A stretch of DNA of 55,067 nt from Patescibacteria group bacterium (GTDB lineage Bacteria; Patescibacteriota; Minisyncoccia; Phycocordibacterales; UBA1550): contig JBBTWP010000002.1 in the NCBI GenBank assembly GCA_038062675.1, positions 22,668-77,734 of the forward strand. Direction: 5' to 3'. A program made the translations under genes and the position numbers. The notes under the pieces were generated by a model, which was not told where the DNA came from, searched no databases, and worked only from the letters and a program-made list of their open reading frames with translations. Positions within the stretch are counted from its first letter, which is position 1. Each line of letters opens with the position of its first letter. Below are positions 1 to 55,067 of the stretch, in pieces.

Positions 1-1
1 C

Positions 2-2569
2 CAACAGGCTGCAAAAGAATGGTTTATTAGGCGTCTCTCCGATGGATACATAAACAACGCCCTCAATATCAAAGAGAAGTTTGATATCCCTGAAGAATTC
101 CTCCTTTCCGCCGAAGTCCAACAAGCTGCAAAAGAAGGGTTCATTAAGTGCCTCTCCAAAAGATACATAGACGAAGCCATCAAAATCAAAGAGAAGTTTT
201 CTCTTCCTGAAGATGTAGTCCAACAGGCTGCAAAAGAATGGTTTATTAGGCGTCTCTCCGATGGATACATAGACAACGCCCTCTATATCAAAGAGGCATT
301 TTCTATATCAATAAAATCAGAAGAGATCATAACGGCACTTCCTGTCATCGGAGAAATGCTGGAACGACTCAAAGAGATCTCTCCGCGCTTTTATGAACAA
401 GCGCACAGATCGGTTGATATCGTTCTCTCACTTGTCGAATTTATAAAAAATCCCGAAACGCTCTTTTCTACGATTGAAGAAAACCCATTCTTAATGGAAG
501 CGATTTCGCAGAATCCGCGTTTCGGCTCAAAACTTCTTTTGCACTATCCGCAGTTTGACAATCTTTCCAAAGAAAATATAAGCACACTCTTTGCATTTAA
601 GGAGGAGATTTTGAAAGAGAATCCTGATATCTCTTCCGAATCGCTCGAATTTCGCCGGCTGATGCAGGAAAAATTGAAAGAATACGGAAGTAATCCAGAT
701 ATCATTCGCGCGATAGAGCAATCGGGAGTCAATGCGGACGCGTGGCTTCACTACAGCGAAACAGCCTACTTTAACCTTGAATCCGGCGAGGGAACGCTTG
801 CTTTTTCCGAAACCATAGCGACACCGATAGGGAGAATAAAAGAAACGATCAACAGTTACGCGCATACGATAAAAGAAACGCTTCGAGAATATAAAAAAGA
901 GCTGTCGGAGTTCAAAATTCTTCTTGAAGAGCCCAAGGAAATAGAGGGGCAGATTTCCAATATGCAGGCGGAGTTGGAAAAGGCGCGACTAGAAGGAAAC
1001 GAGAAAAAAGCGCAAGGGATAGAAAAGGGAATTCTTGGACTAACCAAAAAGTTGGAGAGTATAAAAACAGTCGTTCTCTGGGACAAGCTCCTAGGCGATA
1101 TCTCCGCTTTTCAACGGCTTACGGATGATCTTTCTGGGACGCAGGAAAGATTAATGCAGGTGGAAAACGATTTTCACGAGAAATTGTCGGGGAAGATGCC
1201 GTCCGGAAAAGCAATTCAGGAATTGAAAGAGAAAATGAACAGAACAAAAGAAGAATTGAGGACGAAGTTCGGCGTTTTGGAGAGACGAATTGAAGATTTC
1301 CAAAACAACCTTCCCCGTTTGATTTCTCCCGCTTTGGGGAAAGAACGAAGCGAGGCGTTGGCTCAAGAAATACAGACGCATCTTGCTGAGCAGTTTGACC
1401 ACTGGAACACTGACAGGCGTGATTTAACAAATCTTTTTTCCGAGAGAAGCGACAAAGAAAAAGAAAAAATGGCGAATCAGCCGATGAGTATTTTCGTCTG
1501 GGCGCGCAACCCCGACATTGATTTGTACCAAGGAAATTATTCTCCTTGCTGTATCTGTATAGATAGCGGGCATATGGGATCGGAGTCAACCATTGCCGAC
1601 TACCATACAGATGTGGGTGTTCAAATCGTCAATATCTGGGATGAGACGAAAAACGAGCCGGTAACCGCGGCGTGGTGCTGGCTAGGGGAGGACAAAAAGG
1701 GAAACGCCGTCTTGGTGGTGGACAACATTGAATCCAATACTCTTTACAGCGCTAATTATTCAGAGCAGATGACTAAAAAACTTTTCGGCTACCTTGAGGG
1801 TTATGCGAAATCTATCGGCGTCAAAAAAATAGTTTTGGGAAAAGCGAATAATGATTTGCCTACCGGTGGTGAGTTGGCGAAATTAAAAGAGGACGCGGGA
1901 GCATACGAAAAAATCGGAGGATACAACAGAGCCGACGGATATTTTCTTGAAGCGGAAGGTAAGTCAGTAAAAGTTGTATGGGAAAAGACGAAAAAAGAAA
2001 AAGAGACGGAAAGAGCAAGAGAAAACCAACCCCGTGTTGTTTTTGAGGAGATAATAACAAAGGATTTGTCAGAAAATGATTTTGGGACAGTGAGGCGATT
2101 GGAGCGTGAGATATATGCCGGCACCGATTTGATTGCCGGACAAGCATTGACTGAGGATATAAAAAGCAGAAATGGCTTGGACTACTCCATCATTATTTCA
2201 GGAAAGCGGAGTGGCGTAGAAAAAGAAGAGATCATCGGCTATATTGTCGCCGTTGACGGCGAGACGGATGAAGGCGACGCGTGCGTATATCTTGAAGATA
2301 TCGCGGTCACTCCCGACGCGCAAGGTCAGAAAATCGGCTGGGAGATCTTAAAAAAATTGATTGAGAAATTGAAAGAAAAAGCGCGCAAAGAAAACAAGCC
2401 TGTTTTATTGGATATGCACTTGCGGGAAAATTCACAGAGATTTATGGAAAAGCATCGTGACGATATGGACCAGATGGGAGTAAAGATGATAGAAGAAGCG
2501 CTTGTCCCTGATTATTATGATGAGGGGGTAGACGCACTATATTCGGTTTATCAAATAGCGGTGAATTAA
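2..2569 (+). CDS. Large repeat/coiled-coil protein with a C-terminal GNAT acetyltransferase-like domain (5' partial, enters from upstream of the window)
   Basis: The frame of ORF 356..2569 has no stop back to nt 2 (QQAAKEWFIRRLSDGYINNAL...), so the listed ATG is not the true start. The N-terminus has degenerate 34-39 aa repeats and the middle is K/E-rich and coiled-coil-like. The C-terminal ...VYLEDIAVTPDAQGQKIGWEILKKLIE... fits the GNAT acetyl-CoA binding motif (Q/R-x-x-G-x-G/A). A second GNAT-like core may lie around ...AVLVVDNIESN... Confidence 0.7.
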   Translation, partial: QQAAKEWFIRRLSDGYINNALNIKEKFDIPEEFLLSAEVQQAAKEGFIKCLSKRYIDEAIKIKEKFSLPEDVVQQAAKEWFIRRLSDGYIDNALYIKEAFSISIKSEEIITALPVIGEMLERLKEISPRFYEQAHRSVDIVLSLVEFIKNPETLFSTIEENPFLMEAISQNPRFGSKLLLHYPQFDNLSKENISTLFAFKEEILKENPDISSESLEFRRLMQEKLKEYGSNPDIIRAIEQSGVNADAWLHYSETAYFNLESGEGTLAFSETIATPIGRIKETINSYAHTIKETLREYKKELSEFKILLEEPKEIEGQISNMQAELEKARLEGNEKKAQGIEKGILGLTKKLESIKTVVLWDKLLGDISAFQRLTDDLSGTQERLMQVENDFHEKLSGKMPSGKAIQELKEKMNRTKEELRTKFGVLERRIEDFQNNLPRLISPALGKERSEALAQEIQTHLAEQFDHWNTDRRDLTNLFSERSDKEKEKMANQPMSIFVWARNPDIDLYQGNYSPCCICIDSGHMGSESTIADYHTDVGVQIVNIWDETKNEPVTAAWCWLGEDKKGNAVLVVDNIESNTLYSANYSEQMTKKLFGYLEGYAKSIGVKKIVLGKANNDLPTGGELAKLKEDAGAYEKIGGYNRADGYFLEAEGKSVKVVWEKTKKEKETERARENQPRVVFEEIITKDLSENDFGTVRRLEREIYAGTDLIAGQALTEDIKSRNGLDYSIIISGKRSGVEKEEIIGYIVAVDGETDEGDACVYLEDIAVTPDAQGQKIGWEILKKLIEKLKEKARKENKPVLLDMHLRENSQRFMEKHRDDMDQMGVKMIEEALVPDYYDEGVDALYSVYQIAVN

Positions 2570-2659
2570 GATTACAACATCGCCCCGTAGCGGTGGTGCA
2601 TGAGGAAATATATGCAATAGTAAAAAACGAATGTGGTTGGTGGTAATTTATTCGTTCAA

Positions 2660-2688
2660 AACCCTCGGTTTCGGCCGAGGGTTTTTTC
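2660..2688 (+). terminator. Rho-independent terminator after the GNAT-domain gene
   Basis: Hairpin CCCTCGG-TTTCGG-CCGAGGG followed by TTTTTT. Confidence 0.6.
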
Positions 2689-2718
2689 GTTTGAGAAGCT
2701 GTGCTATGATGCGCATAT

Positions 2719-4428
2719 ATGAAGGAGAAATTGGAAATACTCGTGCGTGAGGCACTTGGGGCGCTGGGAGTGGAGGCGACCGCGATTGTTATCGAGCGAC
2801 CGGCTGACATGGCGCATGGAGACTACGCGACAAATGTCGCTCTTGCGTATGCAAAAAAAGCAGGAATGTCACCGCGTGTGCTTGCAGGGAAACTTACGGA
2901 GGAGCTCTTGCGCATGCCTACCGAGGAGATAAAAAATATCGAAATCGCCGGTCCGGGGTTTATCAACTTCAGACTTTCGGATGCGCATTTGAAAGGTGCG
3001 CTCGCTCTGGCGCTCGAGCAAAAAGAAAAGTGGGGGAGCAACGGAACGCTTGTGGGAAAAAAAGTGATCGTTGAATACACCGATCCCAACCCATTCAAAG
3101 AATTTCATATTGGGCATTTGATGGCGAATGCCATCGGTGAGTCTATTTCACGCCTCGTCGAAGCGAGCGGTGCAGAAACAAAACGCGCCTGCTACCAAGG
3201 GGATGTAGGGATGCATGTGGCAAAGGCGGTGTGGGGGATTATGAGGCTAGAAAAGGAAGGGGATATTCTTGCACAGAACGCTTCGGTTCTTGAACATGCA
3301 GCATATCTTGGTAAGGCATATGCCAAGGGAGCTACTGCGTATGAAGGGGATGATTCCATAAAAAAAGAAATTGTTGTAATTAACAAAAAAATATACGAGC
3401 GCGGTGACCTTGGCGTAAACAATGTTTACGATACAGGGAAACAGTGGAGTCTGCAGTACTTTGAAGCAATTTATCAAAAGCTCGGCACAAAGTTTGACTA
3501 CTATTTTTTTGAGAGCGAAACGAGAAAGTTTGGAGAGGAGATTGTGAGAAATAGTGTAGGTAAAGTATTTGAACAAGGGGAGGGTGGAGCTATTGTGTAC
3601 AAAGGCGACGAGACAAAGGGTTTGCACACACGCGTGTTTGTGAATTCAGAAGGACTGCCGACGTATGAAGCAAAAGAGCTTGGTTTGGCGAAAACAAAAT
3701 ATGATACGTATCCGTATGATATGTCGGTGGTGGTCACAGCCAATGAACAGAATGCGTATTTCAAAGTGTTGCTTGCGGCAATGGCGGAGATATTTCCCGA
3801 GCTTGCGGAAAAGACTATTCATATTTCCCACGGAATGCTTCGTTTGCCAACGGGCAAAATGTCGTCACGCACAGGTGATGTCATTACGGCAGAAGGGCTT
3901 ATTGAAGAAGTGAAAACGCGCGTCCAAGAGAAATTCAAAGAGGGCATGTTTTCTCCTGACGAAAAAGAAAAAGTTGCGGAACAGGTGGCGATTGGCGCGA
4001 TAAAATACTCGATTCTTCGCCAAGCATCCGGAAAAGATATTATTTTCGACATGGAGCAGTCGCTGTCGTTTGAGGGCGACTCGGGTCCATACTTGCAGTA
4101 TACCCATGCGCGCACGTGTTCGCTCCTTGCAAAAGCAGAAGGGAAAACTATTGACGCGATGAAGTTTGAAGGAGAAATTGGTACACTCCACAAGTATCTC
4201 CTCCAGTTTCCCGAGGTGGTGTTCCGCGCGAGCGAAGAACGTGAACCGCATCATGTGACGACCTATTTGGTTGAGCTCGCCCGTGCATTCAACGCTTACT
4301 ATGCAAACACGCCCGTCCTCGATGGCTCCCCCAACGAACCCTACAAGCTTGCGCTTGTCCAAGCCGTGTCACAAACCCTCAAAAAAGGCCTTGAGCTTTT
4401 GGGGATACCAACACCTGAGCGGATGTAG
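2719..4428 (+). CDS. argS: Arginyl-tRNA synthetase
   Basis: 569 aa with a class I HIGH motif (FHIGHLMANAIG) and the KMSKS-equivalent GKMSSRTGDV. Length and C-terminal anticodon-binding-like region are typical of bacterial ArgRS. Confidence 0.94.
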   Translation: MKEKLEILVREALGALGVEATAIVIERPADMAHGDYATNVALAYAKKAGMSPRVLAGKLTEELLRMPTEEIKNIEIAGPGFINFRLSDAHLKGALALALEQKEKWGSNGTLVGKKVIVEYTDPNPFKEFHIGHLMANAIGESISRLVEASGAETKRACYQGDVGMHVAKAVWGIMRLEKEGDILAQNASVLEHAAYLGKAYAKGATAYEGDDSIKKEIVVINKKIYERGDLGVNNVYDTGKQWSLQYFEAIYQKLGTKFDYYFFESETRKFGEEIVRNSVGKVFEQGEGGAIVYKGDETKGLHTRVFVNSEGLPTYEAKELGLAKTKYDTYPYDMSVVVTANEQNAYFKVLLAAMAEIFPELAEKTIHISHGMLRLPTGKMSSRTGDVITAEGLIEEVKTRVQEKFKEGMFSPDEKEKVAEQVAIGAIKYSILRQASGKDIIFDMEQSLSFEGDSGPYLQYTHARTCSLLAKAEGKTIDAMKFEGEIGTLHKYLLQFPEVVFRASEEREPHHVTTYLVELARAFNAYYANTPVLDGSPNEPYKLALVQAVSQTLKKGLELLGIPTPERM

Positions 4429-4436
4429 GGTTGGCG

Positions 4437-4477
4437 CCCGCAAAAAATCCCTTGCGGAGCAAGGGATTTTTTGCGGG
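4437..4477. terminator. Long hairpin terminator between argS and ileS
   Basis: CCCGCAAAAAATCCCTTG / CAAGGGATTTTTTGCGGG form perfect 18-nt arms around a short loop. A/T runs inside the arms make it look bidirectional. Confidence 0.7.
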
Positions 4478-4506
4478 CAGTGTCGTTTTGTGATATGGTG
4501 ATAGAT

Positions 4507-7500
4507 ATGAAAGAAGACTCAAAAAAAGTGGAGAATGTAAAATCGGAGATCGCGCTTCGCGAAGAGGCGACGCTTGCGTTTTGGGAGAAAGAAAGGATAT
4601 TTGAACAGTCGCTTGAGGCAACAAAAAACGGCAAAGAATTCGTGTTTTACGATGGTCCGCCGTTTGGGACGGGTCTTCCGCACTACGGACATATTTTGAC
4701 GAGCGTACTTAAGGATGCAATCCCTCGGTATCAAACCATGCGGGGGCGCCACGTGCGTCGCGTGTGGGGTTGGGATTGCCACGGTCTTCCTATAGAAAAC
4801 CTTATTGAAGGTGAGCTTGGGCTCAAAAACAGAAATGATATCGAAGTGTATGGTATTGAGAAATTCAATGAGGCGGCGCGTGCCTCGGTTCTTCGCTATG
4901 ATACGGAATGGCAAAAAATGATTCCGCGTATTGGGAGGTGGGTGGACATGGAGCATTCGTACAAGACGCTTGATGCAAAATACACCGAGTCGATTTGGTG
5001 GGCATTTAAGACACTCTATGATAAAAAGTTGGTGTACCAAGGATTTAAGGCGATGCATGTTTGTCCGCGATGCGAGACAACGCTTTCCAATAATGAAGTT
5101 GCGGATGGCTACAAAAATGTTTCGGACTTGTCGGTGACGGCGAAGTTTGAACTCCTCGATGAACCGGGGACATTCGTTCTTGCGTGGACGACGACACCGT
5201 GGACATTGCCGGGGAATGTAGCACTTGCGGTTGGAAGAGGTGTTGGGTATGCAAAATGGAAAAATGGCGAAGAATTTTTTATTCTTGCTGAAGATTTGGC
5301 TCCGAAATATTTTCCAGATTTTGATAGCACAGATTTTTCGAGATATGAAACTTTTCCCGTAGATTTTTTGATAGGGAAAGCCTACAAACCTATTTTTAAT
5401 TATTATGCGCAAGATGAGAAACTAGAAAATCATAAAAATGGATGGAAAATATACGAAGCAGATTTTGTGACAGCTGACAGTGGTACTGGCGTGGTGCATA
5501 TTGCGCCGGCGTTTGGTGAAGACGACATGGCTCTCGGCAAGAAAGAAAATTTACCGTTTATTCAACATGTCGGCATGGACGGCATTATGAAGCCTGAAGT
5601 GAAGGATTTTGCTGGAATGCAGGTGAAGCCGAAATCGGACGATGAAAAAACGCGGCTCTCGACGGACATTGCGGTGCTCAAATATCTGCAAGACAAAAAA
5701 CTCTTCTTCTCAAAGGAAAAAATTAATCACTCCTACCCGCATTGCTGGCGCTGTGATACACCGCTTTTGAACTACGCCGCAGGGTCGTGGTTTGTAAAAG
5801 CGCCAGAGCTCAAAGACAAGATGCTTTCTGAAAATGCGGGCACGACGTGGGTTCCGGCACACATGCGCGATGGACGTTTTGGAAACTGGATCGCGAATGC
5901 ACGCGATTGGGCTATTTCTCGTTCACGATATTGGGGTGCCCCACTGCCGGTGTGGGAGTGTGCAGTGTGCAACAAGCACGAAGTGTTCGGCTCTTGCGCT
6001 GAGCTTGCAGCACATACAAAAAAATCAGGCAATACGTATTTAATAATGCGCCATGGTCAAGCTGAAAGCAATGTACGAAATATTGTGAGTTCAAAGGTGG
6101 GGAGCGTTCATGACCTCGGCCTTACTTCCGACGGGCGTATTTCTGTATTTGAAGCAACCAAAGATTTAAAAGAAATGCAGGTTGACATGATTGTCGCTTC
6201 ACCGTTCGCGCGCACCAGAGAAACTGCCGAAACGGTGGCACAGGAAGTTGGCATGGATCCAAAAAAGATTGTTTTTGATACACGTTTGCAAGAAATAAAT
6301 ACGGGTGTTTTTGACGGACGCCCTATCGAGGAGTATCGAACTTACTTTGCTTCAATGCTCGAGAAATTTACGAAGGCGACCCCCGAGGAAGAAAATCTTC
6401 TGGAGGTAAAACGTCGTGTGATGGCAGTTCTTGAAGAGCTTGAGGCAAAAGAGCAAGGCAAAACCATTTTAATTGTTACTCATGAATATCCGGTATGGAT
6501 GCTTTCTGCTGGTGCGCAAGGAATGACGGTAGACGAAGCACTCGCAATCAAAGAAGGAAAGGATGATTTTTTGAGTACGGGCGACTTTGTCGAGCTTTCT
6601 TTTACGCCGTTTCCGCATAATGCCGACTTTGAATTTGATCTTCATCGTCCGTATATCGATCAAATCCATGTTGATTGTTCCTGTGGTGGTACTATGGTGC
6701 GTGTGCCGTACGTGTTTGACTGCTGGTTTGAGTCCGGTTCGATGCCGTATGCACAGTTTCATTACCCGTTTGAGAACAAAGAACTTTTTGAGAAAAATTT
6801 TCCCGCGGATTTTATTGCGGAGGGCGTGGATCAGACGCGTGGGTGGTTTTACAATATGCTCGTGCTTTCCACTGGGCTTTTTGGCAAAGCACCATTCAAT
6901 AATGTCATTGTAAATGGCATGGTGCTTGCTGAAGACGGGCAAAAAATGTCCAAGAAGCTCAAAAACTATCCCGACCCTCGGGCTGTTATCGACCGCTATG
7001 GTGCGGATGCGGTGCGTTACTATATGTTGAGTTCGCCCATCACGCGCGGAGAAGACCTGTCTTTTTCTGAGCGTGGCGTGGATGAGGTGGTAAAAAAGCT
7101 GACCATGCGTCTTTTGAATGTGGTTTCGTTTTATGAACTTCACGGCAGTACAGAAGTGACAGCAATAGAAAAGAGCACGCATCCGCTCGATCGATTTATT
7201 TTTGCGCGCATGGCAACGCTGACCAAAGAAATGACGACCGCATTTGACGCATACGAGCTCGATCGCGTTACGAAACCACTCATGCTTTTTGTGGATGACC
7301 TCTCTACGTGGTACCTGCGCCGTTCGCGAGATCGATTTAAATCAGATGATGTTCTGGATCGAACACATGCGATTTTGACCACGCGCACAGTACTCCTTGA
7401 GTTTTCAAAATTGTTGGCACCTATCATGCCGTTTCTCGCGGAAGAAGTATACCGTCGTCTTGGTGGCACGGCAAAGAGTGTGCACTTGGAGTCGTGGCCG

Positions 7501-8016
7501 TTAGTCGGAGCAGTTGATGAAGTGATTCTTGTTGATATGACTGAAGTCCGCCGTGTTGTTTCTGTGGCGCTCGAGGCGCGTGCGAAAGCAGGGATTAAGG
7601 TTCGACAACCACTTGGTAAACTCACTATCAAAGAAGAGGCACTTTCAAATAAGACAGAGCTTCTTTCGCTCATTGCTGATGAAGTGAATGTTAAGCGGGT
7701 TGTTTTCGACAAAACAATTACACAAGAAGTTCTTCTTGATACGGAAATCACCCTTGAGCTCAAGAGCGAAGGACGTTTTCGTGATTTTGTACGCTCGGTG
7801 CAGGATTTGCGCAAGAAAGAAGAGTTGAAGCCAAGCGATATGGTTCTGCTTACGATTGCCACGAATGAAGACGGTGATGTCTTAATCCGTGCTTTCGAGG
7901 ACGAACTCAAGAAAACAGCCATCCTTCGCGAAGTGGTGCTTGTGCCACTCCAAGAAGTTTCCAAAGAGGCAATTATTATTGACGAGATTCCATTTCTTAT
8001 CTCAATTCAGCGCTAA
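4507..8016 (+). CDS. ileS: Isoleucyl-tRNA synthetase (type 2-like) carrying an internal histidine-phosphatase domain insertion
   Basis: HIGH (PHYGH), KMSKK, a CP1 editing block (TTPWTLPGN), AISRSRYWG, and Cys pairs CAVC...CSCGG. I chose ATG 4507 because the upstream candidates 4471 and 4495 lie in or next to the terminator hairpin. Residues encoded by ~6031..6618 form an extra RHG-type phosphatase domain (see findings). Confidence 0.95.
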   Translation: MKEDSKKVENVKSEIALREEATLAFWEKERIFEQSLEATKNGKEFVFYDGPPFGTGLPHYGHILTSVLKDAIPRYQTMRGRHVRRVWGWDCHGLPIENLIEGELGLKNRNDIEVYGIEKFNEAARASVLRYDTEWQKMIPRIGRWVDMEHSYKTLDAKYTESIWWAFKTLYDKKLVYQGFKAMHVCPRCETTLSNNEVADGYKNVSDLSVTAKFELLDEPGTFVLAWTTTPWTLPGNVALAVGRGVGYAKWKNGEEFFILAEDLAPKYFPDFDSTDFSRYETFPVDFLIGKAYKPIFNYYAQDEKLENHKNGWKIYEADFVTADSGTGVVHIAPAFGEDDMALGKKENLPFIQHVGMDGIMKPEVKDFAGMQVKPKSDDEKTRLSTDIAVLKYLQDKKLFFSKEKINHSYPHCWRCDTPLLNYAAGSWFVKAPELKDKMLSENAGTTWVPAHMRDGRFGNWIANARDWAISRSRYWGAPLPVWECAVCNKHEVFGSCAELAAHTKKSGNTYLIMRHGQAESNVRNIVSSKVGSVHDLGLTSDGRISVFEATKDLKEMQVDMIVASPFARTRETAETVAQEVGMDPKKIVFDTRLQEINTGVFDGRPIEEYRTYFASMLEKFTKATPEEENLLEVKRRVMAVLEELEAKEQGKTILIVTHEYPVWMLSAGAQGMTVDEALAIKEGKDDFLSTGDFVELSFTPFPHNADFEFDLHRPYIDQIHVDCSCGGTMVRVPYVFDCWFESGSMPYAQFHYPFENKELFEKNFPADFIAEGVDQTRGWFYNMLVLSTGLFGKAPFNNVIVNGMVLAEDGQKMSKKLKNYPDPRAVIDRYGADAVRYYMLSSPITRGEDLSFSERGVDEVVKKLTMRLLNVVSFYELHGSTEVTAIEKSTHPLDRFIFARMATLTKEMTTAFDAYELDRVTKPLMLFVDDLSTWYLRRSRDRFKSDDVLDRTHAILTTRTVLLEFSKLLAPIMPFLAEEVYRRLGGTAKSVHLESWPLVGAVDEVILVDMTEVRRVVSVALEARAKAGIKVRQPLGKLTIKEEALSNKTELLSLIADEVNVKRVVFDKTITQEVLLDTEITLELKSEGRFRDFVRSVQDLRKKEELKPSDMVLLTIATNEDGDVLIRAFEDELKKTAILREVVLVPLQEVSKEAIIIDEIPFLISIQR

Positions 8017-8043
8017 GGTGAATTGAACAAGCAGGGTTATTTT

Positions 8044-8631
8044 ATGGCGCATCATATTTATCATACGCGCGGAATCATACTTTCGAATGTTGCGACAGGG
8101 GAGGCGAATCGTTTCTATAAATTACTCACGGAAGATTTGGGGCTCATTGGTGCAGTTGCGCAAGGAGTTCGCGAAGGGAAAGGAAAGTTGAAAACGATGC
8201 TTCAAGAATTTTCACGAATTAAGGTTGACTTGGTTCGAGGAAAGGAAGTGTGGAGAATTATCAGTGCAATGGAAGAACGTCCAGCGGGAGGATTGAAAAA
8301 GCAAGGAGAAAATATGGTGTTGTTTGCACGCATGGCATCGCTTGTTCGCCGATTGGTGCATGGAGAGGGTCGGAATGATGAATTATTTAGGGACATGCTC
8401 GCCGCACATGATTTTTTGGAGATGGTTGCGATTCCCGCGAATTTAGTGCCCGCATTTGAAACACTTAGTACTTTGCGCGTGCTTGTATGGCTCGGATATT
8501 TTGATGCTTCCTCGTACGAAATGTTTTGTAAGCTGGGGCCATGGACTATGGATATGTTGACTGAGTGGGATAAAGTTCATTCGCGTGCGGTTTCCGATAT
8601 CAATGCCGCGCTCAAGGCGTCGCAACTTTGA
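8044..8631 (+). CDS. recO: DNA repair protein RecO-like
   Basis: The N-terminal pattern HTRGIILSNVATGEANRFYKLLTEDLGLIGAVAQGVREGKGKL...IKVDLVRGKE resembles the RecO OB-fold region. It is ~195 aa. The ORF track starts at TTG 8023, and I prefer ATG 8044. Confidence 0.65.
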   Translation: MAHHIYHTRGIILSNVATGEANRFYKLLTEDLGLIGAVAQGVREGKGKLKTMLQEFSRIKVDLVRGKEVWRIISAMEERPAGGLKKQGENMVLFARMASLVRRLVHGEGRNDELFRDMLAAHDFLEMVAIPANLVPAFETLSTLRVLVWLGYFDASSYEMFCKLGPWTMDMLTEWDKVHSRAVSDINAALKASQL

Positions 8632-8662
8632 GTCTTTACCCTCGCATTTTCTTGATTGATTA

Positions 8663-8671
8663 TGGTATAAT
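8663..8671 (+). promoter_or_regulatory. Extended -10 box (TGGTATAAT) 7 nt upstream of ATG 8679
   Basis: TGnTATAAT consensus. The predicted transcription start coincides with the start codon and there is no SD. Confidence 0.5.
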
Positions 8672-8678
8672 AGTTTTT

Positions 8679-10595
8679 ATGAGCACTGACGGAAAAAGTA
8701 GGATTGCGGAGCTCGAAAAAGAGCTTAACGCAAAAGAGTTTACTCCGCACAAAGCCGCAGACACTCTGGAGCCCAGAGCTTCGGATGTTAGGGTAGCTTC
8801 ATCGTGGGATCAACCAAAAGATTCTACGGCGCTTGCTGCGGAAGAGGTGCACATAGCACAACACCACCATCTCATGAAAAAAATACTTCTCGGTTCGTTG
8901 GGCTTTTTTGTGGTTGCGGTGGCAATTGCGATGTTTGTTTCGTTAAACAGAAGCAATCTTGTTTCCCCTGATAAGATTGCAATTAATATCACTGCTCCTG
9001 TTGCGATTTCCGGTGGGGATTCTTTTGAAACAAAAATCACTATTGTAAATAATAATAGTGTGCGCATCGATCAGGCAGATCTATTTTTTGAGTATCCTAG
9101 CGGGTTTTATTCTGCATCCGACAAGAGCGATTTGCTTCGAGTCTCACGCAACATCGGAGCCCTTTCTTCTGGAGAATCTGCTGAAGAGTCAGTGAATACT
9201 ATGGTGTATGGAGAGGAAAATACTGAAAAAGAAGTGCGTGTTGTTTTGGAGTATCGCTTGGCGGGGTCGAACGCAACATTTAAAAAATTTACGACTTATG
9301 TCGTGAAAGTAACCTCTTCTCCCGTGAACGTAAAACTGGGAATGCTTAAAGAGGCAAGTTCCGGACAAGAAGTAGAACTTTCGGTTGACGTAGAATCAAA
9401 CAGCATTCGTTCGATGGAGAATTTGTTGCTCGACGTTTCATATCCTTTAGGATTTACATTTTTAAGTGCATCTCCAGCTCCAAGTTATCAAAACAATGTT
9501 TGGAATATCGGCACACTTGCGGCACAGGGAAAGCGTACGATCAAGATCAAAGGAATCGTTGAGGGTCAGGAAGGGGAAGAAAAAGTTGCAAAAGTTTCTT
9601 TGGGGACGCAAAGCTCGAAGGATGAGCGAGTCATCGGCGTGGTATACACCACCACCACTGAAACACTTGCACTCACCAAGCCGTTTCTGGGGGTCGACCT
9701 TGTAGTGAATGGTGATCGTTCACCTGAGTATGTTGCCACCAAAGGCGAAGCACTTCGCGTGGATGCATTTTGGGTCAGTAATAATACGAGCCCCATTACT
9801 GATGCGGTCATTGAGATAAAGCTTAAAGGCGAGGCGCTCAACAGGTATTCTGTGTACGCTTCAAATGGAGGTTTCTATCAATCCATAAACGATACTATTG
9901 TTTGGGAAAAATCACGAAATCCCGAGCTTGCAGTTATCGAGCCGGGGGCGCGTGGTAGTGTGAGTTTCAGTTTCTCTCCAATTCCTCTCTCTGTCGATGC
10001 GGGAAGGATTTTAAAAAATTCCCAAATTGTTCTTGAGCTTAAAGCCCGCGCACGTCGTCACACAACGGGGAGCATCTCCGAGGAAGCTTCAACGTTTGCA
10101 AGTAGAAAAATAAAGCTCGAGACTGACATACGGCTGACTGCACGAAGTCTCTACTATGCCGGACCATTTAAAAATATCGGAACGCTTCCTCCTCGCGCAG
10201 ACAAAGAAACGACATATACTATTGCATGGACAGTGCACAACGCTTCAAACAATATTTCAAATGTGTTTGTGCGTACAACACTTCCTATCTATGTGAAATG
10301 GCGTGGAGCCGTAGATCCTGCGGGGGAAGATGTTGTGTATAATGAGAGCGGAGCCGAAGTGGTGTGGAACGCGGGAAGAATTCCGTCGGGGGGTTCTCGT
10401 GAAGTTGCGTTCCAGATTGGACTCACACCAAGCTTGAGTCAGATTGATACTACGCCACTTTTGACTGGAGACAGTCTTTTAACGGCAGTTGATGATTTTA
10501 CAAAAACTAATCTTCGTGACAAAAAATCCGCAGTAACAACGAATCTTTCCTCAGACCCACAATTTGGTCAAAATGAAGGAGGTGTGATAAGATGA
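8679..10595 (+). CDS. Membrane-anchored protein with repeated beta-sandwich (DUF11/CARDB-like) modules
   Basis: One TM helix (ILLGSLGFFVVAVAIAMFVSL) is followed by ~540 aa containing recurring blocks such as NVWNIGTLAAQGKRTIKIKG and VVWNAGRIPSGGSREVAFQIG. The ATG at 8679 is preferred over the upstream alternative start at 8628. Confidence 0.8.
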   Translation: MSTDGKSRIAELEKELNAKEFTPHKAADTLEPRASDVRVASSWDQPKDSTALAAEEVHIAQHHHLMKKILLGSLGFFVVAVAIAMFVSLNRSNLVSPDKIAINITAPVAISGGDSFETKITIVNNNSVRIDQADLFFEYPSGFYSASDKSDLLRVSRNIGALSSGESAEESVNTMVYGEENTEKEVRVVLEYRLAGSNATFKKFTTYVVKVTSSPVNVKLGMLKEASSGQEVELSVDVESNSIRSMENLLLDVSYPLGFTFLSASPAPSYQNNVWNIGTLAAQGKRTIKIKGIVEGQEGEEKVAKVSLGTQSSKDERVIGVVYTTTTETLALTKPFLGVDLVVNGDRSPEYVATKGEALRVDAFWVSNNTSPITDAVIEIKLKGEALNRYSVYASNGGFYQSINDTIVWEKSRNPELAVIEPGARGSVSFSFSPIPLSVDAGRILKNSQIVLELKARARRHTTGSISEEASTFASRKIKLETDIRLTARSLYYAGPFKNIGTLPPRADKETTYTIAWTVHNASNNISNVFVRTTLPIYVKWRGAVDPAGEDVVYNESGAEVVWNAGRIPSGGSREVAFQIGLTPSLSQIDTTPLLTGDSLLTAVDDFTKTNLRDKKSAVTTNLSSDPQFGQNEGGVIR

Positions 10596-10662
10596 CCCTT
10601 TGAATCATCAAGATTGGATAATGAATCATATGTCGGATAAACAAAATATTGCAGAAGGCCGG

Positions 10663-12057
10663 ATGGAAAAAATTACTTCGCTCTCAAAAAGGCGCGGGTT
10701 TGTATACCCCTCTTCAGAGATTTATGGCGGCGTTTCTGGTGTGTACGACTATGGGCATTACGGCACACTCCTCAAAGAAAACATTAAGAATGAGTGGTGG
10801 AAACACATGGTGCAGTTTCGTGATGACGTGTACGGTTTGGATAGCGCTATTTTCATGCATCCGCAAGCATGGGTTGCGTCTGGGCATGTGGGAGGGTTTA
10901 ACGACCCGCAAATAGATTGCCGAAACTGCAAGTCTCGTTTTCGCGCTGATCATGTGCTGGAAGGTTTTGGTATTGTGGCTGACAAGATGCCGATTGATTT
11001 TATTAACACCGAACTCGACAAACTGCGCGCAGAGAAAAAACTTGTTTGTTCAAAGTGTGGTTCCGCCGACATTACTCCGGCAAGATCATTTTCAATGATG
11101 GTGAAGTCAAACCTTGGTTCGCCGGTGGATATTTTGACCGAAGAGAATGTTATGTATTTGCGTCCAGAAACGTGCGGAGGTATTTATCTTGAGTACAAAA
11201 ATACACTCGACTCACTTCATCCAAAATTGCCGTTTGGTATTGCGCAGGCGGGCAAGGCATTTCGCAACGAAATCGCTGCCCGACAGTATATTTTTAGAAC
11301 GCGCGAGTTTGAGCAATTGGAAATGCAATATTTTCACAATCCTGCACAGACGAAAGAGCTCTATGAAATGTGGAAAGAAACTCGATGGCAGTGGTTTTTG
11401 GATCTTGGTATCCCTGCAGAAAAGCTCCGTTTTTACAAACATGAAAAACTCGCGCACTATGCGAGTGATGCTTACGACATTGAATACGCATTTGATTTTT
11501 TCGGAGGGGATTTCAAGGAAGTGGAGGGGATTCATGCGCGTGGAGACTGGGATTTGTCGCAACACTCAAAGTTTTCCGGTGTATCGCTTGATTATTTTGA
11601 TGAGGAAACAAAGACGAGATTTACGCCACATATTATGGAAACGTCAGTTGGTCTTGGACGTCTGTTCCTCATGTTTATGGACAACGCTTATACGGAGGTG
11701 GTGGAAGGCGAAGAGACGAGGGTGTTTTTGAAATTTCCGCCGCGCCTCGCGCCGGTTAAATGCGCAATTTTCCCGCTGCTTAAAAACAAACCTGAATTAG
11801 TGGCGAAGGCGCGCGAAGTTTTTAATACGCTCCGCAAAGAGTTTATGTGTGAATTTGATGACAATGGTAACATCGGCAAACGCTATCGCCGTCAAGACGA
11901 GATTGGTACACCGTGGTGTGTAACGATTGACTTTAATACTCTTGGAGAGACTCCCGACCTCAAAGACACGGTTACGGTGCGCAATCGCGACACAGGAACT
12001 CAACAGCGCCTTTCTCTTTCTGAATTGTCAGGGTTTTTGAAAAATAGTATAATATAA
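10663..12057 (+). CDS. glyQS: Glycyl-tRNA synthetase (dimeric GlyQS type)
   Basis: MEKITSLSKRRGFVYPSSEIYGGVSGVYDYGHYG is the canonical GlyRS N-terminus, and class II motifs follow downstream. GAAGG lies 5-6 nt before ATG 10663. In-frame ATGs at 10621 and 10630 are alternative starts. Confidence 0.93.
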   Translation: MEKITSLSKRRGFVYPSSEIYGGVSGVYDYGHYGTLLKENIKNEWWKHMVQFRDDVYGLDSAIFMHPQAWVASGHVGGFNDPQIDCRNCKSRFRADHVLEGFGIVADKMPIDFINTELDKLRAEKKLVCSKCGSADITPARSFSMMVKSNLGSPVDILTEENVMYLRPETCGGIYLEYKNTLDSLHPKLPFGIAQAGKAFRNEIAARQYIFRTREFEQLEMQYFHNPAQTKELYEMWKETRWQWFLDLGIPAEKLRFYKHEKLAHYASDAYDIEYAFDFFGGDFKEVEGIHARGDWDLSQHSKFSGVSLDYFDEETKTRFTPHIMETSVGLGRLFLMFMDNAYTEVVEGEETRVFLKFPPRLAPVKCAIFPLLKNKPELVAKAREVFNTLRKEFMCEFDDNGNIGKRYRRQDEIGTPWCVTIDFNTLGETPDLKDTVTVRNRDTGTQQRLSLSELSGFLKNSII

Positions 12058-12104
12058 GAAGGTTCCCTTGTTTCGCTGTGTGTTTTTGCGAGGAGGGTTG
12101 AGCG

Positions 12105-12278
12105 ATGGAAATTGTCTTAATATTTCTCGTTGTTCTTAGTGTGGCAGTAATAGTTGTAGGTTTTCAGGTTTTTTGTTGGGCGATCTGGACATTGCAAAGC
12201 GGACTTTTGTTTTCAGTTGCGTTCATTTTTTTGGTGATAGGTAGTTTGATTATGGGCTTGGCGGTCATATCTTTATAA
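12105..12278 (+). CDS. Small hydrophobic (two-TM) peptide, 57 aa, not in the ORF track
   Basis: AGGAGGG lies 7 nt upstream of the ATG. Translation is MEIVLIFLVVLSVAVIVVGFQVFCWAIWTLQSGLLFSVAFIFLVIGSLIMGLAVISL, followed by a weak hairpin plus T-run at ~12319..12344. Confidence 0.55.
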   Translation: MEIVLIFLVVLSVAVIVVGFQVFCWAIWTLQSGLLFSVAFIFLVIGSLIMGLAVISL

Positions 12279-12344
12279 TAAACAAGTAAGGATGGACGAA
12301 TCTTAAAGCAAAACATGAACCGGTCTTTTATGGCCGGCTTTTTG

Positions 12345-12374
12345 TTGACGAAGGATGCGAAAAAGCGGTACACT
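12345..12374 (+). promoter_or_regulatory. Sigma70-like promoter TTGACG-18-TACACT
   Basis: -35 at 12345..12350 and -10 at 12369..12374, followed by GGAGG (12391..12395) and ATG 12402. Confidence 0.5.
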
Positions 12375-12401
12375 AGCGACAGATAGAGAAGGAGGTTTGA
12401 T

Positions 12402-12770
12402 ATGAACATGCTTCAGTTGTTGACACATGACTTTCCAATGCTTCAGTCGGGCATGCCGCTTCGGTTTAACGTTGTCGGTGATATTTATTTCGGACCGGTG
12501 AGTTTGCGCAATCGTCACGAAATATTCCCGAGACTTAATCTTGGAAGGTGTATTGCTTCAAAGCTTGAGGGGTATTGGCATTGCAATGAAGAGGGACGCC
12601 TTGTTCGATTTTTAGGAAAAGGAGAAAGCATTCTCGTCTCTGAAAACCATCCACACTTAGTGGTTGAAGTCGACCTTCGGCGAAACTTTTCCGAGGTTTA
12701 TGAATTGTATTGCATGCTCACCAATCCTGCGTTTCTTCCTGTGCGACAGGCGCTTGTTGTTCTTTCTTAA
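12402..12770 (+). CDS. Hypothetical protein (122 aa), no recognisable family
   Basis: Strong SD (GAAGGAGG) 6 nt upstream, its own promoter, and its own terminator directly after the stop. Confidence 0.75.
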   Translation: MNMLQLLTHDFPMLQSGMPLRFNVVGDIYFGPVSLRNRHEIFPRLNLGRCIASKLEGYWHCNEEGRLVRFLGKGESILVSENHPHLVVEVDLRRNFSEVYELYCMLTNPAFLPVRQALVVLS

Positions 12771-12798
12771 AGCGGCTTCGCAAGAAGCCGCTTTTTTG
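12771..12798 (+). terminator. Rho-independent terminator
   Basis: AGCGGCTTC-GCAA-GAAGCCGCT followed by TTTTTT. Confidence 0.8.
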
Positions 12799-12915
12799 TT
12801 CAAAAAAATGATTCTTGTGAACGGTGTTTTTTCGCAAAAAAGAGCTCCTATGGTAAATCACAAAGGAGAAGTGCAGAGTCTTGGAAAAAAATCTGAAAAA
12901 TGTTATTCATACTAT

Positions 12916-13479
12916 ATGAATAACATTGAATCCGCCAAAGAATTTGCCACCCGAAAATTCGCCGAAGTTAACGTCGAAAATCATTTTTTGGAAGTTTATG
13001 GTTTTTTGAAAGAAGATTTTAAAGTGAATGACGAAAATATTTTGGTTGCGGGACTTTTGCATGATGTTTTGGAGGATACCAATACCACAGATGAAGAAAT
13101 GTCTGAAAAATTTGGGCAAGACGTTTTGAATTTGGTTTTGGAAGTATCACATGTAAAAAACTGGAAAGATCCAACAAGGCCTGAAATGACAAAACAAGAT
13201 TTGATGTCGGAATATTACGAACATATCAGGGAAATTCCTGGCAGGGCGAAATTGATCAAGATTGCTGACTTCACTTCACACATGGGCAACTTCATTAAAA
13301 TTTATCAAAAGAATGAACAACATCTATATCCAAAATTTGTGAATAATGACAAATATATTACTCAAATTCAAAATTTCCTGAATTCCTGTGAAGATTCTTT
13401 GGCAAAGGAGAAGTTGTGGAAACTAACCGTAGAATTGGAACAAAAAAATCGACTCAGCGCGTTTAATATGCTAGATTAG
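12916..13479 (+). CDS. HD-domain protein of the RelA/SpoT hydrolase type (small alarmone hydrolase-like)
   Basis: ...ENHFLEV...LLHDVLEDT...FG..V..LV..VSH...KIADFTSHM matches the H...HDxxED...ADRxxN pattern of (p)ppGpp hydrolase domains. The start is uncertain (ATG 12850 or 12916), and both lie after the upstream terminator. Confidence 0.8.
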   Translation: MNNIESAKEFATRKFAEVNVENHFLEVYGFLKEDFKVNDENILVAGLLHDVLEDTNTTDEEMSEKFGQDVLNLVLEVSHVKNWKDPTRPEMTKQDLMSEYYEHIREIPGRAKLIKIADFTSHMGNFIKIYQKNEQHLYPKFVNNDKYITQIQNFLNSCEDSLAKEKLWKLTVELEQKNRLSAFNMLD

Positions 13480-13484
13480 AAACT

Positions 13485-14408
13485 ATGACTACTCACGAAA
13501 CTGACAACTCAAAAATTCTGGAAAAGATTCCGGGGATTTTAGAAGTTAAACGAATTTTAATAACCGAAGAATTTGAGAAACTCGTCGGACCCGTTGTTGC
13601 ACAGACAGCAAAACAAAATGCACAAAATATTTTTGTTTACAAAATCATCTACCGCTCCCAAGGACATAAAGTTGTCGGATTTATGGCAGAACCTCGCATA
13701 GGAGAAAATCTTCCGTGTGTTATTTACAATCGAGGTGGTTCGGGTGAATTTGGTGTACTCAAGATCGGCATGTTTTTCTTTCGGCTTCCCGCAGAGCTCG
13801 CAATGCAAGGCTACATTGTAATCGCTTCGCAATACTCCGGCAATGCCGGAAGTGAGGGAAAAGACGAAATGGGTGGCTCGGATATTGAAGATGTGCTCGT
13901 ACTCCAAAAAATTCTCAAAAACTACAGTCGTGCAAATGCAAAAAAAATCGGCATGCAAGGCGGAAGTCGCGGAGGAAGCATGACCTACCTCGCTCTTTCA
14001 AAAGTAAAATGGATAAAAGCTGCAGTAACTGTTGGCGCACCGACAAACTTACTTCGTGAAGAAAAATTGCGACCCGAAATGAAGGCGCATTTTAAAAAAA
14101 TGTTCGGTGGAAGCCTTGCGGAAAAAAAGAAACGATCTGCAATCTTTTGGTCTCACCTGTTTCCTAAGAAAACCCCTCTTCTTGTCATACATGGAGCTTC
14201 CGACTGGCGCGTAAGTCCGCTTGATTCGCTAGAATTATCTCAAAAACTTCTTGCACTCCACGTCCCTCATCGTCTGGTACTTTTTGAGGGTGCTGACCAC
14301 GGACTCACTGAACATACAAAAGAATCTAATCAAATGATAATTTCTTGGTTCGATCGATTTTTAAAAAATGACGAACCCCTCCCCAACACAAAACTTCACG
14401 GTTTGTAA
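13485..14408 (+). CDS. Alpha/beta hydrolase, S9 prolyl-oligopeptidase/dienelactone-hydrolase-like
   Basis: Nucleophile elbow GMQGGSRGGSM (G-x-S-x-G), then LVIHGASDWRV (Asp) and GADHGL (His). TGcTAGATT lies 7 nt upstream of the ATG. Confidence 0.85.
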   Translation: MTTHETDNSKILEKIPGILEVKRILITEEFEKLVGPVVAQTAKQNAQNIFVYKIIYRSQGHKVVGFMAEPRIGENLPCVIYNRGGSGEFGVLKIGMFFFRLPAELAMQGYIVIASQYSGNAGSEGKDEMGGSDIEDVLVLQKILKNYSRANAKKIGMQGGSRGGSMTYLALSKVKWIKAAVTVGAPTNLLREEKLRPEMKAHFKKMFGGSLAEKKKRSAIFWSHLFPKKTPLLVIHGASDWRVSPLDSLELSQKLLALHVPHRLVLFEGADHGLTEHTKESNQMIISWFDRFLKNDEPLPNTKLHGL

Positions 14409-14415
14409 TATAAAA

Positions 14416-14445
14416 AGCCCCGTTCCTTTAAAAAGAACGGGGCTA
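14416..14445. terminator. Bidirectional terminator between convergent genes
   Basis: AGCCCCGTTC ... GAACGGGGCT hairpin flanked by A-runs and T-runs. It sits between the stops at 14408 (+) and 14460 (-). Confidence 0.75.
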
Positions 14446-14459
14446 AGTTTCAAAAACTT

Positions 14460-15014
14460 TTAACCGACAAAGACTGGTCTGGATTGGTTTGCGAGAGTGG
14501 TCGTACATTCACCACAACCGCCACCAGCACAATCGGGGCTCTTACTATCGCAGTCCGCTGAGCTCTCCACATTAGTTGATGGAAAAACTTTCTGAAGATT
14601 ATTCAGTGGCTCACCAAACTCAGACAAGAAAAGTTCTTTTGTTTTGGTAAAGGCGACAACCAAATCCCTCGAATCTGCCTCTCCTCGCATACCGAAATAC
14701 GGAAAGTGATGTAAAAAATATCCAAAAATATCTTGACTATCTTTAGCGTATTTCCGTGTATCGAGAATGTGATAGTGCCAAATTGTATCAAGCACCTTGC
14801 TCGGCACGATTGAAACAGAGGGATATTGAAGGCATAAAAATAAGAATCTTTTATACCACTTCTCCGCCATGTTAACTTGTTCCACTGACCAACCTTCGCC
14901 CTCTTCCTGCTCCATCAATTTTACTTTAATGGGGCCGAGATCGAGCTGATTAATCGCTTGAACGCTAACCAGTTGACTACTTGTCAAACTTTGAACTGCT
15001 AGTGTCGCTACCAT
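14460..15014 (-). CDS. GRDP-like (DUF1399-like) protein with a Cys-rich C-terminal tail
   Basis: WYKRFLFLCLQYP...VPSKVLDTIWHYHILDTRKYAKDSQDIFGYFLHHFPYFG fits the glycine-rich-domain-protein-like pattern W-H-x-H-x-L-x-T-x-x-Y...H-H-x-P. AGGAG lies 7 nt upstream of ATG 15014, so the longer ORF start at 15065 is rejected. The tail is SSADCDSKSPDCAGGGCGEC. Confidence 0.7.
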   Translation of the reverse strand: MVATLAVQSLTSSQLVSVQAINQLDLGPIKVKLMEQEEGEGWSVEQVNMAEKWYKRFLFLCLQYPSVSIVPSKVLDTIWHYHILDTRKYAKDSQDIFGYFLHHFPYFGMRGEADSRDLVVAFTKTKELFLSEFGEPLNNLQKVFPSTNVESSADCDSKSPDCAGGGCGECTTTLANQSRPVFVG

Positions 15015-15248
15015 GGTACATCTCCTTACAAAGAACATTGATACCGTCAAGATGATCTTGAACAATAAGCACCGAAGTATCTACGTACAACCCTATCAGG
15101 CTTTTTCATGAAAGTCAATTTTTTTTCTTGGTACGCGACCCCTCACACTGTGTATATAACTGTCTAAAATTTGGGATACCGGCCATTTTGAGCTCTGTGC
15201 TGGCAGTCTTTTTGTTTTTGGTACTCTCCATGGTAGACTCTGATTACT

Positions 15249-16523
15249 ATGAAATTCAAAAAGAAAATATTACCGAGTGGTTTGCGAGTGATTACGGTGC
15301 CTATGGCGGACAATCCGACAACGACCGTGCTGGTTTTGGTGGAAGCCGGTTCAAAATACGAGACGAAGGAGAAAAACGGCATTTCGCATTTTCTTGAGCA
15401 CCTTTGTTTTAAGGGCACAACGAAACGACCCAACGCTTCGGATTTAAGCATTGAGCTCGATGGTTTGGGGTGCGAGTACAACGCATTTACAGGGCAGGAA
15501 TACACGGGGTACTACGCAAAAGGAAAAGCGGCAGATTTTCCTCGTTTGCTCGATATTATTGCGGATTTGTATGTGAATCCTATTTTTAAAGACGAGGAAA
15601 TAGAAAAAGAAAAGGGAGTCATTGTGGATGAGATAAATATGTATGACGATTTACCGATGCGCAAAGTGCACGATGTGTGGTCGGAGCTTCTGTATGGAGA
15701 CCAGCCCGCAGGGTGGACGATTTCGGGTGCGCGCGACGTGGTGAGGGGGATGACACGCGCCGAGGTGGTGGCGTATCGCGCAAAGCACTATGTTGCGTCT
15801 GCGACAACTGTTGTTGTTTCGGGCAATATTGACTCGGCACTTGTGGTGAAAGAGGTGGCGAAAAAATTCGCTAATGTTTCCGCTGCAAAAAAGGGAAGCA
15901 AAAAGAAAACGCAGGACATGCAAAAAGAGCCACAGGTTGCTGTGCAGTTCAAGGAGACCGATCAGACACACTTTGTGTTAGGGGTGCGCTCGTTCCCTGT
16001 TTTTGACGACCGAAATACTACACTTGCGGTTTTGGGTGGAATTTTGGGGAGTGGCATGTCTTCACGCTTGTTTCGAAAACTGCGCGACGAGATGGGGGTC
16101 GGGTATTATGTGCGCGCGGGGAACAATGCCTCGACCGACCATGGGTATTTTTCTGTTTCGGCAGGCGTGGACAATAAACGCATCGACGAAGTACTCAAGG
16201 CAGTTCTTGCGGAATGCTCGCTCCTTAAGCGTGAACTTGTAGGCGCGGAAGAACTCGCGAAGGTTAAAGAACATCTTGTGGGAACAATGTATCTCGGTCT
16301 CGAGTCCTCGGATGATCTTGCGGAATATTATGGTATGCAAGAAATACTCCATCGTGATATTCGTATGCCAAAAGAAAAAGAAAAACGCATACGTGCGGTG
16401 ACCGCAGAAGATGTGCGGACATTGGCGCGCAAAATATTTATCGAAAAAAACTTGAATCTCGCACTCATTGGACCGTTTAAGGAAGGTGATGAGTTTTTGC
16501 GGACACTCAAGTTTTCAAAATAA
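15249..16523 (+). CDS. M16 family (pitrilysin/insulinase-like) zinc peptidase
   Basis: Inverted zinc motif HFLEHLCFKGT (HxxEH) near the N-terminus. The 424-aa two-lobe size is typical of this family. Confidence 0.9.
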   Translation: MKFKKKILPSGLRVITVPMADNPTTTVLVLVEAGSKYETKEKNGISHFLEHLCFKGTTKRPNASDLSIELDGLGCEYNAFTGQEYTGYYAKGKAADFPRLLDIIADLYVNPIFKDEEIEKEKGVIVDEINMYDDLPMRKVHDVWSELLYGDQPAGWTISGARDVVRGMTRAEVVAYRAKHYVASATTVVVSGNIDSALVVKEVAKKFANVSAAKKGSKKKTQDMQKEPQVAVQFKETDQTHFVLGVRSFPVFDDRNTTLAVLGGILGSGMSSRLFRKLRDEMGVGYYVRAGNNASTDHGYFSVSAGVDNKRIDEVLKAVLAECSLLKRELVGAEELAKVKEHLVGTMYLGLESSDDLAEYYGMQEILHRDIRMPKEKEKRIRAVTAEDVRTLARKIFIEKNLNLALIGPFKEGDEFLRTLKFSK

Positions 16524-16578
16524 CCCCCATTGGCTTCGCTTTTTTTGTTATTTCACCAAAATAAGGTACTATAAAGGT

Positions 16579-17643
16579 ATGAAAAATAGCGAAAAAGACA
16601 CCGTTATCTCAATTACGGCAGGAACAATTATTAAGGGTATCGCTATTGTGCTTGGTTTTGCGGCACTCTGGTTTCTGCGTGATCTCGTACTAGTGGTCAT
16701 AACTGCGGTCATTGTTGCATCGTCAGTCGAGCCAGCGGTGAACTTTTTTGCACGCTACCGCATTCATCGTATTCCGGCGGTGCTAGGAGTGTATCTTGGT
16801 TTAGGGGGGCTTTTGGTGGGAATTTTTTACGCTTTTGTACCTCCACTCTTGGGAGAGTTGTATGAATTTTCTGCAAAGCTTCCGGATGTTGCTAAAGAGC
16901 TCAATTTGAGTATGTTGGGCGGGGAAAATGATCCGCTCAAAAAGAGTGAATTGTTGTTTGCGCAGGTTGCCGAAGGGGCTTCCCCAAAAGACCTTCTTGC
17001 CACACTCGGGAAGATCTCAAGCGCCTCGCAAAGCTTTGTGGGGGCAACGAGCGGAATTTTCGGAGGGTTTTTCAGCTTTATTCTTATTGTCATCCTCTCT
17101 TTTTATTTCGCCATGCAAGAACGCGGTATTGAAAACTTTTTAAGAATTGTTATTCCTTTTGACAAGGAGGCGTATGCCATTGATCTGTGGAAGCGATCAA
17201 AAGAAAAGATTGGTAAATGGATGCAAGGTCAGCTTATTCTTGGGGTATTGATTTTTGTGCTAGTCTATCTCGGGCTTACGATTTTTGGCGTGCCATACGC
17301 GCTTATTCTTGCGCTCTTGGCGGGTATCCTCGAACTTATTCCCGTTTTTGGGCCAATTATGGCTGCTATTCCTGCAGTACTCTTAGCATTTTCTACTGGT
17401 GGAACAGGGCTTGCTCTTGGGATTACTGCTTTTTATCTTGTGGTACAACAGTTTGAAAGTAATTTAATTTATCCGCTCGTGGTGAGAAAAATTGTCGGTG
17501 TGCCGCCGATTATCGTCATCCTTGCCCTGATTGTAGGAGCAAAACTTGCTGGATTTTTAGGTATTCTTATTGCTGTTCCTGTAGTAGCGGCGCTTATGGA
17601 AGTGGTGGATGATCTCGAAAAAAGCAAAAGAGGTAGCGTTTAA
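16579..17643 (+). CDS. AI-2E family transporter (PerM/UPF0118-type permease)
   Basis: About 8 TM segments and a conserved C-terminal region ...LELIPVFGPIMAAIPAVLLA...QQFESNLIYPLVV. The ATG at 16579 follows the stop of the upstream gene, and the ORF-track start at 16468 overlaps that gene. Confidence 0.9.
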   Translation: MKNSEKDTVISITAGTIIKGIAIVLGFAALWFLRDLVLVVITAVIVASSVEPAVNFFARYRIHRIPAVLGVYLGLGGLLVGIFYAFVPPLLGELYEFSAKLPDVAKELNLSMLGGENDPLKKSELLFAQVAEGASPKDLLATLGKISSASQSFVGATSGIFGGFFSFILIVILSFYFAMQERGIENFLRIVIPFDKEAYAIDLWKRSKEKIGKWMQGQLILGVLIFVLVYLGLTIFGVPYALILALLAGILELIPVFGPIMAAIPAVLLAFSTGGTGLALGITAFYLVVQQFESNLIYPLVVRKIVGVPPIIVILALIVGAKLAGFLGILIAVPVVAALMEVVDDLEKSKRGSV

Positions 17644-17677
17644 ATTATTTTTATACGAAACTATGGATGCACACAAT

Positions 17678-19246
17678 ATGAAAAAATTTTATATTACGAC
17701 CCCGATTTTTTACGCAAACGCGGAGCTTCATCTTGGTCATACGTATACGCTGGTACTTGCGGATATTCTTGCACGGTACCATCGTGCACTTGAAGAGAAC
17801 ACTTTTTTTCTCACCGGTATGGATGAGCACGGAGCAAAAATTGTGCGTGCAGCGCAAAAAGCTGATACGGGACCTCAGGATTTTGTAAATGGTCACGCGA
17901 CGAAGTTTCAAACACTCCTCGATAATCTTTCTATTTCGAATGACTTTTTTATTCGTACTTCGGATCAAAAACATCATTGGCACGGTGCAACAAAGCTGTG
18001 GCGTGCACTTGAAGAATCGGGGGATATTTACAAGGGAAATTATCAGGGGTTATATTGTGTCGGTTGTGAAGCGTTTGTTACTGAGAAAGAGCTCGTAAAT
18101 GGTAAATGTCCGCACCATGACACAGAGCCTGAAAAAATCGATGAACAAAATTATTTTTTCAGACTTTCTCGCTATACACCGGAGCTCAAACGCCTCATAG
18201 AATCAAAAGAGCTTTTAATAACACCTGCAACGAAGGCAAATGAAATGCTTGCCCTCTTGGATGTGCGAGGGAGTGAAAATTATGTGGGAGATATCAGCAT
18301 ATCGCGACCAGAAGGGCAGATTCCTTGGGGGATTCCTGTTCCGGGTGACCCATCGCAACTTATGTATGTGTGGTGTGATGCGCTCGCAAATTACCTTTCG
18401 GCTCTGGGGTACGGGCAAAAAGATGATGAAAATTTTTCTTTGTTTTGGCCACCTGACGTGCAGGTTATGGGCAAAGACATTATTCGCTTCCATGCGCTTT
18501 TGTGGCCGGCAATGTTGTTGTCTGCGAAACTCGCGCTCCCAAAAGAAATTTTGGTGCACGGTTTCGTAACTTCGGGTGGCAGAAAAATGTCCAAGTCGAT
18601 TGGAAATGTGTTGGTGCCTGCGGATTTTTTGGAAGAGTATGGCGTTGATGCACTTCGGTATTATTTCGCGCGCGAAGTTGCCCCTACTGACGACTGGGAC
18701 CTTACTCGTGAGAAGTTCAAAGAAGTATACAATGCAAACTTGGCGAACGGCTTAGGAAATCTTGTGTCGCGTACACTTAAAATGGCAGAGCAGTATTTTG
18801 CAGGACGTGTAGAGGGGACTGTGGCGGAGAGTTTGCCACTTCGCACACATCATGCACCTATGTTTGAGTCGGGGGACTTGGCCGGTTTTAATATTCCTTA
18901 TATTGCCACCAATAATATTTTGCCTCGGTATCACGCGCACATGAAGGCACATGAGATTAACAAAGCGGCGGACGTAGTGTGGGAATTTATTGGGAAGTTG
19001 GATCAATATGTGACCGACTATGAGCCATTCAAGCTCATCAAGACGGATCCTGCAACTGCAGAAAAAGTTATTTGGGCGCTCATTTACGGACTTCAAGAGG
19101 TTGCACACATGACGGAGCCTTTTATTCCGGAAGCATCCCAGAAGATTCAAATGCTTATTGGGTCTTCTGTAGCAGGAGAAAAAGAGGGGTCGCTCGTTTT
19201 TTTCACAAAAGCGCCGCTCGCGCCGCTCTTTATGCGCAAGGAGTAA
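17678..19246 (+). CDS. metG: Methionyl-tRNA synthetase (short form, no C-terminal tRNA-binding domain)
   Basis: MKKFYITTPIFYANAELHLGHTY (HIGH-type), a CVGCE...CPHH zinc knuckle, and KMSKS (GRKMSKSIGN). ATG 17663 is an alternative start. Confidence 0.93.
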   Translation: MKKFYITTPIFYANAELHLGHTYTLVLADILARYHRALEENTFFLTGMDEHGAKIVRAAQKADTGPQDFVNGHATKFQTLLDNLSISNDFFIRTSDQKHHWHGATKLWRALEESGDIYKGNYQGLYCVGCEAFVTEKELVNGKCPHHDTEPEKIDEQNYFFRLSRYTPELKRLIESKELLITPATKANEMLALLDVRGSENYVGDISISRPEGQIPWGIPVPGDPSQLMYVWCDALANYLSALGYGQKDDENFSLFWPPDVQVMGKDIIRFHALLWPAMLLSAKLALPKEILVHGFVTSGGRKMSKSIGNVLVPADFLEEYGVDALRYYFAREVAPTDDWDLTREKFKEVYNANLANGLGNLVSRTLKMAEQYFAGRVEGTVAESLPLRTHHAPMFESGDLAGFNIPYIATNNILPRYHAHMKAHEINKAADVVWEFIGKLDQYVTDYEPFKLIKTDPATAEKVIWALIYGLQEVAHMTEPFIPEASQKIQMLIGSSVAGEKEGSLVFFTKAPLAPLFMRKE

Positions 19247-19264
19247 TGCCTTACGTAAATAACT

Positions 19265-20089
19265 ATGAATCCGCAATTTTTTGACATCCATGCGCATGTA
19301 AATGACGTGCGGTTTAAAGATGATGAAGCCGAGGTTGTGGCGCGGATGCTCGCCGCGCGCGTCTCGGGTATTATGGTGGGCACCGACCTCGCCATGTCGC
19401 GCGCGGCGATCACCCTCGCCGAAAAATACGCGCATGTGTGGGCGACCATTGGGTGCCACCCTGTCGACAACACGAAGGAAATTTTTGACGATGCGGTATA
19501 TCAAAAAATGGCGGAGCACCCACGCGTGGTTGCAATAGGGGAATGTGGGCTCGACTACTACTGGCCAGCGGATGCGGGGTGGGTGAACAGTGAAAGTGTA
19601 GAAAAAAAGCGTCAGACGGAGCTTTTCAAGCGCCAGATCGCCATTGCAGTTGCCGTCGACAAGCCCCTCATGATCCACGGTCGTCCCACAAAAGGGAACA
19701 TGGATGCCTATGAGGATATTTTGACGATTTTAAAAGAGGCAAAAAAAGAGCACGGCAACCGCGTGCGTGGGAATATTCATTTTTTTGTCGGCACATTGCC
19801 GATTGCCGAGCAATTTTTCGCGCTCGATTTCACGATTTCATTTACGGGCGTTATTACCTTTGCGCGTGATTACGACGAGGTCATCCGCCGCGCCCCCCTC
19901 GACCGCATCATGTCTGAAACCGACGCGCCGTATGTTGCGCCCATACCTCATCGTGGCAAACGCAACGAACCCATTTTTGTAGAAGAAGTCGTGAAAAAAA
20001 TCGCCGAAATCCGTGGTGAAGATTTTGAAACGGTGCGCAAAGCGCTCGTGGTCAATGCAGAGCGCGTGTTTAGTGTTAATAAATCCTAG
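19265..20089 (+). CDS. tatD: TatD family metal-dependent hydrolase/DNase
   Basis: FFDIHAHV N-terminal metal motif, GECGLDYYW, IHGR, HFF and ETDAPY blocks typical of TatD. Confidence 0.9.
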   Translation: MNPQFFDIHAHVNDVRFKDDEAEVVARMLAARVSGIMVGTDLAMSRAAITLAEKYAHVWATIGCHPVDNTKEIFDDAVYQKMAEHPRVVAIGECGLDYYWPADAGWVNSESVEKKRQTELFKRQIAIAVAVDKPLMIHGRPTKGNMDAYEDILTILKEAKKEHGNRVRGNIHFFVGTLPIAEQFFALDFTISFTGVITFARDYDEVIRRAPLDRIMSETDAPYVAPIPHRGKRNEPIFVEEVVKKIAEIRGEDFETVRKALVVNAERVFSVNKS

Positions 20090-20113
20090 TATTATCGTGC
20101 TACACTATTTCTT

Positions 20114-20944
20114 ATGAAATACCTCAAACTTTTTGGGAAGGGATTGCTCGGGCTTGTTGTTGCGACGGTGGTCGCTTACACCGTTTTGGTCATTCTTGTG
20201 CGTCCTTCCAACGAGCGCGATTGGGCAACGGATCAGGCTGTATTGCCGTATGCTGAAATAGCAGGGGATACGGTCTCAATCCACAACATTCGCAATTTTT
20301 CGTACAAGAGTGTGAGTGAGTATACGCCAAATTATTACGACGCGACGTTCAATGTGAGCAAGCTCAAGAACGTGTATTTCATCGTCGAACCGTTTTCGGG
20401 ATATGTGGGGGCCGCGCATACCTTTTTGAGTTTTGAATTTGAAGGCGATAAATTTGTGGCGGTCTCAGTAGAAATTCGTAAGGAAAAAGGGGAGTCGTTT
20501 TCTGCAGGCAAAGGCCTCTTGCGTCAATATGAGATTACGTACGTCATCGGTGATGAGCGAGATTTAGTGAAGTTGCGCTCAAACTATCGCAAGGACCTCG
20601 TGTATGTATACCCCATTAAAACCACGCCGGAAAAAATGCGTTCCGTTTTTCTTGACATCATAGCGCGAGTGAACGAACTCAAAGCAAAACCCCAATTTTA
20701 TAACACCGCGACCAACAATTGCACCACGAATATTGCAAGCCATGTAAATCAGATTTCACCCGGACGCGTCCCGTGGGACATTACACTGCTCCTTCCTGAA
20801 AATGCAGACAGGTATGCATACGACCTCGGCCTTATCGACAATACGCGAACATTTGAAGAAACCCGTAAAGCCCACCTCATCAATGATCTAGCTGAGCAGT
20901 ATGCCGATAGCTCCGATTTCTCGCTCAAAATTCGCGGGAGGTAG
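20114..20944 (+). CDS. DUF4105-like membrane-anchored protein
   Basis: N-terminal TM, then ERDWATDQAVLPYAEI...VSIHNIRNFSY...AHTFLSFEF, which resembles the DUF4105/Lnb N-terminal family. TGcTACACT lies 7 nt upstream of the ATG. Confidence 0.78.
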   Translation: MKYLKLFGKGLLGLVVATVVAYTVLVILVRPSNERDWATDQAVLPYAEIAGDTVSIHNIRNFSYKSVSEYTPNYYDATFNVSKLKNVYFIVEPFSGYVGAAHTFLSFEFEGDKFVAVSVEIRKEKGESFSAGKGLLRQYEITYVIGDERDLVKLRSNYRKDLVYVYPIKTTPEKMRSVFLDIIARVNELKAKPQFYNTATNNCTTNIASHVNQISPGRVPWDITLLLPENADRYAYDLGLIDNTRTFEETRKAHLINDLAEQYADSSDFSLKIRGR

Positions 20945-20948
20945 TTTT

Positions 20949-20977
20949 TTGACTTTCAGCCCCCTTTCTGGTAGGAT
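20949..20977 (+). promoter_or_regulatory. Promoter TTGACT-17-TAGGAT of the rpsF-ssb-rpsR operon
   Basis: -35 at 20949..20954 and -10 at 20972..20977. The ~55-nt leader contains the hairpin CCTGTT...AACAGG (possibly an rpsF-leader-type element, unverified). Confidence 0.5.
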
Positions 20978-21036
20978 AACCAAGTTATTAGCAATGGTCC
21001 TGTTATTGAAAAAACAGGGCTTTAATTGAAAAAAGT

Positions 21037-21531
21037 ATGATTCATCAGGAACACACGGAGCCTCGCGTTTATGAGCTTGGCTACCATCTTGTTTCGACGC
21101 TTCCTGAGGAGAAAATCCCGGAAGCATCGGGAGCCGTGCGCGCGATGATTGAACAGATTTCCAAGGACATTATTGCCGAGGAGCTGCCAATATTCATCGA
21201 TCTCGCATATCCAATCGTGAAAACGGTTGAACACAAAAACCAGACCTTTACAGACGCATATTTCGGGTGGATAAAGTTCGCTGCATCCCCAGAAGGTATT
21301 GCGACACTAGAAGAAAGTTTGAAAAAGGATCACAATGTTCTTCGCTATCTTGTGGTAAAGACACTTCGTGAAAATACCCTTATTGCCAAGAAGTTTCCTT
21401 CGTCAAAGACAAAGCGCCGTGACGAAAGTACGTCCGCAGTAGCGGATGTTTCCGAAGAAGCTCAAGTCGAAACCCTTGCAGCAGTAGCTGACGACCAGCT
21501 GGACAAAGTTATTGAGAAATTGGTACTATAG
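21037..21531 (+). CDS. rpsF: 30S ribosomal protein S6 (with an acidic C-terminal extension)
   Basis: YELGYHLVSTLPEE...DLAYPI...RYLVVK pattern and the conserved rpsF-ssb-rpsR gene order. Confidence 0.85.
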   Translation: MIHQEHTEPRVYELGYHLVSTLPEEKIPEASGAVRAMIEQISKDIIAEELPIFIDLAYPIVKTVEHKNQTFTDAYFGWIKFAASPEGIATLEESLKKDHNVLRYLVVKTLRENTLIAKKFPSSKTKRRDESTSAVADVSEEAQVETLAAVADDQLDKVIEKLVL

Positions 21532-21535
21532 TCTT

Positions 21536-22006
21536 ATGTATCTCAATAAAGCAATCGTCTACGGCAATCTTACGCGCGATCCTGAAATGAAGGCATTGCC
21601 TTCAGGGATTAAGGTCACCAGTTTTAGTCTTGCGACTAATCGTGTCTGGAAAGACAAAGCAGGAACAAAGCAGGAAAGTGTCGACTATCACAATATTGTG
21701 CTTTTTGGCAAACTTGCAGAGCTTGCGGCGCAATACTTGAAACGAGGCGCCTCTGTTTTGGTGGAAGGACGCATGCAGACGCGAAGCTGGGACGATAAAG
21801 ATGGCAGCAAGAAGTACCGGACTGAAGTTATTGGAGACAGTATGCAGTTTGGACCACGTGCAGCTGGTGGCGGAGCTCCTTCAGGCGCTTCCTCATCTGC
21901 TCCAGCACGCGCTGGCGCCAAAAGTGCCCCTGTGGCAAGTGCTCCCGAGCTCGAGACGATTGAATATCCCGAAGAAGACATTAACCCCGACGACATACCA
22001 TTCTAA
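21536..22006 (+). CDS. ssb: Single-stranded DNA-binding protein
   Basis: MYLNKAIVYGNLTRDPEMKALPSG...YHNIVLFGKLAE OB fold, a Gly/Ala/Ser-rich linker and the canonical C-terminal DDIPF tail. TGgTACTAT lies 6 nt upstream of the ATG. Confidence 0.94.
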   Translation: MYLNKAIVYGNLTRDPEMKALPSGIKVTSFSLATNRVWKDKAGTKQESVDYHNIVLFGKLAELAAQYLKRGASVLVEGRMQTRSWDDKDGSKKYRTEVIGDSMQFGPRAAGGGAPSGASSSAPARAGAKSAPVASAPELETIEYPEEDINPDDIPF

Positions 22007-22018
22007 CGAACCATTCTT

Positions 22019-22222
22019 ATGAACCAACAGTGTTATTTTACGACGAACAATATTAAACTTATTGATTACAAGGATATCGAAATTTTGAAGAAATTTTTGA
22101 ATCCTCATGCACGCATGATTGCATCACGCCGTACAGGTGTATGTGCAAAGCATCAGCGCCAGCTCGCGTCTGCGGTAAAGCGCGCGCGCTTCATGGGACT
22201 TATTCCTTATATCGCTCAATAG
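22019..22222 (+). CDS. rpsR: 30S ribosomal protein S18
   Basis: IDYKDIEILKKFLNPHARMIASRRTGVCAKHQRQLASAVKRARFMGLIPY is the conserved S18 core. Confidence 0.94.
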   Translation: MNQQCYFTTNNIKLIDYKDIEILKKFLNPHARMIASRRTGVCAKHQRQLASAVKRARFMGLIPYIAQ

Positions 22223-22234
22223 TTGAAGAGGGAA

Positions 22235-22293
22235 ATCCCCCCCCCCAACAAAAAACCCCGCCTTAAAGGCGGGGTTTTTTGTTGGGGGGGGAT
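22235..22293. terminator. Long near-perfect palindrome serving as a bidirectional terminator between rpsR and efp
   Basis: AT-C10-AACAAAAAACCCCGCC / TTAAA / GGCGGGGTTTTTTGTT-G8-AT. The inner part is a classic terminator and the outer part extends it with a C10/G8 homopolymer pair. It abuts the efp stop codon. Confidence 0.8.
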
Positions 22294-22863
22294 CTACTTT
22301 TTATCTACTCGTTCAACATAGTCTCCAGTTTCCGTATTGATGCGGATGATGTCGCCTTCGTTGATGAACATAGGAGTATTGAGAGTTGCGCCGGTTTCGA
22401 GAACCACTTGCTTGGTGCCACCTTGGACTGTGTTTCCTTTCACTGCAGGAGCCGCTTCTTTGACCAAGAGCTCAACTTTGATAGGGAGGCGCACTCCAAT
22501 CACCGCTTCGGCAAATACCATCGCCTCAACGAGCGTATTGGGCTTCAAGAACTTTTGTTTACCTTCAAGAACTGCGTCGGTGAGTGTAAAGCGCTTGGAA
22601 GGGTCACTTGCATCACAAAACCATGATTCACCACGCGATGCATAGAGATATTTGATTTCCTTTGTCTCAATATCCGCTTCGCGCACCTTTTCTGCTTGGT
22701 GGAATGATTGCTCCACAATACGGCCCGTAATCATGTGGCGGAGCTTGGTTTGGTTGACCGGCTTGCGCATTTGCTTGCGAAAAACGTGCGATGAAAGCAC
22801 TTCATATGGCTCATTATCAAAAATAATGCATTTCTTGGGTGTGATTTCACTATAATCCAACAT
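22294..22863 (-). CDS. efp: Elongation factor P
   Basis: 189 aa with the three-domain EF-P pattern (…NEPYEVLSSHVF…TKLRHMITGRIVEQSF…YLY…GD…TGDYVERV). The usual PGKG loop is replaced (see findings). Confidence 0.92.
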   Translation of the reverse strand: MLDYSEITPKKCIIFDNEPYEVLSSHVFRKQMRKPVNQTKLRHMITGRIVEQSFHQAEKVREADIETKEIKYLYASRGESWFCDASDPSKRFTLTDAVLEGKQKFLKPNTLVEAMVFAEAVIGVRLPIKVELLVKEAAPAVKGNTVQGGTKQVVLETGATLNTPMFINEGDIIRINTETGDYVERVDKK

Positions 22864-22949
22864 AATGAAGCCATCTTACTCTAAAAAAGCCAAAAAGTCC
22901 ACTTTTTTTCAGAGGTGGCGCAGGTGCTCAATGTTGCACGTATTTGCAT

Positions 22950-22984
22950 AAAAAAATCCCCCAAACCTTGCGGTCGGGGGGATT
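22950..22984 (-). terminator. Terminator of the 720-aa surface protein gene
   Basis: AATCCCCC...GGGGGATT hairpin. On the minus strand it is followed by a T7 run (the plus-strand A-run at 22950..22956). Confidence 0.7.
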
Positions 22985-23016
22985 GAAAGTACTACTCACA
23001 TGGTTCTTTGATCACA

Positions 23017-25179
23017 TCAGTTTGAACGAGTTTGAAAGAGGCCATCCGCAGGTAGAACCCCAACCCCATTTGTCCAACGAGGATCATTGTCGTCTGTGTT
23101 CCCGACTGTGTTCCAAATGAAGCCACTCATAGTTGTCCCCAATACATCGTTCACTGTTCCTAGAGCAAAATTTTCTGCTCCGGTTGACGATGAAAAGCGG
23201 GGGTCCCCCAAGAGTTTTGTGACGCAGGCGTAGGTTACTTCCTTTGGTACCACGGTCCCTTTGAGCCTGAAATAATAAGCCCCACCGGCTGGCACAGTAA
23301 CTGGCGGTAGTCCAAAGTAAAGCCCTACACTGTTTGTTGACGGACCAAGCTTTATTGTTCCCGTGAGGTTGCCTTCCACAACTCCATATATCGGTGTGGT
23401 GTAGCTCTGGTCACTATAGGCAAACAATGCAACATCCTTAATCTCCAGTCCTGTGCAGCTAATGGAAAAACTCATATGACGCAACGCGACGTCCCCATGC
23501 CAATCAGCCATTACTTTGAATTGAATGAAACTTCCATCCGCAAGACTTGTCGCGTTTAGAGGTTCCAATGCAACCGTGGGAAATGACTTGAACATGCGAT
23601 ATCCTGCAGTTTCTGTGTACCCAACCACGTTCGTGACCAGACCAGACGAATCGCCGATAGCAAAGGTGGTTTCTGGGTCTATTTCAATCCGAATGAAAGC
23701 ACCTTCAATTCCCGGATATCCAAGACCTGTATCAGAAAGAGTTGCGCGGATGGTAAAATCTTTGCAAGTTTCTGTTGAAACCCATGGACCTGATCCCTTA
23801 AGGAGCATTGTTGTGGTGAGACGATCTCCCACAAAAATAGATGAACCCCATTGCAGAGTTTCTCCTCCTTCACCTCTGTAGTCCCAAATTGTGACGTCGA
23901 CGAGGCTTTGCGGAGAACCTGAAGCCAATCTCAAGCCAACTTGGTAGAGATACTGACCTTCGTTGGTCCCACAAAACCTATAGACCCCAGAATTGACATC
24001 TTTTGAACCAGAAGCCACGAGGGTATATGACGGACTACGAGGCGATGTGGAGACGGATAATGATCCTACTCCAATCGTTATCGTACTGCCACTGACCCCT
24101 ATGCCGGTTACCGGTACATTTGTGCCTGAAGCCACGCCGGTTGCGATTACTGCTTTGATTTGCTCCGTACTTATCCTCCATGTGAACATGCTCCCTTGAG
24201 GGGTGCTTGAAGAAATGTTGCATTTGAGCCTCAATGTCTTTATCGTGCCTTTCAGAACGGTAAGGGCCGAGTCGTAGATGAACGTTTCTTTCCATGTGTA
24301 AGGATTCACAATGTTGGACCCTGTGTTGATTGGCGTTGCGCCATCAAATAGTTGACATGCAGATAGATCTGCATAGATGCCAGGGCCAGGGTTTAGGGTA
24401 AGAGGGAGGCTGTGAGTACGGACGTCCTCAGCTGATGCAGACGCATCAAGCTGGAATTCCGCGAATACCACCCCCTTCGTTCCTGCAACAATAGTATGCG
24501 CAGGCGGGTTTACCGATTGCGAAATACTGAGTGCGGGACCTCTTGCTGTCACTGTGCTCATGATGAGTAATGTGTCAGCGAGAGTAATGCCTTTGCCAGT
24601 AGCTTGATCTTTTACACCCACCCAATCTTTTGAGGGATTGAATGATGTGGTAAATGTCGTGCCATTGGAAGTCTCCGAACTCACCATCCCCTTGAGGACA
24701 TACGTGTGTCGCCCTTTTGGGTAGGTAACCATATCGGTGAACGTCACAATCTCGGAATCACCTTCACCGCGTGTTGCATCAACGGGACCGGCGACAATTG
24801 CGCCAGTTTCGTTGTAAAGTGCAACATTTGTTGAGAGAGGTGACCGAGCGGATGCCCTGATATGGAAGATTGAAGTGTCCGCCGATGTTGGTCCGTTCGG
24901 AACATCGATGATGTACCCACCAAGATATTGGCGAGGTACACCGATGGCAATGTTTTGAGCGGGAGTATTCAGCAGTGTGACCGTTACGCCACAGGTGTCT
25001 GTTCCCGCCGCCACGACGCACGTCGTTTCGGTTTCAGGTAACGTGGGGCAGGGGACTTCTTTGCCGTCCTGCACACACGTGACTCGCACTTCCGGTGGGA
25101 CTTCTTTAGGAAGCTTGATGACGCACGCTGTCGTGCTTGCCACCAAGAATGCCAAAAGCCACAGTTTCATTTTCTGCAT
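23017..25179 (-). CDS. Secreted/cell-surface protein, paralog of the central region of CDS 31900..35394
   Basis: N-terminal signal-like MQKMKLWLLAFLVASTTAC and AAGGAGAGG just upstream of the ATG. Long blocks are collinear with the 1164-aa protein, for example LYNETGAIVAGPVDA / LYNVNGAIVAGPVDA, LDASASAEDVR / LDASQSGEDVR and CQLFDGATPINTGSNIVNP / CQLFDGTTALNTGSNVVNP. Confidence 0.87.
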   Translation of the reverse strand: MQKMKLWLLAFLVASTTACVIKLPKEVPPEVRVTCVQDGKEVPCPTLPETETTCVVAAGTDTCGVTVTLLNTPAQNIAIGVPRQYLGGYIIDVPNGPTSADTSIFHIRASARSPLSTNVALYNETGAIVAGPVDATRGEGDSEIVTFTDMVTYPKGRHTYVLKGMVSSETSNGTTFTTSFNPSKDWVGVKDQATGKGITLADTLLIMSTVTARGPALSISQSVNPPAHTIVAGTKGVVFAEFQLDASASAEDVRTHSLPLTLNPGPGIYADLSACQLFDGATPINTGSNIVNPYTWKETFIYDSALTVLKGTIKTLRLKCNISSSTPQGSMFTWRISTEQIKAVIATGVASGTNVPVTGIGVSGSTITIGVGSLSVSTSPRSPSYTLVASGSKDVNSGVYRFCGTNEGQYLYQVGLRLASGSPQSLVDVTIWDYRGEGGETLQWGSSIFVGDRLTTTMLLKGSGPWVSTETCKDFTIRATLSDTGLGYPGIEGAFIRIEIDPETTFAIGDSSGLVTNVVGYTETAGYRMFKSFPTVALEPLNATSLADGSFIQFKVMADWHGDVALRHMSFSISCTGLEIKDVALFAYSDQSYTTPIYGVVEGNLTGTIKLGPSTNSVGLYFGLPPVTVPAGGAYYFRLKGTVVPKEVTYACVTKLLGDPRFSSSTGAENFALGTVNDVLGTTMSGFIWNTVGNTDDNDPRWTNGVGVLPADGLFQTRSN

Positions 25180-25373
25180 TTGCCTCTCCTTGTTGAAAAC
25201 GGGGAAGAATTCCTCGTTTTGTCTTTGTTTTTACTGATGTTTTTCAAATAACAATGCCCCAAAATGGGGAATGTCTGCTGGTTACTATTATAGCATAGTT
25301 GATATGTTGTTGTCAACTGGTCGAATAAGTAGGTTCAACAAGTAAGTGCAACGCTCGATAATATATCAAGTGC

Positions 25374-25430
25374 ATGAAATACAAGCATTTTACCATCGAG
25401 GAACGCGAGAAAATCCAAGAAATGCTATGA
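25374..25430 (+). pseudogene. Possible relic of an IS30-family transposase N-terminus (18 codons)
   Basis: ATG AAA TAC AAG CAT TTT ACC ATC GAG GAA CGC GAG AAA ATC CAA GAA ATG CTA TGA gives MKYKHFTIEEREKIQEML*, which resembles the K-H-L-T-x-E-E-R-x-x-I start of IS30 transposases. Nothing further is recognisable downstream. Confidence 0.25.
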
Positions 25431-25464
25431 CAGTCCTTGCCATGAAAGCATGCATGCGTAGATG

Positions 25465-26232
25465 TTATTGCCCCGCTTCCTTTTTTTGTCCCGCATACCC
25501 TGTGTATGCCTGCATCAATTCAAGAGGAAGGGTGAAGACGACGGTGTTGGATTGGTCGGAAGAAATGTCGTTGATGGAGTTGAGGGTCCTCAAATGAAGC
25601 GCCCCAACACTTCCTGATAAAATTTTGGCAGCCTGCGCAAGGTTTTGTGCCGCAGAAACTTCACCCTCGGAGTTGATGATGACCGCACGGCGTTCGCGTT
25701 CTGCTTCTGCTTGTTTTGCGATCGTGCGTACCATGTTCTCAGGGAGTTCAATGTCTTTGAGCTCAACCGATGCCACATCCACACCCCAACCTTTTGTTGC
25801 TTTGTCGATAATTTCCTCAATCTGGTCTGAAATTTTCTGACGTTCCGCAAGGAGTTCGTCGAGGGTGACAGAACCGGCAATGTTGCGCATGGTGGTTTGT
25901 GCAAGTTGGAGCACGGCGTAGTCAATGTCTTGGATGTCGATAATCGCTTTTGCAACATCCGTGATCTGGTAATAAATCACGGCATTTATTTTTGCCGAGA
26001 CGTTGTCTTTGGTAATAGCGTCTTGAGAGGGGACGTCGACAGTTTTTAAACGTACGTCAACTCTTTTGATGCTCTGGAATACGGGAATGACCAAGCGCCA
26101 CCCCGGGTTTGCTACGCTCGTAAATATCCCAAAGGTGAATCGTACGCCACGCTCCCATTGATCTACTTGTTTGATGCTGGCAAGGAGGAGAATCACCAGC
26201 ATTACTATCCCATATGTTATTAATGTAGTCAT
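25465..26232 (-). CDS. SPFH/band-7 (stomatin/slipin-like) membrane protein
   Basis: N-terminal TM followed by ...VDQWERGVRFTFG...VDVPSQDAITKDNV...AVIYYQI...TLDELL...GWGVDVASVELKDIELP, typical of the SPFH domain. Confidence 0.9.
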   Translation of the reverse strand: MTTLITYGIVMLVILLLASIKQVDQWERGVRFTFGIFTSVANPGWRLVIPVFQSIKRVDVRLKTVDVPSQDAITKDNVSAKINAVIYYQITDVAKAIIDIQDIDYAVLQLAQTTMRNIAGSVTLDELLAERQKISDQIEEIIDKATKGWGVDVASVELKDIELPENMVRTIAKQAEAERERRAVIINSEGEVSAAQNLAQAAKILSGSVGALHLRTLNSINDISSDQSNTVVFTLPLELMQAYTGYAGQKKEAGQ

Positions 26233-26293
26233 TGTTGTAAAGTTTTAGATTGTTAAATATTCACGGCAGGGACTGTCCTTGCCGTTGAGAGTG

Positions 26294-27313
26294 CTACTCT
26301 ACCTCCTTGAGCTTTTCGCGGATTTCTTTCAAAATGTCGGCACGAACGGCCTTGTTTTCTTTTTCAGCGAGGAATGTGCAGGCGGAGTCGTATCCACGGC
26401 CGATTTTGATGTCGCCGTAAGCATACGAAGAGCCAGACTTTTGGAGGATTTCAAATTTCTCCCCCAGGGTCAAAATTTCGCCTTCTTGTGAAATACCTTT
26501 TCCGTGAATGAGGTCAAATTCGGCTTGCTTGAATGGCGAAGCAACTTTGTTTTTAACGACTTTTACTTTAGTGCGACTGCCGATAACCTCATCACCTTTT
26601 TTGATTTGTGCAATGCGACGAATGTCGAGGCGAACCGAGGTGTAGAACTTGAGCGCCTTGCCCCCCGGTGTAGTTTCTGGGTTGCCAAACATGACACCAA
26701 TCTGCATGCGGATTTGGTTAATGAAAATGACGATGGTCTTTGAGCTGGCAACAATCGCGGTGAGCTTGCGGAGAGCCTGTGACATGAGGCGCGCTTGCTT
26801 GCCGACATGGTGTGCGCCCATATCGCCTTCGATTTCGTCTTTTGGAGTAAGCGCAGCGACCGAATCCACCACGAGTACGTCGATTTTTCCTGAACGGACG
26901 AGACTCTCTGTGATTTCGAGCGCTTGCTCGCCGTTGTCGGGCTGTGAAATGAGGAGCTCGTCGACGTTGACGCCGAGCTTGCGTGCGTAGTCAGGGTCCA
27001 TGGCGTGCTCAGCGTCAACAAAGGCGCAGATACCGCCCATTTTTTGTGCCTCCGCAACCACGTGGAGGGTAAGTGTGGTCTTACCTGAAGACTCTGGTCC
27101 AAAGATTTCAATAATACGGCCGCGGGGAAGTCCACCAACGCCGAGCGCGTAGTCGAGCCCAATAGAGCCGGTGGGGATGGCGTCAATGCCAACTTTTGGC
27201 TTGTCGCCAAGTTTCATGATGGAGCCTTCACCAAACTTTGCCTGGATAGCCTTGATAGTGTCCTCAATATTTGCGCCGTGCTCTTTAGGTGCCTTTGCTG
27301 GTTTTTTTTGCAT
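26294..27313 (-). CDS. recA: Recombinase RecA
   Basis: [36 protein letters not shown] (Walker A), LVVDSVAAL, and [28 protein letters not shown]. Confidence 0.97.
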
Positions 27314-27317
27314 AAAA

Positions 27318-27683
27318 TTAAAAGTTATTTAAGGGTTGTTCTGGGTGCAGGATTATTTCTATTTTTTTCTCAGTCGTGCGACCGTACCGATCTTTTGCCT
27401 CAACGCTTATTATATTATACCCTTCGGCAAGGAGCAATTGTCCTGAAAAGTTCCCCTCGAGATCCAAAGCTGTCGGTGCGTCGTTTATGGTGAAGGAATT
27501 TACGTGTACAGCATGGCCTATGATTGTGACAAGGGCAGTTGTTGTGGAAAAGCCTGTTTGGGGTGTTGTAATAGTAATCCGCGGACCTTGGATAAAGCCC
27601 GCAAGGGTTATTATTGAATACCCGCCGACGATGACGAGTCCAAGGATGATCGCTATTCGTTTGAGCAGTTGGCGACCGTACAT
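27318..27683 (-). CDS. Small membrane-anchored protein with an Ig-like ectodomain (hypothetical)
   Basis: N-terminal TM ([21 protein letters not shown]). It ends 4 nt before the recA start, so it is probably co-transcribed and translationally coupled. Confidence 0.72.
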
Positions 27684-27688
27684 ACAAA

Positions 27689-29953
27689 CTAAACTTCACC
27701 CTCAGTTCCTGGTTTAATTAAAACCAATCGTGCTTTGGCACCGTCGCCGGGACCTATCACGCTCCGTGCTTCAAGCATGTCGACCAATCGTGCTGCTCGT
27801 GCATAACCAACCTTAAACTTTCTTTGTAGGTAGGAGACAGAAGCTTTTTGACTTGAAATAACCTCCTGACGGACCTCCTCATAAAGGTCGTCATCCGCTT
27901 CCTCATCACTTTCTTCGGATTCCTCATCAAATGATGAGGAAAAGAGGGCGTCCCGTCCTGCCCCTGTGGTTCCTTGCGAGAAGTTAATCTCGTCGGGGAT
28001 TTGGTCGGCAGTTATTCCGTTGACAAGGTGTTTGACAACCGCCTTGAGCTCAGTTTCTGAAACAAAGGCGGATTGAATGCGCGTAGGCTTAGACATTTCA
28101 CCTGATATATAGAGCATGTCGCCGGCACCAAGAAGTTTTTCTGCACCTGATGCGTCCAAAATAGTGCGCGAGTCGATTTGTGACGAGACTTGGAGGGCGA
28201 TGCGGGCAGGGATGTTGGCTTTGATGAGCCCCGTGATGACGTTTACACTAGGGCGTTGCGTTGAAAGGATAAGGTGGATGCCCACGGCGCGACTCATCTG
28301 GGCAAGGCGCACGATGGCGCTCTCGAGCTCGCGTGGGTACGCTTGCATGATGTCGGCGAGCTCGTCCAAGATGATGACGATATAAGGAAGGCGCTCGGGG
28401 AGAACCTCAGGTTCTTCATCTGCACTCTTTGGTGCTTTTTTTGCTGCGGCTTTGAGTGCCGGCTCGAGGATGTTCTTGTGGTAAGAAGAAATGTCACGCA
28501 CCGACTCGGCTTCGAGGATGTTGTACCTTCTGTCCATTTCTTTTGCCGCCCATTTAAGGGCAAGGATGGCTTTCTTAGCATCGGTAATGACGGGGGTGAG
28601 GAGGTGGGGGATTTTGTTATAGAGGGTGAGTTCAACGCGCTTGGGGTCGATCATGATGAGGCGCAGATTCTCAGGAGCATTTCTAAAGAGGAGTGAATTG
28701 ACGATGGCGTGAATGGTAACGGATTTTCCCGCACCGGTTGCTCCGGCAATAAGGAGGTGAGGCATTTTGCCGAGGTCAGCAAAGTAAAGCTTTCCCGAGA
28801 CGCCACGACCGAGACCAAGAAGGAGCGGCTTGGGAGATTTTTGGTATTCTTCGGACGAAAACACGGTGCGGAGTCCGACGACTGTTTTGGTCGAGTTGGG
28901 GACTTCGATTCCAACGAGCGACTGCCCCGGAATAGGTGCCTCAATACGAATGGGATGTGCCGCGAGCGCGTAGGAGAGTTCATTTTGGAGTCCGGCAATG
29001 CGTGCAAGCTTGACCCCTTCGGCGGGCTTTAGTGCGTAGCGTGTGATCGAAGGTCCGATAGATACTTCATCCATTTCTACGGTGATACCATACTGTGCGA
29101 GGGTGCGTTTAATAATGTGCGCGGTTGCTTTGATGTCGCCCACGCCGGGCTTGCCACGATCGCCTTCAAGGAGGGTGAGTGATGGAGACGTGTAGGTGCC
29201 CTGTGTGTACTTGCTGAGTGGCATGCCGTCAAATGCGCCTTCATCTTTTCTTTCTTTCGTCTTAGTGATGTTGGCAACTGCCTGCGCAAGGAGGGGAGGT
29301 GTGCGCGAAACTTTTTCTTCCTCTGAGGTGGCATCTTTTTCATTTTTTTGAGCCGCACCATTTTTGATATCCATGTCCTCAATGTCGTCTTCAGTTTCTT
29401 CTGGAGTGTCCGAAAGTTCTTTTCTCCAGAATAAAAGTTTTGAAAAATTTGGTCGCGTGTTGAACATCACAAGGAAAGAAATCGCTAAAAATGCGATGAG
29501 AAAAATTGTTGCAACATAGGTGTCAAAAAGCTTCACAAGGGGGATTGAAATCATGCGCCCAAAAAGTCCACCGGCATTGTCGCCGGAAAAGATATTGATC
29601 AGTCCGAGCGAAGAGAAAAGAAAAAGAAATGCACCAAGGCTCGCGGTGATGGCGAGGTTGGGGCGGGACGCGCGCAGAAAAGAAACACCAAGAAGAAAGA
29701 AGAGTGTAGGAAGAATGAAATAGCCGACACCGAGGAGGTATTCAAATCCGCTGTAAATATTTTCTCCGACGAGCCCCGCCTTTCCAAAAGGTGCCACAGA
29801 AAAGAAAACACCGACCACGAAAAAGAGGATGGCAATCACCGTGTGGCGAGTCTCGTCCGAGAGGCCGGCGAGAAGTTCTATGCCCGACAAACGAGAATCT
29901 TTCTTGTCTTCAGTCACCTCATTCTTTTTTCGTCCGCGAGTTTTTTTTGCCAT
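27689..29953 (-). CDS. ftsK: DNA translocase FtsK/SpoIIIE
   Basis: N-terminal polytopic membrane domain, an acidic linker, a motor domain with LLIAGATGAGKSV (Walker A) and IVIILDELAD (Walker B), and a C-terminal gamma-like wHTH (SVSYLQRKFKVGYARAARLVDMLE). Confidence 0.94.
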   Translation of the reverse strand: MAKKTRGRKKNEVTEDKKDSRLSGIELLAGLSDETRHTVIAILFFVVGVFFSVAPFGKAGLVGENIYSGFEYLLGVGYFILPTLFFLLGVSFLRASRPNLAITASLGAFLFLFSSLGLINIFSGDNAGGLFGRMISIPLVKLFDTYVATIFLIAFLAISFLVMFNTRPNFSKLLFWRKELSDTPEETEDDIEDMDIKNGAAQKNEKDATSEEEKVSRTPPLLAQAVANITKTKERKDEGAFDGMPLSKYTQGTYTSPSLTLLEGDRGKPGVGDIKATAHIIKRTLAQYGITVEMDEVSIGPSITRYALKPAEGVKLARIAGLQNELSYALAAHPIRIEAPIPGQSLVGIEVPNSTKTVVGLRTVFSSEEYQKSPKPLLLGLGRGVSGKLYFADLGKMPHLLIAGATGAGKSVTIHAIVNSLLFRNAPENLRLIMIDPKRVELTLYNKIPHLLTPVITDAKKAILALKWAAKEMDRRYNILEAESVRDISSYHKNILEPALKAAAKKAPKSADEEPEVLPERLPYIVIILDELADIMQAYPRELESAIVRLAQMSRAVGIHLILSTQRPSVNVITGLIKANIPARIALQVSSQIDSRTILDASGAEKLLGAGDMLYISGEMSKPTRIQSAFVSETELKAVVKHLVNGITADQIPDEINFSQGTTGAGRDALFSSSFDEESEESDEEADDDLYEEVRQEVISSQKASVSYLQRKFKVGYARAARLVDMLEARSVIGPGDGAKARLVLIKPGTEGEV

Positions 29954-29997
29954 ATAAATTACTCATCTATAGTAACAGAAAACAACCAAAGATTAAA

Positions 29998-30018
29998 ATG
30001 TCTTTTTCTAAAAGACAT
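29998..30018. promoter_or_regulatory. Perfect inverted repeat ATGTCTTTT-TCT-AAAAGACAT in the ftsK / wHTH-gene divergent region (candidate operator)
   Basis: Arms are 9 bp with a 3-bp spacer. The half-site is one base different from the AAAGGACAT motif repeated through the downstream gene. Confidence 0.5.
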
Positions 30019-30027
30019 AAGCAAGGA

Positions 30028-30057
30028 TTGACTTTTCATGGATGTCCGTTATACAAT
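30028..30057 (+). promoter_or_regulatory. Promoter-like TTGACT-18-TACAAT
   Basis: -35 at 30028..30033 and -10 at 30052..30057. The spacer contains ATGTCC (a motif half-site). If this promoter is used, ATG 30042 cannot be the start codon. Confidence 0.45.
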
Positions 30058-31055
30058 GGACAAATATTTTGAGCGACAAATTCAGGAAGAGTTTACAACT
30101 GCATAAAGGACATCAAAAGGACATAAAAAATCACTTCATGGACATAAAAAAAGATATTCAGAGTCAAGGAATGTTGAGCCAGCAATCAAAAGGTGGTATG
30201 GAGGTTTTTGCTGCGTCGACCATGAAAAAAACCGAACGCTTGGCAACGGCGCTCTACCTTGTAACCAACTTTCTTCCCGATGCTGAACCGCTTAAACTTC
30301 GCCTGAGAGAGCTCGCTCTCGAACTGGTTCGCGAAGCTTCAAATGTCCGATACGGGACCAGCGGTGTTGAAGCGCGTGTCCTTGAAGACATCCAAACAAA
30401 CATCGGAGAGACACTCACCCTGCTTGAACTCGCGTTCATTTCCGGAGCAATTTCCGAGATGAATTTTTCTATTTTGAAACGCGAATACGTTTCTTTGCGT
30501 GGGGCGGTTGAGATAAAAAAAGTATCAAAAGAATCACGCACGGACACCCTTCTTGGGGATTCGTTTTTTGGGTTACCGTTTGGAGGTGAAGAACGTCGCG
30601 CGCTTCCTCGGGTAGGGTACAGTGCAAACCTCCCGCATCTTGCGGCTGTGGACAGTGAGGCGGGGAAGTTTTCAGAAAGCACAGTTCTTTCTCAAGGACA
30701 TGATAAAGGACATTCAGAACATAAAATGTCCTTGAAGATGTCTGATACAAAAGCCAAAGAAAAAACAGGGAACGTTCCCGTAAAGGAAAAGACAGATAAA
30801 GGACATTCTTTTTTGTCGTCATCTCAAAAACCTAATGCGCTCAGCACGCCGAATGAAATCCAAAAAGATTCTCGTCAAACGCGAATATTGAAACTCATAA
30901 AGGACAACAAAGAAGTCACGATAAAGGACATTACATTTTACTTTCCTGAATTGTCTGAAAAAACCATCCAGCGAGAACTCATCTCCCTTGTCGAAGCAAA
31001 TGTCCTTAAGAAGTCCGGCGAGCGCCGTTGGTCACGCTATTCTCTCGTAATTTAG
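30042..31055 (+). CDS. Winged-helix (DeoR-type C-terminal HTH) DNA-binding protein; start uncertain
   Basis: The C-terminus RQTRILKLIKDNKEVTIKDITFYFPELSEKTIQRELISLVEANVLKKSGERRWSRYSLV is a typical wHTH. A helical N-terminal region (MKKTERLATALYLVTNFLPD...) is followed by a K/H/S-rich linker. In-frame ATGs at 30138, 30171, 30198 and 30222 are alternative starts. Confidence 0.75.
   Translation: MSVIQWTNILSDKFRKSLQLHKGHQKDIKNHFMDIKKDIQSQGMLSQQSKGGMEVFAASTMKKTERLATALYLVTNFLPDAEPLKLRLRELALELVREASNVRYGTSGVEARVLEDIQTNIGETLTLLELAFISGAISEMNFSILKREYVSLRGAVEIKKVSKESRTDTLLGDSFFGLPFGGEERRALPRVGYSANLPHLAAVDSEAGKFSESTVLSQGHDKGHSEHKMSLKMSDTKAKEKTGNVPVKEKTDKGHSFLSSSQKPNALSTPNEIQKDSRQTRILKLIKDNKEVTIKDITFYFPELSEKTIQRELISLVEANVLKKSGERRWSRYSLVI
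30105..31007. repeat. Dispersed AAAGGACAT / ATGTCCTT motif copies inside the wHTH gene
   Basis: Exact AAAGGACAT at 30105, 30116, 30705, 30798 and 30923. One-mismatch copies at 30693 (CAAGGACAT) and 30899 (AAAGGACAA), and GGACAT at 30140. Reverse ATGTCCTT at 30726 and 31000. Confidence 0.85.
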
Positions 31056-31068
31056 AAAACTCTTTTCT

Positions 31069-31162
31069 CGGTGTGAGGGTTGCGCGGCACGCGTATTTTT
31101 CTGCTGAAAAATCGCTCTGCTCGGGTCGTCACCCTGCGCAAGGCTCCGCAACCCTCACACCT
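31069..31162 (+). other. Long-range inverted repeat (15-bp arms, ~64-nt interior) just after the wHTH gene
   Basis: GGTGTGAGGGTTGCG (31069..31083) pairs with CGCAACCCTCACACC (31148..31162). The interior has a smaller hairpin GCGTATTTTT/AAAAATCGC. This may be a terminator or a structured RNA. Confidence 0.4.
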
Positions 31163-31313
31163 TCGATGAGTTTTCTAATTTCAAATCGCAAAACCCAATT
31201 TTTGTTGCATTTCGTTCATTTTTCTGCTATGCTGGTTGGGTGCGGAGTGCTGTCGGTGAAGGGTGAATATGGAGGTCATATTCAGCTGTCCACGAGTTAT
31301 CCACACATATGTT

Positions 31314-31342
31314 TTGCAGGTTTGTCTTGCAGAATATATAAT
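31314..31342 (+). promoter_or_regulatory. Near-consensus promoter TTGCAG-17-TATAAT
   Basis: -35 at 31314..31319 and -10 at 31337..31342. There is no convincing CDS until ATG 31900, so it drives either a ~550-nt leader or an ncRNA. Confidence 0.5.
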
Positions 31343-31480
31343 GTATCTAAGTTCAGTACGGTGGAGAAATCCGCGGCACTGGATTTAGGCGTAATAATGT
31401 TGATCGCTCAACATTATGAAACATAGAAAGCTCCCGGCAGACGATAGATTGCAAACACGGGGGAAGGTCATTGAAAACTA

Positions 31481-31551
31481 GGCTCACCACGCAAAATTTT
31501 TTAGCAATTTTACTTTGCTGTTTTTTTCTTGAAAATTTTGCGTGGTGGGTC
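31481..31551 (+). other. Large hairpin (16 perfect bp, extendable to ~21 with G-U pairs) with a 31-nt U-rich loop
   Basis: CACCACGCAAAATTTT (31485..31500) pairs with AAAATTTTGCGTGGTG (31532..31547). Confidence 0.5.
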
Positions 31552-31899
31552 TTGCATAGGAAGAACATCACACAAAAATGGTGCGCTTTCAGTGTGCGTT
31601 AACGATGACCTTTGACCCTTGTGGTCGAAGCACTACCGAATCGGCTTAAGAAACGACAGAACGACATTTATCATTATGCAGCTAACTCTCCGTGGTGCAC
31701 TCTCGCAAGAGCTTGCACTGCAGAGACGTAAGTCAAAATCACGCGAGCATATCAGCACCGAGCTTTCTCTCAACAATAATTAATAGAGAGAAGCACGTGT
31801 CGAAGCTGATTTAATTCGCGTGCGCGTCACTGCGGTTTTTCAGTACATTAAGTTGTACTGAACATTGCGAGTGACATGAGGAAAGAATAAAAATTAATT

Positions 31900-34800
31900 A
31901 TGAGTAAAAAATCAATTGCGGGAGTGATCGCATTGGTGGCTGGCTTTTCGTTCATTGCTTCAGCAATGGCGGCAACCATCACCTTTACGACATCTCTCAA
32001 ACAAGGTAGTACCGGCATGGATGTGAAAAACCTCCAGATGGTACTCAACATGAGTTCAGACACACAAGTGTCTACGGTAGGAGCAGGTTCACCGGGAAAT
32101 GAGACAAGCACGTTTGGTCCTGCGACCAAAAAGGCTGTCATGAAGTTCCAGGAGAAATATGCTTCTGAAATTTTAGCACCGGTTGGCCTTACTTCAGGAA
32201 CCGGATTTGTTGGTCCTTCAACTCGCTCGAAACTTAACATGGTTGCGGCAGGAGGAGTTTCAACAGGTTCTACAAGTACCATCCCTGGTTGTACTTCAAC
32301 CGCTGGATTCAGTCCAACGACAGGTCAATCATGCGCAGGCGCTGTAGTTACTCAGCCACCAGCTGCAGGAACAACAACGACTTGTACAACGGTGGGCAGT
32401 GTAACGACATGTACGACAACCAGCGGAACTTCGGTTTCAGGTGGTCTTACTGTTTCAGCACCTGCACAGCCGGGTAACGGTCTTGCTGTAGAAAGTGCAG
32501 CGCGCGTTCCATTTACCAAAGTTACTCTTACAGCAGGAGCTTCTGATGTAACAGTAAATGGTATTACGGTAGAGCGCACAGGTGCGGCAAGTGATTCCGT
32601 CTTCTCTGGCGTTGTCCTTGTTGATGAGGATGGTACTCAGCTCGACATCGCAAAGACATTTGGTTCAACACACCAGGCTACGGTTGGTGGTACCTTTACG
32701 GTAAAGGCAGGAACTTCAAAGACTTTGACGATTGGAGGAAATATTGCAGCAGACCTTAGCTCTTACGCAGGTCAGGTTGCAAGTATCTCGGTAGTAAGTG
32801 TAAACACATCAGGAACAGTTTCTGGTGCGCTCCCTATTTCCGGAGCAATGCACACAGCTAATAGTACGCTCACAATTGGTACTGCTGTAGGTTCAACGTC
32901 ATCATATGATCCAGGAACAACAGCAAGTAAAGCAATTGGTACGACTGGCTACAAGTTTACAGGCGTTCGCGTTACAGCTGGTTCAGCTGAGGATGTTCGC
33001 TTGAAAGCAACTCGCTTCTATCAGGCTGGTTCAGCAGGGTCAGGCGATCTTTCAAATGTGAAGATCTATGTTGACGGAACAGCTTACGACACGACGGTTT
33101 CAGCAGATGGTAAGTACTACTCTGCAAACTTTGGATCAGGTATTGTCATCGCTAAGGGTCTTGGGAAAGACATCTGGATTGCTGGCGATATCACTGGTTC
33201 TGGTTCAGCTGCACGCACGGTTGACTTCGACATCCAGAAGAACACCGACGTATACGTTGTTGGCGAGACTTACGGGTACGGAATTATTGGAAGTGGCACA
33301 ATTACCACATCAACTCCTTCGTTGAATGGTTACGCTCTTACAATCAATGCAGGTTCAGTAACTTCGGTTAACAAGGCTCTTTCAGTAGGAGCTCAGAACG
33401 TTGCTGTTAATGTTGCGAACCAAGTACTTGGCGGATACGAAGTTGATCTCAAGGGTGAGCCAATTTCAGTTCAAAGTCATGTATTTACTATCGCTTCAAC
33501 AACTGGTAGTGGCACAGGTCTCTTGACAAGTGTTTCTCTCTACAACGTCAACGGAGCTATTGTAGCTGGTCCAGTTGACGCAGTGTTTGTTGATGCTACG
33601 ACACAAACAGTAACCTTTACCGACACCGTAACCTACCCTATCGGCAAGAGTATCTACACTCTTAAAGGTAAGGTGGCTTCAGCTATCGGTAATGGTGGTA
33701 CGTACATCGTAAAAACAACTCCTTCTTCACAGTGGACGAGTGTAACAGGTCAGACGACTGGAAATACAATCAGTCTTTCTTCTCTTTCTACTCAAGTTGT
33801 GATGAACACAATGACAGTACGAGGCGCTGCTCTTGGTGTTAGTGTATCAACACAGCCACCTGCACAGACTGTTATTACAGGTTCACAAGGATTCACGTTT
33901 GCTAACGTCCTCTTGGATGCTAGTCAGTCAGGTGAAGATGTACGATTCTCTTCAATCCCACTTGCTATGACATTCGCGACAATGGTGGTAAGTGAAGCAA
34001 CTTCATGTCAACTCTTTGATGGTACAACGGCTTTGAACACAGGTTCAAACGTAGTGAACCCATCAGGAGCTTCAGATGCTGATACGACATTCACATTCGA
34101 TCAGTCATTGGTAGTAACAAAGGGAACAGTTAAGACTCTTGCTCTTAAGTGTAATGTTGCAAGTTCGGTGTCAGCTGATGATACTCTTTCATGGGGTATC
34201 AACGCAGCACCTACAATTGCAGTAACAGGTGTAACTTCAGGAAATGATGTAACTGAAACAGTTACCGCTTCAGCTGGTCAAACAATGACCGTTGCTGCAA
34301 CTGGTTCTTACACAGTAACAAGTGATGCAGCACTTCTCTACAAAGCAGTTCAAGCAGGAACAACAGGTGTTGAGCTTGCTAAACTTCGCTTTACTGCTGG
34401 ATCATCTGAGAATATTAGTTTGAAGCAAATTGCTCTTGAGTTGGGCAACACATCTTCAAGTTCACCTGCTGATCTTTCTGGTCAGACGGTAACCTTGTGG
34501 AATGGCGCAACTCAGATTGGTACCGCACAGTTTGGTGTTGGTGCTTCTCCTGACAATGCAACTTCTACTCAATTGTCTCCTGCTCCAACAATTACTGCTG
34601 GAGAATCAGTGATGATTACTGTTAAGGGTGACCTCACAGCTCACAACGCAGTCGAAGGAACACCAGGCGCATTCTTGTCTGTAACCTACGATGGTAATAA
34701 CGTTGGAGTTAACGGTAACTACGCTCTTGGAGTTTCTTCTCAAGCAAACATTAGCTCGGGAACAACTTCAGATGTAACAACGACTGGCATGAGAATCTTC

Positions 34801-35394
34801 AGAACAGTTCCTACTGTTGCAGTAACAAGTACTGGCGGAACAGGAACATTGCAGGCTGGAGCAGATTTGTACAAGTTTACAGTTACAAATCCAAACACCA
34901 GAGATGTTGTGTTCCAGAAGTTTAGCTTCTCGATTGCTACATCAAGTTCTGCTGTAAATGCCTTCACACTTTATGGTGATGGAGTAGCATTCAACACGAC
35001 GGCAGTAACGGTAAACAGCACTGAAGGAGCTGTGTTGGAAATCCCAGCAAGTGGCACTTCAAATGCACAGGTTATTGCTGCAAACAGCACGAAAACCTAC
35101 ATCTTGAAGGCTGCTACAGTACCTAATGGAAGTACAACGGTGATTGACTCAATCACACTTGCTCTTCTTGCGGATACATCATATCCTTCACTTTCAGGAA
35201 ATGTGGGCACAGTAACTACAGTTGAAGCTGGATCAGCTGACACAGACAACATTGTTTGGTCACCGTTCTCAACAACAACTCCTGTTGCTACAGCCGCTAC
35301 GCAAAGTAACCTCGACTGGACGAACGGATACGGTTTGCCTGGATTCCCATCCAACACCGCATTCCCAACCCAGACTTGGACAAGCGCAAACTAA
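31900..35394 (+). CDS. Very large cell-surface protein: signal/TM, peptidoglycan-binding-like domain, Cys-bracketed mini-motifs, many Ig-like repeats
   Basis: 1164 aa. The N-terminus MSKKSIAGVIALVAGFSFIASAMA is followed by LKQGSTGMDVKNLQMVLN...FGPATKKAVMKFQEKY...GFVGPSTRSKLN (PG_binding_1-like). The T/S/G/V-rich remainder is paralogous to CDS 23017..25179. Confidence 0.9.
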   Translation: MSKKSIAGVIALVAGFSFIASAMAATITFTTSLKQGSTGMDVKNLQMVLNMSSDTQVSTVGAGSPGNETSTFGPATKKAVMKFQEKYASEILAPVGLTSGTGFVGPSTRSKLNMVAAGGVSTGSTSTIPGCTSTAGFSPTTGQSCAGAVVTQPPAAGTTTTCTTVGSVTTCTTTSGTSVSGGLTVSAPAQPGNGLAVESAARVPFTKVTLTAGASDVTVNGITVERTGAASDSVFSGVVLVDEDGTQLDIAKTFGSTHQATVGGTFTVKAGTSKTLTIGGNIAADLSSYAGQVASISVVSVNTSGTVSGALPISGAMHTANSTLTIGTAVGSTSSYDPGTTASKAIGTTGYKFTGVRVTAGSAEDVRLKATRFYQAGSAGSGDLSNVKIYVDGTAYDTTVSADGKYYSANFGSGIVIAKGLGKDIWIAGDITGSGSAARTVDFDIQKNTDVYVVGETYGYGIIGSGTITTSTPSLNGYALTINAGSVTSVNKALSVGAQNVAVNVANQVLGGYEVDLKGEPISVQSHVFTIASTTGSGTGLLTSVSLYNVNGAIVAGPVDAVFVDATTQTVTFTDTVTYPIGKSIYTLKGKVASAIGNGGTYIVKTTPSSQWTSVTGQTTGNTISLSSLSTQVVMNTMTVRGAALGVSVSTQPPAQTVITGSQGFTFANVLLDASQSGEDVRFSSIPLAMTFATMVVSEATSCQLFDGTTALNTGSNVVNPSGASDADTTFTFDQSLVVTKGTVKTLALKCNVASSVSADDTLSWGINAAPTIAVTGVTSGNDVTETVTASAGQTMTVAATGSYTVTSDAALLYKAVQAGTTGVELAKLRFTAGSSENISLKQIALELGNTSSSSPADLSGQTVTLWNGATQIGTAQFGVGASPDNATSTQLSPAPTITAGESVMITVKGDLTAHNAVEGTPGAFLSVTYDGNNVGVNGNYALGVSSQANISSGTTSDVTTTGMRIFRTVPTVAVTSTGGTGTLQAGADLYKFTVTNPNTRDVVFQKFSFSIATSSSAVNAFTLYGDGVAFNTTAVTVNSTEGAVLEIPASGTSNAQVIAANSTKTYILKAATVPNGSTTVIDSITLALLADTSYPSLSGNVGTVTTVEAGSADTDNIVWSPFSTTTPVATAATQSNLDWTNGYGLPGFPSNTAFPTQTWTSAN

Positions 35395-35463
35395 CCTTAG
35401 GTTAGCTTGCAAAAACAAAGAGAATATACAGAGAGTAATTAACTCCGCATAAACTCCACGTTT

Positions 35464-35506
35464 GCAAAAACCGCCCTTCGCTTTCGAGCGAACGGGCGGT
35501 TTTTGC
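35464..35506. terminator. Terminator after the 1164-aa gene
   Basis: GCAAAAACCGCCCTTCGC-TTTCG-AGCGAACGGGCGGTTTTTGC hairpin with one bulge and A/T runs on both sides. Confidence 0.8.
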
Positions 35507-35570
35507 GTGCAAGGGCACAAAATCCAAGGGTAACCCTTGGACAAAACAAGCCTTATGTTATAATAGTTTT

Positions 35571-36233
35571 ATGGAAAGGAAATTTAAATTTGCTGTCGAA
35601 GAATTTTACCATGTTTACAATAGAGGGAATAACAAGATGCCCATTTTTCTTTCTGACAAGGATCACAAACGCTTTCAGAAGCTTCTCTATGTCTGTAATG
35701 GCACCAAGCCAGTCGTCTTCAAAACTATCCAAGGGTTACCCTTGGATAAAATAGACAGAGGAGAAACATTGGTGGATATCGGTGCATATTGTCTTATGCC
35801 AAATCATTTTCACATGCTTCTGCGTGAAAAAAATGAGGGTGGTATTAGTCGCTTTGTGGAAAAATTGCTTACTGCGTATTCAATGTACTTCAACAAAAGA
35901 AATGAAAGAACCGGACGTCTTTTTGAAAATTCATTTCGTGCAACACATGTTGATTCAGATGAATACCTCAAGTATCTTTTTGCCTATATTCATCTGAACC
36001 CAGTGAAGATTATTGACCCAAAATGGAAAGAGAATGGAATTAAAAATCGATCAGTGGCTCAGGAATATTTGTCGGCATATTCATACTCAAGCTATCTTGA
36101 TTACTTGGGGCAAGAGAGGTCTGAACGGCATATACTCAACAAACAAGCATTTCCCGAGTATTTTGCACAATCACAGGAATTTGACAGTTTTATATCCGAA
36201 TGGCTCAATTATCCAAGGGTTACCCTTGGATAA
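35571..36233 (+). CDS. Y1 HUH tyrosine transposase, REP-associated (RAYT)/IS200-like
   Basis: EFYHVYNRGNN..., an HUH motif in YCLMPNHFHMLLRE, RTGRLFENSFR, and the catalytic-Tyr block LFAYIHLNPVK. TGtTATAAT lies 6 nt upstream of the ATG. Confidence 0.85.
   Translation: MERKFKFAVEEFYHVYNRGNNKMPIFLSDKDHKRFQKLLYVCNGTKPVVFKTIQGLPLDKIDRGETLVDIGAYCLMPNHFHMLLREKNEGGISRFVEKLLTAYSMYFNKRNERTGRLFENSFRATHVDSDEYLKYLFAYIHLNPVKIIDPKWKENGIKNRSVAQEYLSAYSYSSYLDYLGQERSERHILNKQAFPEYFAQSQEFDSFISEWLNYPRVTLG
35726..35748. repeat. Internal copy of the palindrome TATCCAAGGGTTACCCTTGGATA inside the transposase CDS
   Basis: Identical over 24 nt (TATCCAAGGGTTACCCTTGGATAA) to the copy at the 3' end of the gene. It encodes IQGLPLDK. 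Confidence 0.9.
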
Positions 36234-36275
36234 TTTTGAGGTTAAAGAATTGTTTGATACAATAAGCGCAATTAT

Positions 36276-36905
36276 ATGAGCACAGAAACACCGGCACCGT
36301 CGACACAGACAGCACCCAAAGAGCCTAAAATACCCTCAAAGCTTCGCAAATGGCTTAAGAGGATTGGGTGGACGGTGTTGGGAGTTTTGGTGTTTTTTGC
36401 GCTACTGGGGCGGTTTTCTAAGGAAGTCTATGTTGGGTATGGCACAGTGCTCGAATATTTTTATAACATCCAGCGTGACAAAGTGCTTGCAGAGTATGCA
36501 AAAGACACTATTGGCGGGGAAACCCCTGAAGAAGTGTTTGATCTCCTCATTGATGCGCTCAAAAAGGGGGATATTGACCGCGCGGTGAGTTATTATGATT
36601 TGCCAAGGCAAAAGGAAAAGAGAGGAGATTTTGAGCGTCAACTAAAAGCAGGAGGAGATTTCAAAGTAGCACTTAATTTTTTTGAGACGGTTCGCATGAA
36701 GGGAAAAAAAGATTGGTGCGGGAAAAATTATGAGAATGATAATGCATGTGTTTTTGTTTATAAATTTATCACAACAGAAGATGCGACTTCCTCAATAAAG
36801 AATAGTAGCGACAAAATATTTATTCCCAAAGGAAGTCCAGAGAAGTGGCGAGTGGAGATTTTGCAAAATCGTTTTAATAATGTGTGGAAAATTTGGCGCC
36901 CATAA
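36276..36905 (+). CDS. Membrane-anchored hypothetical protein (209 aa)
   Basis: The N-terminal basic region plus TM (IGWTVLGVLVFFALLG) is followed by a small alpha+beta-looking ectodomain. It ends 2 nt before the next gene's ATG, so the two are probably one operon. Confidence 0.75.
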   Translation: MSTETPAPSTQTAPKEPKIPSKLRKWLKRIGWTVLGVLVFFALLGRFSKEVYVGYGTVLEYFYNIQRDKVLAEYAKDTIGGETPEEVFDLLIDALKKGDIDRAVSYYDLPRQKEKRGDFERQLKAGGDFKVALNFFETVRMKGKKDWCGKNYENDNACVFVYKFITTEDATSSIKNSSDKIFIPKGSPEKWRVEILQNRFNNVWKIWRP

Positions 36906-36907
36906 TC

Positions 36908-39900
36908 ATGCTCCGCCTCACTCTAATAATCTCGTTTCTTTTTTCGCCCCTTACGCTTTTTGCCTATGAGCCTACTACGACGCACGCGGGCTTGACTGAG
37001 CAAATCGTTTCTTTCTACAATCACGGAGCATCTCCTTTAATCACGGAAGATGATAAGGAGAAAATTGTTTCCGGAGCTATTGCAGAAGATAGCGGTCTTC
37101 GCTATTTTAACCATCTCTATGACCCTACGCGAAATGCAGGCTACAATAACTATCGCTCGGCAAAAAGCTGGGCTTTTGACACAACGGGGCTCAATGGTTA
37201 TGCGTGGCAAGACGGCATACAAGCGTATGCTGAGGGGAGAAATGCTGATGCGATGATTTCTTTGGGGCACATTTTGCACCTCATTGAGGATATGGCAGTG
37301 CCAGAACATACACGGAACGATGGGCATGGGATAGAGACTTTGGTGCACGAAAGCCCTTATGAGAAATGGGCGCATGAAAACAAGAATCGTACTACACTTG
37401 CTGGACTTTCGAATACCCTCATTTCTGAAGGTGTTACCGTGAGACATTTGCCAACTTTTGAAGAATTGTTTGACTTTATGGCGCGGTACTCAAATGGAAA
37501 CTTTTTTAGTGCGGATACGATTGATAATAAAATTATTTCTTATGCAAATCCAGTGAAAACGAGAACGGATGGAGATTATGTGTATGGGGTTGATTCTTTG
37601 ACAAACAAAGAAGTAAAGCTTTTGGTTAAAGACAAAACAGAATATGGGCAGACGTTTTCTGCAATGTTTACACAGAATGACAAATCTATCCTCTCTTCAT
37701 ATTTCGACCGTCTTTCTCGCCAGGTCATCCCTGCTGGTGCCGGTGTTGTTGAGTTTTTTGTGAAAGAGGGGGAAAAAGCTCGAGCAATCTTTTTGGCTGA
37801 AGAACAAAGAAAAAAGGAGATGGTGATAGAAAAAGCGACATCGCGGGCGCAGGTGCTTGCGAGTGCGTGGTTGGGCACAGGGTGGGTATTTAAGTCTGTG
37901 TTTGCTGTGACTGACACGGTGACAGGGGTTGTCAGTTTTGGATTAGATACCACAGGCACTTTGGTTGGCTGGGTGGTTACCGGAGTAAGTTCGGGAACAC
38001 GTCTTGCGGTAGATGTGGGCAAGCTTGGTGGGACTTCAATTGGTGTTGGGGCTGCTACAAGCGCGTTGTGGGCGTATGACACAGGAACTGACGCAGTAAG
38101 TACTGTTCTTGCCGAAGGAAAAGTTTTCATTCAAAAAACGCTCAAGGAGGACAAGTTGGATGGCAAAGCGCAGGCGGCGGGGTTGGTTGCTTTTGTTGTG
38201 GAACCCGTGGATTCTGCGTCTGTGAGCACTAGTGTTGCAAGTGTGGAGAGTGTTCCCGTGTCGGTAGCTTCGTCGGCGGATACCCCGCGGCTTATTTTTG
38301 TTGGTGCGCAACCCTTGTCTCCGGGGTTTGGTGGTGGGGCGCCAGCTCCAAAGCCCCCAGAAACAACAACAGTTCTCGCATTTGTTGATAGCACGGGTTT
38401 GGTTCCGCCGGCTGAACAATCATCGAGTGAAACAGAAGAAACGGCACCGGAAACGCCTGTTGTTGCTCCAGAATCAGAAGAAACTGAGCGCGACGCCAGT
38501 GTTGCTGTGCCGGAAAAACCCACAATACCTGACGCACCCATAATCGACGCGCCACAGTGCACTTTTTCTTTGGCGACCGATGGGTGCCTTCTCGCAACTA
38601 CGAGCATTCATTTTGAGTGGGCGCCGATTGCTGGCGCGCACTATTACCATCTCAGTAAAAACGGCATCTTTGCCACGACAACAGAAACGACGATTGACGT
38701 GATGGCGAAAGATTTTTCAGATTATACGCTCGAGGTTGCGACGGTTTCGGTTTCGGAGGCGGGCGGATTGGTCACGACGAGCGCCACGAGCACCAAAACA
38801 GTATCGGTGGCGACCATTCCTGTTGCGATTAACGAAGTGGCATGGGCGGGGACGCTCGCATCCGCAACCGACGAATGGCTTGAGCTCAAAAACAACACGG
38901 CGCACGCCATCGATTTGAGCAATTGGGCGCTTGTGGCGGGGGACGACAAGCCGTATGTAAAACTTGCAGGGACGATTGCGCCTCGGGCGTATATTATATT
39001 TGAGCGCACGAATGACGGCGTAGTGAAAGATGTTGTTGCGCAAGGGGTTTACAAAGGTGCGCTCGACAATGATGGCGAGGAACTCTTTCTTTCTTATGCA
39101 TCTTCGACACTCGACAAAACTCCCGCAATTGTAGGCAAAAAATGGGCAGGCGGGGAAAACAGCTCTACTACCAAGAAAACCATGGAGCGGTATGTTTCAA
39201 AAGAACCCGGTGCCGATGCAAGTAACTGGGGAACGAATTTGGATTTTATGCAAAATGGCACCGATGCAGATGGGGGTGCCATCGAAGGAACGCCCGGCGC
39301 GCGAAATTCCGTGAGCTATCTTATCAACAAGGGGGAGGATATCACCGAAGATACAACTTTACGTGCCGATGAGGGCCCGTACATTGTTCGCGACGGTGAA
39401 GAAGTGCGCGTGCATGCATCGAGCACGTTTACTATCGAGGCAGGGAATACCATCTCGTTTCAAGAGGGGGATTCTGCAACATATCGTGATCACGCATGGC
39501 GTCGCAAGAGTATTTTTGTGGAGGGGCGCTTGGATGTGCAGGGTACTGAAGAAAATCCGGTGACCATAAACGCACTTTCGCCACCACGGGGCAGTTTTCT
39601 TTTTGACGAACTAAGGTTTTCGGGCGGGGCTGGCACAAGCACCATAAATCACGCCAACATAGAGGGGATAGAGGGGATTTTGTTGGAAGATGGCGCACGG
39701 GTTGAAATACGAAACTCCGAGGTGGTGGGTACGGGCACGGGGATCACTGTGCGCAATGGCTCGAGTATCGTTCTTAATAATGACCGTATTGCAAGCACAA
39801 CGCACGGCGCACTAATGCTCATAAAGGGTAGTAGTGGTGTCGTTGCGTCAACGACCATCGAAAATATTTTGAGTGGCGATGGGATCAGTGCGTATGGGGA

Positions 39901-40417
39901 TAATCAACATAGAGAGAGCATTAAGAGTGGGAGCTTTCTTCAAGTTTCGTCTACTACAATCCGCAACATAAGTGATGGTGATGGTATTGGTTTGTACAGT
40001 AGTACGGCGATCATAGATTCCACAACGATTGAAAATATTGCTGACGGAAGTGGTCTTGGGGTATATCACTCTGTTCTCGATGTCGCTTCTACGACGATTC
40101 GGGGTATTGCAAGTGATGATGGTGCCATTGAACTTTATTCCTCAACTTCAACCCTTTCACACATTGTTCTCGAGAATGGAAATGGCGAGGGGTTGGAAGT
40201 ATATAAAGGGCAAGTGGATGTGGACGATATGGTGGTGAGCGGGTTTCAGGAGACCGGCATTTTGATTGCAACGACGGATGCGACTATTACCAATACGGAG
40301 ACAAAGGAAAATGGTGTGGGAGTTGTGTTCCTCTCAAAACCCGCATTTTCAGATATTTTGGCGCATGATAATACGGTGAATGTTTCAGACACAATGGTGG
40401 ATTTAGCGGTTGAGTAG
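36908..40417 (+). CDS. Multidomain secreted protein: Zn-dependent PLC/S1-P1 nuclease-like N-domain, G/T-rich hydrophobic segment, lamin-tail domain, right-handed beta-helix repeats
   Basis: Signal MLRLTLIISFLFSPLTLFA. GHILHLIEDMAVPEHTRNDGH fits H-x3-D-x3-P-x-H. INEVAWAGTLASATDEWLELKNNTAHAIDLSNWAL...DNDGEELFL fits the lamin-tail pattern. The C-terminus has ~22-aa repeats such as STTIENIxDGxGxxxY. Confidence 0.86.
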   Translation: MLRLTLIISFLFSPLTLFAYEPTTTHAGLTEQIVSFYNHGASPLITEDDKEKIVSGAIAEDSGLRYFNHLYDPTRNAGYNNYRSAKSWAFDTTGLNGYAWQDGIQAYAEGRNADAMISLGHILHLIEDMAVPEHTRNDGHGIETLVHESPYEKWAHENKNRTTLAGLSNTLISEGVTVRHLPTFEELFDFMARYSNGNFFSADTIDNKIISYANPVKTRTDGDYVYGVDSLTNKEVKLLVKDKTEYGQTFSAMFTQNDKSILSSYFDRLSRQVIPAGAGVVEFFVKEGEKARAIFLAEEQRKKEMVIEKATSRAQVLASAWLGTGWVFKSVFAVTDTVTGVVSFGLDTTGTLVGWVVTGVSSGTRLAVDVGKLGGTSIGVGAATSALWAYDTGTDAVSTVLAEGKVFIQKTLKEDKLDGKAQAAGLVAFVVEPVDSASVSTSVASVESVPVSVASSADTPRLIFVGAQPLSPGFGGGAPAPKPPETTTVLAFVDSTGLVPPAEQSSSETEETAPETPVVAPESEETERDASVAVPEKPTIPDAPIIDAPQCTFSLATDGCLLATTSIHFEWAPIAGAHYYHLSKNGIFATTTETTIDVMAKDFSDYTLEVATVSVSEAGGLVTTSATSTKTVSVATIPVAINEVAWAGTLASATDEWLELKNNTAHAIDLSNWALVAGDDKPYVKLAGTIAPRAYIIFERTNDGVVKDVVAQGVYKGALDNDGEELFLSYASSTLDKTPAIVGKKWAGGENSSTTKKTMERYVSKEPGADASNWGTNLDFMQNGTDADGGAIEGTPGARNSVSYLINKGEDITEDTTLRADEGPYIVRDGEEVRVHASSTFTIEAGNTISFQEGDSATYRDHAWRRKSIFVEGRLDVQGTEENPVTINALSPPRGSFLFDELRFSGGAGTSTINHANIEGIEGILLEDGARVEIRNSEVVGTGTGITVRNGSSIVLNNDRIASTTHGALMLIKGSSGVVASTTIENILSGDGISAYGDNQHRESIKSGSFLQVSSTTIRNISDGDGIGLYSSTAIIDSTTIENIADGSGLGVYHSVLDVASTTIRGIASDDGAIELYSSTSTLSHIVLENGNGEGLEVYKGQVDVDDMVVSGFQETGILIATTDATITNTETKENGVGVVFLSKPAFSDILAHDNTVNVSDTMVDLAVE

Positions 40418-40473
40418 GCTGGGTTGTTGGGCGCAGTTGCGTAAACTTGCGGTTTTGATACTATATAAACACT

Positions 40474-41289
40474 ATGATGAATAATAAAAAACTTGGGATC
40501 ATTGGGCTTATTTCTGCGACGGTTGTGGCGGGGGTGTTGATTTATAATGATTTGCGAAGCGTGAAGAAGCCCGCCGAAAATTTGCCAGTAATAACGAGTG
40601 CAAGTACGACACCCACCACTGTTTCAGGGGTTACTATGACGGGGAATGGCAATGTGAAGATAGAAGCAGTTCCTATTTCTTCAGGCACAAAACTTCCACC
40701 ACAACCTACACTTATACGACCTGATTTCAAAAACACCCTTTCCTCTAAGGCGAAGATTATGGTTATGAAAGAGATTGAGAGACTGACGACGGCAATTAAG
40801 GCAGAGCCTAAGAATGTGGGTAATTGGATATATTTAGGCGGACAAAGAAAGGCGCTTGGCGACCTTGAGGGTGCACGTGATGCGTGGGAGTATGCAAAGG
40901 CGCTTAATCCCGGAAACATTGTTCCGTGGAACAATTTGGGTGACCTCTACCATTTTTACCTCAAAAATTTTGTAAAGTCGGAAGAAAACTGGAAGAAAAC
41001 TATTGCTTTAAAGTCTGACTATATGCAGGGGTATATCGGACTTTCAGAGCTTTACAAATACTCGTTGAAAGAGAAGCTTGCGGAAATAGAAGCGATTTTA
41101 AAGAAGGGTATTGTTCAAAATCCTGATTTTGTCGATTTGCAAATTATGCTTGCTCGCTACTATGCTCAAGATGTGAAGCAAATTGCGGATGCAAAAGCGG
41201 CGTATGAGCGCGCGATTGCAACAGCAGAGAAGGCGGGGAACAAGGAATTGGTTGAAAAACTCAAGGCCGAACTTTCAGAGGTTAAATAA
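40474..41289 (+). CDS. TPR-repeat protein with an N-terminal membrane anchor
   Basis: TM IIGLISATVVAGVLIY, then TPR-like repeats (NWIYLGGQRKALGDLEGARDAWEYAKALNPGN, WNNLGDLYHFYLKNFVKSEENWKKTIALKSD...). Confidence 0.85.
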   Translation: MMNNKKLGIIGLISATVVAGVLIYNDLRSVKKPAENLPVITSASTTPTTVSGVTMTGNGNVKIEAVPISSGTKLPPQPTLIRPDFKNTLSSKAKIMVMKEIERLTTAIKAEPKNVGNWIYLGGQRKALGDLEGARDAWEYAKALNPGNIVPWNNLGDLYHFYLKNFVKSEENWKKTIALKSDYMQGYIGLSELYKYSLKEKLAEIEAILKKGIVQNPDFVDLQIMLARYYAQDVKQIADAKAAYERAIATAEKAGNKELVEKLKAELSEVK

Positions 41290-41292
41290 GCG

Positions 41293-41325
41293 GACACTTT
41301 TGGATGTTGGACGCCCAAAAGTGTC
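41293..41325 (+). terminator. Hairpin after the TPR gene (no clear U-tract)
   Basis: GACACTTTTGG ... CCAAAAGTGTC, 11-bp stem. Confidence 0.45.
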
Positions 41326-41405
41326 TAACAAAATCCACAGAGGTTTGACTTTGACGGATTTTGCGGGCTATGTACATAAAGTGTGTTGCGTGCGATAATG
41401 ACATT

Positions 41406-41552
41406 ATGTCCGAGATATTAAAATTTATCTTTGGTTTTATGGGGATTTTGTTCGTGGGCGTTCTTGGGATTGTTGTCTCTTCGTTTTTCAGACTTGGGGA
41501 TGCCCCTGCTTCCACATCGGCGACGATTGACAATGTGTCGAGTGTGCGATAG
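41406..41552 (+). CDS. Small single-TM protein (48 aa), tentative
   Basis: MSEILKFIFGFMGILFVGVLGIVVSSFFRLGD... TGcGATAAT ends 6 nt before the ATG, and TTGACT/TTGACG -35-like hexamers lie at 41345..41356. The longer ORF-track start at 41361 is less likely. Confidence 0.45.
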   Translation: MSEILKFIFGFMGILFVGVLGIVVSSFFRLGDAPASTSATIDNVSSVR

Positions 41553-41574
41553 TATGGTTTTTGAAGCTGAAGAA

Positions 41575-41694
41575 GTAGGCGGTTCGTGAAAAGCGAACAC
41601 TAAGCCCTGCGGAGGTCGACTCTAACCCGATTTCGGGTTGGCTTTACGGCTCCCGCGCATCTGCGTCGGAGCCGTTCATTTGTTCAAGAAAATT
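41575..41694 (+). promoter_or_regulatory. Structured 5' leader of rplJ (candidate L10-leader-type autoregulatory element)
   Basis: Three hairpins: GTTCG...CGAAC (41582..41598), AACCCGA-TT-TCGGGTT (41624..41639) and GGCTCC...GGAGCC (41648..41673), immediately upstream of ATG 41695. I have not verified homology to the known L10 leader. Confidence 0.3.
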
Positions 41695-42201
41695 ATGGCA
41701 ATTACAAAACAGAAAAAACAAGAATTGGTAGCAACAATGAAGGAGCGCCTTACTGGCGCGAAATCATTGGTCTTTGTAAATTTCAAAGCTCTTTCGGTTG
41801 CTGAGAGTAAAATACTCCGCCGAAAACTTTCTGCAGAGCAGATTGGCTACTTTGTTGCCAAGAAGACGCTCGCAAAACGCGTATTGAATGACCTTAAAGC
41901 TTCCGGCGAAATGCCAGAGCTTCCGGGAGAGCTCTCTATCGCATACGGAACAGATCTTCTTGCTCCTGCGCGCGAGACCTACGCATTCCAAAAAACTGCT
42001 CGTGATAAGGGCTCTATTGCTATCATGGGAGGTATTTTTGACGGTGTGTACAAAAACCAAGCAGAAATGGTGCAGATTGCACTCATTCCTTCTATGTTGA
42101 CGCTCCGTGGTCAGTTTGTGAACCTTATCAATTCACCTATTCAGCGTTTGGCGGTGGTGATGGAAGAGATTCGCAAAAGCAAAGAGGCAAAAACAGTGTA
42201 G
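41695..42201 (+). CDS. rplJ: 50S ribosomal protein L10
   Basis: MAITKQKKQELVATMKERLTGAKSLVFVNFKALSVAESKILRRKL is the typical L10 N-terminus, and rplL follows. Confidence 0.93.
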   Translation: MAITKQKKQELVATMKERLTGAKSLVFVNFKALSVAESKILRRKLSAEQIGYFVAKKTLAKRVLNDLKASGEMPELPGELSIAYGTDLLAPARETYAFQKTARDKGSIAIMGGIFDGVYKNQAEMVQIALIPSMLTLRGQFVNLINSPIQRLAVVMEEIRKSKEAKTV

Positions 42202-42276
42202 TGCAGGGATGGAAGTCCTGCCAAGGCTCGACCTTGGCAGGTGAAATAATAAACAGAATAATTAACTATTAATATC

Positions 42277-42672
42277 ATGACTGAAGAAAAAAAAGTAGAA
42301 GTACCGGCAAAGTTCAAGGACCTTGTTGAGAAAATCGAGACTATGTCAGTGCTCGACCTTCACGAACTCGTGAAGGTTCTCGAAGAGAAGTTTGGCGTTT
42401 CGGCAGCGGCTGTTGCTGTTGCGGCTGCTCCGGGAGCTGGCGCACCTGCAGCTGAGGCAAAAGATTCATTTGGTATTGAATTGACTTCAGCAGGCGAGAC
42501 AAAGATTGCGGTGATTAAGGTTGTCAAAGAAGTGTTTGCTCTTGGACTCAAGGAGGCAAAGGATTTCATTGATGGCGCACCTTCAATGCTTAAAGAGGGT
42601 GTAAAGAAAGCAGAAGCTGAAGAAATCAAGAAGAAGATTGAGGCAGCTGGAGGAAAAGTTACGCTCAAGTAA
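42277..42672 (+). CDS. rplL: 50S ribosomal protein L7/L12
   Basis: N-terminal dimerisation helix, an Ala-rich hinge ([18 protein letters not shown]), and a C-terminal domain [25 protein letters not shown]...[26 protein letters not shown]. Confidence 0.96.
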
Positions 42673-42686
42673 CTTTTCGGCCGGAG
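42655..42686 (+). repeat. 32-bp direct repeat, copy 1 (includes the last codons and stop of rplL)
   Basis: AAAGTTACGCTCAAGTAACTTTTCGGCCGGAG is identical to 42776..42807, at an offset of 121 bp. Confidence 0.95.
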
Positions 42687-42713
42687 CGCGTCGGCGCGAG
42701 GCGGGGTAGCGCA

Positions 42714-42766
42714 CATTTCGATTCTGCGGAATCGTGTCGCGCAAGTCCTTTGGGCGCGACGAAATG
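42714..42766 (+). ncRNA. Structured motif copy 1 (P1 closing stem, UGCG-loop hairpin, second hairpin with an AGUCCUUUGG loop)
   Basis: CATTTCG-GATTC-TGCG-GAATC-GT-GTCGCGC-AAGTCCTTTGG-GCGCGAC-GAAATG. It lies between the rplL stop and the rplL terminator. Function is unknown. Confidence 0.4.
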
Positions 42767-42775
42767 ATGCGTGAC

Positions 42776-42807
42776 AAAGTTACGCTCAAGTAACTTTTCG
42801 GCCGGAG
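42776..42807 (+). repeat. 32-bp direct repeat, copy 2
   Basis: Identical to 42655..42686 and immediately followed by the terminator. Confidence 0.95.
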
Positions 42808-42813
42808 AAGAAA

Positions 42814-42858
42814 AGCACCCGCCGTCCCCCTTGGGGACGGCGGGTGCTTTGTTTTTTT
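42814..42858 (+). terminator. Strong rho-independent terminator of rplJL
   Basis: AGCACCCGCCGTCCCC-CTT-GGGGACGGCGGGTGCT (16-bp stem) followed by TTGTTTTTTT. Confidence 0.9.
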
Positions 42859-42877
42859 AAACAAATCCGCAAAATGC

Positions 42878-42907
42878 TTGCAAAAAAAAACACTTCTGTG
42901 CTACACT
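42878..42907 (+). promoter_or_regulatory. Promoter TTGCAA-18-TGcTACACT
   Basis: -35 at 42878..42883 and an extended -10 at 42899..42907. It would give a ~130-nt leader for CDS 43046 that contains motif copy 2. Confidence 0.5.
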
Positions 42908-42956
42908 CGGGGCTGGTTTGTTCTTTGGAAGTTAATAGAGAAAAAGCCAAAATGAT

Positions 42957-43010
42957 ATTTCGATTCTGCGGAATCGTGCTGGGTGAGTCCTTTGGGCACG
43001 GCAAGAAATG
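42957..43010 (+). ncRNA. Structured motif copy 2, in the 5' leader of CDS 43046
   Basis: The first 22 nt (ATTTCGATTCTGCGGAATCGTG) and the 12-nt loop block (AGTCCTTTGGGC) are identical to copy 1. The stem arms around that loop differ but can still pair (TGCTG..TG with CA..CGGCA). Confidence 0.4.
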
Positions 43011-43045
43011 TCTATTGAAGTTCATCAACTTGTGAGGTATTCTAA

Positions 43046-44065
43046 ATGAAGAGATTGTCAATTGTTTGGATAAGTCTTTTGTTCATAATCGGCGCGTTTA
43101 ATGCACATGCTGTGCAGCCAAAACCGCCGACGAGTACGAGTTGGTACGTGGCTCCTATTTGGGCAGACACTGACAACGTGCTTTATGGTTGGATGTACAG
43201 CAAAGGGTATGCAGCTGGGCAAGTTGACCTTAATACTCCTGGGACTCAAGACAGTGTTGTTATTCTTGCTTTGGGCAATCCAAGAATATCAGGAGGAGTA
43301 TATGGTGCTTCTGGGTATGGACGCTTTTTGAGTGTCAATACCATGAGATTGGTTGCGTATGCGTTCGCGGCTGGTTATTGGGATGGCAGTGGAAGCGATG
43401 GCGCATCACAAATGCGTATTGTGCTTGGCACGAACAATTCTGTGATAGATGGTTATACGGATACATTTTTGTATAATCATGGTGCCGCGTGGGTACAAAT
43501 GGTAAAAGACACGGCGGTGACAATTCAGCCATTTGCGAGTCAGGTCATGGTTTTCGGAGGAAATGATATTGAGATGGGCTACTCATTTCCAGGGAAAGCA
43601 ATTTCTTGGGTCAATGGGTATGCGAGTGGGTATGTTGCTCCTTACTATCTTTTCAACTTCGGAAGTGCAGACGGGTGTCCATTAAGTGGAACGACTGCAG
43701 TGCCGGGTGCTTGTGTGACAGTAGAGACACAACAGAAAGGATATGTGTGGTCACAAAACGACATAGAGTATATTTCGTGGCGCGCACGACCCTCATACCC
43801 GCTTCCACAGATTTATGGTACGGGGGGTGGTAATGCGAAACAGTGGCAACAAATCGCTTTGTATTCATACTTGAAATACAATCAAGATATGTTTATCACA
43901 GCACCACTCTCACAAAGCCAAGCATGTACTCAAAATGGCGGGTGTGCTGGCACAAACAACACTCCCATCCAAGCATGGAACCAACTTTGGAACGAGCTCA
44001 ACAGCAATGTAAGCACTTTCCAAGACTTTTGGTGGTCAACTGACATCAAATGGCGCCAACCTTAA
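43046..44065 (+). CDS. Secreted hypothetical protein (339 aa)
   Basis: Signal peptide MKRLSIVWISLLFIIGAFNAHA and GAGGT 7 nt upstream of the ATG. I do not recognise a family with confidence. Confidence 0.82.
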   Translation: MKRLSIVWISLLFIIGAFNAHAVQPKPPTSTSWYVAPIWADTDNVLYGWMYSKGYAAGQVDLNTPGTQDSVVILALGNPRISGGVYGASGYGRFLSVNTMRLVAYAFAAGYWDGSGSDGASQMRIVLGTNNSVIDGYTDTFLYNHGAAWVQMVKDTAVTIQPFASQVMVFGGNDIEMGYSFPGKAISWVNGYASGYVAPYYLFNFGSADGCPLSGTTAVPGACVTVETQQKGYVWSQNDIEYISWRARPSYPLPQIYGTGGGNAKQWQQIALYSYLKYNQDMFITAPLSQSQACTQNGGCAGTNNTPIQAWNQLWNELNSNVSTFQDFWWSTDIKWRQP

Positions 44066-44101
44066 TCTATCTCAGCAACAACTTTACTGGAGAAAATCAT
44101 T

Positions 44102-44869
44102 ATGACCAAAAAAGTAAAAATCATTACTCTTACCCTCGGATCTCTTGCCATTCTTGGCATGGGCGGAGCGTATGCGGAAAATTTGTACCAACAGCAGGCA
44201 GAGTACAAAGAATGTCTTGCGCGTGAGGAGATATTTTTAATCAAACCTCGCCAAAGTGTCTCCCAAGAAACTCCGGGGAGTCCCGAAGCTTTGAAATGGG
44301 CGAAAGCTCTTCAAGAAGGTGAGGCGCGAGCGAAGGAGCAATGTCGTCCTAAAACATCCGCGGAGATTAAAAAGATGCTTGCGAGCAAAAAAGCAGTACG
44401 CGAGGCGCATCTTTTGGAAGTTGAAGAATGGAAGAAGCAAGGGCTTCTGGAACCTCAACGAGCAAATCCACGCGATTTGGGAATCGATGAGCATGCAGAT
44501 AATTATCGAAAAGGGGTCTACCAAACAAACGCATGGCGGGGATATTCAGACGAACAGCGTCTTGATAGTCTTATGTTTGTGATTGCCGGTAGTGCTTCTG
44601 GAAATATCCCACAAGGACAAGTTATCATTCTTGACAAAGGATATGGAGGGCCTGCTTCCGAGTATCCTACCCCCACCGCAACCGGGCCTGTGCGCATCAC
44701 CGCAGAGAAAGACGGCGTACTTACGCTTGAATCTCTCGCGGGAACCTACGATGTGTATGAGTCTGGTCCTGCCGGTGAAATTCCTTTTAGTGAGCAGAAA
44801 CATGAAAAGGTTACTGCTATAGGCGGAGTGACCTACTACTTTGACCTGAAAACCCGCACTTTCCGTTAA
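44102..44869 (+). CDS. Secreted/membrane-anchored hypothetical protein (255 aa)
   Basis: N-terminal hydrophobic segment IITLTLGSLAILGMGGAYA and GGAGA 8 nt upstream. The terminator follows. Confidence 0.8.
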   Translation: MTKKVKIITLTLGSLAILGMGGAYAENLYQQQAEYKECLAREEIFLIKPRQSVSQETPGSPEALKWAKALQEGEARAKEQCRPKTSAEIKKMLASKKAVREAHLLEVEEWKKQGLLEPQRANPRDLGIDEHADNYRKGVYQTNAWRGYSDEQRLDSLMFVIAGSASGNIPQGQVIILDKGYGGPASEYPTPTATGPVRITAEKDGVLTLESLAGTYDVYESGPAGEIPFSEQKHEKVTAIGGVTYYFDLKTRTFR

Positions 44870-44902
44870 AACATACGTTTTTCTTTTTCTCAACTATATT
44901 GA

Positions 44903-44937
44903 ACCCCTTGTCGAAAGACGAGGGGTTTCTTTTTTTT
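44903..44937 (+). terminator. Rho-independent terminator
   Basis: ACCCCTTGTC-GAAA-GACGAGGGGT (one mismatch) followed by TTCTTTTTTTT. Confidence 0.75.
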
Positions 44938-44984
44938 GCTGACTTTTCAGTTTTCCCCATCTAGTGCTATAATACAGGGCATCT

Positions 44985-45605
44985 ATGGATATTTTAGAAA
45001 AACTTTTTGGCAGTGCGGCGCGCGTAAAAATTCTCCGCCTTTTTCTGTTGAATGCAGAAAGTATATTTGATGCAGGGGATGTCTCTGTAAAGAGCAAAGT
45101 GAATCCAGCAGAAGCTCGTCGAGAGATTGCTCTTTTAAAAAAAGCAGGGGTCCTTGCTGATAAAAGTTTCTTCAAAGAAATTCCGCCACGCAAAGGATCA
45201 AAGCATCCATCTACAAAAAAGCGTGTCGCAGGGTTTCAGCTCAAGGCGGGTTTTCCTCTTCTTTCACCATTGAAAAATCTTATCATCTCCGAAACTCCTT
45301 TGAACCGCGAAGGGATTGTCCGTCGCCTCCGTTCAGTGGGAAAGGTGAAGCTTCTCGTTCTCTCGGGTATTTTTCTTGAAGAATCAGAATCACGCGTAGA
45401 TGTGCTCATTGTTGGAGATGGTTTGAACAAGCGTGCGATTGATCATGCTTTGCGCTCAATTGAGGCGGAAATTGGCAAAGAGCTTTCTTATGGTGCTTTC
45501 GAAACGGTTGAGTTTCTCTATCGTGTCAGCGTTTACGACAAATTTGTTCGCGATATTCTCGATTTCCGTCATGATCGCGTCATTGATAAATTGGGGGTGG
45601 TGTAA
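44985..45605 (+). CDS. Putative winged-helix transcriptional regulator (ArsR-like N-terminus)
   Basis: LFGSAARVKILRLFLLNAESIFDAGDVSVKSKVNPAEARREIALLKKAGVL resembles a wHTH. TGcTATAAT lies 11 nt upstream of the ATG. Confidence 0.75.
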   Translation: MDILEKLFGSAARVKILRLFLLNAESIFDAGDVSVKSKVNPAEARREIALLKKAGVLADKSFFKEIPPRKGSKHPSTKKRVAGFQLKAGFPLLSPLKNLIISETPLNREGIVRRLRSVGKVKLLVLSGIFLEESESRVDVLIVGDGLNKRAIDHALRSIEAEIGKELSYGAFETVEFLYRVSVYDKFVRDILDFRHDRVIDKLGVV

Positions 45606-45618
45606 ACCCACCTCCGGC

Positions 45619-46434
45619 TTATTCTGCAGGAAATAACTCCACCATCTCGTCTGAATAATAAAAGGCATGCGCAAGAGCGCCAAAGCTCCACGGGGCGCCG
45701 TTGATGTCGATGGTTGCTCCTCCTGACATGGGAGTGCTGTGTGGTTTTGATTTTTCAAACCCAAGATTCCAAAGCGTGGCGATAATTTCAGGTTTTTTAT
45801 TAATAGGGAAGCCGGCGTTCTTCCATTGGGTGGCGATTTGTGCGACATAGAGCCCTGCGTAACGATACGCATAGGTGTGGTCGCGTTCGGCGACAATACG
45901 AGAGAAGCGCTCTTGGTCGGGCTCATTGGTTGTGAAATCGAGCGCGTGTTCAAATTTTACCCCCAGATAAAATGGCGAGGACGGGTCTTGCAAGTGTGCC
46001 TCAACTGCGCGTGCTGTTTCGTCTTTGATACCGAAAATACCCCATGAAAATTGACTCTGACTTCCGAGGATTTTCAGTGGGCCAAATATTTTCTTGAAAA
46101 GCGGGCGATTGCTGTGAAAAAGACGCATTTGTTCCGGAACCAGTATGGCAATCAGGGTGCGTGGGGAAGCCCCCGTTTCTTTTGCAATAGCCTCAATCAT
46201 GCTCTTGTCTTTTGCTACTGCTTGGCGAAAGGCGACCCATTCCGGCGTGTGAGCAAGAGGGAACGTGGCGTATTCGCTGGTGCTAGGCAAAAATGAAGCA
46301 CTTTGCTGGTCGATGACTCCTAAGGTGTCGGTAAATCCCGCCCGCACGGCGATGTATCCCACCACAAAAAAGAACCCAATACAGGCAAAGAGGATAGTGA
46401 GGAGCTTGAGGGCGGTGCGTGCGTGTTTGTGCAT
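45619..46434 (-). CDS. Membrane-anchored hypothetical protein (271 aa)
   Basis: N-terminal TM LLTILFACIGFFFVVGYIAV. It converges on the previous gene with a 13-nt gap that contains the hairpin GGGTGG-TGTAAA-CCCACC. Confidence 0.8.
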   Translation of the reverse strand: MHKHARTALKLLTILFACIGFFFVVGYIAVRAGFTDTLGVIDQQSASFLPSTSEYATFPLAHTPEWVAFRQAVAKDKSMIEAIAKETGASPRTLIAILVPEQMRLFHSNRPLFKKIFGPLKILGSQSQFSWGIFGIKDETARAVEAHLQDPSSPFYLGVKFEHALDFTTNEPDQERFSRIVAERDHTYAYRYAGLYVAQIATQWKNAGFPINKKPEIIATLWNLGFEKSKPHSTPMSGGATIDINGAPWSFGALAHAFYYSDEMVELFPAE

Positions 46435-46474
46435 ATCATCGAGTATATACGGAGAACGCCTTTAGTGCAAAACA

Positions 46475-46502
46475 TTGCTTTTTTTTTGTGGCGTGGGACA
46501 AT
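46475..46502 (+). promoter_or_regulatory. Promoter TTGCTT-16-TGgGACAAT (duplicated at 50081..50108)
   Basis: The same -35, spacer length and extended -10 occur upstream of both paralogous surface-protein genes. Confidence 0.5.
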
Positions 46503-46540
46503 GTAGTCATTATTATGTAAAGGCACCCTTTGGTATTTCC

Positions 46541-49396
46541 ATGAAAAAATTCTTACTTGCAGTTTTGATGATGGCGATGTTTCCCAGCTTCGCGATGGCG
46601 CAGGTAACCCCCACTTCGGATGTTGATCCTGCGGGCACATCGATATCTTCATGTGTGAGCCTTACTTCCAACATGCGTTACCGCATGCGCGACACTCAAA
46701 CCAACGGCGGAGTTTCTGTGTTGCAGGATTTTCTCAATACGAAAGGTTTTCTCGGTTCTGAGCCAACCGGTTTTTTTGGAATCGCAACTCTCAAGGCGGT
46801 AAAGGACTACCAGTCTTCAATCGGTCTTTCTCCGACGGGCTATGTTGGACCGCTGACGCGCGCAAAGATCAATGCGTCCTGCGGGGGAGGTGAGTCCACG
46901 ACCACTTCTGGGAATTTCCCCGCCGGTTGTTCTTCAACAAGTAGGTATAGTGTGACGACAGGGAAGTCTTGTTTGTCTGCGCACCCACCAGCTCCTCCGG
47001 CTGTTGGTGTGAGCTACGTTGTAACTCCTACGAGTGTACAGCGTGGTAGTAGCTATGTATTTGCAATACAAATTTCTGGTGCGCCGGCGAATTCACCAAT
47101 CTATTTTTACCTCCAAGGACCTGATGGTTTGCTGAGGTATGCTGGTTACAATATCGGACAAAGCACCAATGCCAGTGGTTCTTGGTTGGGTGAAACGAAA
47201 CAGTTTATCCCAGTTGATGGCCAAAACGGTACATGGATTTCTTGGGTAACTGTCGGCAACAGTGTTTCTCCTAAGCAATATCATCAAGTCAGTGGAACTA
47301 CGATTGTAAATACAAATAATAGTGAGATGCGAACAGTGGTAACAATGGTTACCAACAGGGGGGCGATTACTTTGGAGCTCTTTAACGACAAAACGCCAAA
47401 AACCGTGGAAAACTTTATAAAGCTTGCGAAAACTGGCTTTTATAATGGTACGCGTTTTCATCGCGTAATCAAAGGATTCATGTTTCAAGGCGGGGACCCT
47501 CTTTCAAAAGATGTGACAAATCAGAATAGTTGGGGGACGGGTGGTCCTGGGTATGTGTTTGCGGATGAAATTTACGCTGCAAACAACAATGTTGCTGGTA
47601 CTATTGCTATGGCAAATTCTGGACCTAATACCAATGGTAGTCAGTTTTTTATTAATACCGTAAACAATAATTTTCTCGATTCCAAACACACTGTTTTTGG
47701 GCGAGTGGCGGCGGGGATGGAGGCGGTGACTTCAATTGAAAACAGCAAGACGGGGCAAAGTGATCGTCCTCTTGAGGATATAATTATTCACAGGATCGAC
47801 ATAGTTCCCTCGAATATCCCCGCACCTACGGTTACTTTGTTCGCAAATCCATCATCACTTACTCCGGGTTCCACGACGACTCTCAAATGGTCTTCCGTCG
47901 ACGCCACCAGCTGTACTGCCAGCGGTGGGTGGACAGGGAACGCCGCTCTTTCGGGGGTACAAACACTTAGTAATCTCACCGCAACCAGTACATACACTTT
48001 GACCTGTACTGGCGCAGGGGGGACGGTGGCAGAATCCGTGACCGTCATGGTCGCGGAAGTAACATCAGTTTCTATCCCCGCAGTTACCTCATTCACGGTT
48101 ATTGATTCAGGAAAATGGGCGGGGTCAAAATCATTTTTATGGACAACAAGTGGGGCTTCAACTGTAGATTTCATTATTGATTGTGCAAGTGGCTTAAATA
48201 TTTATTCAACATACAATGGTGACGGAGGCACAGTATTTCCGTGTGGTGTTACATGGAACATTAAAGGGGGCCGACTTGATCTTGAAATGATTAAAAATAC
48301 CACTTCTTCCCCCATTACGATTAGGGCCTCAGTAAGAGCGGTTGGGAGTTCTGGATATAACCCAGCTGCAAAAAATCTTAGCTTAACAATTCCACCGGCG
48401 CCGACAAGCATATCTGTTATTTCTCCAAATGGTGGTGAGGTTATTGACGCTAATCAACAACTAACCGTTAGTTTTAAGCCAGTTGCCGGGAAAAGAACGT
48501 ATATAAACTTAGCTAGTGCGAACAACGCAGGTCATGATTTGCTATCATTCAATAACATTACCAATTTAGTCGGGATTTCATCTGATAAGCAAGCTGTCGC
48601 TCTCAATTTGCCGATTAGCTGGATTAACTCGAATGGTAGTGATTATAAGATTGAGATATGTTCGGATATCGTCTGCGATAAGAGCGATAATTATTTTTCG
48701 ATAACATCGACAGCATCTATCCCAACCATTGAAATCATTGGAACTCCAACGTTGAGCATTGGATACGATTCAACGCAAAAAGAATCGGTTCTGGTAGCAA
48801 AGTACACGGTAAAAATTACCGCAGGATCGCAAACCCTTTCGTTGCCAAGCGCGGGGAATGGGTCACCTGTTGGCTCTACTCTTGCTACCACAGATGGACG
48901 AGGAATAGGCGCGGCGGTTTCTGTCGTAGGGTCTACAACCACTATTCCTTCGGGGTCAAGCGCGACGTACTCAATTGAGTTGTCGGCAATCCCAAATCAA
49001 ATTCTTGCAGGATCATATTATGCGAAAATAGCCCCATATGTGTATTCTTTTGATCCAAAATTGGGATATTATGCCGGGATTTCTGCAACATTGGTTGGGA
49101 ATTTTAGCACAAACACAGTCGCCATTATTGGTGAACGTGCACCGTATATCAAGTCTGTTTCATTGGGAATTGACGGTTCCCTAGATGTTAGCGCTCTTCG
49201 CCTTGCTTCTGTAAATAATACCGTTTCTTTCAATGGGAAAACCGCCATATTGCCTGCATCAGTTGGTAGTGATGGCACGTGGTTTACGATATTAACGAGG
49301 TCCCAGTTTGGCACTACTACACCAGGTACATATCCTCTACAAATATCAACCACAGAAGGCGCAAGCAATGTCTTTAATGTAAACATCACACAATAA
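46541..49396 (+). CDS. Surface protein: signal peptide, PG-binding-like domain, embedded cyclophilin-type PPIase domain, Ig-like modules
   Basis: MKKFLLAVLMMAMFPSFAMA. The PG_binding_1-like block is VSVLQDFLNTKGFLGSEPTGFFGIATLKAVKDYQ. The cyclophilin core is ITLELFNDKTPKTVENFIKLAKTGFYNGTRFHRVIKGFMFQGGDP...GTIAMANSGPNTNGSQFFIN...HTVFGRV. The ORF-track start at 46475 lies in the promoter. Confidence 0.9.
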   Translation: MKKFLLAVLMMAMFPSFAMAQVTPTSDVDPAGTSISSCVSLTSNMRYRMRDTQTNGGVSVLQDFLNTKGFLGSEPTGFFGIATLKAVKDYQSSIGLSPTGYVGPLTRAKINASCGGGESTTTSGNFPAGCSSTSRYSVTTGKSCLSAHPPAPPAVGVSYVVTPTSVQRGSSYVFAIQISGAPANSPIYFYLQGPDGLLRYAGYNIGQSTNASGSWLGETKQFIPVDGQNGTWISWVTVGNSVSPKQYHQVSGTTIVNTNNSEMRTVVTMVTNRGAITLELFNDKTPKTVENFIKLAKTGFYNGTRFHRVIKGFMFQGGDPLSKDVTNQNSWGTGGPGYVFADEIYAANNNVAGTIAMANSGPNTNGSQFFINTVNNNFLDSKHTVFGRVAAGMEAVTSIENSKTGQSDRPLEDIIIHRIDIVPSNIPAPTVTLFANPSSLTPGSTTTLKWSSVDATSCTASGGWTGNAALSGVQTLSNLTATSTYTLTCTGAGGTVAESVTVMVAEVTSVSIPAVTSFTVIDSGKWAGSKSFLWTTSGASTVDFIIDCASGLNIYSTYNGDGGTVFPCGVTWNIKGGRLDLEMIKNTTSSPITIRASVRAVGSSGYNPAAKNLSLTIPPAPTSISVISPNGGEVIDANQQLTVSFKPVAGKRTYINLASANNAGHDLLSFNNITNLVGISSDKQAVALNLPISWINSNGSDYKIEICSDIVCDKSDNYFSITSTASIPTIEIIGTPTLSIGYDSTQKESVLVAKYTVKITAGSQTLSLPSAGNGSPVGSTLATTDGRGIGAAVSVVGSTTTIPSGSSATYSIELSAIPNQILAGSYYAKIAPYVYSFDPKLGYYAGISATLVGNFSTNTVAIIGERAPYIKSVSLGIDGSLDVSALRLASVNNTVSFNGKTAILPASVGSDGTWFTILTRSQFGTTTPGTYPLQISTTEGASNVFNVNITQ

Positions 49397-49549
49397 AGGA
49401 TTGAGGGAGTTACTTTTTGCTCGTACGTTGCTTTTTCTGCGGTGTATGGGCGCCATGAGGTTTTCTTCCCAAGGTGAGACCTCGGGAAGAGGGTAGTGTG
49501 GTGTAATATCGTTTGACTTCCATGTTTTGTCTATGATAGTATTGAATAT

Positions 49550-49777
49550 ATGTCAAGTACTGTTAGTCTCACAAAAGCAGAGTATGCAGATCTCACGAGT
49601 CGGGCAAAGGCCTATGATTTGATTATTTCTCTTGCGCAAAAAGAGGTTGCGCACGTTCCTCCTGTGCGAAGTACGAAAAGAATTATTACGGAGCTGAAAA
49701 AGACAACACGCTACTCCCAAGATTTTTTGAAAAGTCTCGAACGAGGGTTTGAACGCTCGGCACATTTTACGAAGTAA
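49550..49777 (+). CDS. Putative antitoxin (75 aa) of a type II TA pair
   Basis: A small ORF directly upstream of and overlapping a RelE/ParE-like ORF. Promoter TTGACT-18-TGaTAGTAT ends 7 nt before the ATG. I do not recognise a family. Confidence 0.55.
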   Translation: MSSTVSLTKAEYADLTSRAKAYDLIISLAQKEVAHVPPVRSTKRIITELKKTTRYSQDFLKSLERGFERSAHFTK

Positions 49778-50027
49778 CATCAATATTTTCCCACTGCACG
49801 CAGAAATTGAGGATTATCTCAGAGAGCGTAAATTGGTAAAAAAGTTTGAAAAACAGGTGAAGTTTCTTGAAAAAGATATGGCACACCCAAGTCTTGGTGT
49901 TGAAATGCTTGAGCCGCGACACCTCAAGATTTTTAGCTTTCGTGTAGATAAAAAATATCGTGCCATTTTTGTTTTCCTGCGGAGAGATACGATTGAAATT
50001 ATTGATGTGAATAATCATTACCGATAG
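49749..50027 (+). CDS. RelE/ParE-superfamily toxin-like protein
   Basis: ...HPSLGVEMLEPRHLKIFSFRVDKKYRAIFVFLRRDTIEIIDVNNHY matches the typical RelE/ParE C-terminal pattern (...R-x-x-x-x-Y-R-x-I-F...I-x-I-x-x-V-x-x-H). The start is uncertain; TTG 49749 overlaps the antitoxin by 29 nt. Confidence 0.7.
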   Translation: MNARHILRSNINIFPLHAEIEDYLRERKLVKKFEKQVKFLEKDMAHPSLGVEMLEPRHLKIFSFRVDKKYRAIFVFLRRDTIEIIDVNNHYR

Positions 50028-50029
50028 TC

Positions 50030-50066
50030 CTGATTCCCGAGGCGAGACCTCGGGAATCAGTTTTTT
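50030..50066 (+). terminator. Rho-independent terminator after the TA pair
   Basis: CTGATTCCCGAGG-CGAGA-CCTCGGGAATCAG (13-bp perfect stem) followed by TTTTTT. A degenerate copy of the same hairpin lies at 49465..49489. Confidence 0.88.
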
Positions 50067-50080
50067 GCGTATGGGGTCGG

Positions 50081-50108
50081 TTGCTTTTTTTTGGTGGTGT
50101 GGGACAAT
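50081..50108 (+). promoter_or_regulatory. Promoter TTGCTT-16-TGgGACAAT (twin of 46475..46502)
   Basis: Same architecture and near-identical surrounding sequence. Confidence 0.5.
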
Positions 50109-50149
50109 GTTAAGTATTATCAAGAGGGTGTAACCCATTAGCATTATTT

Positions 50150-52840
50150 ATGAAAAATTTCTTATTGGCAGTCCTTGTTGTTTTGTTTGCGTTGCCCAAT
50201 TTTGCAAGTGCTCAAACAGCAGATGTTGACCCTGAAGGAACATCGGTGTCCTCATGTGTGAGCCTTACTTCCAACATGCGTTATCGCATGCGCGACACTC
50301 AAACCAACGGCGGAGTTTCTGTGTTGCAGGATTTTCTCAATACGAAAGGTTTTCTCGGTTCTGAGCCAACCGGTTTTTTTGGAATCGCCACTCTCAAGGC
50401 AGTAAAAGACTACCAAGCTTCTGTTGGACTCTCGCCAACAGGCTATGTGGGACCACTTACGCGCGCGAAGATCAATGCGACGTGTGGGGGTGGTGAGTCC
50501 ACGACCACTTCTGGGAATTTCCCCGCTGGATGTACGTCGGCGAGTGGGTATAGTCTGACAACAGGCAAGTCTTGCTCTCCTTCAACCTCTTCGACCAATA
50601 AAGGCACAACTTCTTGTGTGACTGTAGGTAATGTTACGACGTGTACGACTACGGCTTCCACCTCCACACCTCCGCCAACAAACTTACCTTCGGGTTGTGT
50701 TGTTGCATCGGGGTATAGTTCAACCACAGGATTGAGTTGCTCGCCTTCAAAAATGGCACCCACGGTTACTTTGGTTGCCAACGGCCCCACTGCTACGGCA
50801 AAAGATTCTGTAATTATTCCTTACAACACGTCTGAATCATTGAGTTGGTCATCACAAAATGCAACTTCGTGTTATTTGGTCGCTTCTCCTGCGTCTTCAG
50901 ATTGGGCAGGAAATGTCCCTACCTCCGGTACTCGATCAACAGGCAACCTCACTGAGTCAAAAACATATGCAGTTCATTGTTCGAACGGCGAAGTTTGGAA
51001 AACAGCCCGTTTTGATGTTCGGGTGGAACCTGCGAATGTCTCTTGTGTGACGACAGGTGGCACTACGACGTGTACGACATCCCCCGTAACAACACCAAAG
51101 GTTACGTTGACGGTGAATGGTTCCACGGGAATCACTTCAGCGGCAGCGGGTTCAAGTCTGAACTTAAATTGGACATCTACTGGAGTCACGAGGTGCTATC
51201 CTCAAGGTATGTGGTCTGGCAGTATTGGGACATCAGGAAGCCTGACGCTTGTCGCTCCGTCCTCTAGTGTAGGCACGGGGTATATCTACATCGTTTCGTG
51301 TGATACAACGAGTGGCACAGGTATTCAAAGTCAGGTTCAGGTAAATGTTGCTCCGTCTACAACCTCAGCAGTCTCTAGGGTTGAAATCCTTGGTACCCCA
51401 ACCCTCAGTATCGGCTACAGCTCAAAGGATGGACAAGAAGCATTGATTGCGAAGGCAACCGTGAAGATTACCGCGGGTGCGTCAGGTTTTAAGCTTTACA
51501 AATATGGTGCATTTGATAGTACTACCGAGGCATTTCTGGTTAAGTTGAATAATGCACAGAATGCAAATGGTTCAGAAGTGAATCCTACGTATTACAAAAC
51601 ATCAGGCGATACTGTAGATAGTGGTACCTACTGGTTGATTCCAGCTGGTCAGACAGCAACGTATAACCTTGATGCTAACTTGTCGAGCCCCAAGGCATTA
51701 TTTGCTGGAAGTTATAATGCTACGTTCTCAGTGTATAGGCCCGCGGGTGGTTCCGGTGTTGCATCTGCTGTGATTTCCAATAACACAACAAACTCGGTAA
51801 CTGTTGTAGGGGAGACGGCACCATACATTTCGTCAGTCACTCAACCAACATCTAGTGGGTTATATATTGACCAACTCCAAATTCGTGGCATTCGTTTCGA
51901 TTCAACATATAACCAAGTAACCATAAATGGAATGACGAGAACATTCTCAACAGGTGCTTCAGATGTAGGCCCAATGATTTTTGTTAAACCTTCTGATTTC
52001 GGTATTGTTTACTCTGGTGGAAGATATCTCGTAGTCGTTTCTACAACGAAGGGCGCAAGTAATAATGCCTATGTGAACATCGTTGCTGTTCCTCCTGTCT
52101 CTGCTACCCCCACCGTCGAAATCCTCAGCACTCCAACCCTCAGTATCGGTTACAGCCCAACAACCGGAAGAGAGATATTGATTGCAAAGGCTACGGTGAA
52201 GATTGCCGCAGGAGCCTCGGATTTTAAGCTCTATAAAAATGGGGCATTTGATAGTACCACCGACGCATTCAAAGCTACTTTGAACAACGCACAGAATGCA
52301 AATGGTTCAGAAACTAACCCTACATACTACAAAACAGGGGGCTATGCTGTAGACAACGGAACATACTGGACGATTCCAGTAGGGCAGACAGCAACATTTA
52401 ACCTTGAAGCCAACTTGCCGGAAACCAGAGCATTGTTTGCAGGAAGTTACAACGCCACATTCTCTATGTATCGACCGGCAGGGGGTTCACCTGCTGTGGC
52501 ATACATAGCAAATGGTACGACAAACTCAGTAACCATCGTCGGGGAGACGGCACCGTACCTTACTGGCATTGTAAGCAGTGTTGGTTCAACGACGAACAGT
52601 TATACAATAAAGGGTATCCGCTTTAATGCATCATTGCTTTCGGTGACGATAAACGGAAAGACGCTAGCGTTACCTCCTGCAAATGGCACAGAAGTTCCTT
52701 TCAATCCTTCAGACTTTGGCATCACTACGTCAGGGAATTATGTCATTCAGGTGAACCACTCGACAGAGGGGATGAGTAATAGTATCTCGGCGAACATCTC
52801 TATTTGTACGACAGAGGGAAACACAACGACGTGTTACTAG
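50150..52840 (+). CDS. Surface protein paralog: signal peptide, PG-binding-like domain, multiple Cys-bracketed mini-motifs, Ig-like modules, tandem 245-aa C-terminal repeat
   Basis: MKNFLLAVLVVLFALPNFASA. The N-terminal ~120 aa are nearly identical to CDS 46541..49396. The repeat units both begin VEIL(G/S)TPTLSIGYS. Confidence 0.9.
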   Translation: MKNFLLAVLVVLFALPNFASAQTADVDPEGTSVSSCVSLTSNMRYRMRDTQTNGGVSVLQDFLNTKGFLGSEPTGFFGIATLKAVKDYQASVGLSPTGYVGPLTRAKINATCGGGESTTTSGNFPAGCTSASGYSLTTGKSCSPSTSSTNKGTTSCVTVGNVTTCTTTASTSTPPPTNLPSGCVVASGYSSTTGLSCSPSKMAPTVTLVANGPTATAKDSVIIPYNTSESLSWSSQNATSCYLVASPASSDWAGNVPTSGTRSTGNLTESKTYAVHCSNGEVWKTARFDVRVEPANVSCVTTGGTTTCTTSPVTTPKVTLTVNGSTGITSAAAGSSLNLNWTSTGVTRCYPQGMWSGSIGTSGSLTLVAPSSSVGTGYIYIVSCDTTSGTGIQSQVQVNVAPSTTSAVSRVEILGTPTLSIGYSSKDGQEALIAKATVKITAGASGFKLYKYGAFDSTTEAFLVKLNNAQNANGSEVNPTYYKTSGDTVDSGTYWLIPAGQTATYNLDANLSSPKALFAGSYNATFSVYRPAGGSGVASAVISNNTTNSVTVVGETAPYISSVTQPTSSGLYIDQLQIRGIRFDSTYNQVTINGMTRTFSTGASDVGPMIFVKPSDFGIVYSGGRYLVVVSTTKGASNNAYVNIVAVPPVSATPTVEILSTPTLSIGYSPTTGREILIAKATVKIAAGASDFKLYKNGAFDSTTDAFKATLNNAQNANGSETNPTYYKTGGYAVDNGTYWTIPVGQTATFNLEANLPETRALFAGSYNATFSMYRPAGGSPAVAYIANGTTNSVTIVGETAPYLTGIVSSVGSTTNSYTIKGIRFNASLLSVTINGKTLALPPANGTEVPFNPSDFGITTSGNYVIQVNHSTEGMSNSISANISICTTEGNTTTCY
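51380..52840 (+). repeat. Tandem in-frame duplication, 735-nt period (units 51380..52114 and 52115..52840)
   Basis: The units align along their whole length (VEILGTPTLSIGYSSKDGQEALIAKATVKITAGASGFKLYKYGAFDSTTEAF... versus VEILSTPTLSIGYSPTTGREILIAKATVKIAAGASDFKLYKNGAFDSTTDAF...). A homologous single module ends CDS 46541..49396 (from ~48728). Confidence 0.9.
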
Positions 52841-52851
52841 GGTAGTTGTCC

Positions 52852-52913
52852 CCAAGGTGCCACGAAACAGAAATGCCGGCGTACGCCGGCATTTCTGTTT
52901 CGTGGCACCTTGG
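52852..52913. terminator. 62-bp perfect palindrome downstream of the 896-aa gene (probable terminator hairpin)
   Basis: CCAAGGTGCCACGAAACAGAAATGCCGGCGTACGCCGGCATTTCTGTTTCGTGGCACCTTGG. I checked every position against its mirror position and all pair. Only a weak T-run (CCTTTTTC) follows after a few nt. Confidence 0.6.
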
Positions 52914-53090
52914 TCGGTCTCCTTTTTCTGCAAAAGTTATCCACAGCACCTTGCATCATAGGCACAAAAAGATGATATAATAGTAGGAGGATTCAAATTC
53001 CTGTGCTCGTGTGTTCTACATAAAAGTAAAATACATTCACAGAACAGAGACGGGAATTGACCAAGTTTATTATCAGGTTTTAATAATTAC

Positions 53091-53828
53091 ATGGTTCAGC
53101 GCGGGTACACTGCGCGGGACAGTACAAAAGATATGCAGGATGGATTAATCACACAGTGGGGCATGCAGCTTAATGACGCTTTTCAGGGTATTGGTATTGA
53201 GATTCTTCAATTCCTTCCAAAGCTCGTGCTCGCAATTATTATTTTTATTGCAGGATGGGTTGTGGGCTCAGTGCTCGCAGAAGTTATCGAGAAGTTGGTG
53301 AAGGCGCTCAAGGTTGATGCGCTTCTCGAAAGTGCCGGCGCACGCAACTTGATGCACAAAGCAGGATTTCATTTGAACACGGGCGCATTTTTGGGTGGAC
53401 TCGTAAAATGGTTCCTCGTCGTGGTCTTCTTGGTTGCTTCACTCGACGTACTCGGACTCGACGGAGTAAATACCTTCTTGCGTGATGTAGTCCTTGGATA
53501 CATTCCTCAGGTAATTGTTGCAACTTTGATTCTTATTGTTGCCGCAGTGCTTGCTGATATTGTCCACAAGCTTGCTATGGGTGGAGCAAAGGCTCTTGAT
53601 TCAAAATCAGCAGGCTTTATCGCCGGCATCGCTCGTTGGGCTATTTGGATTGTTGCTATTCTAGCAGCGCTCTCACAGCTTGGTATTGCAGGAGGTATGA
53701 TGCAGACACTCTTCACAGGACTTGTAGCAATGCTTGCTCTTGCCGGTGGTCTTGCATTCGGCCTTGGGGGCAAAGAGGCAGCAGCTCGCTTCATTGAGAA
53801 GCTTCGTGGAGATATTTCAAATCGCTAA
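53091..53828 (+). CDS. Polytopic membrane protein with repeated conserved-TM-helix modules (mechanosensitive-channel-related family, tentative)
   Basis: Repeated units of the form LPKLVLAIIIFIAGWVVGSVLAEVIEKLVKALKVD / IPQVIVATLILIVAAVLADIVHKLAMGGAKAL / ARWAIWIVAILAALSQLGIAGG. Confidence 0.82.
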   Translation: MVQRGYTARDSTKDMQDGLITQWGMQLNDAFQGIGIEILQFLPKLVLAIIIFIAGWVVGSVLAEVIEKLVKALKVDALLESAGARNLMHKAGFHLNTGAFLGGLVKWFLVVVFLVASLDVLGLDGVNTFLRDVVLGYIPQVIVATLILIVAAVLADIVHKLAMGGAKALDSKSAGFIAGIARWAIWIVAILAALSQLGIAGGMMQTLFTGLVAMLALAGGLAFGLGGKEAAARFIEKLRGDISNR

Positions 53829-53884
53829 TAAAGGTGAGTTTGAGACCGATTTTACCCCCACTTTAGTGGGTAAATAGGGCAATA

Positions 53885-53925
53885 AAAACAGTGTCAGGCG
53901 GAAACGCTTGACACTGTTTTTATTT
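53885..53925 (+). terminator. Rho-independent terminator
   Basis: ACAGTGTCAGGCG-GAAA-CGCTTGACACTGT (one G-U pair) followed by TTTTTATTT. Confidence 0.85.
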
Positions 53926-54179
53926 CGTATATACTAGCTGGTATTGTTGCATATAAGTAAAAAAGAGGAATATCGCGTGAAGCGGAGCAAGTAAGACCTT
54001 CTTTTGGTACTTTCTTGAGCCCGCTCCTTGAGCGGTTTTTTCTTTTCTATTTATCGACTGTTGCTTGACATCATTATTCTGTCACACGCCCACTTGAAGA
54101 TCTTGTGGTGTGTGGAGACAGGCAGGTAAAAAGAATATCACCTCCTGTTGTAAGCGGGAGGTGACGAATAATGAATTGT

Positions 54180-55067
<888 letters not shown>

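Follow-up and report, generated by a model that had tools for sequence, protein, structure and literature searches.

A histidine-phosphatase domain nested in the CP3 zinc knuckle of isoleucyl-tRNA synthetase in Paceibacteria

The ileS locus

The ileS gene analyzed here lies in a 55,067 nt stretch of DNA from a Patescibacteria group bacterium (contig JBBTWP010000002.1, positions 22,668–77,734; hereafter the window) and encodes a predicted 1169 amino acid type-2 isoleucyl-tRNA synthetase (IleRS) at positions 4507–8016 of the + strand, stop codon included. The assignment is based on the open reading frame, TIGR00392 and Pfam. The frame runs to position 8016 from an ATG at 4507, or from an alternative TTG start upstream at 4471, and is without a stop codon or frameshift. 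A first-pass annotation of the sequence had predicted a single uninterrupted polypeptide of 1170 aa. The uninterrupted frame holds, but the chain length from the ATG is 1169 aa, a length on which the public gene call (P0016) agrees. The gene is preceded by the open reading frame of argS, which encodes ArgRS (2719–4428, + strand), and is followed by recO (8023–8631, + strand, identified by RecO_N). These two genes serve as upstream and downstream synteny anchors.

The whole protein scores 848 bits with the TIGR00392 ileS model, where the equivalog cut-off is 621, and is a member of that family. Pfam shows tRNA-synt_1 in two split stretches, together with His_Phos_1, Anticodon_1 and DUF5915. The top PDB matches are type-2 IleRSs, i.e. 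the eukaryote-like, mupirocin-resistant type (Priestia megaterium IleRS2, 8c8u/8c8v; Thermus thermophilus IleRS, 1ile), and the alignment with these spans the whole protein (E ~1e-216; Foldseek TM 0.77–0.84). The AF2 model of the window IleRS compared with P. megaterium IleRS2 gives a TM of 0.77–0.82. HIGH, KMSKS, the CP1 editing domain and the DUF5915 C-terminus are common to both. The HIGH signature of the aminoacylation site is H59-Y-G-H62 (4681–4692, + strand), and H59, G61 and H62 are invariant in an alignment of 80 sequences (A1). In the same alignment K813 and K816 of the KMSKS-type loop, K813-M-S-K-K817 (6943–6957, + strand), are invariant and S815 is nearly so. The CP1 editing-domain blocks TTTPWTLPGN and GTGVVHIAPAFGEDD are also invariant or nearly invariant in A1. 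As judged by alignment, the window protein has the class I motifs and the CP1 editing motifs of type-2 IleRS. Two specialized IleRS classes were considered and rejected: the GNAT-bearing IleRS (NF040702, 323 bits against a cut-off of 1999) and the MupA/MupB resistance IleRS (699–720 bits against a cut-off of 1900).

The insert in the CP3 zinc knuckle

Alignment with P. megaterium IleRS2 (8c8u) pairs residue 504 of the window protein with residue 478 and residue 704 with residue 480. The insert is therefore assigned to aa positions 505–703 (6019–6615, + strand), and Pfam and the AF2 model also show it. Thus 199 aa stand in place of about one residue of 8c8u, and where type-2 IleRSs have that one residue or a short hairpin, the window protein has a phosphatase. 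The first-pass annotation had placed the insertion between the two cysteine pairs of the zinc knuckle, at 6031–6618, and the alignment agrees and gives the insertion point. The first half of the CP3 zinc knuckle, C485-x-x-C488 (5959–5970, + strand), comes after the CP2-3 linker ARDWAISRSRYWG. The second half, C724-x-C726 (6676–6684, + strand), aligns with the CxxC of 8c8u downstream of its residue 480. C485 and C724 are each conserved in 94% of 144 sequences, and C488 and C726 in 92%. T. thermophilus IleRS likewise has a zinc-knuckle CP3. The definitions of CP3 and of the CP2-3 linker follow PMC7955072 and PMC7191050. There is no sharp break in GC content at either junction, and AF2 pLDDT is ~90 on both sides. 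The phosphatase insertion is at the tip of CP3, between CxxC and CxC, and the IleRS is otherwise intact.

The phosphatase domain

With the whole protein as query, Pfam His_Phos_1 matches at aa positions 512–679 (nt 6040–6543; E = 3e-31, 109 bits against a cut-off of 21.7). The match spans profile positions 2–168 of 194, at 109–114 bits against the gathering threshold of 21.7, and a profile check of aa positions 509–704 (6031–6618) gives E = 7.7e-33. The residues of the PF00300 catalytic set, R515, H516, R569, E596 and H659, are all present, which places the insert in this family. R515-H516 of the RHG motif (6049–6054, + strand) are found in 100% of 144 IleRS-nested domains, and H516 is presumably the nucleophile. 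The second phosphate-binding arginine, R569, in the motif SPFARTRETAE (6211–6213, + strand), and the second catalytic histidine, H659, in the motif IVTHEYP (6481–6483, + strand), are also 100% invariant in the 144 sequences. The putative proton donor E596, in the motif LQEINTG (6292–6294, + strand), is 99% conserved and N522 is 97% conserved. The motifs quoted in the first-pass annotation, TYLIMRHGQAESN, ASPFARTRETAE, LQEINTGVFDG and ILIVTHEYPVWML, are all found in the sequence. The identity of the IleRS cores of these 144 sequences goes down to 35–40% and that of the inserts overall to ~32–40%. This pattern suggests purifying selection on the putative catalytic residues across deep divergence, and the nested phosphatase is apparently catalytically active.

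Across the insert AF2 pLDDT is ~86–96 within the full protein, and the insert modelled alone has a pLDDT of 89 and a pTM of 0.88. Foldseek comparison of the insert model with PspA, GpgP and PhoE gives TM values of 0.72–0.80 and E-values down to 3e-14, i.e. the alpha/beta fold of the family, and the best structural match is PspA. The solved relatives of the same fold and size (TM 0.72–0.80) are PhoE of B. stearothermophilus (1h2e/1ebb), PspA of H. thermophilus (4ij5), GpgP Rv2419c of M. tuberculosis (4qih) and HFP of A. aeolicus (9mmh). The insert shares with them the RHG...R...E...H set and the GGE lid motif. They are however free-standing metabolite phosphatases with 21%–26% identity to the insert, whereas the domain described here is built into a tRNA synthetase or encoded next to one. 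Profile, catalytic set and model together indicate a complete branch-1 histidine-phosphatase domain that is predicted to fold by itself. The first-pass annotation had proposed both the complete domain and, as a point for structure prediction, its discrete fold.

Models for specific phosphatases and mutases do not account for the insert, and the curated NCBIfam equivalogs for specific metabolic enzymes of these kinds are all far under cut-off. The bacterial dPGM models give 15–31 bits (cut-offs 305–378), TIGR01258 pgm_1 24 bits (81.7), GpmB 56.5 bits (261) and dPGM_arch 84 bits (225). The motifs ERHYG and HGNS are specific to dPGM, and the insert has QEINTG and THEYP in their place. Also under cut-off are the alpha-ribazole phosphatase CobC (TIGR03162, 76.6 bits against 162.9) and the phosphoserine phosphatase PspA (NF045917, 58.7 bits against 350). 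The similarity to the best PDB sequence match, the riboflavin-pathway HFP of A. aeolicus (E = 4e-9, 23% identity), is regarded as generic. PADLOC anti-phage defence models gave no match with the insert, the stand-alone homologues described below or the whole protein.

The phosphohistidine phosphatase SixA is relevant to the suggestion that the domain is a protein phosphatase which clears an inhibitory phosphate from the synthetase, e.g. from the KMSKS-loop serine, or from another translation factor. HipA-family kinases phosphorylate the KMSKS-loop serine of GltX and TrpS, the superfamily includes the protein phosphatases SixA, PGAM5 and Sts-1, and S815 of the KMSKK loop hardly varies. A phosphatase with such a role could sensibly be tethered in cis to class I synthetases. 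The SixA model (TIGR00249) however scores 28.5 bits against 74.5 and matches the N-terminal third only, the neighbourhoods examined showed no kinase partner, there is no PADLOC match, and the top structural matches are metabolite phosphatases. A protein-phosphatase role is accordingly regarded as improbable.

Distribution of the nested architecture

All 120 of the closest homologues have the insert, as do 99 of the best 150 representatives of 50%-identity clusters. A search of GTDB species representatives with A3, an alignment of closer insert sequences, matched 317 in total. Among the best 80 of these 317, all 80 loci have the insert, in frame and at the same site. The carriers are Paceibacteria/Parcubacteria, e.g. 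Candidatus Yonathbacteria and Nomurabacteria, and the in-frame architecture is also found on independent JGI and ENA contigs. An assembly chimera or frameshift that fused a phosphatase gene onto ileS has no support in the window. The one observation in its favour is that the gene is split into fragments on two related contigs (L001, L002), and this is due to the frameshifts with which these contigs are riddled. Identical in-frame junctions in 80/80 genomes and 120/120 homologues (NCBI, JGI, ENA, Logan), nucleotide composition without a break and confidently modelled junctions leave an artefact with a negligible probability. The survey of orthologs called for in the first-pass annotation thus finds the same architecture in all of the closest homologues and in the 80 best GTDB loci. 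The nested architecture is fixed and clade-wide in Paceibacteria; it is genuine and ancient.

Precomputed Pfam matches list PF00300 for nested IleRS proteins in public databases. The source names are only "class I tRNA ligase family protein", "isoleucyl-tRNA synthetase" or "hypothetical protein", which hides the feature. The first-pass annotation had asked whether the insert is already routinely annotated: it is at the level of the domain match, but not in the protein names, which are silent on a phosphatase. The architecture is not rare. It is Paceibacteria-wide and unremarked in public databases, and the domain occurs again in the valyl-tRNA synthetase (ValRS) of a sister class and, elsewhere, as a separate gene beside ileS.

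Stand-alone homologues next to ileS

The first-pass annotation covered the insert of the window; a wider pattern adds to it, with a free-standing gene beside ileS, counterparts in ValRS and further insertion sites. In related genomes a stand-alone phosphatase homologue of ~190 aa (30%–37% identity) directly adjoins an ileS that has no insert. This is so in all five informative contexts (L083, L084, L085/086, L087/088 and L089), and in four of the five the two genes are on the same strand with gaps of 2–11 nt or a short overlap. In L085 the stand-alone protein has 193 aa. These contexts and the window have the argS...ileS...recO synteny in common, and in the relatives the stand-alone His_Phos gene sits between argS and ileS. 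Pfam places ArgRS domains upstream of the stand-alone gene in L083, L087 and L088, the window ArgRS has tblastn matches in L083–L087 and L089, and recO comes after ileS in L085 and L087. RecO is also in the flanks of 50 of the 80 nested loci, and a second phosphatase copy near the nested ileS was found in none of the 80. In a neighbor-joining (NJ) tree of IleRS cores, calculated without support values, the IleRSs with a stand-alone neighbour fall within the diversity of the nested type. The stand-alone gene next to ileS is of the same phosphatase subfamily as the insert.

The insert of the window has a pI of 4.9 and the median of the nested domains is 5.7. The stand-alone homologues are basic and the nested domains acidic, a contrast that is confounded by genome AT-richness. 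RNA binding is not suggested, since the nested domains are acidic.

Copies in ValRS and at other IleRS sites

The ValRS of Gracilibacteria/Peregrinibacteria displays one to three copies of the domain at the CP3-homologous site, and P0157 has four. Among the ValRS relatives 70 of 119 have a phosphatase domain, and 73 of 83 ValRS copies are at the CP3-homologous site. A Nomurabacteria ValRS is without the domain. No stand-alone gene was found beside a phosphatase-less ValRS in the two loci examined. The IleRS P0250 has two copies of the domain, both intact, in loops other than CP3, and its genome context does not resemble that of CPR bacteria. A poorly resolved NJ tree of the phosphatase domains suggests that those of P0250 and P0157 are outside the main IleRS-CP3 group.

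Equivalents of R515-H516 are found in 81/81 ValRS-nested copies, the Glu is kept in 56/81 and the second His in 72/81. Degenerate copies can therefore persist, since the Glu or the second His is missing from some extra ValRS copies, and these losses favour the view that the domain is a dead structural relic, kept as a CP3 scaffold or spacer. In the 144 IleRSs the catalytic residues are however 97%–100% conserved while insert identity drops to the range given above. Because of this invariance a relic is unlikely in the IleRS clade, and a dead domain is given very little credence, as is the relic fusion that the first-pass annotation had listed among possible roles.

Possible function

The domain is probably an active phosphatase that is functionally coupled to IleRS. 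Its recurrence as a stand-alone neighbour, in ValRS and at other IleRS sites argues for a working partnership with class Ia synthetases. A small PhoE/GpgP/PspA-like histidine phosphatase of ~195 aa sits in the CP3 tip of type-2 IleRS, where it may serve as a third catalytic site for the tRNA acceptor end, beside the synthetic and the CP1 editing sites. It may strip a blocking 2′/3′-phosphate, a cyclic phosphate or a toxin-added pyrophosphate from the CCA end, and the repaired tRNA could then pass straight to the aminoacylation site and be charged on the same enzyme. Repair of the tRNA end, or protection from a toxin, would be delivered in cis in IleRS and ValRS (CP3), or in trans by the stand-alone gene beside ileS.

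We know of no histidine phosphatase that works on an RNA 3′ end. The CP2-3 linker, directly before the insert position, lines the tRNA A76 pocket (PMC7955072). A phosphorylated tRNA end is plausible as a target because toxSAS enzymes pyrophosphorylate the CCA end, some of them with specificity for a tRNA species (10.1101/2021.04.30.441581; PMC11559606). The acidic character of the nested domains does not suggest RNA binding and would thus speak against a tRNA-end target and against coupling. An activity limited to tRNA-Ile (or tRNA-Val) would also be odd unless the damage is tRNA-specific. The two phosphatase-less ValRS loci without a stand-alone neighbour and the lack of a PADLOC match count against coupling as well. 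Dephosphorylation of the tRNA 3′ end is therefore put forward as the preferred mechanism but a doubtful one. The next option would be that the substrate is a small phospho-ligand of the aminoacylation cycle, such as a nucleotide.

The main alternative is that the domain is an ordinary metabolic phosphomonoesterase of the PhoE/CobC/PspA/GpgP/HFP type which was derived from an ileS neighbour and captured in a permissive loop. It would be kept for its own metabolic or salvage activity, and its only link with aminoacylation would be that, in a streamlined genome, it is expressed together with an essential gene. Every one of the nearest solved relatives is a metabolite phosphatase, the nested domains have an acidic pI, and the stand-alone gene beside ileS provides a simple source, so that capture could be explained by earlier gene adjacency alone. 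CP3 is the most variable IleRS subdomain and is structurally variable among IleRSs (PMC7191050), and for this reason it may simply be a permissive loop. The either/or distribution of hosts (IleRS in Paceibacteria, ValRS in Gracilibacteria, a Nomurabacteria ValRS without the domain) fits any tolerant host. Neutral capture alone is however hard to sustain: the domain is nested independently at the homologous site of two class Ia paralogues, tandem arrays reach 3–4 copies, and another lineage has it at two more IleRS sites. The low scores with the specific metabolic equivalogs in NCBIfam are also against it. Capture of an unrelated metabolic enzyme is less probable than functional coupling, yet it is the rival that carries real weight.

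Few enzymes have been studied as well as the aminoacyl-tRNA synthetases, and the bacterial ones are thought to have few accessory catalytic domains besides editing. A full-text literature search found no description of a nested phosphatase-IleRS architecture, in agreement with the first-pass annotation, which knew of no described IleRS with such an insert. The architecture may point to an unrecognised phosphate-removing step tied to the charging of branched-chain-amino-acid tRNAs in CPR bacteria. Should the domain act on the tRNA 3′ end, it would represent a new kind of RNA repair or toxin defence and give the histidine-phosphatase fold a new role. Should it act on a metabolite, it would close a gap in the sparse CPR metabolism, and the locus would also illustrate clearly how a nested domain is captured from the gene next door.

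There are precedents for parts of this arrangement. In the RNase H/acid phosphatase of the Rv2228c type (PRK07238) a CobC/PhoE-like His_Phos domain is fused to a nucleic-acid enzyme, but that fusion with RNase H is end-to-end whereas here the domain is nested. PRK07238 is the second-best NCBIfam match of the insert (79 bits against a cut-off of 326). The GNAT-IleRS (NF040702, ileS_w_GNAT) shows that an IleRS can host an extra enzymatic domain, although the domain family is another one and the site is probably different too. The CP1 editing domain is itself a precedent for class Ia connective peptides that accept whole domains.

The ileS gene and the boundaries of the insert

The ileS open reading frame is on the forward strand of the window and runs in a single uninterrupted frame from ATG 4507 or TTG 4471 to position 8016. 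Counted from the ATG, the predicted IleRS has 1169 aa, in agreement with its public gene call (P0016); the 1170 aa of the first-pass annotation is one residue too long. The sequence scores 848 bits against the NCBIfam IleRS equivalog TIGR00392 (threshold 621). Pfam analysis of the whole protein displays tRNA-synt_1 in two pieces, His_Phos_1, Anticodon_1 and DUF5915. The His_Phos_1 match is at aa positions 512–679 (E = 3e-31, 109 bits vs. a gathering score of 21.7). The first-pass annotation had placed a histidine phosphatase domain at nt positions 6031–6618, and this segment alone does match His_Phos_1 (E = 7.7e-33). The host is a type-2 IleRS and the insert belongs to branch 1 of the histidine phosphatases. 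NCBIfam cut-offs for GNAT-IleRS and for MupA/B are not reached by the protein.

When the protein is aligned with 8c8u, a solved structure of type-2 IleRS from Priestia megaterium, its residue 504 pairs with 478, and 704 with 480. The insert is thus at aa positions 505–703 (nt 6019–6615, forward strand), a clean addition of 199 aa that replaces about one residue. It is flanked by C485-x-x-C488 and C724-x-C726 and separates the two Cys pairs, as had been proposed. GC content shows no break at either junction. By published IleRS domain maps this position is the CP3 subdomain, which has a zinc motif in T. thermophilus IleRS and varies in topology between IleRSs (PMC7191050). In yeast IleRS, the stretch ahead of CP3 is ARDWNVSRNRYWG, known as "linker CP2-3", and it lines the pocket of the tRNA 3′-end (PMC7955072).

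Distribution of the nested IleRS

The 120 best homologues found with the full protein as query are 1060–1231 aa long and 56%–76% identical to it, and PF00133 and PF00300 are both present in every one of them. Those with names are from Candidatus Yonathbacteria, Minisyncoccia/Minisyncoccota, Paceibacterota, Parcubacteria and Patescibacteria. Database labels go no further than "class I tRNA ligase family protein", "isoleucyl-tRNA synthetase" or "hypothetical protein". With only the insert as query, HMMER was run exhaustively over 1.84 billion cluster representatives; among the best 150 matches, IleRS sequence directly flanks the domain in 99, with IleRS cores down to 35%–40% identity to that of the window. 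A scan of GTDB (one genome per species, two insert peptide patterns as query) yields a relative in 317 species. The best 80 of these loci all display the IleRS N-half, the phosphatase and the IleRS C-half in one frame and at the same site; their titles include Candidatus Yonath-, Nomura-, Portnoy-, Lloyd-, Taylor-, Giovannoni- and Wolfebacteria. The insert is neither an artefact nor a one-off, and the probability that misassembly joined phosphatase and synthetase is negligible.

The same arrangement is found in frameshift-fragmented form in two loci, L001 (JGI) and L002 (ENA contig_5272, 68 kb). In the latter contig (genes at 8371–11960), numerous genes, with ileS and argS among them, are in pieces of 60–190 aa, as would fit a long-read assembly rich in errors. 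This fragmentation is why the insert first surfaced as a separate 134 aa "protein" (P0002).

Sequences with this architecture have been public since the CPR genome releases of 2015–2016. They carry automatic Pfam matches, and the architecture is present in databases yet apparently unremarked. Full-text searches of the literature available without subscription gave no description of a histidine phosphatase within IleRS or ValRS or next to them, which for IleRS agrees with the first-pass annotation.

Conservation and predicted fold

Across 144 aligned full-length IleRSs that have the fusion, insert residues R515, H516, S565, R569, E629 and H659 are 100% conserved, E596 and R637 99% and N522 97%. 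The zinc cysteines C485, C488, C724 and C726 are 92%–94% conserved. Identity of the insert falls to about 32%–40% among representatives of 50%-identity clusters, with the catalytic set still fixed. Judged from sequence, the nested domain looks active; that it is a dead scaffold is very improbable.

AlphaFold2 modelling of the window IleRS with an 80-sequence alignment gives a mean pLDDT of 87.2 and a pTM of 0.78, with pLDDT about 86–96 across the insert and both junctions. The modelled IleRS body matches type-2 IleRS structures at TM 0.77–0.84. Modelled alone, the insert is predicted with confidence to fold on its own (pLDDT 89, pTM 0.88). By structure and sequence it resembles small histidine phosphatases: M. 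tuberculosis glucosyl-3-phosphoglycerate phosphatase (TM up to 0.80), H. thermophilus phosphoserine phosphatase PspA (TM 0.74), B. stearothermophilus PhoE and an A. aeolicus riboflavin-pathway phosphatase. Scores for dPGM, GpmB, CobC, PspA and SixA are all below the curated NCBIfam cut-offs. No model of a specific enzyme is reached, and the subfamily substrate is not readable from homology. A protein-phosphatase role is improbable.

Stand-alone genes beside ileS

Proteins of about 190 aa with 30%–37% identity to the insert are encoded by genuine stand-alone genes (190–195 aa), placed between argS and ileS. Wherever the surrounding sequence is of sufficient length to tell, such a gene adjoins an ileS that lacks the insert. 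In L083 the phosphatase (5576–6148) is separated from IleRS by 10 nt, and in L084 (671–1258) the called open reading frames overlap by 11 nt. L085 displays the phosphatase (1158–1739, 193 aa), an 8-nt gap, a 949 aa IleRS with an uninterrupted CP3 knuckle, and RecO; the short contig L086 has the same protein, the same gap and the start of IleRS. L087 and L088 show ArgRS, the phosphatase (2120–2707 in L087), IleRS (984 aa), a small open reading frame, RecO and a DUF11-like protein. In L089, ArgRS and the phosphatase (2107–2679) are followed by a convergent IleRS on the opposite strand. These split loci have the gene order of the window itself, i.e. ArgRS (2719–4428), IleRS, RecO (8023–8631) and a DUF11 protein (8628–10595).

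In the 80 nested loci, no further phosphatase copy occurs within 4 kb. Together with the position of the split form beside an insert-less ileS, this indicates that nested and split forms are alternative encodings of the same pair. In a rough neighbor-joining tree without support values, split-type IleRSs fall inside the nested-type diversity. The stand-alone proteins are basic (pI 7.7–10.7); the nested domains are acidic (median pI 5.7). The main rival to the partnership with IleRS proposed below, a metabolite phosphatase captured from the neighboring gene and retained for its own activity, is possible, at fairly low probability.

ValRS and other IleRS sites

P0157, from locus L092, is ValRS-like and contains four His_Phos domains. 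Among its 119 closest ValRS relatives, 70 carry one or more such domains and are full length, with Anticodon_1 and Val_tRNA-synt_C; those with names are Candidatus Gracilibacteria and Peregrinibacteria. Copy number in the full-length proteins is one to three, and some of them show tandem arrays of two or three at the CP3 site. Most copies (73 of 83) are in the CP3-homologous hairpin, which is bounded by WGHxIP and DTWFSS, and eight of the 83 are directly ahead of DWCISRQ. Catalytic residues are kept as follows: Arg-His in 81/81, the second Arg in 80/81, the second His in 72/81 and the Glu in 56/81. The P0157 open reading frame stops at an in-frame TAA (L092 3852–3854) within the fourth domain, which resumes in the same frame beyond it. 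Coverage of this contig is only about 2x, so that either an error in sequencing or pseudogenization of the copy may be the cause.

P0250 (locus L091, 8001–12260) is a 1419 aa IleRS with an intact CP3 zinc knuckle. Other loops of the protein hold two His_Phos domains, both catalytically intact, at aa positions 576–734 and 890–1032, the second preceding the anticodon-binding domain. Its group has six near-identical members, and their contigs reach 1.06 Mb. Its gene neighbors are POR, SufBD, PurA, DAHP synthase and an SLH protein, and the context does not look like CPR.

Possible function

The IleRS-nested domain is complete, catalytically conserved and clade-wide, and is folded in the models. 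Four architectures tie the phosphatase to class Ia synthetases, and CP3 is the favored insertion site in two paralogous hosts. Gene fusion, conserved adjacency and recurrence are the classic signature of functional partnership, from which we infer that the domain is rather probably an active phosphatase working with IleRS and not a passenger. CP1 editing and the NCBIfam "ileS_w_GNAT" model are precedents for an additional catalytic domain on synthetases, and the Rv2228c-type RNase H/acid phosphatase for fusion of His_Phos to a nucleic-acid enzyme.

Such a phosphatase might act on a phosphorylated tRNA acceptor end, the substrate favored here, if doubtfully. This is suggested because the CCA end of IleRS and ValRS tRNAs already shuttles between two catalytic sites, because the insert comes after the linker that lines the A76 pocket (PMC7955072), and because there are enzymes, some tRNA-specific, that block tRNAs by pyrophosphorylation of the CCA end (10.1101/2021.04.30.441581; PMC11559606). 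The acidic character of the nested domains argues against such a substrate. We also know of no histidine phosphatase that acts on RNA ends. In addition, CP3 may simply be tolerant of insertions (cf. PMC7191050).

Other features of the window

No tRNA genes are found across the 55 kb. At 54195–55067, a 23S rRNA gene is present with its 5′ portion and runs off the window end. It is preceded by a protein open reading frame (53091–53828), with no 16S rRNA or tRNA just upstream, and the rRNA genes are thus apparently unlinked. Upstream of argS, a 737 aa open reading frame (356–2569) has a C-terminal GNAT acetyltransferase (aa 621–699) as its sole Pfam match. Very large open reading frames at 23017–25179, 31900–35394, 36884–40417, 46475–49396 and 50150–52840 have few or no Pfam matches; two large ones, of 1164 aa and 720 aa, have none. 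Others combine domains in unusual ways: a Lamin-tail domain is paired with a beta-helix, and a 973 aa protein joins PG_binding_1 to cyclophilin. These large open reading frames look like CPR surface proteins.

Follow-up and report, generated by a model that had tools for sequence, protein, structure and literature searches.

A short DNA box, TAAARGACAT, was found in about a dozen copies over the promoter, leader, and coding sequence of the gene for a small DNA-binding protein (hereafter, the regulator). Hundreds of related species preserve this arrangement in their nucleotide sequence, which indicates that the array most likely consists of the regulator's own operators, embedded in the gene that encodes it. 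The array lies in a window (the whole stretch of DNA that was analyzed, 55,067 nucleotides) from a groundwater Parcubacteria/Paceibacteria bacterium, where the gene adjoins ftsK-recA; the window sequence was matched only in DNA metagenomes (groundwater). Next to nothing has been established about how genes are regulated in Parcubacteria/Paceibacteria, which make up a large uncultivated section of the Candidate Phyla Radiation. The locus provides a candidate regulator-operator pair, with this breadth of conservation, beside ftsK and recA, core genes of division and repair.

Boxes in the window and at the regulator gene

Exact AAAGGACAT was found at 30105, 30116, 30705, 30798, and 30923; these five copies, all confined to 30105-30931, are the only ones in the window. 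Shuffled sequences contained 0.66 copies on average, and five or more were reached in none of 100 shuffles. The sequence-only reading had listed these copies together with one-mismatch copies (30693, 30899, and 30010), reverse copies (30726, 31000, and 30042), and a palindrome, and had judged the motif to be more frequent here than chance explains; the positions and the judgment were both borne out. GGACAT was present at 30140. Four of the exact copies lie within the longer ATAAAGGACAT (30103, 30703, 30796, and 30921), and the fifth has CAAAAGGACAT in place of ATAAAGGACAT. As for AAGGACAT, 10 copies were observed in the window compared to 1.77 expected, and eight of these ten fell within 30106-31007. 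The copies in orthologs gave the consensus (A)TAAARGACAT, an asymmetric 10-11-mer. A weight matrix was then built from orthologs, and a score of at least 14 bits was taken to define a strong box. Ten such boxes were located in 29997-31010, and the remaining 54 kb of the window contained two, at 25750 and 49367. The features of the locus are as follows.

26294-27313, minus strand: recA (Pfam RecA)
27318-27683, minus strand: p121, a membrane-anchored protein of 121 aa, between ftsK and recA
27689-29953, minus strand: ftsK (Pfam FtsK_SpoIIIE, FtsK_gamma)
29997..30019 (exact 29998-30018), both strands: palindrome ATGTCTTTT-TCT-AAAAGACAT, a reverse box of 14.7 bits and a forward box of 16.6 bits
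30028..30057, plus strand: predicted sigma-70-type promoter of the regulator gene, TTGACT-18-TACAAT, 10/12 consensus matches
30042..30063, both strands: inverted repeat ATGTCCGTTATACAATGGACA of two degenerate boxes, flanking and overlapping the predicted -10; reverse arm 10.2 bits
30103..30125, plus strand: two tandem leader boxes 11 nt apart, ATAAAGGACATC (17.9 bits) and CAAAAGGACATA (15.4 bits)
30135..30158, plus strand: two degenerate boxes, TTCATGGACATA over the start codon (6.7 bits) and AAAAAAGATATT (7.8 bits)
30138..31055, plus strand: regulator gene, 305 aa, with the start codon ATG 30138 taken from homologs and gene callers
30342..30392, both strands: three weak boxes in the part coding for the four-helix bundle, reverse at 30342 (6.8 bits), reverse at 30375 (5.6 bits), and forward at 30381 (GTGTCCTTGAAGACAT, 9.7 bits)
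30691..30748, both strands: linker cluster, forward at 30691 (14.0 bits) and 30703 (18.5 bits), reverse at 30725 (15.0 bits), weak reverse at 30737 (5.5 bits)
30796..30807, plus strand: linker box ATAAAGGACATT, peptide DKGH, 18.5 bits
30897..30932, plus strand: two boxes 24 nt apart, ATAAAGGACAAC (9.9 bits) and ATAAAGGACATT (18.5 bits)
30999..31010, minus strand: reverse box (plus strand AATGTCCTTAAG), peptide NVLKK, 14.8 bits, in the part coding for the wing

The palindrome is located between the divergent ftsK and regulator genes, immediately before the regulator -35 and at a distance of 44-65 nt from the start codon of ftsK. It is kept in the three closest relatives, and a box stands at an equal distance before TTGACT in the orthologous loci L003, L006, and L008. 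The predicted promoter elements TTGACT and TACAAT are invariant in close relatives, and their architecture recurs in many orthologs. The predicted promoter (30028-30057) falls within a longer open reading frame that starts at 30042; the true start is ATG 30138, as in homologs and gene callers. The inverted repeat ATGTCCGTTATACAATGGACA is invariant in alignment A3 and is likely the primary operator. Similarly, TGTCCGTTATAnAATGGACA recurs in 13 orthologs, and TATAAT or TATAAA followed by GGACA is observed in many more. Downstream, the two leader boxes form a conserved island amid an otherwise variable leader, and orthologs carry two to four leader boxes with an 11-nt period. The spacings of the first three copies, 11 and 21 nt, agreed with the earlier description.

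Within the gene, the boxes at 30135..30158 encode the conserved N-terminus M-D-I-K-K-D-I; in orthologs the second start-region copy is a full AAAAAGACAT box, and the N-terminus MD[IY]KKDI is conserved. At the position orthologous to 30342..30392, a strong reverse box AATGTCCTT with the peptide ANVLE was observed in L001-L006, L010, and L020, and AAATGTCCGATA and CGTGTCCT from this region are invariant in A3. The linker cluster encodes QGHDKGHSEHKMSLKMSD, in which KGHS and MSD are the sole conserved islands of the family's variable linker, with fixed codons, and a second KGH island is found in many homologs. The boxes at 30897..30932 fall in the part coding for the first helices of the winged helix (peptide LIKDNKEVTIKDI), and 24 nt is the commonest direct spacing. 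The reverse box at 30999..31010 is also invariant in A3. The motif had been described as read in two frames, K-G-H and K-D-I. This applied to 30705 and 30798 (K-G-H) and to 30923 (K-D-I), but not to 30105 and 30116, which are non-coding and belong to the 5' leader. On the other side, the ftsK-p121-recA string (26294..29953) has gaps of 4-5 nt, is divergent from the regulator gene, and is likely its co-regulated neighbor; the downstream neighbor of the regulator gene is non-coding DNA.

Nucleotide-level selection and conservation across Paceibacteria

Codon statistics and synonymous shuffles were obtained for 76-81 orthologs in both orientations. K-G-H was encoded by AAAGGACAT in 24 of 31 cases, compared to 6% expected, and its Gly codon was GGA in 30 of 31 (27% in the background). 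MSD began with ATGTCC in 12 of 16 cases, TCC making up 9% of background Ser codons. The Asp codon was GAC in all 40 cases of KDN and in 57 of 71 cases of KDI, compared to a background of 42%, and VLKK began with GTCCTT or GTCCTA in 29 of 34 orthologs. When the 76 coding sequences were shuffled synonymously, forward boxes numbered 60+-5.6 (152 observed) and reverse boxes 15+-3 (51 observed). These statistics indicate that selection is acting on the DNA and that the peptide is not its target, as the sequence-only reading had proposed. Forward copies (182) and reverse copies (76) in orthologs showed a flanking T at -3 at nearly the same frequency, 73% and 75%, respectively. This equal preference in both orientations, together with the copy pair upstream of the -35, points to recognition of double-stranded DNA.

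The peptide islands that are conserved in the family (MDxKKDI, KGHS, MSD, IKDN..IKDI, and NVLKK) are the boxes themselves. The corresponding protein stretches (MDIKKDI, KGHS, MSD, IKDN..IKDI, and NVLKK) would thus be dictated by the DNA, because the box sites must be kept. The gene presents a clear natural case of overlapping codes, where a two-orientation DNA motif inside a gene fixes synonymous codons. Furthermore, conserved "peptide motifs" in a disordered linker, which would otherwise be read as functional protein motifs, are explained by DNA boxes, and this calls for caution in interpreting short conserved islands in disordered regions.

The regulator family was found in more than 540 Paceibacteria species, and the divergent order and orientation relative to ftsK-p121-recA was observed in 79 of 80 ortholog loci. 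Across the 80 loci, the gene together with 300 nt of upstream sequence contained 84 copies of AAAGGACAT, and the 525 kb of flanks contained none, so that the motif did not behave as a general repeat; in the non-coding upstream part its density was 0.83 per kb compared to 0 in the flanks. AAGGACAT likewise occurred at 1.1-1.2 per kb in the gene and upstream region compared to 0.023 per kb in the flanks, and box clusters elsewhere within +-4 kb of the ortholog loci were absent. The array was kept in orthologs down to ~30% protein identity, and a few orthologs, such as L031 and L017, had few or weak boxes at the chosen threshold. Two outcomes that the sequence-only reading had named as refuting it, an equally frequent motif elsewhere and its absence from orthologs, were therefore not observed. 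Outside the window's sublineage, the positions of boxes relative to ftsK varied widely. Within this sublineage, ftsK could plausibly be controlled through the boxes, which stand 44-65 nt from its ATG.

The regulator protein and its fold

The structure model of the regulator consists of a four-helix bundle (residues 20-143), a disordered linker of ~95 residues (144-237), and a C-terminal winged helix-turn-helix (238-303), with pLDDT above 90 in the domains. The HTH_DeoR profile (PF08220) matched residues 246-292 of the 305 in the window protein at 21.4-21.7 bits, a marginal score at a cut-off of 21, and matched all 118 homologs with a best E of 6.4e-9; HTH_11, Penicillinase_R, and HTH_20 also matched this HTH. 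The DeoRC effector domain (PF00455) was found in 0 of 118 homologs. Membership in the DeoR family was therefore not supported: the earlier label of a DeoR-type winged helix fits the C-terminal HTH, which matches at threshold, but no DeoR sensor domain is present. The order of domains also differs, since the DeoR family has an N-terminal HTH followed by DeoRC, whereas the HTH is C-terminal here. In the fold search, the winged helix gave ArsR/BlaI-type matches. The putative recognition helix SEKTIQRE and the wing GERRWS.Y were invariant in the 118 homologs, in parallel with an invariant box. Covariation of the box and the recognition helix gave no signal, including in a Lloydbacteria-like subgroup with weaker boxes, because both are invariant.

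The N-terminal domain superposed on proteins of the S23-IVS (PF05635) type and on Avd, the accessory protein of DGRs, with target-normalized TM scores of 0.75-0.85: 2gsc at E 8e-4 and TM 0.80-0.82 (rmsd 1.7-1.9 over ~106 columns), 2rld at TM 0.81-0.85, and Avd (8ub7 chain B) at TM 0.75. The PF05635 profile itself matched weakly in two of 118 homologs (best E 0.011), and the family profile found no match among PDB chain sequences. S23-IVS and Avd proteins are single-domain and contain no sequence-specific DNA-binding domain, in contrast to the regulator. The fusion of an S23-IVS/Avd-like four-helix bundle to a winged helix is an unreported architecture, and among the solved structures searched, no such fusion through a long disordered linker was present. 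The matched PDB entries list five chains, A-E, each. By analogy with these fold relatives, the regulator may be oligomeric, and a five-chain assembly would be in keeping with multivalent binding to sites scattered in any orientation. Likewise, the modeled fusion suggests that one oligomer could read scattered sites at any spacing or orientation.

Proposed role of the arrays and alternative explanations

Three readings had been offered from the sequence, namely an autoregulatory, a centromere-like (parS-in-parB style), and a nucleoid-organizing site cluster. Among them, the autoregulatory one fits best, given where boxes are placed, across the predicted -10, the leader, and the start codon. We consider that the box is probably the recognition site of the encoded protein and that the copies together form the operator array of a multivalent autorepressor. 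In the proposed mechanism, the N-terminal four-helix bundle would oligomerize and the C-terminal winged helix would bind the box, with the disordered linker joining both. The inverted pair over the -10, the palindrome before the -35, and the 11-nt-phased leader and start-codon boxes would then shut off the gene's own transcription, and the promoter-region boxes would probably also affect the divergent ftsK-p121-recA string in the window's lineage. The boxes scattered over the coding sequence in both orientations could serve as auxiliary operators that raise local occupancy. One oligomer with several flexibly tethered DNA-binding heads may bridge sites by looping, and the intragenic boxes may also, or alternatively, block elongation.

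A promoter operator combined with downstream intragenic sites is familiar from lac O2 in lacZ, gal OI in galE, purR O2 in purR, and the three looping operators of E. coli DeoR, and self-repression by a site-bridging oligomeric repressor, which we presume here, would be a shared property. However, about eight intragenic sites are found here instead of one, and these occupy, in both orientations, the coding sequence of the regulator itself. They are also conserved over a class-level clade, fix codons, and create the linker's only conserved islands. The four-helix bundle with a C-terminal winged helix is, moreover, an architecture unrelated to LacI, GalR, PurR, and DeoR.

In related genomes, box arrays were also found at the yraN-tRNA-cca-rpsO locus. 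The box is thus not private to the regulator gene, and a small regulon is likely. When metagenomes were scanned for two copies lying within 30 nt, 120 loci were obtained, of which two had the regulator gene and nine had cca; most of the 120 were rejected as true targets, as they look like chance pairs in unrelated DNA, with at most a few boxes each and no regulator or ftsK homolog. A more far-reaching reading, which we put forward tentatively and hold to be possible rather than probable, is that a multivalent, possibly pentameric, bundle/winged-helix protein reads box arrays that have colonized coding sequences and imposed on them a second DNA-binding code. As part of this tentative reading, the arrays in the CCA-adding enzyme of related genomes would grow and shrink as in-frame loop insertions of KGH, NVL, and IKD peptides, and the ftsK-recA and yraN-tRNA-cca-rpsO loci might together constitute a small hub, linking genes for division and repair to those for tRNA and RNA maturation in these reduced genomes.

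The cca-type arrays of L117, L204, and L205 had no copy of the regulator gene within 10 kb. This, together with the lack of covariation between box and recognition helix, would suit another Paceibacteria DNA-binding protein as the binder, with the regulator gene merely one target beside yraN, cca, and rpsO. We regard this explanation as unlikely, since the array is tied to the regulator gene in most of 80 species at 30-50% protein identity and is absent from the flanks, and since the product of the regulator gene itself has a DNA-binding domain, whose putative recognition helix is invariant. Self-targeting is, in addition, the rule among bacterial repressors. A LexA-like gene near the L204 cca array had no strong box upstream, and no other conserved candidate regulator was found beside the arrays. 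A literature search on the motif and on DeoR, FtsK, LexA, and SOS in Patescibacteria found nothing on the regulator family or the motif. The Patescibacteria SOS network was reportedly the subject of Sanchez-Osuna et al. 2017.

The arrays could instead be structural chromosome sites, centromere-like or nucleoid-organizing, with gene regulation secondary; the protein would gather a few multi-box loci, near ftsK and at cca, for segregation or compaction. Dense two-orientation arrays at few loci (up to ~10 copies in 240 bp at the L117 cca locus), the conserved position beside the DNA translocase FtsK, and a predicted multivalent protein whose long flexible arms could bridge sites are consistent with such a role. 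The centromeres of omega and ParR, which also serve as operators, offer an analogy: R1 parC/ParR (11-bp iterons) and pSM19035 omega (7-bp heptads, direct and inverted) share with our array the short repeats, ~11-bp phasing, mixed orientation, and a position across the predicted promoter of the putative binder's own gene, and cooperative multivalent binding is presumed here as well. Nevertheless, ParR and omega are ribbon-helix-helix dimers that work with a ParM or ParA NTPase encoded next to them, whereas the regulator has a predicted winged helix, neither a ParB nor a ribbon-helix-helix fold, and no ParA, ParM, or other partition NTPase among the neighboring genes, and its sites are chromosomal and run through the coding sequence. 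Two types of array locus are known and no more, and boxes placed exactly over the predicted -10, leader, and start codon suit the needs of a repressor and not those of a centromere. A structural role is accordingly improbable. The comparison with parS inside parB/spo0J applied insofar as a putative site within the binder's own gene constrains its coding sequence. It failed in other respects, as parS consists of one 16-bp palindrome to which ParB binds as a CTP-dependent, spreading clamp, whereas the box is a 10-bp asymmetric sequence in many copies and the protein had no ParB-family Pfam/NCBIfam match.

An action of the motif in mRNA, through hairpins or through binding of the forward copy (Shine-Dalgarno-like AAAGGA) by a protein or by ribosomes to control translation or stability, is very improbable. 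AAGGACAT at 30706 and ATGTCCTT at 30726 could pair in an 8-bp stem, some ortholog boxes stand at Shine-Dalgarno distance from ATG (e.g., AAAGGACATACAATG), and the excess of forward over reverse copies noted above would also suit it. However, reverse copies are synonymously constrained even where no forward partner is near, for instance at ~+150 and ~+775 from KKTEK (a conserved motif near the regulator N-terminus that served as the reference point). The strongest palindrome precedes the predicted -35 and is hence outside the mRNA, and same-orientation arrays have no pairing partner. Rfam searches of 27-33 kb (E<=1) and 31300-31950 (E<=10) gave no credible family for the motif or the downstream non-coding stretch. 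Because AAAGGACAT is absent from the 525 kb of flanks, it does not precede other genes there and is not the general ribosome-binding site, and an FtsK-orienting (KOPS-like) sequence was rejected on the same ground. Lastly, the view that the copies have no function, having arisen from codon bias and the repeated peptides KGH and IKD or clustered by chance, is refuted for practical purposes: the box-containing peptides are conserved in the family and IKD-type residues are usual at the corresponding position of DeoR-like HTH domains, but synonymous shuffles that keep the protein and codon pool yield 2.5- to 5-fold fewer boxes, and the non-coding upstream copies are equally enriched.

The sequence-only reading had called the array iteron-like. 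Pairs and triplets with 11-nt spacing occur in the leader, yet the array as a whole is dispersed over 1 kb in mixed orientation. The term could not be upheld in the sense of a replication element, as the protein contains no Rep or DnaA domain and the locus is a conserved chromosomal ftsK-recA neighborhood. Even though DnaA-box-like 9-mers were present near several arrays, a replication origin was rejected for the window, where GC skew is positive with no sign change and genes lie mostly on the plus strand.

The regulator gene and its box array

Reading of the region 29700-31300 confirmed every box position, both reading frames (K-G-H and K-D-I) and the spacings of 11 and 21 nt reported by the sequence-only reading; read in its third frame, the box opens with a TAA stop codon. 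The 55-kb window has five exact copies of AAAGGACAT, none of them outside 30105-30931 (shuffles: mean 0.66, none with five), and AAGGACAT has 10 copies on both strands, with 8 within 30106-31007 and 1.77 expected. The GGACAT hexamer alone was not enriched across the window (32 vs. 24.7), so that what stands out is the longer box, clustered locally. The open reading frame from 30042 (337 aa) is over-long, since its alignments with over 2100 homologs begin at residue 33, and the database protein for the window is shorter. With the true start and the promoter placed as listed below, the copies at 30105 and 30116, previously taken as coding, both fall in the 5′ leader, and GGACAT at 30140 shares sequence with the start codon. 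The gene holds six strong boxes, a number reached by 0 of 1000 synonymous shuffles. When the region was aligned with those of its three nearest relatives (protein identity 91, 73 and 65%), the boxes stood out as invariant islands amid a variable leader and linker.

Features of the regulator region in the window
29998-30018: palindrome ATGTCTTTT-TCT-AAAAGACAT, correctly described before
30028-30057: predicted sigma-70-type promoter TTGACT-18-TACAAT, inside the longer reading frame
30042-30063: inverted repeat ATGTCCGTTATACAATGGACA, with the -10 hexamer inside it
30138-31055, forward strand: regulator gene, start ATG 30138, 305 aa
31070-31170: long inverted repeat GGTGTGAGGGTTGCG...CGCAACCCTCACACC directly after the regulator stop codon, probably a terminator hairpin
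27318-27683, reverse strand: gene of a 121-aa protein between ftsK and recA

An AlphaFold model of the regulator, built with 118 homologs as input, gave three parts.

Predicted parts of the regulator
Residues 20-143: four-helix bundle, confident (pLDDT >90)
Residues 144-237: disordered linker
Residues 238-303: C-terminal winged helix-turn-helix

Foldseek matched the bundle to 2gsc and 2rld (S23-IVS family; TM 0.80-0.85; five chains per entry) and also to the DGR protein Avd, and the C-terminal domain to ArsR/BlaI-type winged helices; PF05635 matched weakly in 2 of the 118 homologs. A putative recognition helix, SEKTIQRE, and the wing GERRWS.Y were invariant among these homologs. HTH_DeoR of Pfam was found in 118/118 homologs, with the window protein barely above the cut-off, and a DeoR sensor domain was found by Pfam in neither the window protein nor the homologs. 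The earlier label "DeoR-type" does not hold as family membership, as the domain order is wrong and the sensor domain is absent. On the opposite strand, the neighbours are a complete FtsK, the membrane-anchored 121-aa protein and RecA, with gaps of 4-5 nt. The 121-aa protein, conserved in 68/80 loci, combines an N-terminal membrane anchor with a Glucodextran_B-like beta-sandwich (Pfam E 8e-12); its fixed association with ftsK and recA was unexpected.

Conservation in orthologs and selection on nucleotides

An ortholog scan with one genome per species placed relatives in at least 540 stretches, and 80 loci with 28-52% protein identity were retained (Yonath-, Nomura-, Taylor-, Lloyd-, Zambryski- and Campbellbacteria, Paceibacterota, Minisyncoccia). 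The order recA, 121-aa protein gene, ftsK and then the divergent regulator gene was the same in 79/80 of them. As shown below, the DNA box is kept at this protein divergence, and it is not a general repeat.

Box occurrence in the ortholog loci
AAAGGACAT, count: upstream 300 nt, 20; gene, 64; flanks (525 kb), 0
AAGGACAT, per kb: upstream 300 nt, 1.08; gene, 1.21; flanks (525 kb), 0.023

The 258 aligned sites gave the consensus (A)TAAARGACAT, and a T three bases before the core was as common in reverse as in forward copies, and as common in non-coding as in coding ones. A weight matrix at a 9-bit threshold gave a density of 4.4 sites per kb for the gene region vs. 0.16 per kb for the flanks, and no ortholog locus had a second box cluster within ±4 kb. 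The site map, counted from the conserved KKTEK motif near the protein N-terminus, was alike across the loci.

Ortholog site map
50-250 nt upstream of the KKTEK motif: box cluster
About +100 to +160: one box
+380 to +530: linker box cluster
Helix-turn-helix coding part: two boxes
Near the 3′ end of the gene: reverse box

The box-bearing peptides coincide with the family's conserved islands (MD[IY]KKDI, KGHS, MSD, KGH, LIKDNREVTIKDI and NVLKK), so that conservation might have been of the peptide or of the DNA; codon choice decides between the two. In addition, each of 76 coding sequences had its synonymous codons shuffled, a conservative procedure because the protein and the gene's own codon pool are retained.

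Codon choice and synonymous shuffles
K-G-H: AAAGGACAT in 24/31 (background 6%)
Gly of K-G-H: GGA in 30/31 (background 27%)
M-S-D: ATGTCC in 12/16 (background: TCC is 9% of Ser codons)
Asp of K-D-N: GAC in 40/40 (background 42%)
Asp of K-D-I: GAC in 57/71 (background 42%)
Forward boxes, 76 coding sequences: observed 152; shuffled 60±5.6 (mean ± sd)
Reverse boxes, 76 coding sequences: observed 51; shuffled 15±3.0 (mean ± sd)

As judged from codon choice and from the shuffles in both orientations, selection acts on the DNA and not on the peptide, as had been proposed.

Box placement and proposed mechanism

The inverted repeat around the -10 hexamer is found in the window and close relatives and is invariant in the four-way alignment; family-wide, TATAAT or TATAAA very often has GGACA directly after it. 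Following a variable stretch of ~40 nt, 2-4 tandem boxes with an 11-nt period extend from the ribosome-binding region across the start codon into the first codons, so that the N-terminus M-D-Y-K-K-D-I-K-D of relatives is written as AATGGACTACA-AAAAAGACATT-AAAGAC. Direct neighbours were mostly spaced by 11 or 24 nt, with smaller groups at 21-23 and 30-33 nt, which would roughly fit helical phasing with a contribution of codon periodicity. This placement suggests that the regulator is a self-repressor. The palindrome lies 44-65 nt from the ftsK start codon, which makes box control of the ftsK-recA string in the window plausible; the inference is weaker than that of autoregulation because more distant loci place their boxes variably with respect to ftsK.

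We favour double-stranded DNA over RNA as the recognized form. Reverse copies are under synonymous constraint like forward ones, often with no forward partner nearby; the flanking T is kept in both orientations; the strongest palindrome falls between divergent genes, on the upstream side of the predicted -35 element; and tandem same-orientation arrays have no pairing partner. Rfam returned nothing for the box region, and the window sequence was in none of the RNA libraries.

The array is a real, strongly conserved cis-element, and its reading as a multivalent autoregulatory operator is well supported but unproven. The winged helix would bind TAAARGACAT, and the four-helix bundle, whose fold relatives are deposited as five chains, may oligomerize the regulator. 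The flexible linker of 95 residues would then let several DNA-binding heads per particle reach boxes at any spacing or orientation. Transcription would be switched off once the -10 inverted repeat and the leader boxes are occupied, and intragenic boxes might serve as auxiliary operators by raising local concentration, by looping and/or by blocking elongation. In all, the data show the array, its conservation, selection at the nucleotide level, the overlap with the predicted promoter and the predicted fold, from which the binder, the sign of regulation, the oligomeric state and the part played by the internal boxes are deduced. Functionally, the system most resembles repressors that have auxiliary operators within genes (lac O2, gal OI, purR O2, DeoR looping). 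Also close are the ParR and omega repeat arrays, operator and centromere in one, although membership there is ruled out by the lack of a ribbon-helix-helix and a partition NTPase. Among the three earlier readings of the cluster, the autoregulatory one fits best with the promoter and leader placement, and parS-in-parB fails for want of a ParB domain and a 16-bp palindrome; the term iteron is likewise inapt, there being no origin, no initiator and a flat GC skew. Among the papers searched, none dealt with the regulator family or the box motif. The interest lies in how far a DNA-binding code is written into coding sequence, in the unusual predicted architecture of the regulator, and in a handle on regulation in an uncultivated clade.

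Boxes at other loci and a downstream element

Metagenomes were scanned for pairs of exact copies no more than 30 nt apart, which gave 120 loci, most of them apparent chance pairs in unrelated DNA, as expected given the collection size. Nine of the 120 were the CCA-adding enzyme gene of Paceibacteria-type contigs. Arrays at yraN-tRNA-cca-rpsO were followed in three loci of related genomes, L117, L204 and L205. The L117 enzyme has an in-frame insertion, ..SKGHSNNSKGHFNSENVLYKILKDKNFYKGHF.., that consists of box copies, again read in the permitted frames, and among its homologs (70-81% identical; P0121-P0135) the insertion ranges from absent to about 50 aa. The insertion peptides (KGH, NVL(Y), IKDI, MS) are built of TAAAGGACAT box copies.

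Box arrays at cca
L117 2590-2700; L204 9777-9848: box-built CCA-enzyme insertion
L117 4090-4320; L204 11260-11455: cca-rpsO intergenic array, about 8-10 TAAAGGACAT boxes

Dense non-coding arrays were also located at the start of yraN and in the cca-rpsO intergenic region. The array in that region, upstream of the S15-NYN-PNPase genes, has forward copies and then reverse ones (5 and 4 in 240 bp in L117), with the 9-mer TGTGGATAA in or beside it. L204, a 21-kb stretch of an NCBI Parcubacteria MAG, has 13 strong boxes in 8.9-11.5 kb and no box >12.3 bits elsewhere; L205 has five strong boxes. The named CCA-enzyme homologs (Taylor-, Zambryski- and Kaiserbacteria, Paceibacterota) belong to the same class as the regulator family. 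The box is therefore not private to the regulator gene, and the arrays at cca and yraN within this class point to a likely small regulon. Alternatively, another protein may bind the boxes: the cca/yraN arrays and the regulator gene were seen on separate stretches, and the window contains neither cca nor yraN. We consider this unlikely, and retain it mainly on that account.

L204 also encodes a LexA-like protein (3568-4197; Peptidase_S24, 209 aa), about 5 kb from the cca box arrays; its gene has the DnaA-box-like 9-mer TTATCCACA 53 nt upstream and no strong TAAAGGACAT box. LexA exists in the clade of this MAG and is probably not the box binder. Exact TTATCCACA also lies in 31297-31342 of the window, directly upstream of a strong promoter match, TTTGCA-17/18-TATAAT. 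It occurs 7-566 nt after the regulator stop codon in 61/81 loci, always on the regulator-gene strand, and 63/77 of its occurrences in these loci are at that downstream place. It is also found beside the yraN-tRNA-cca arrays of L117, L204 and L205, and upstream of the HU gene in L204, and appears to be a second promoter-associated element that is widespread in Paceibacteria.

Downstream of that promoter match lies about 550 nt of non-coding DNA (31343-31899). Rfam gave no credible match for this stretch, even at E<=10; a few strings in it resemble RNase P RNA. Blocks are kept in relatives (AAGTTCAGTG..CACTGGATTTAGGCGTAA..GAAAGCTCCCGGC..GGTCATTGAAAACTAG..CGGCTTA), a long hairpin lies at 31480-31553, and the stretch looks like a structured RNA.
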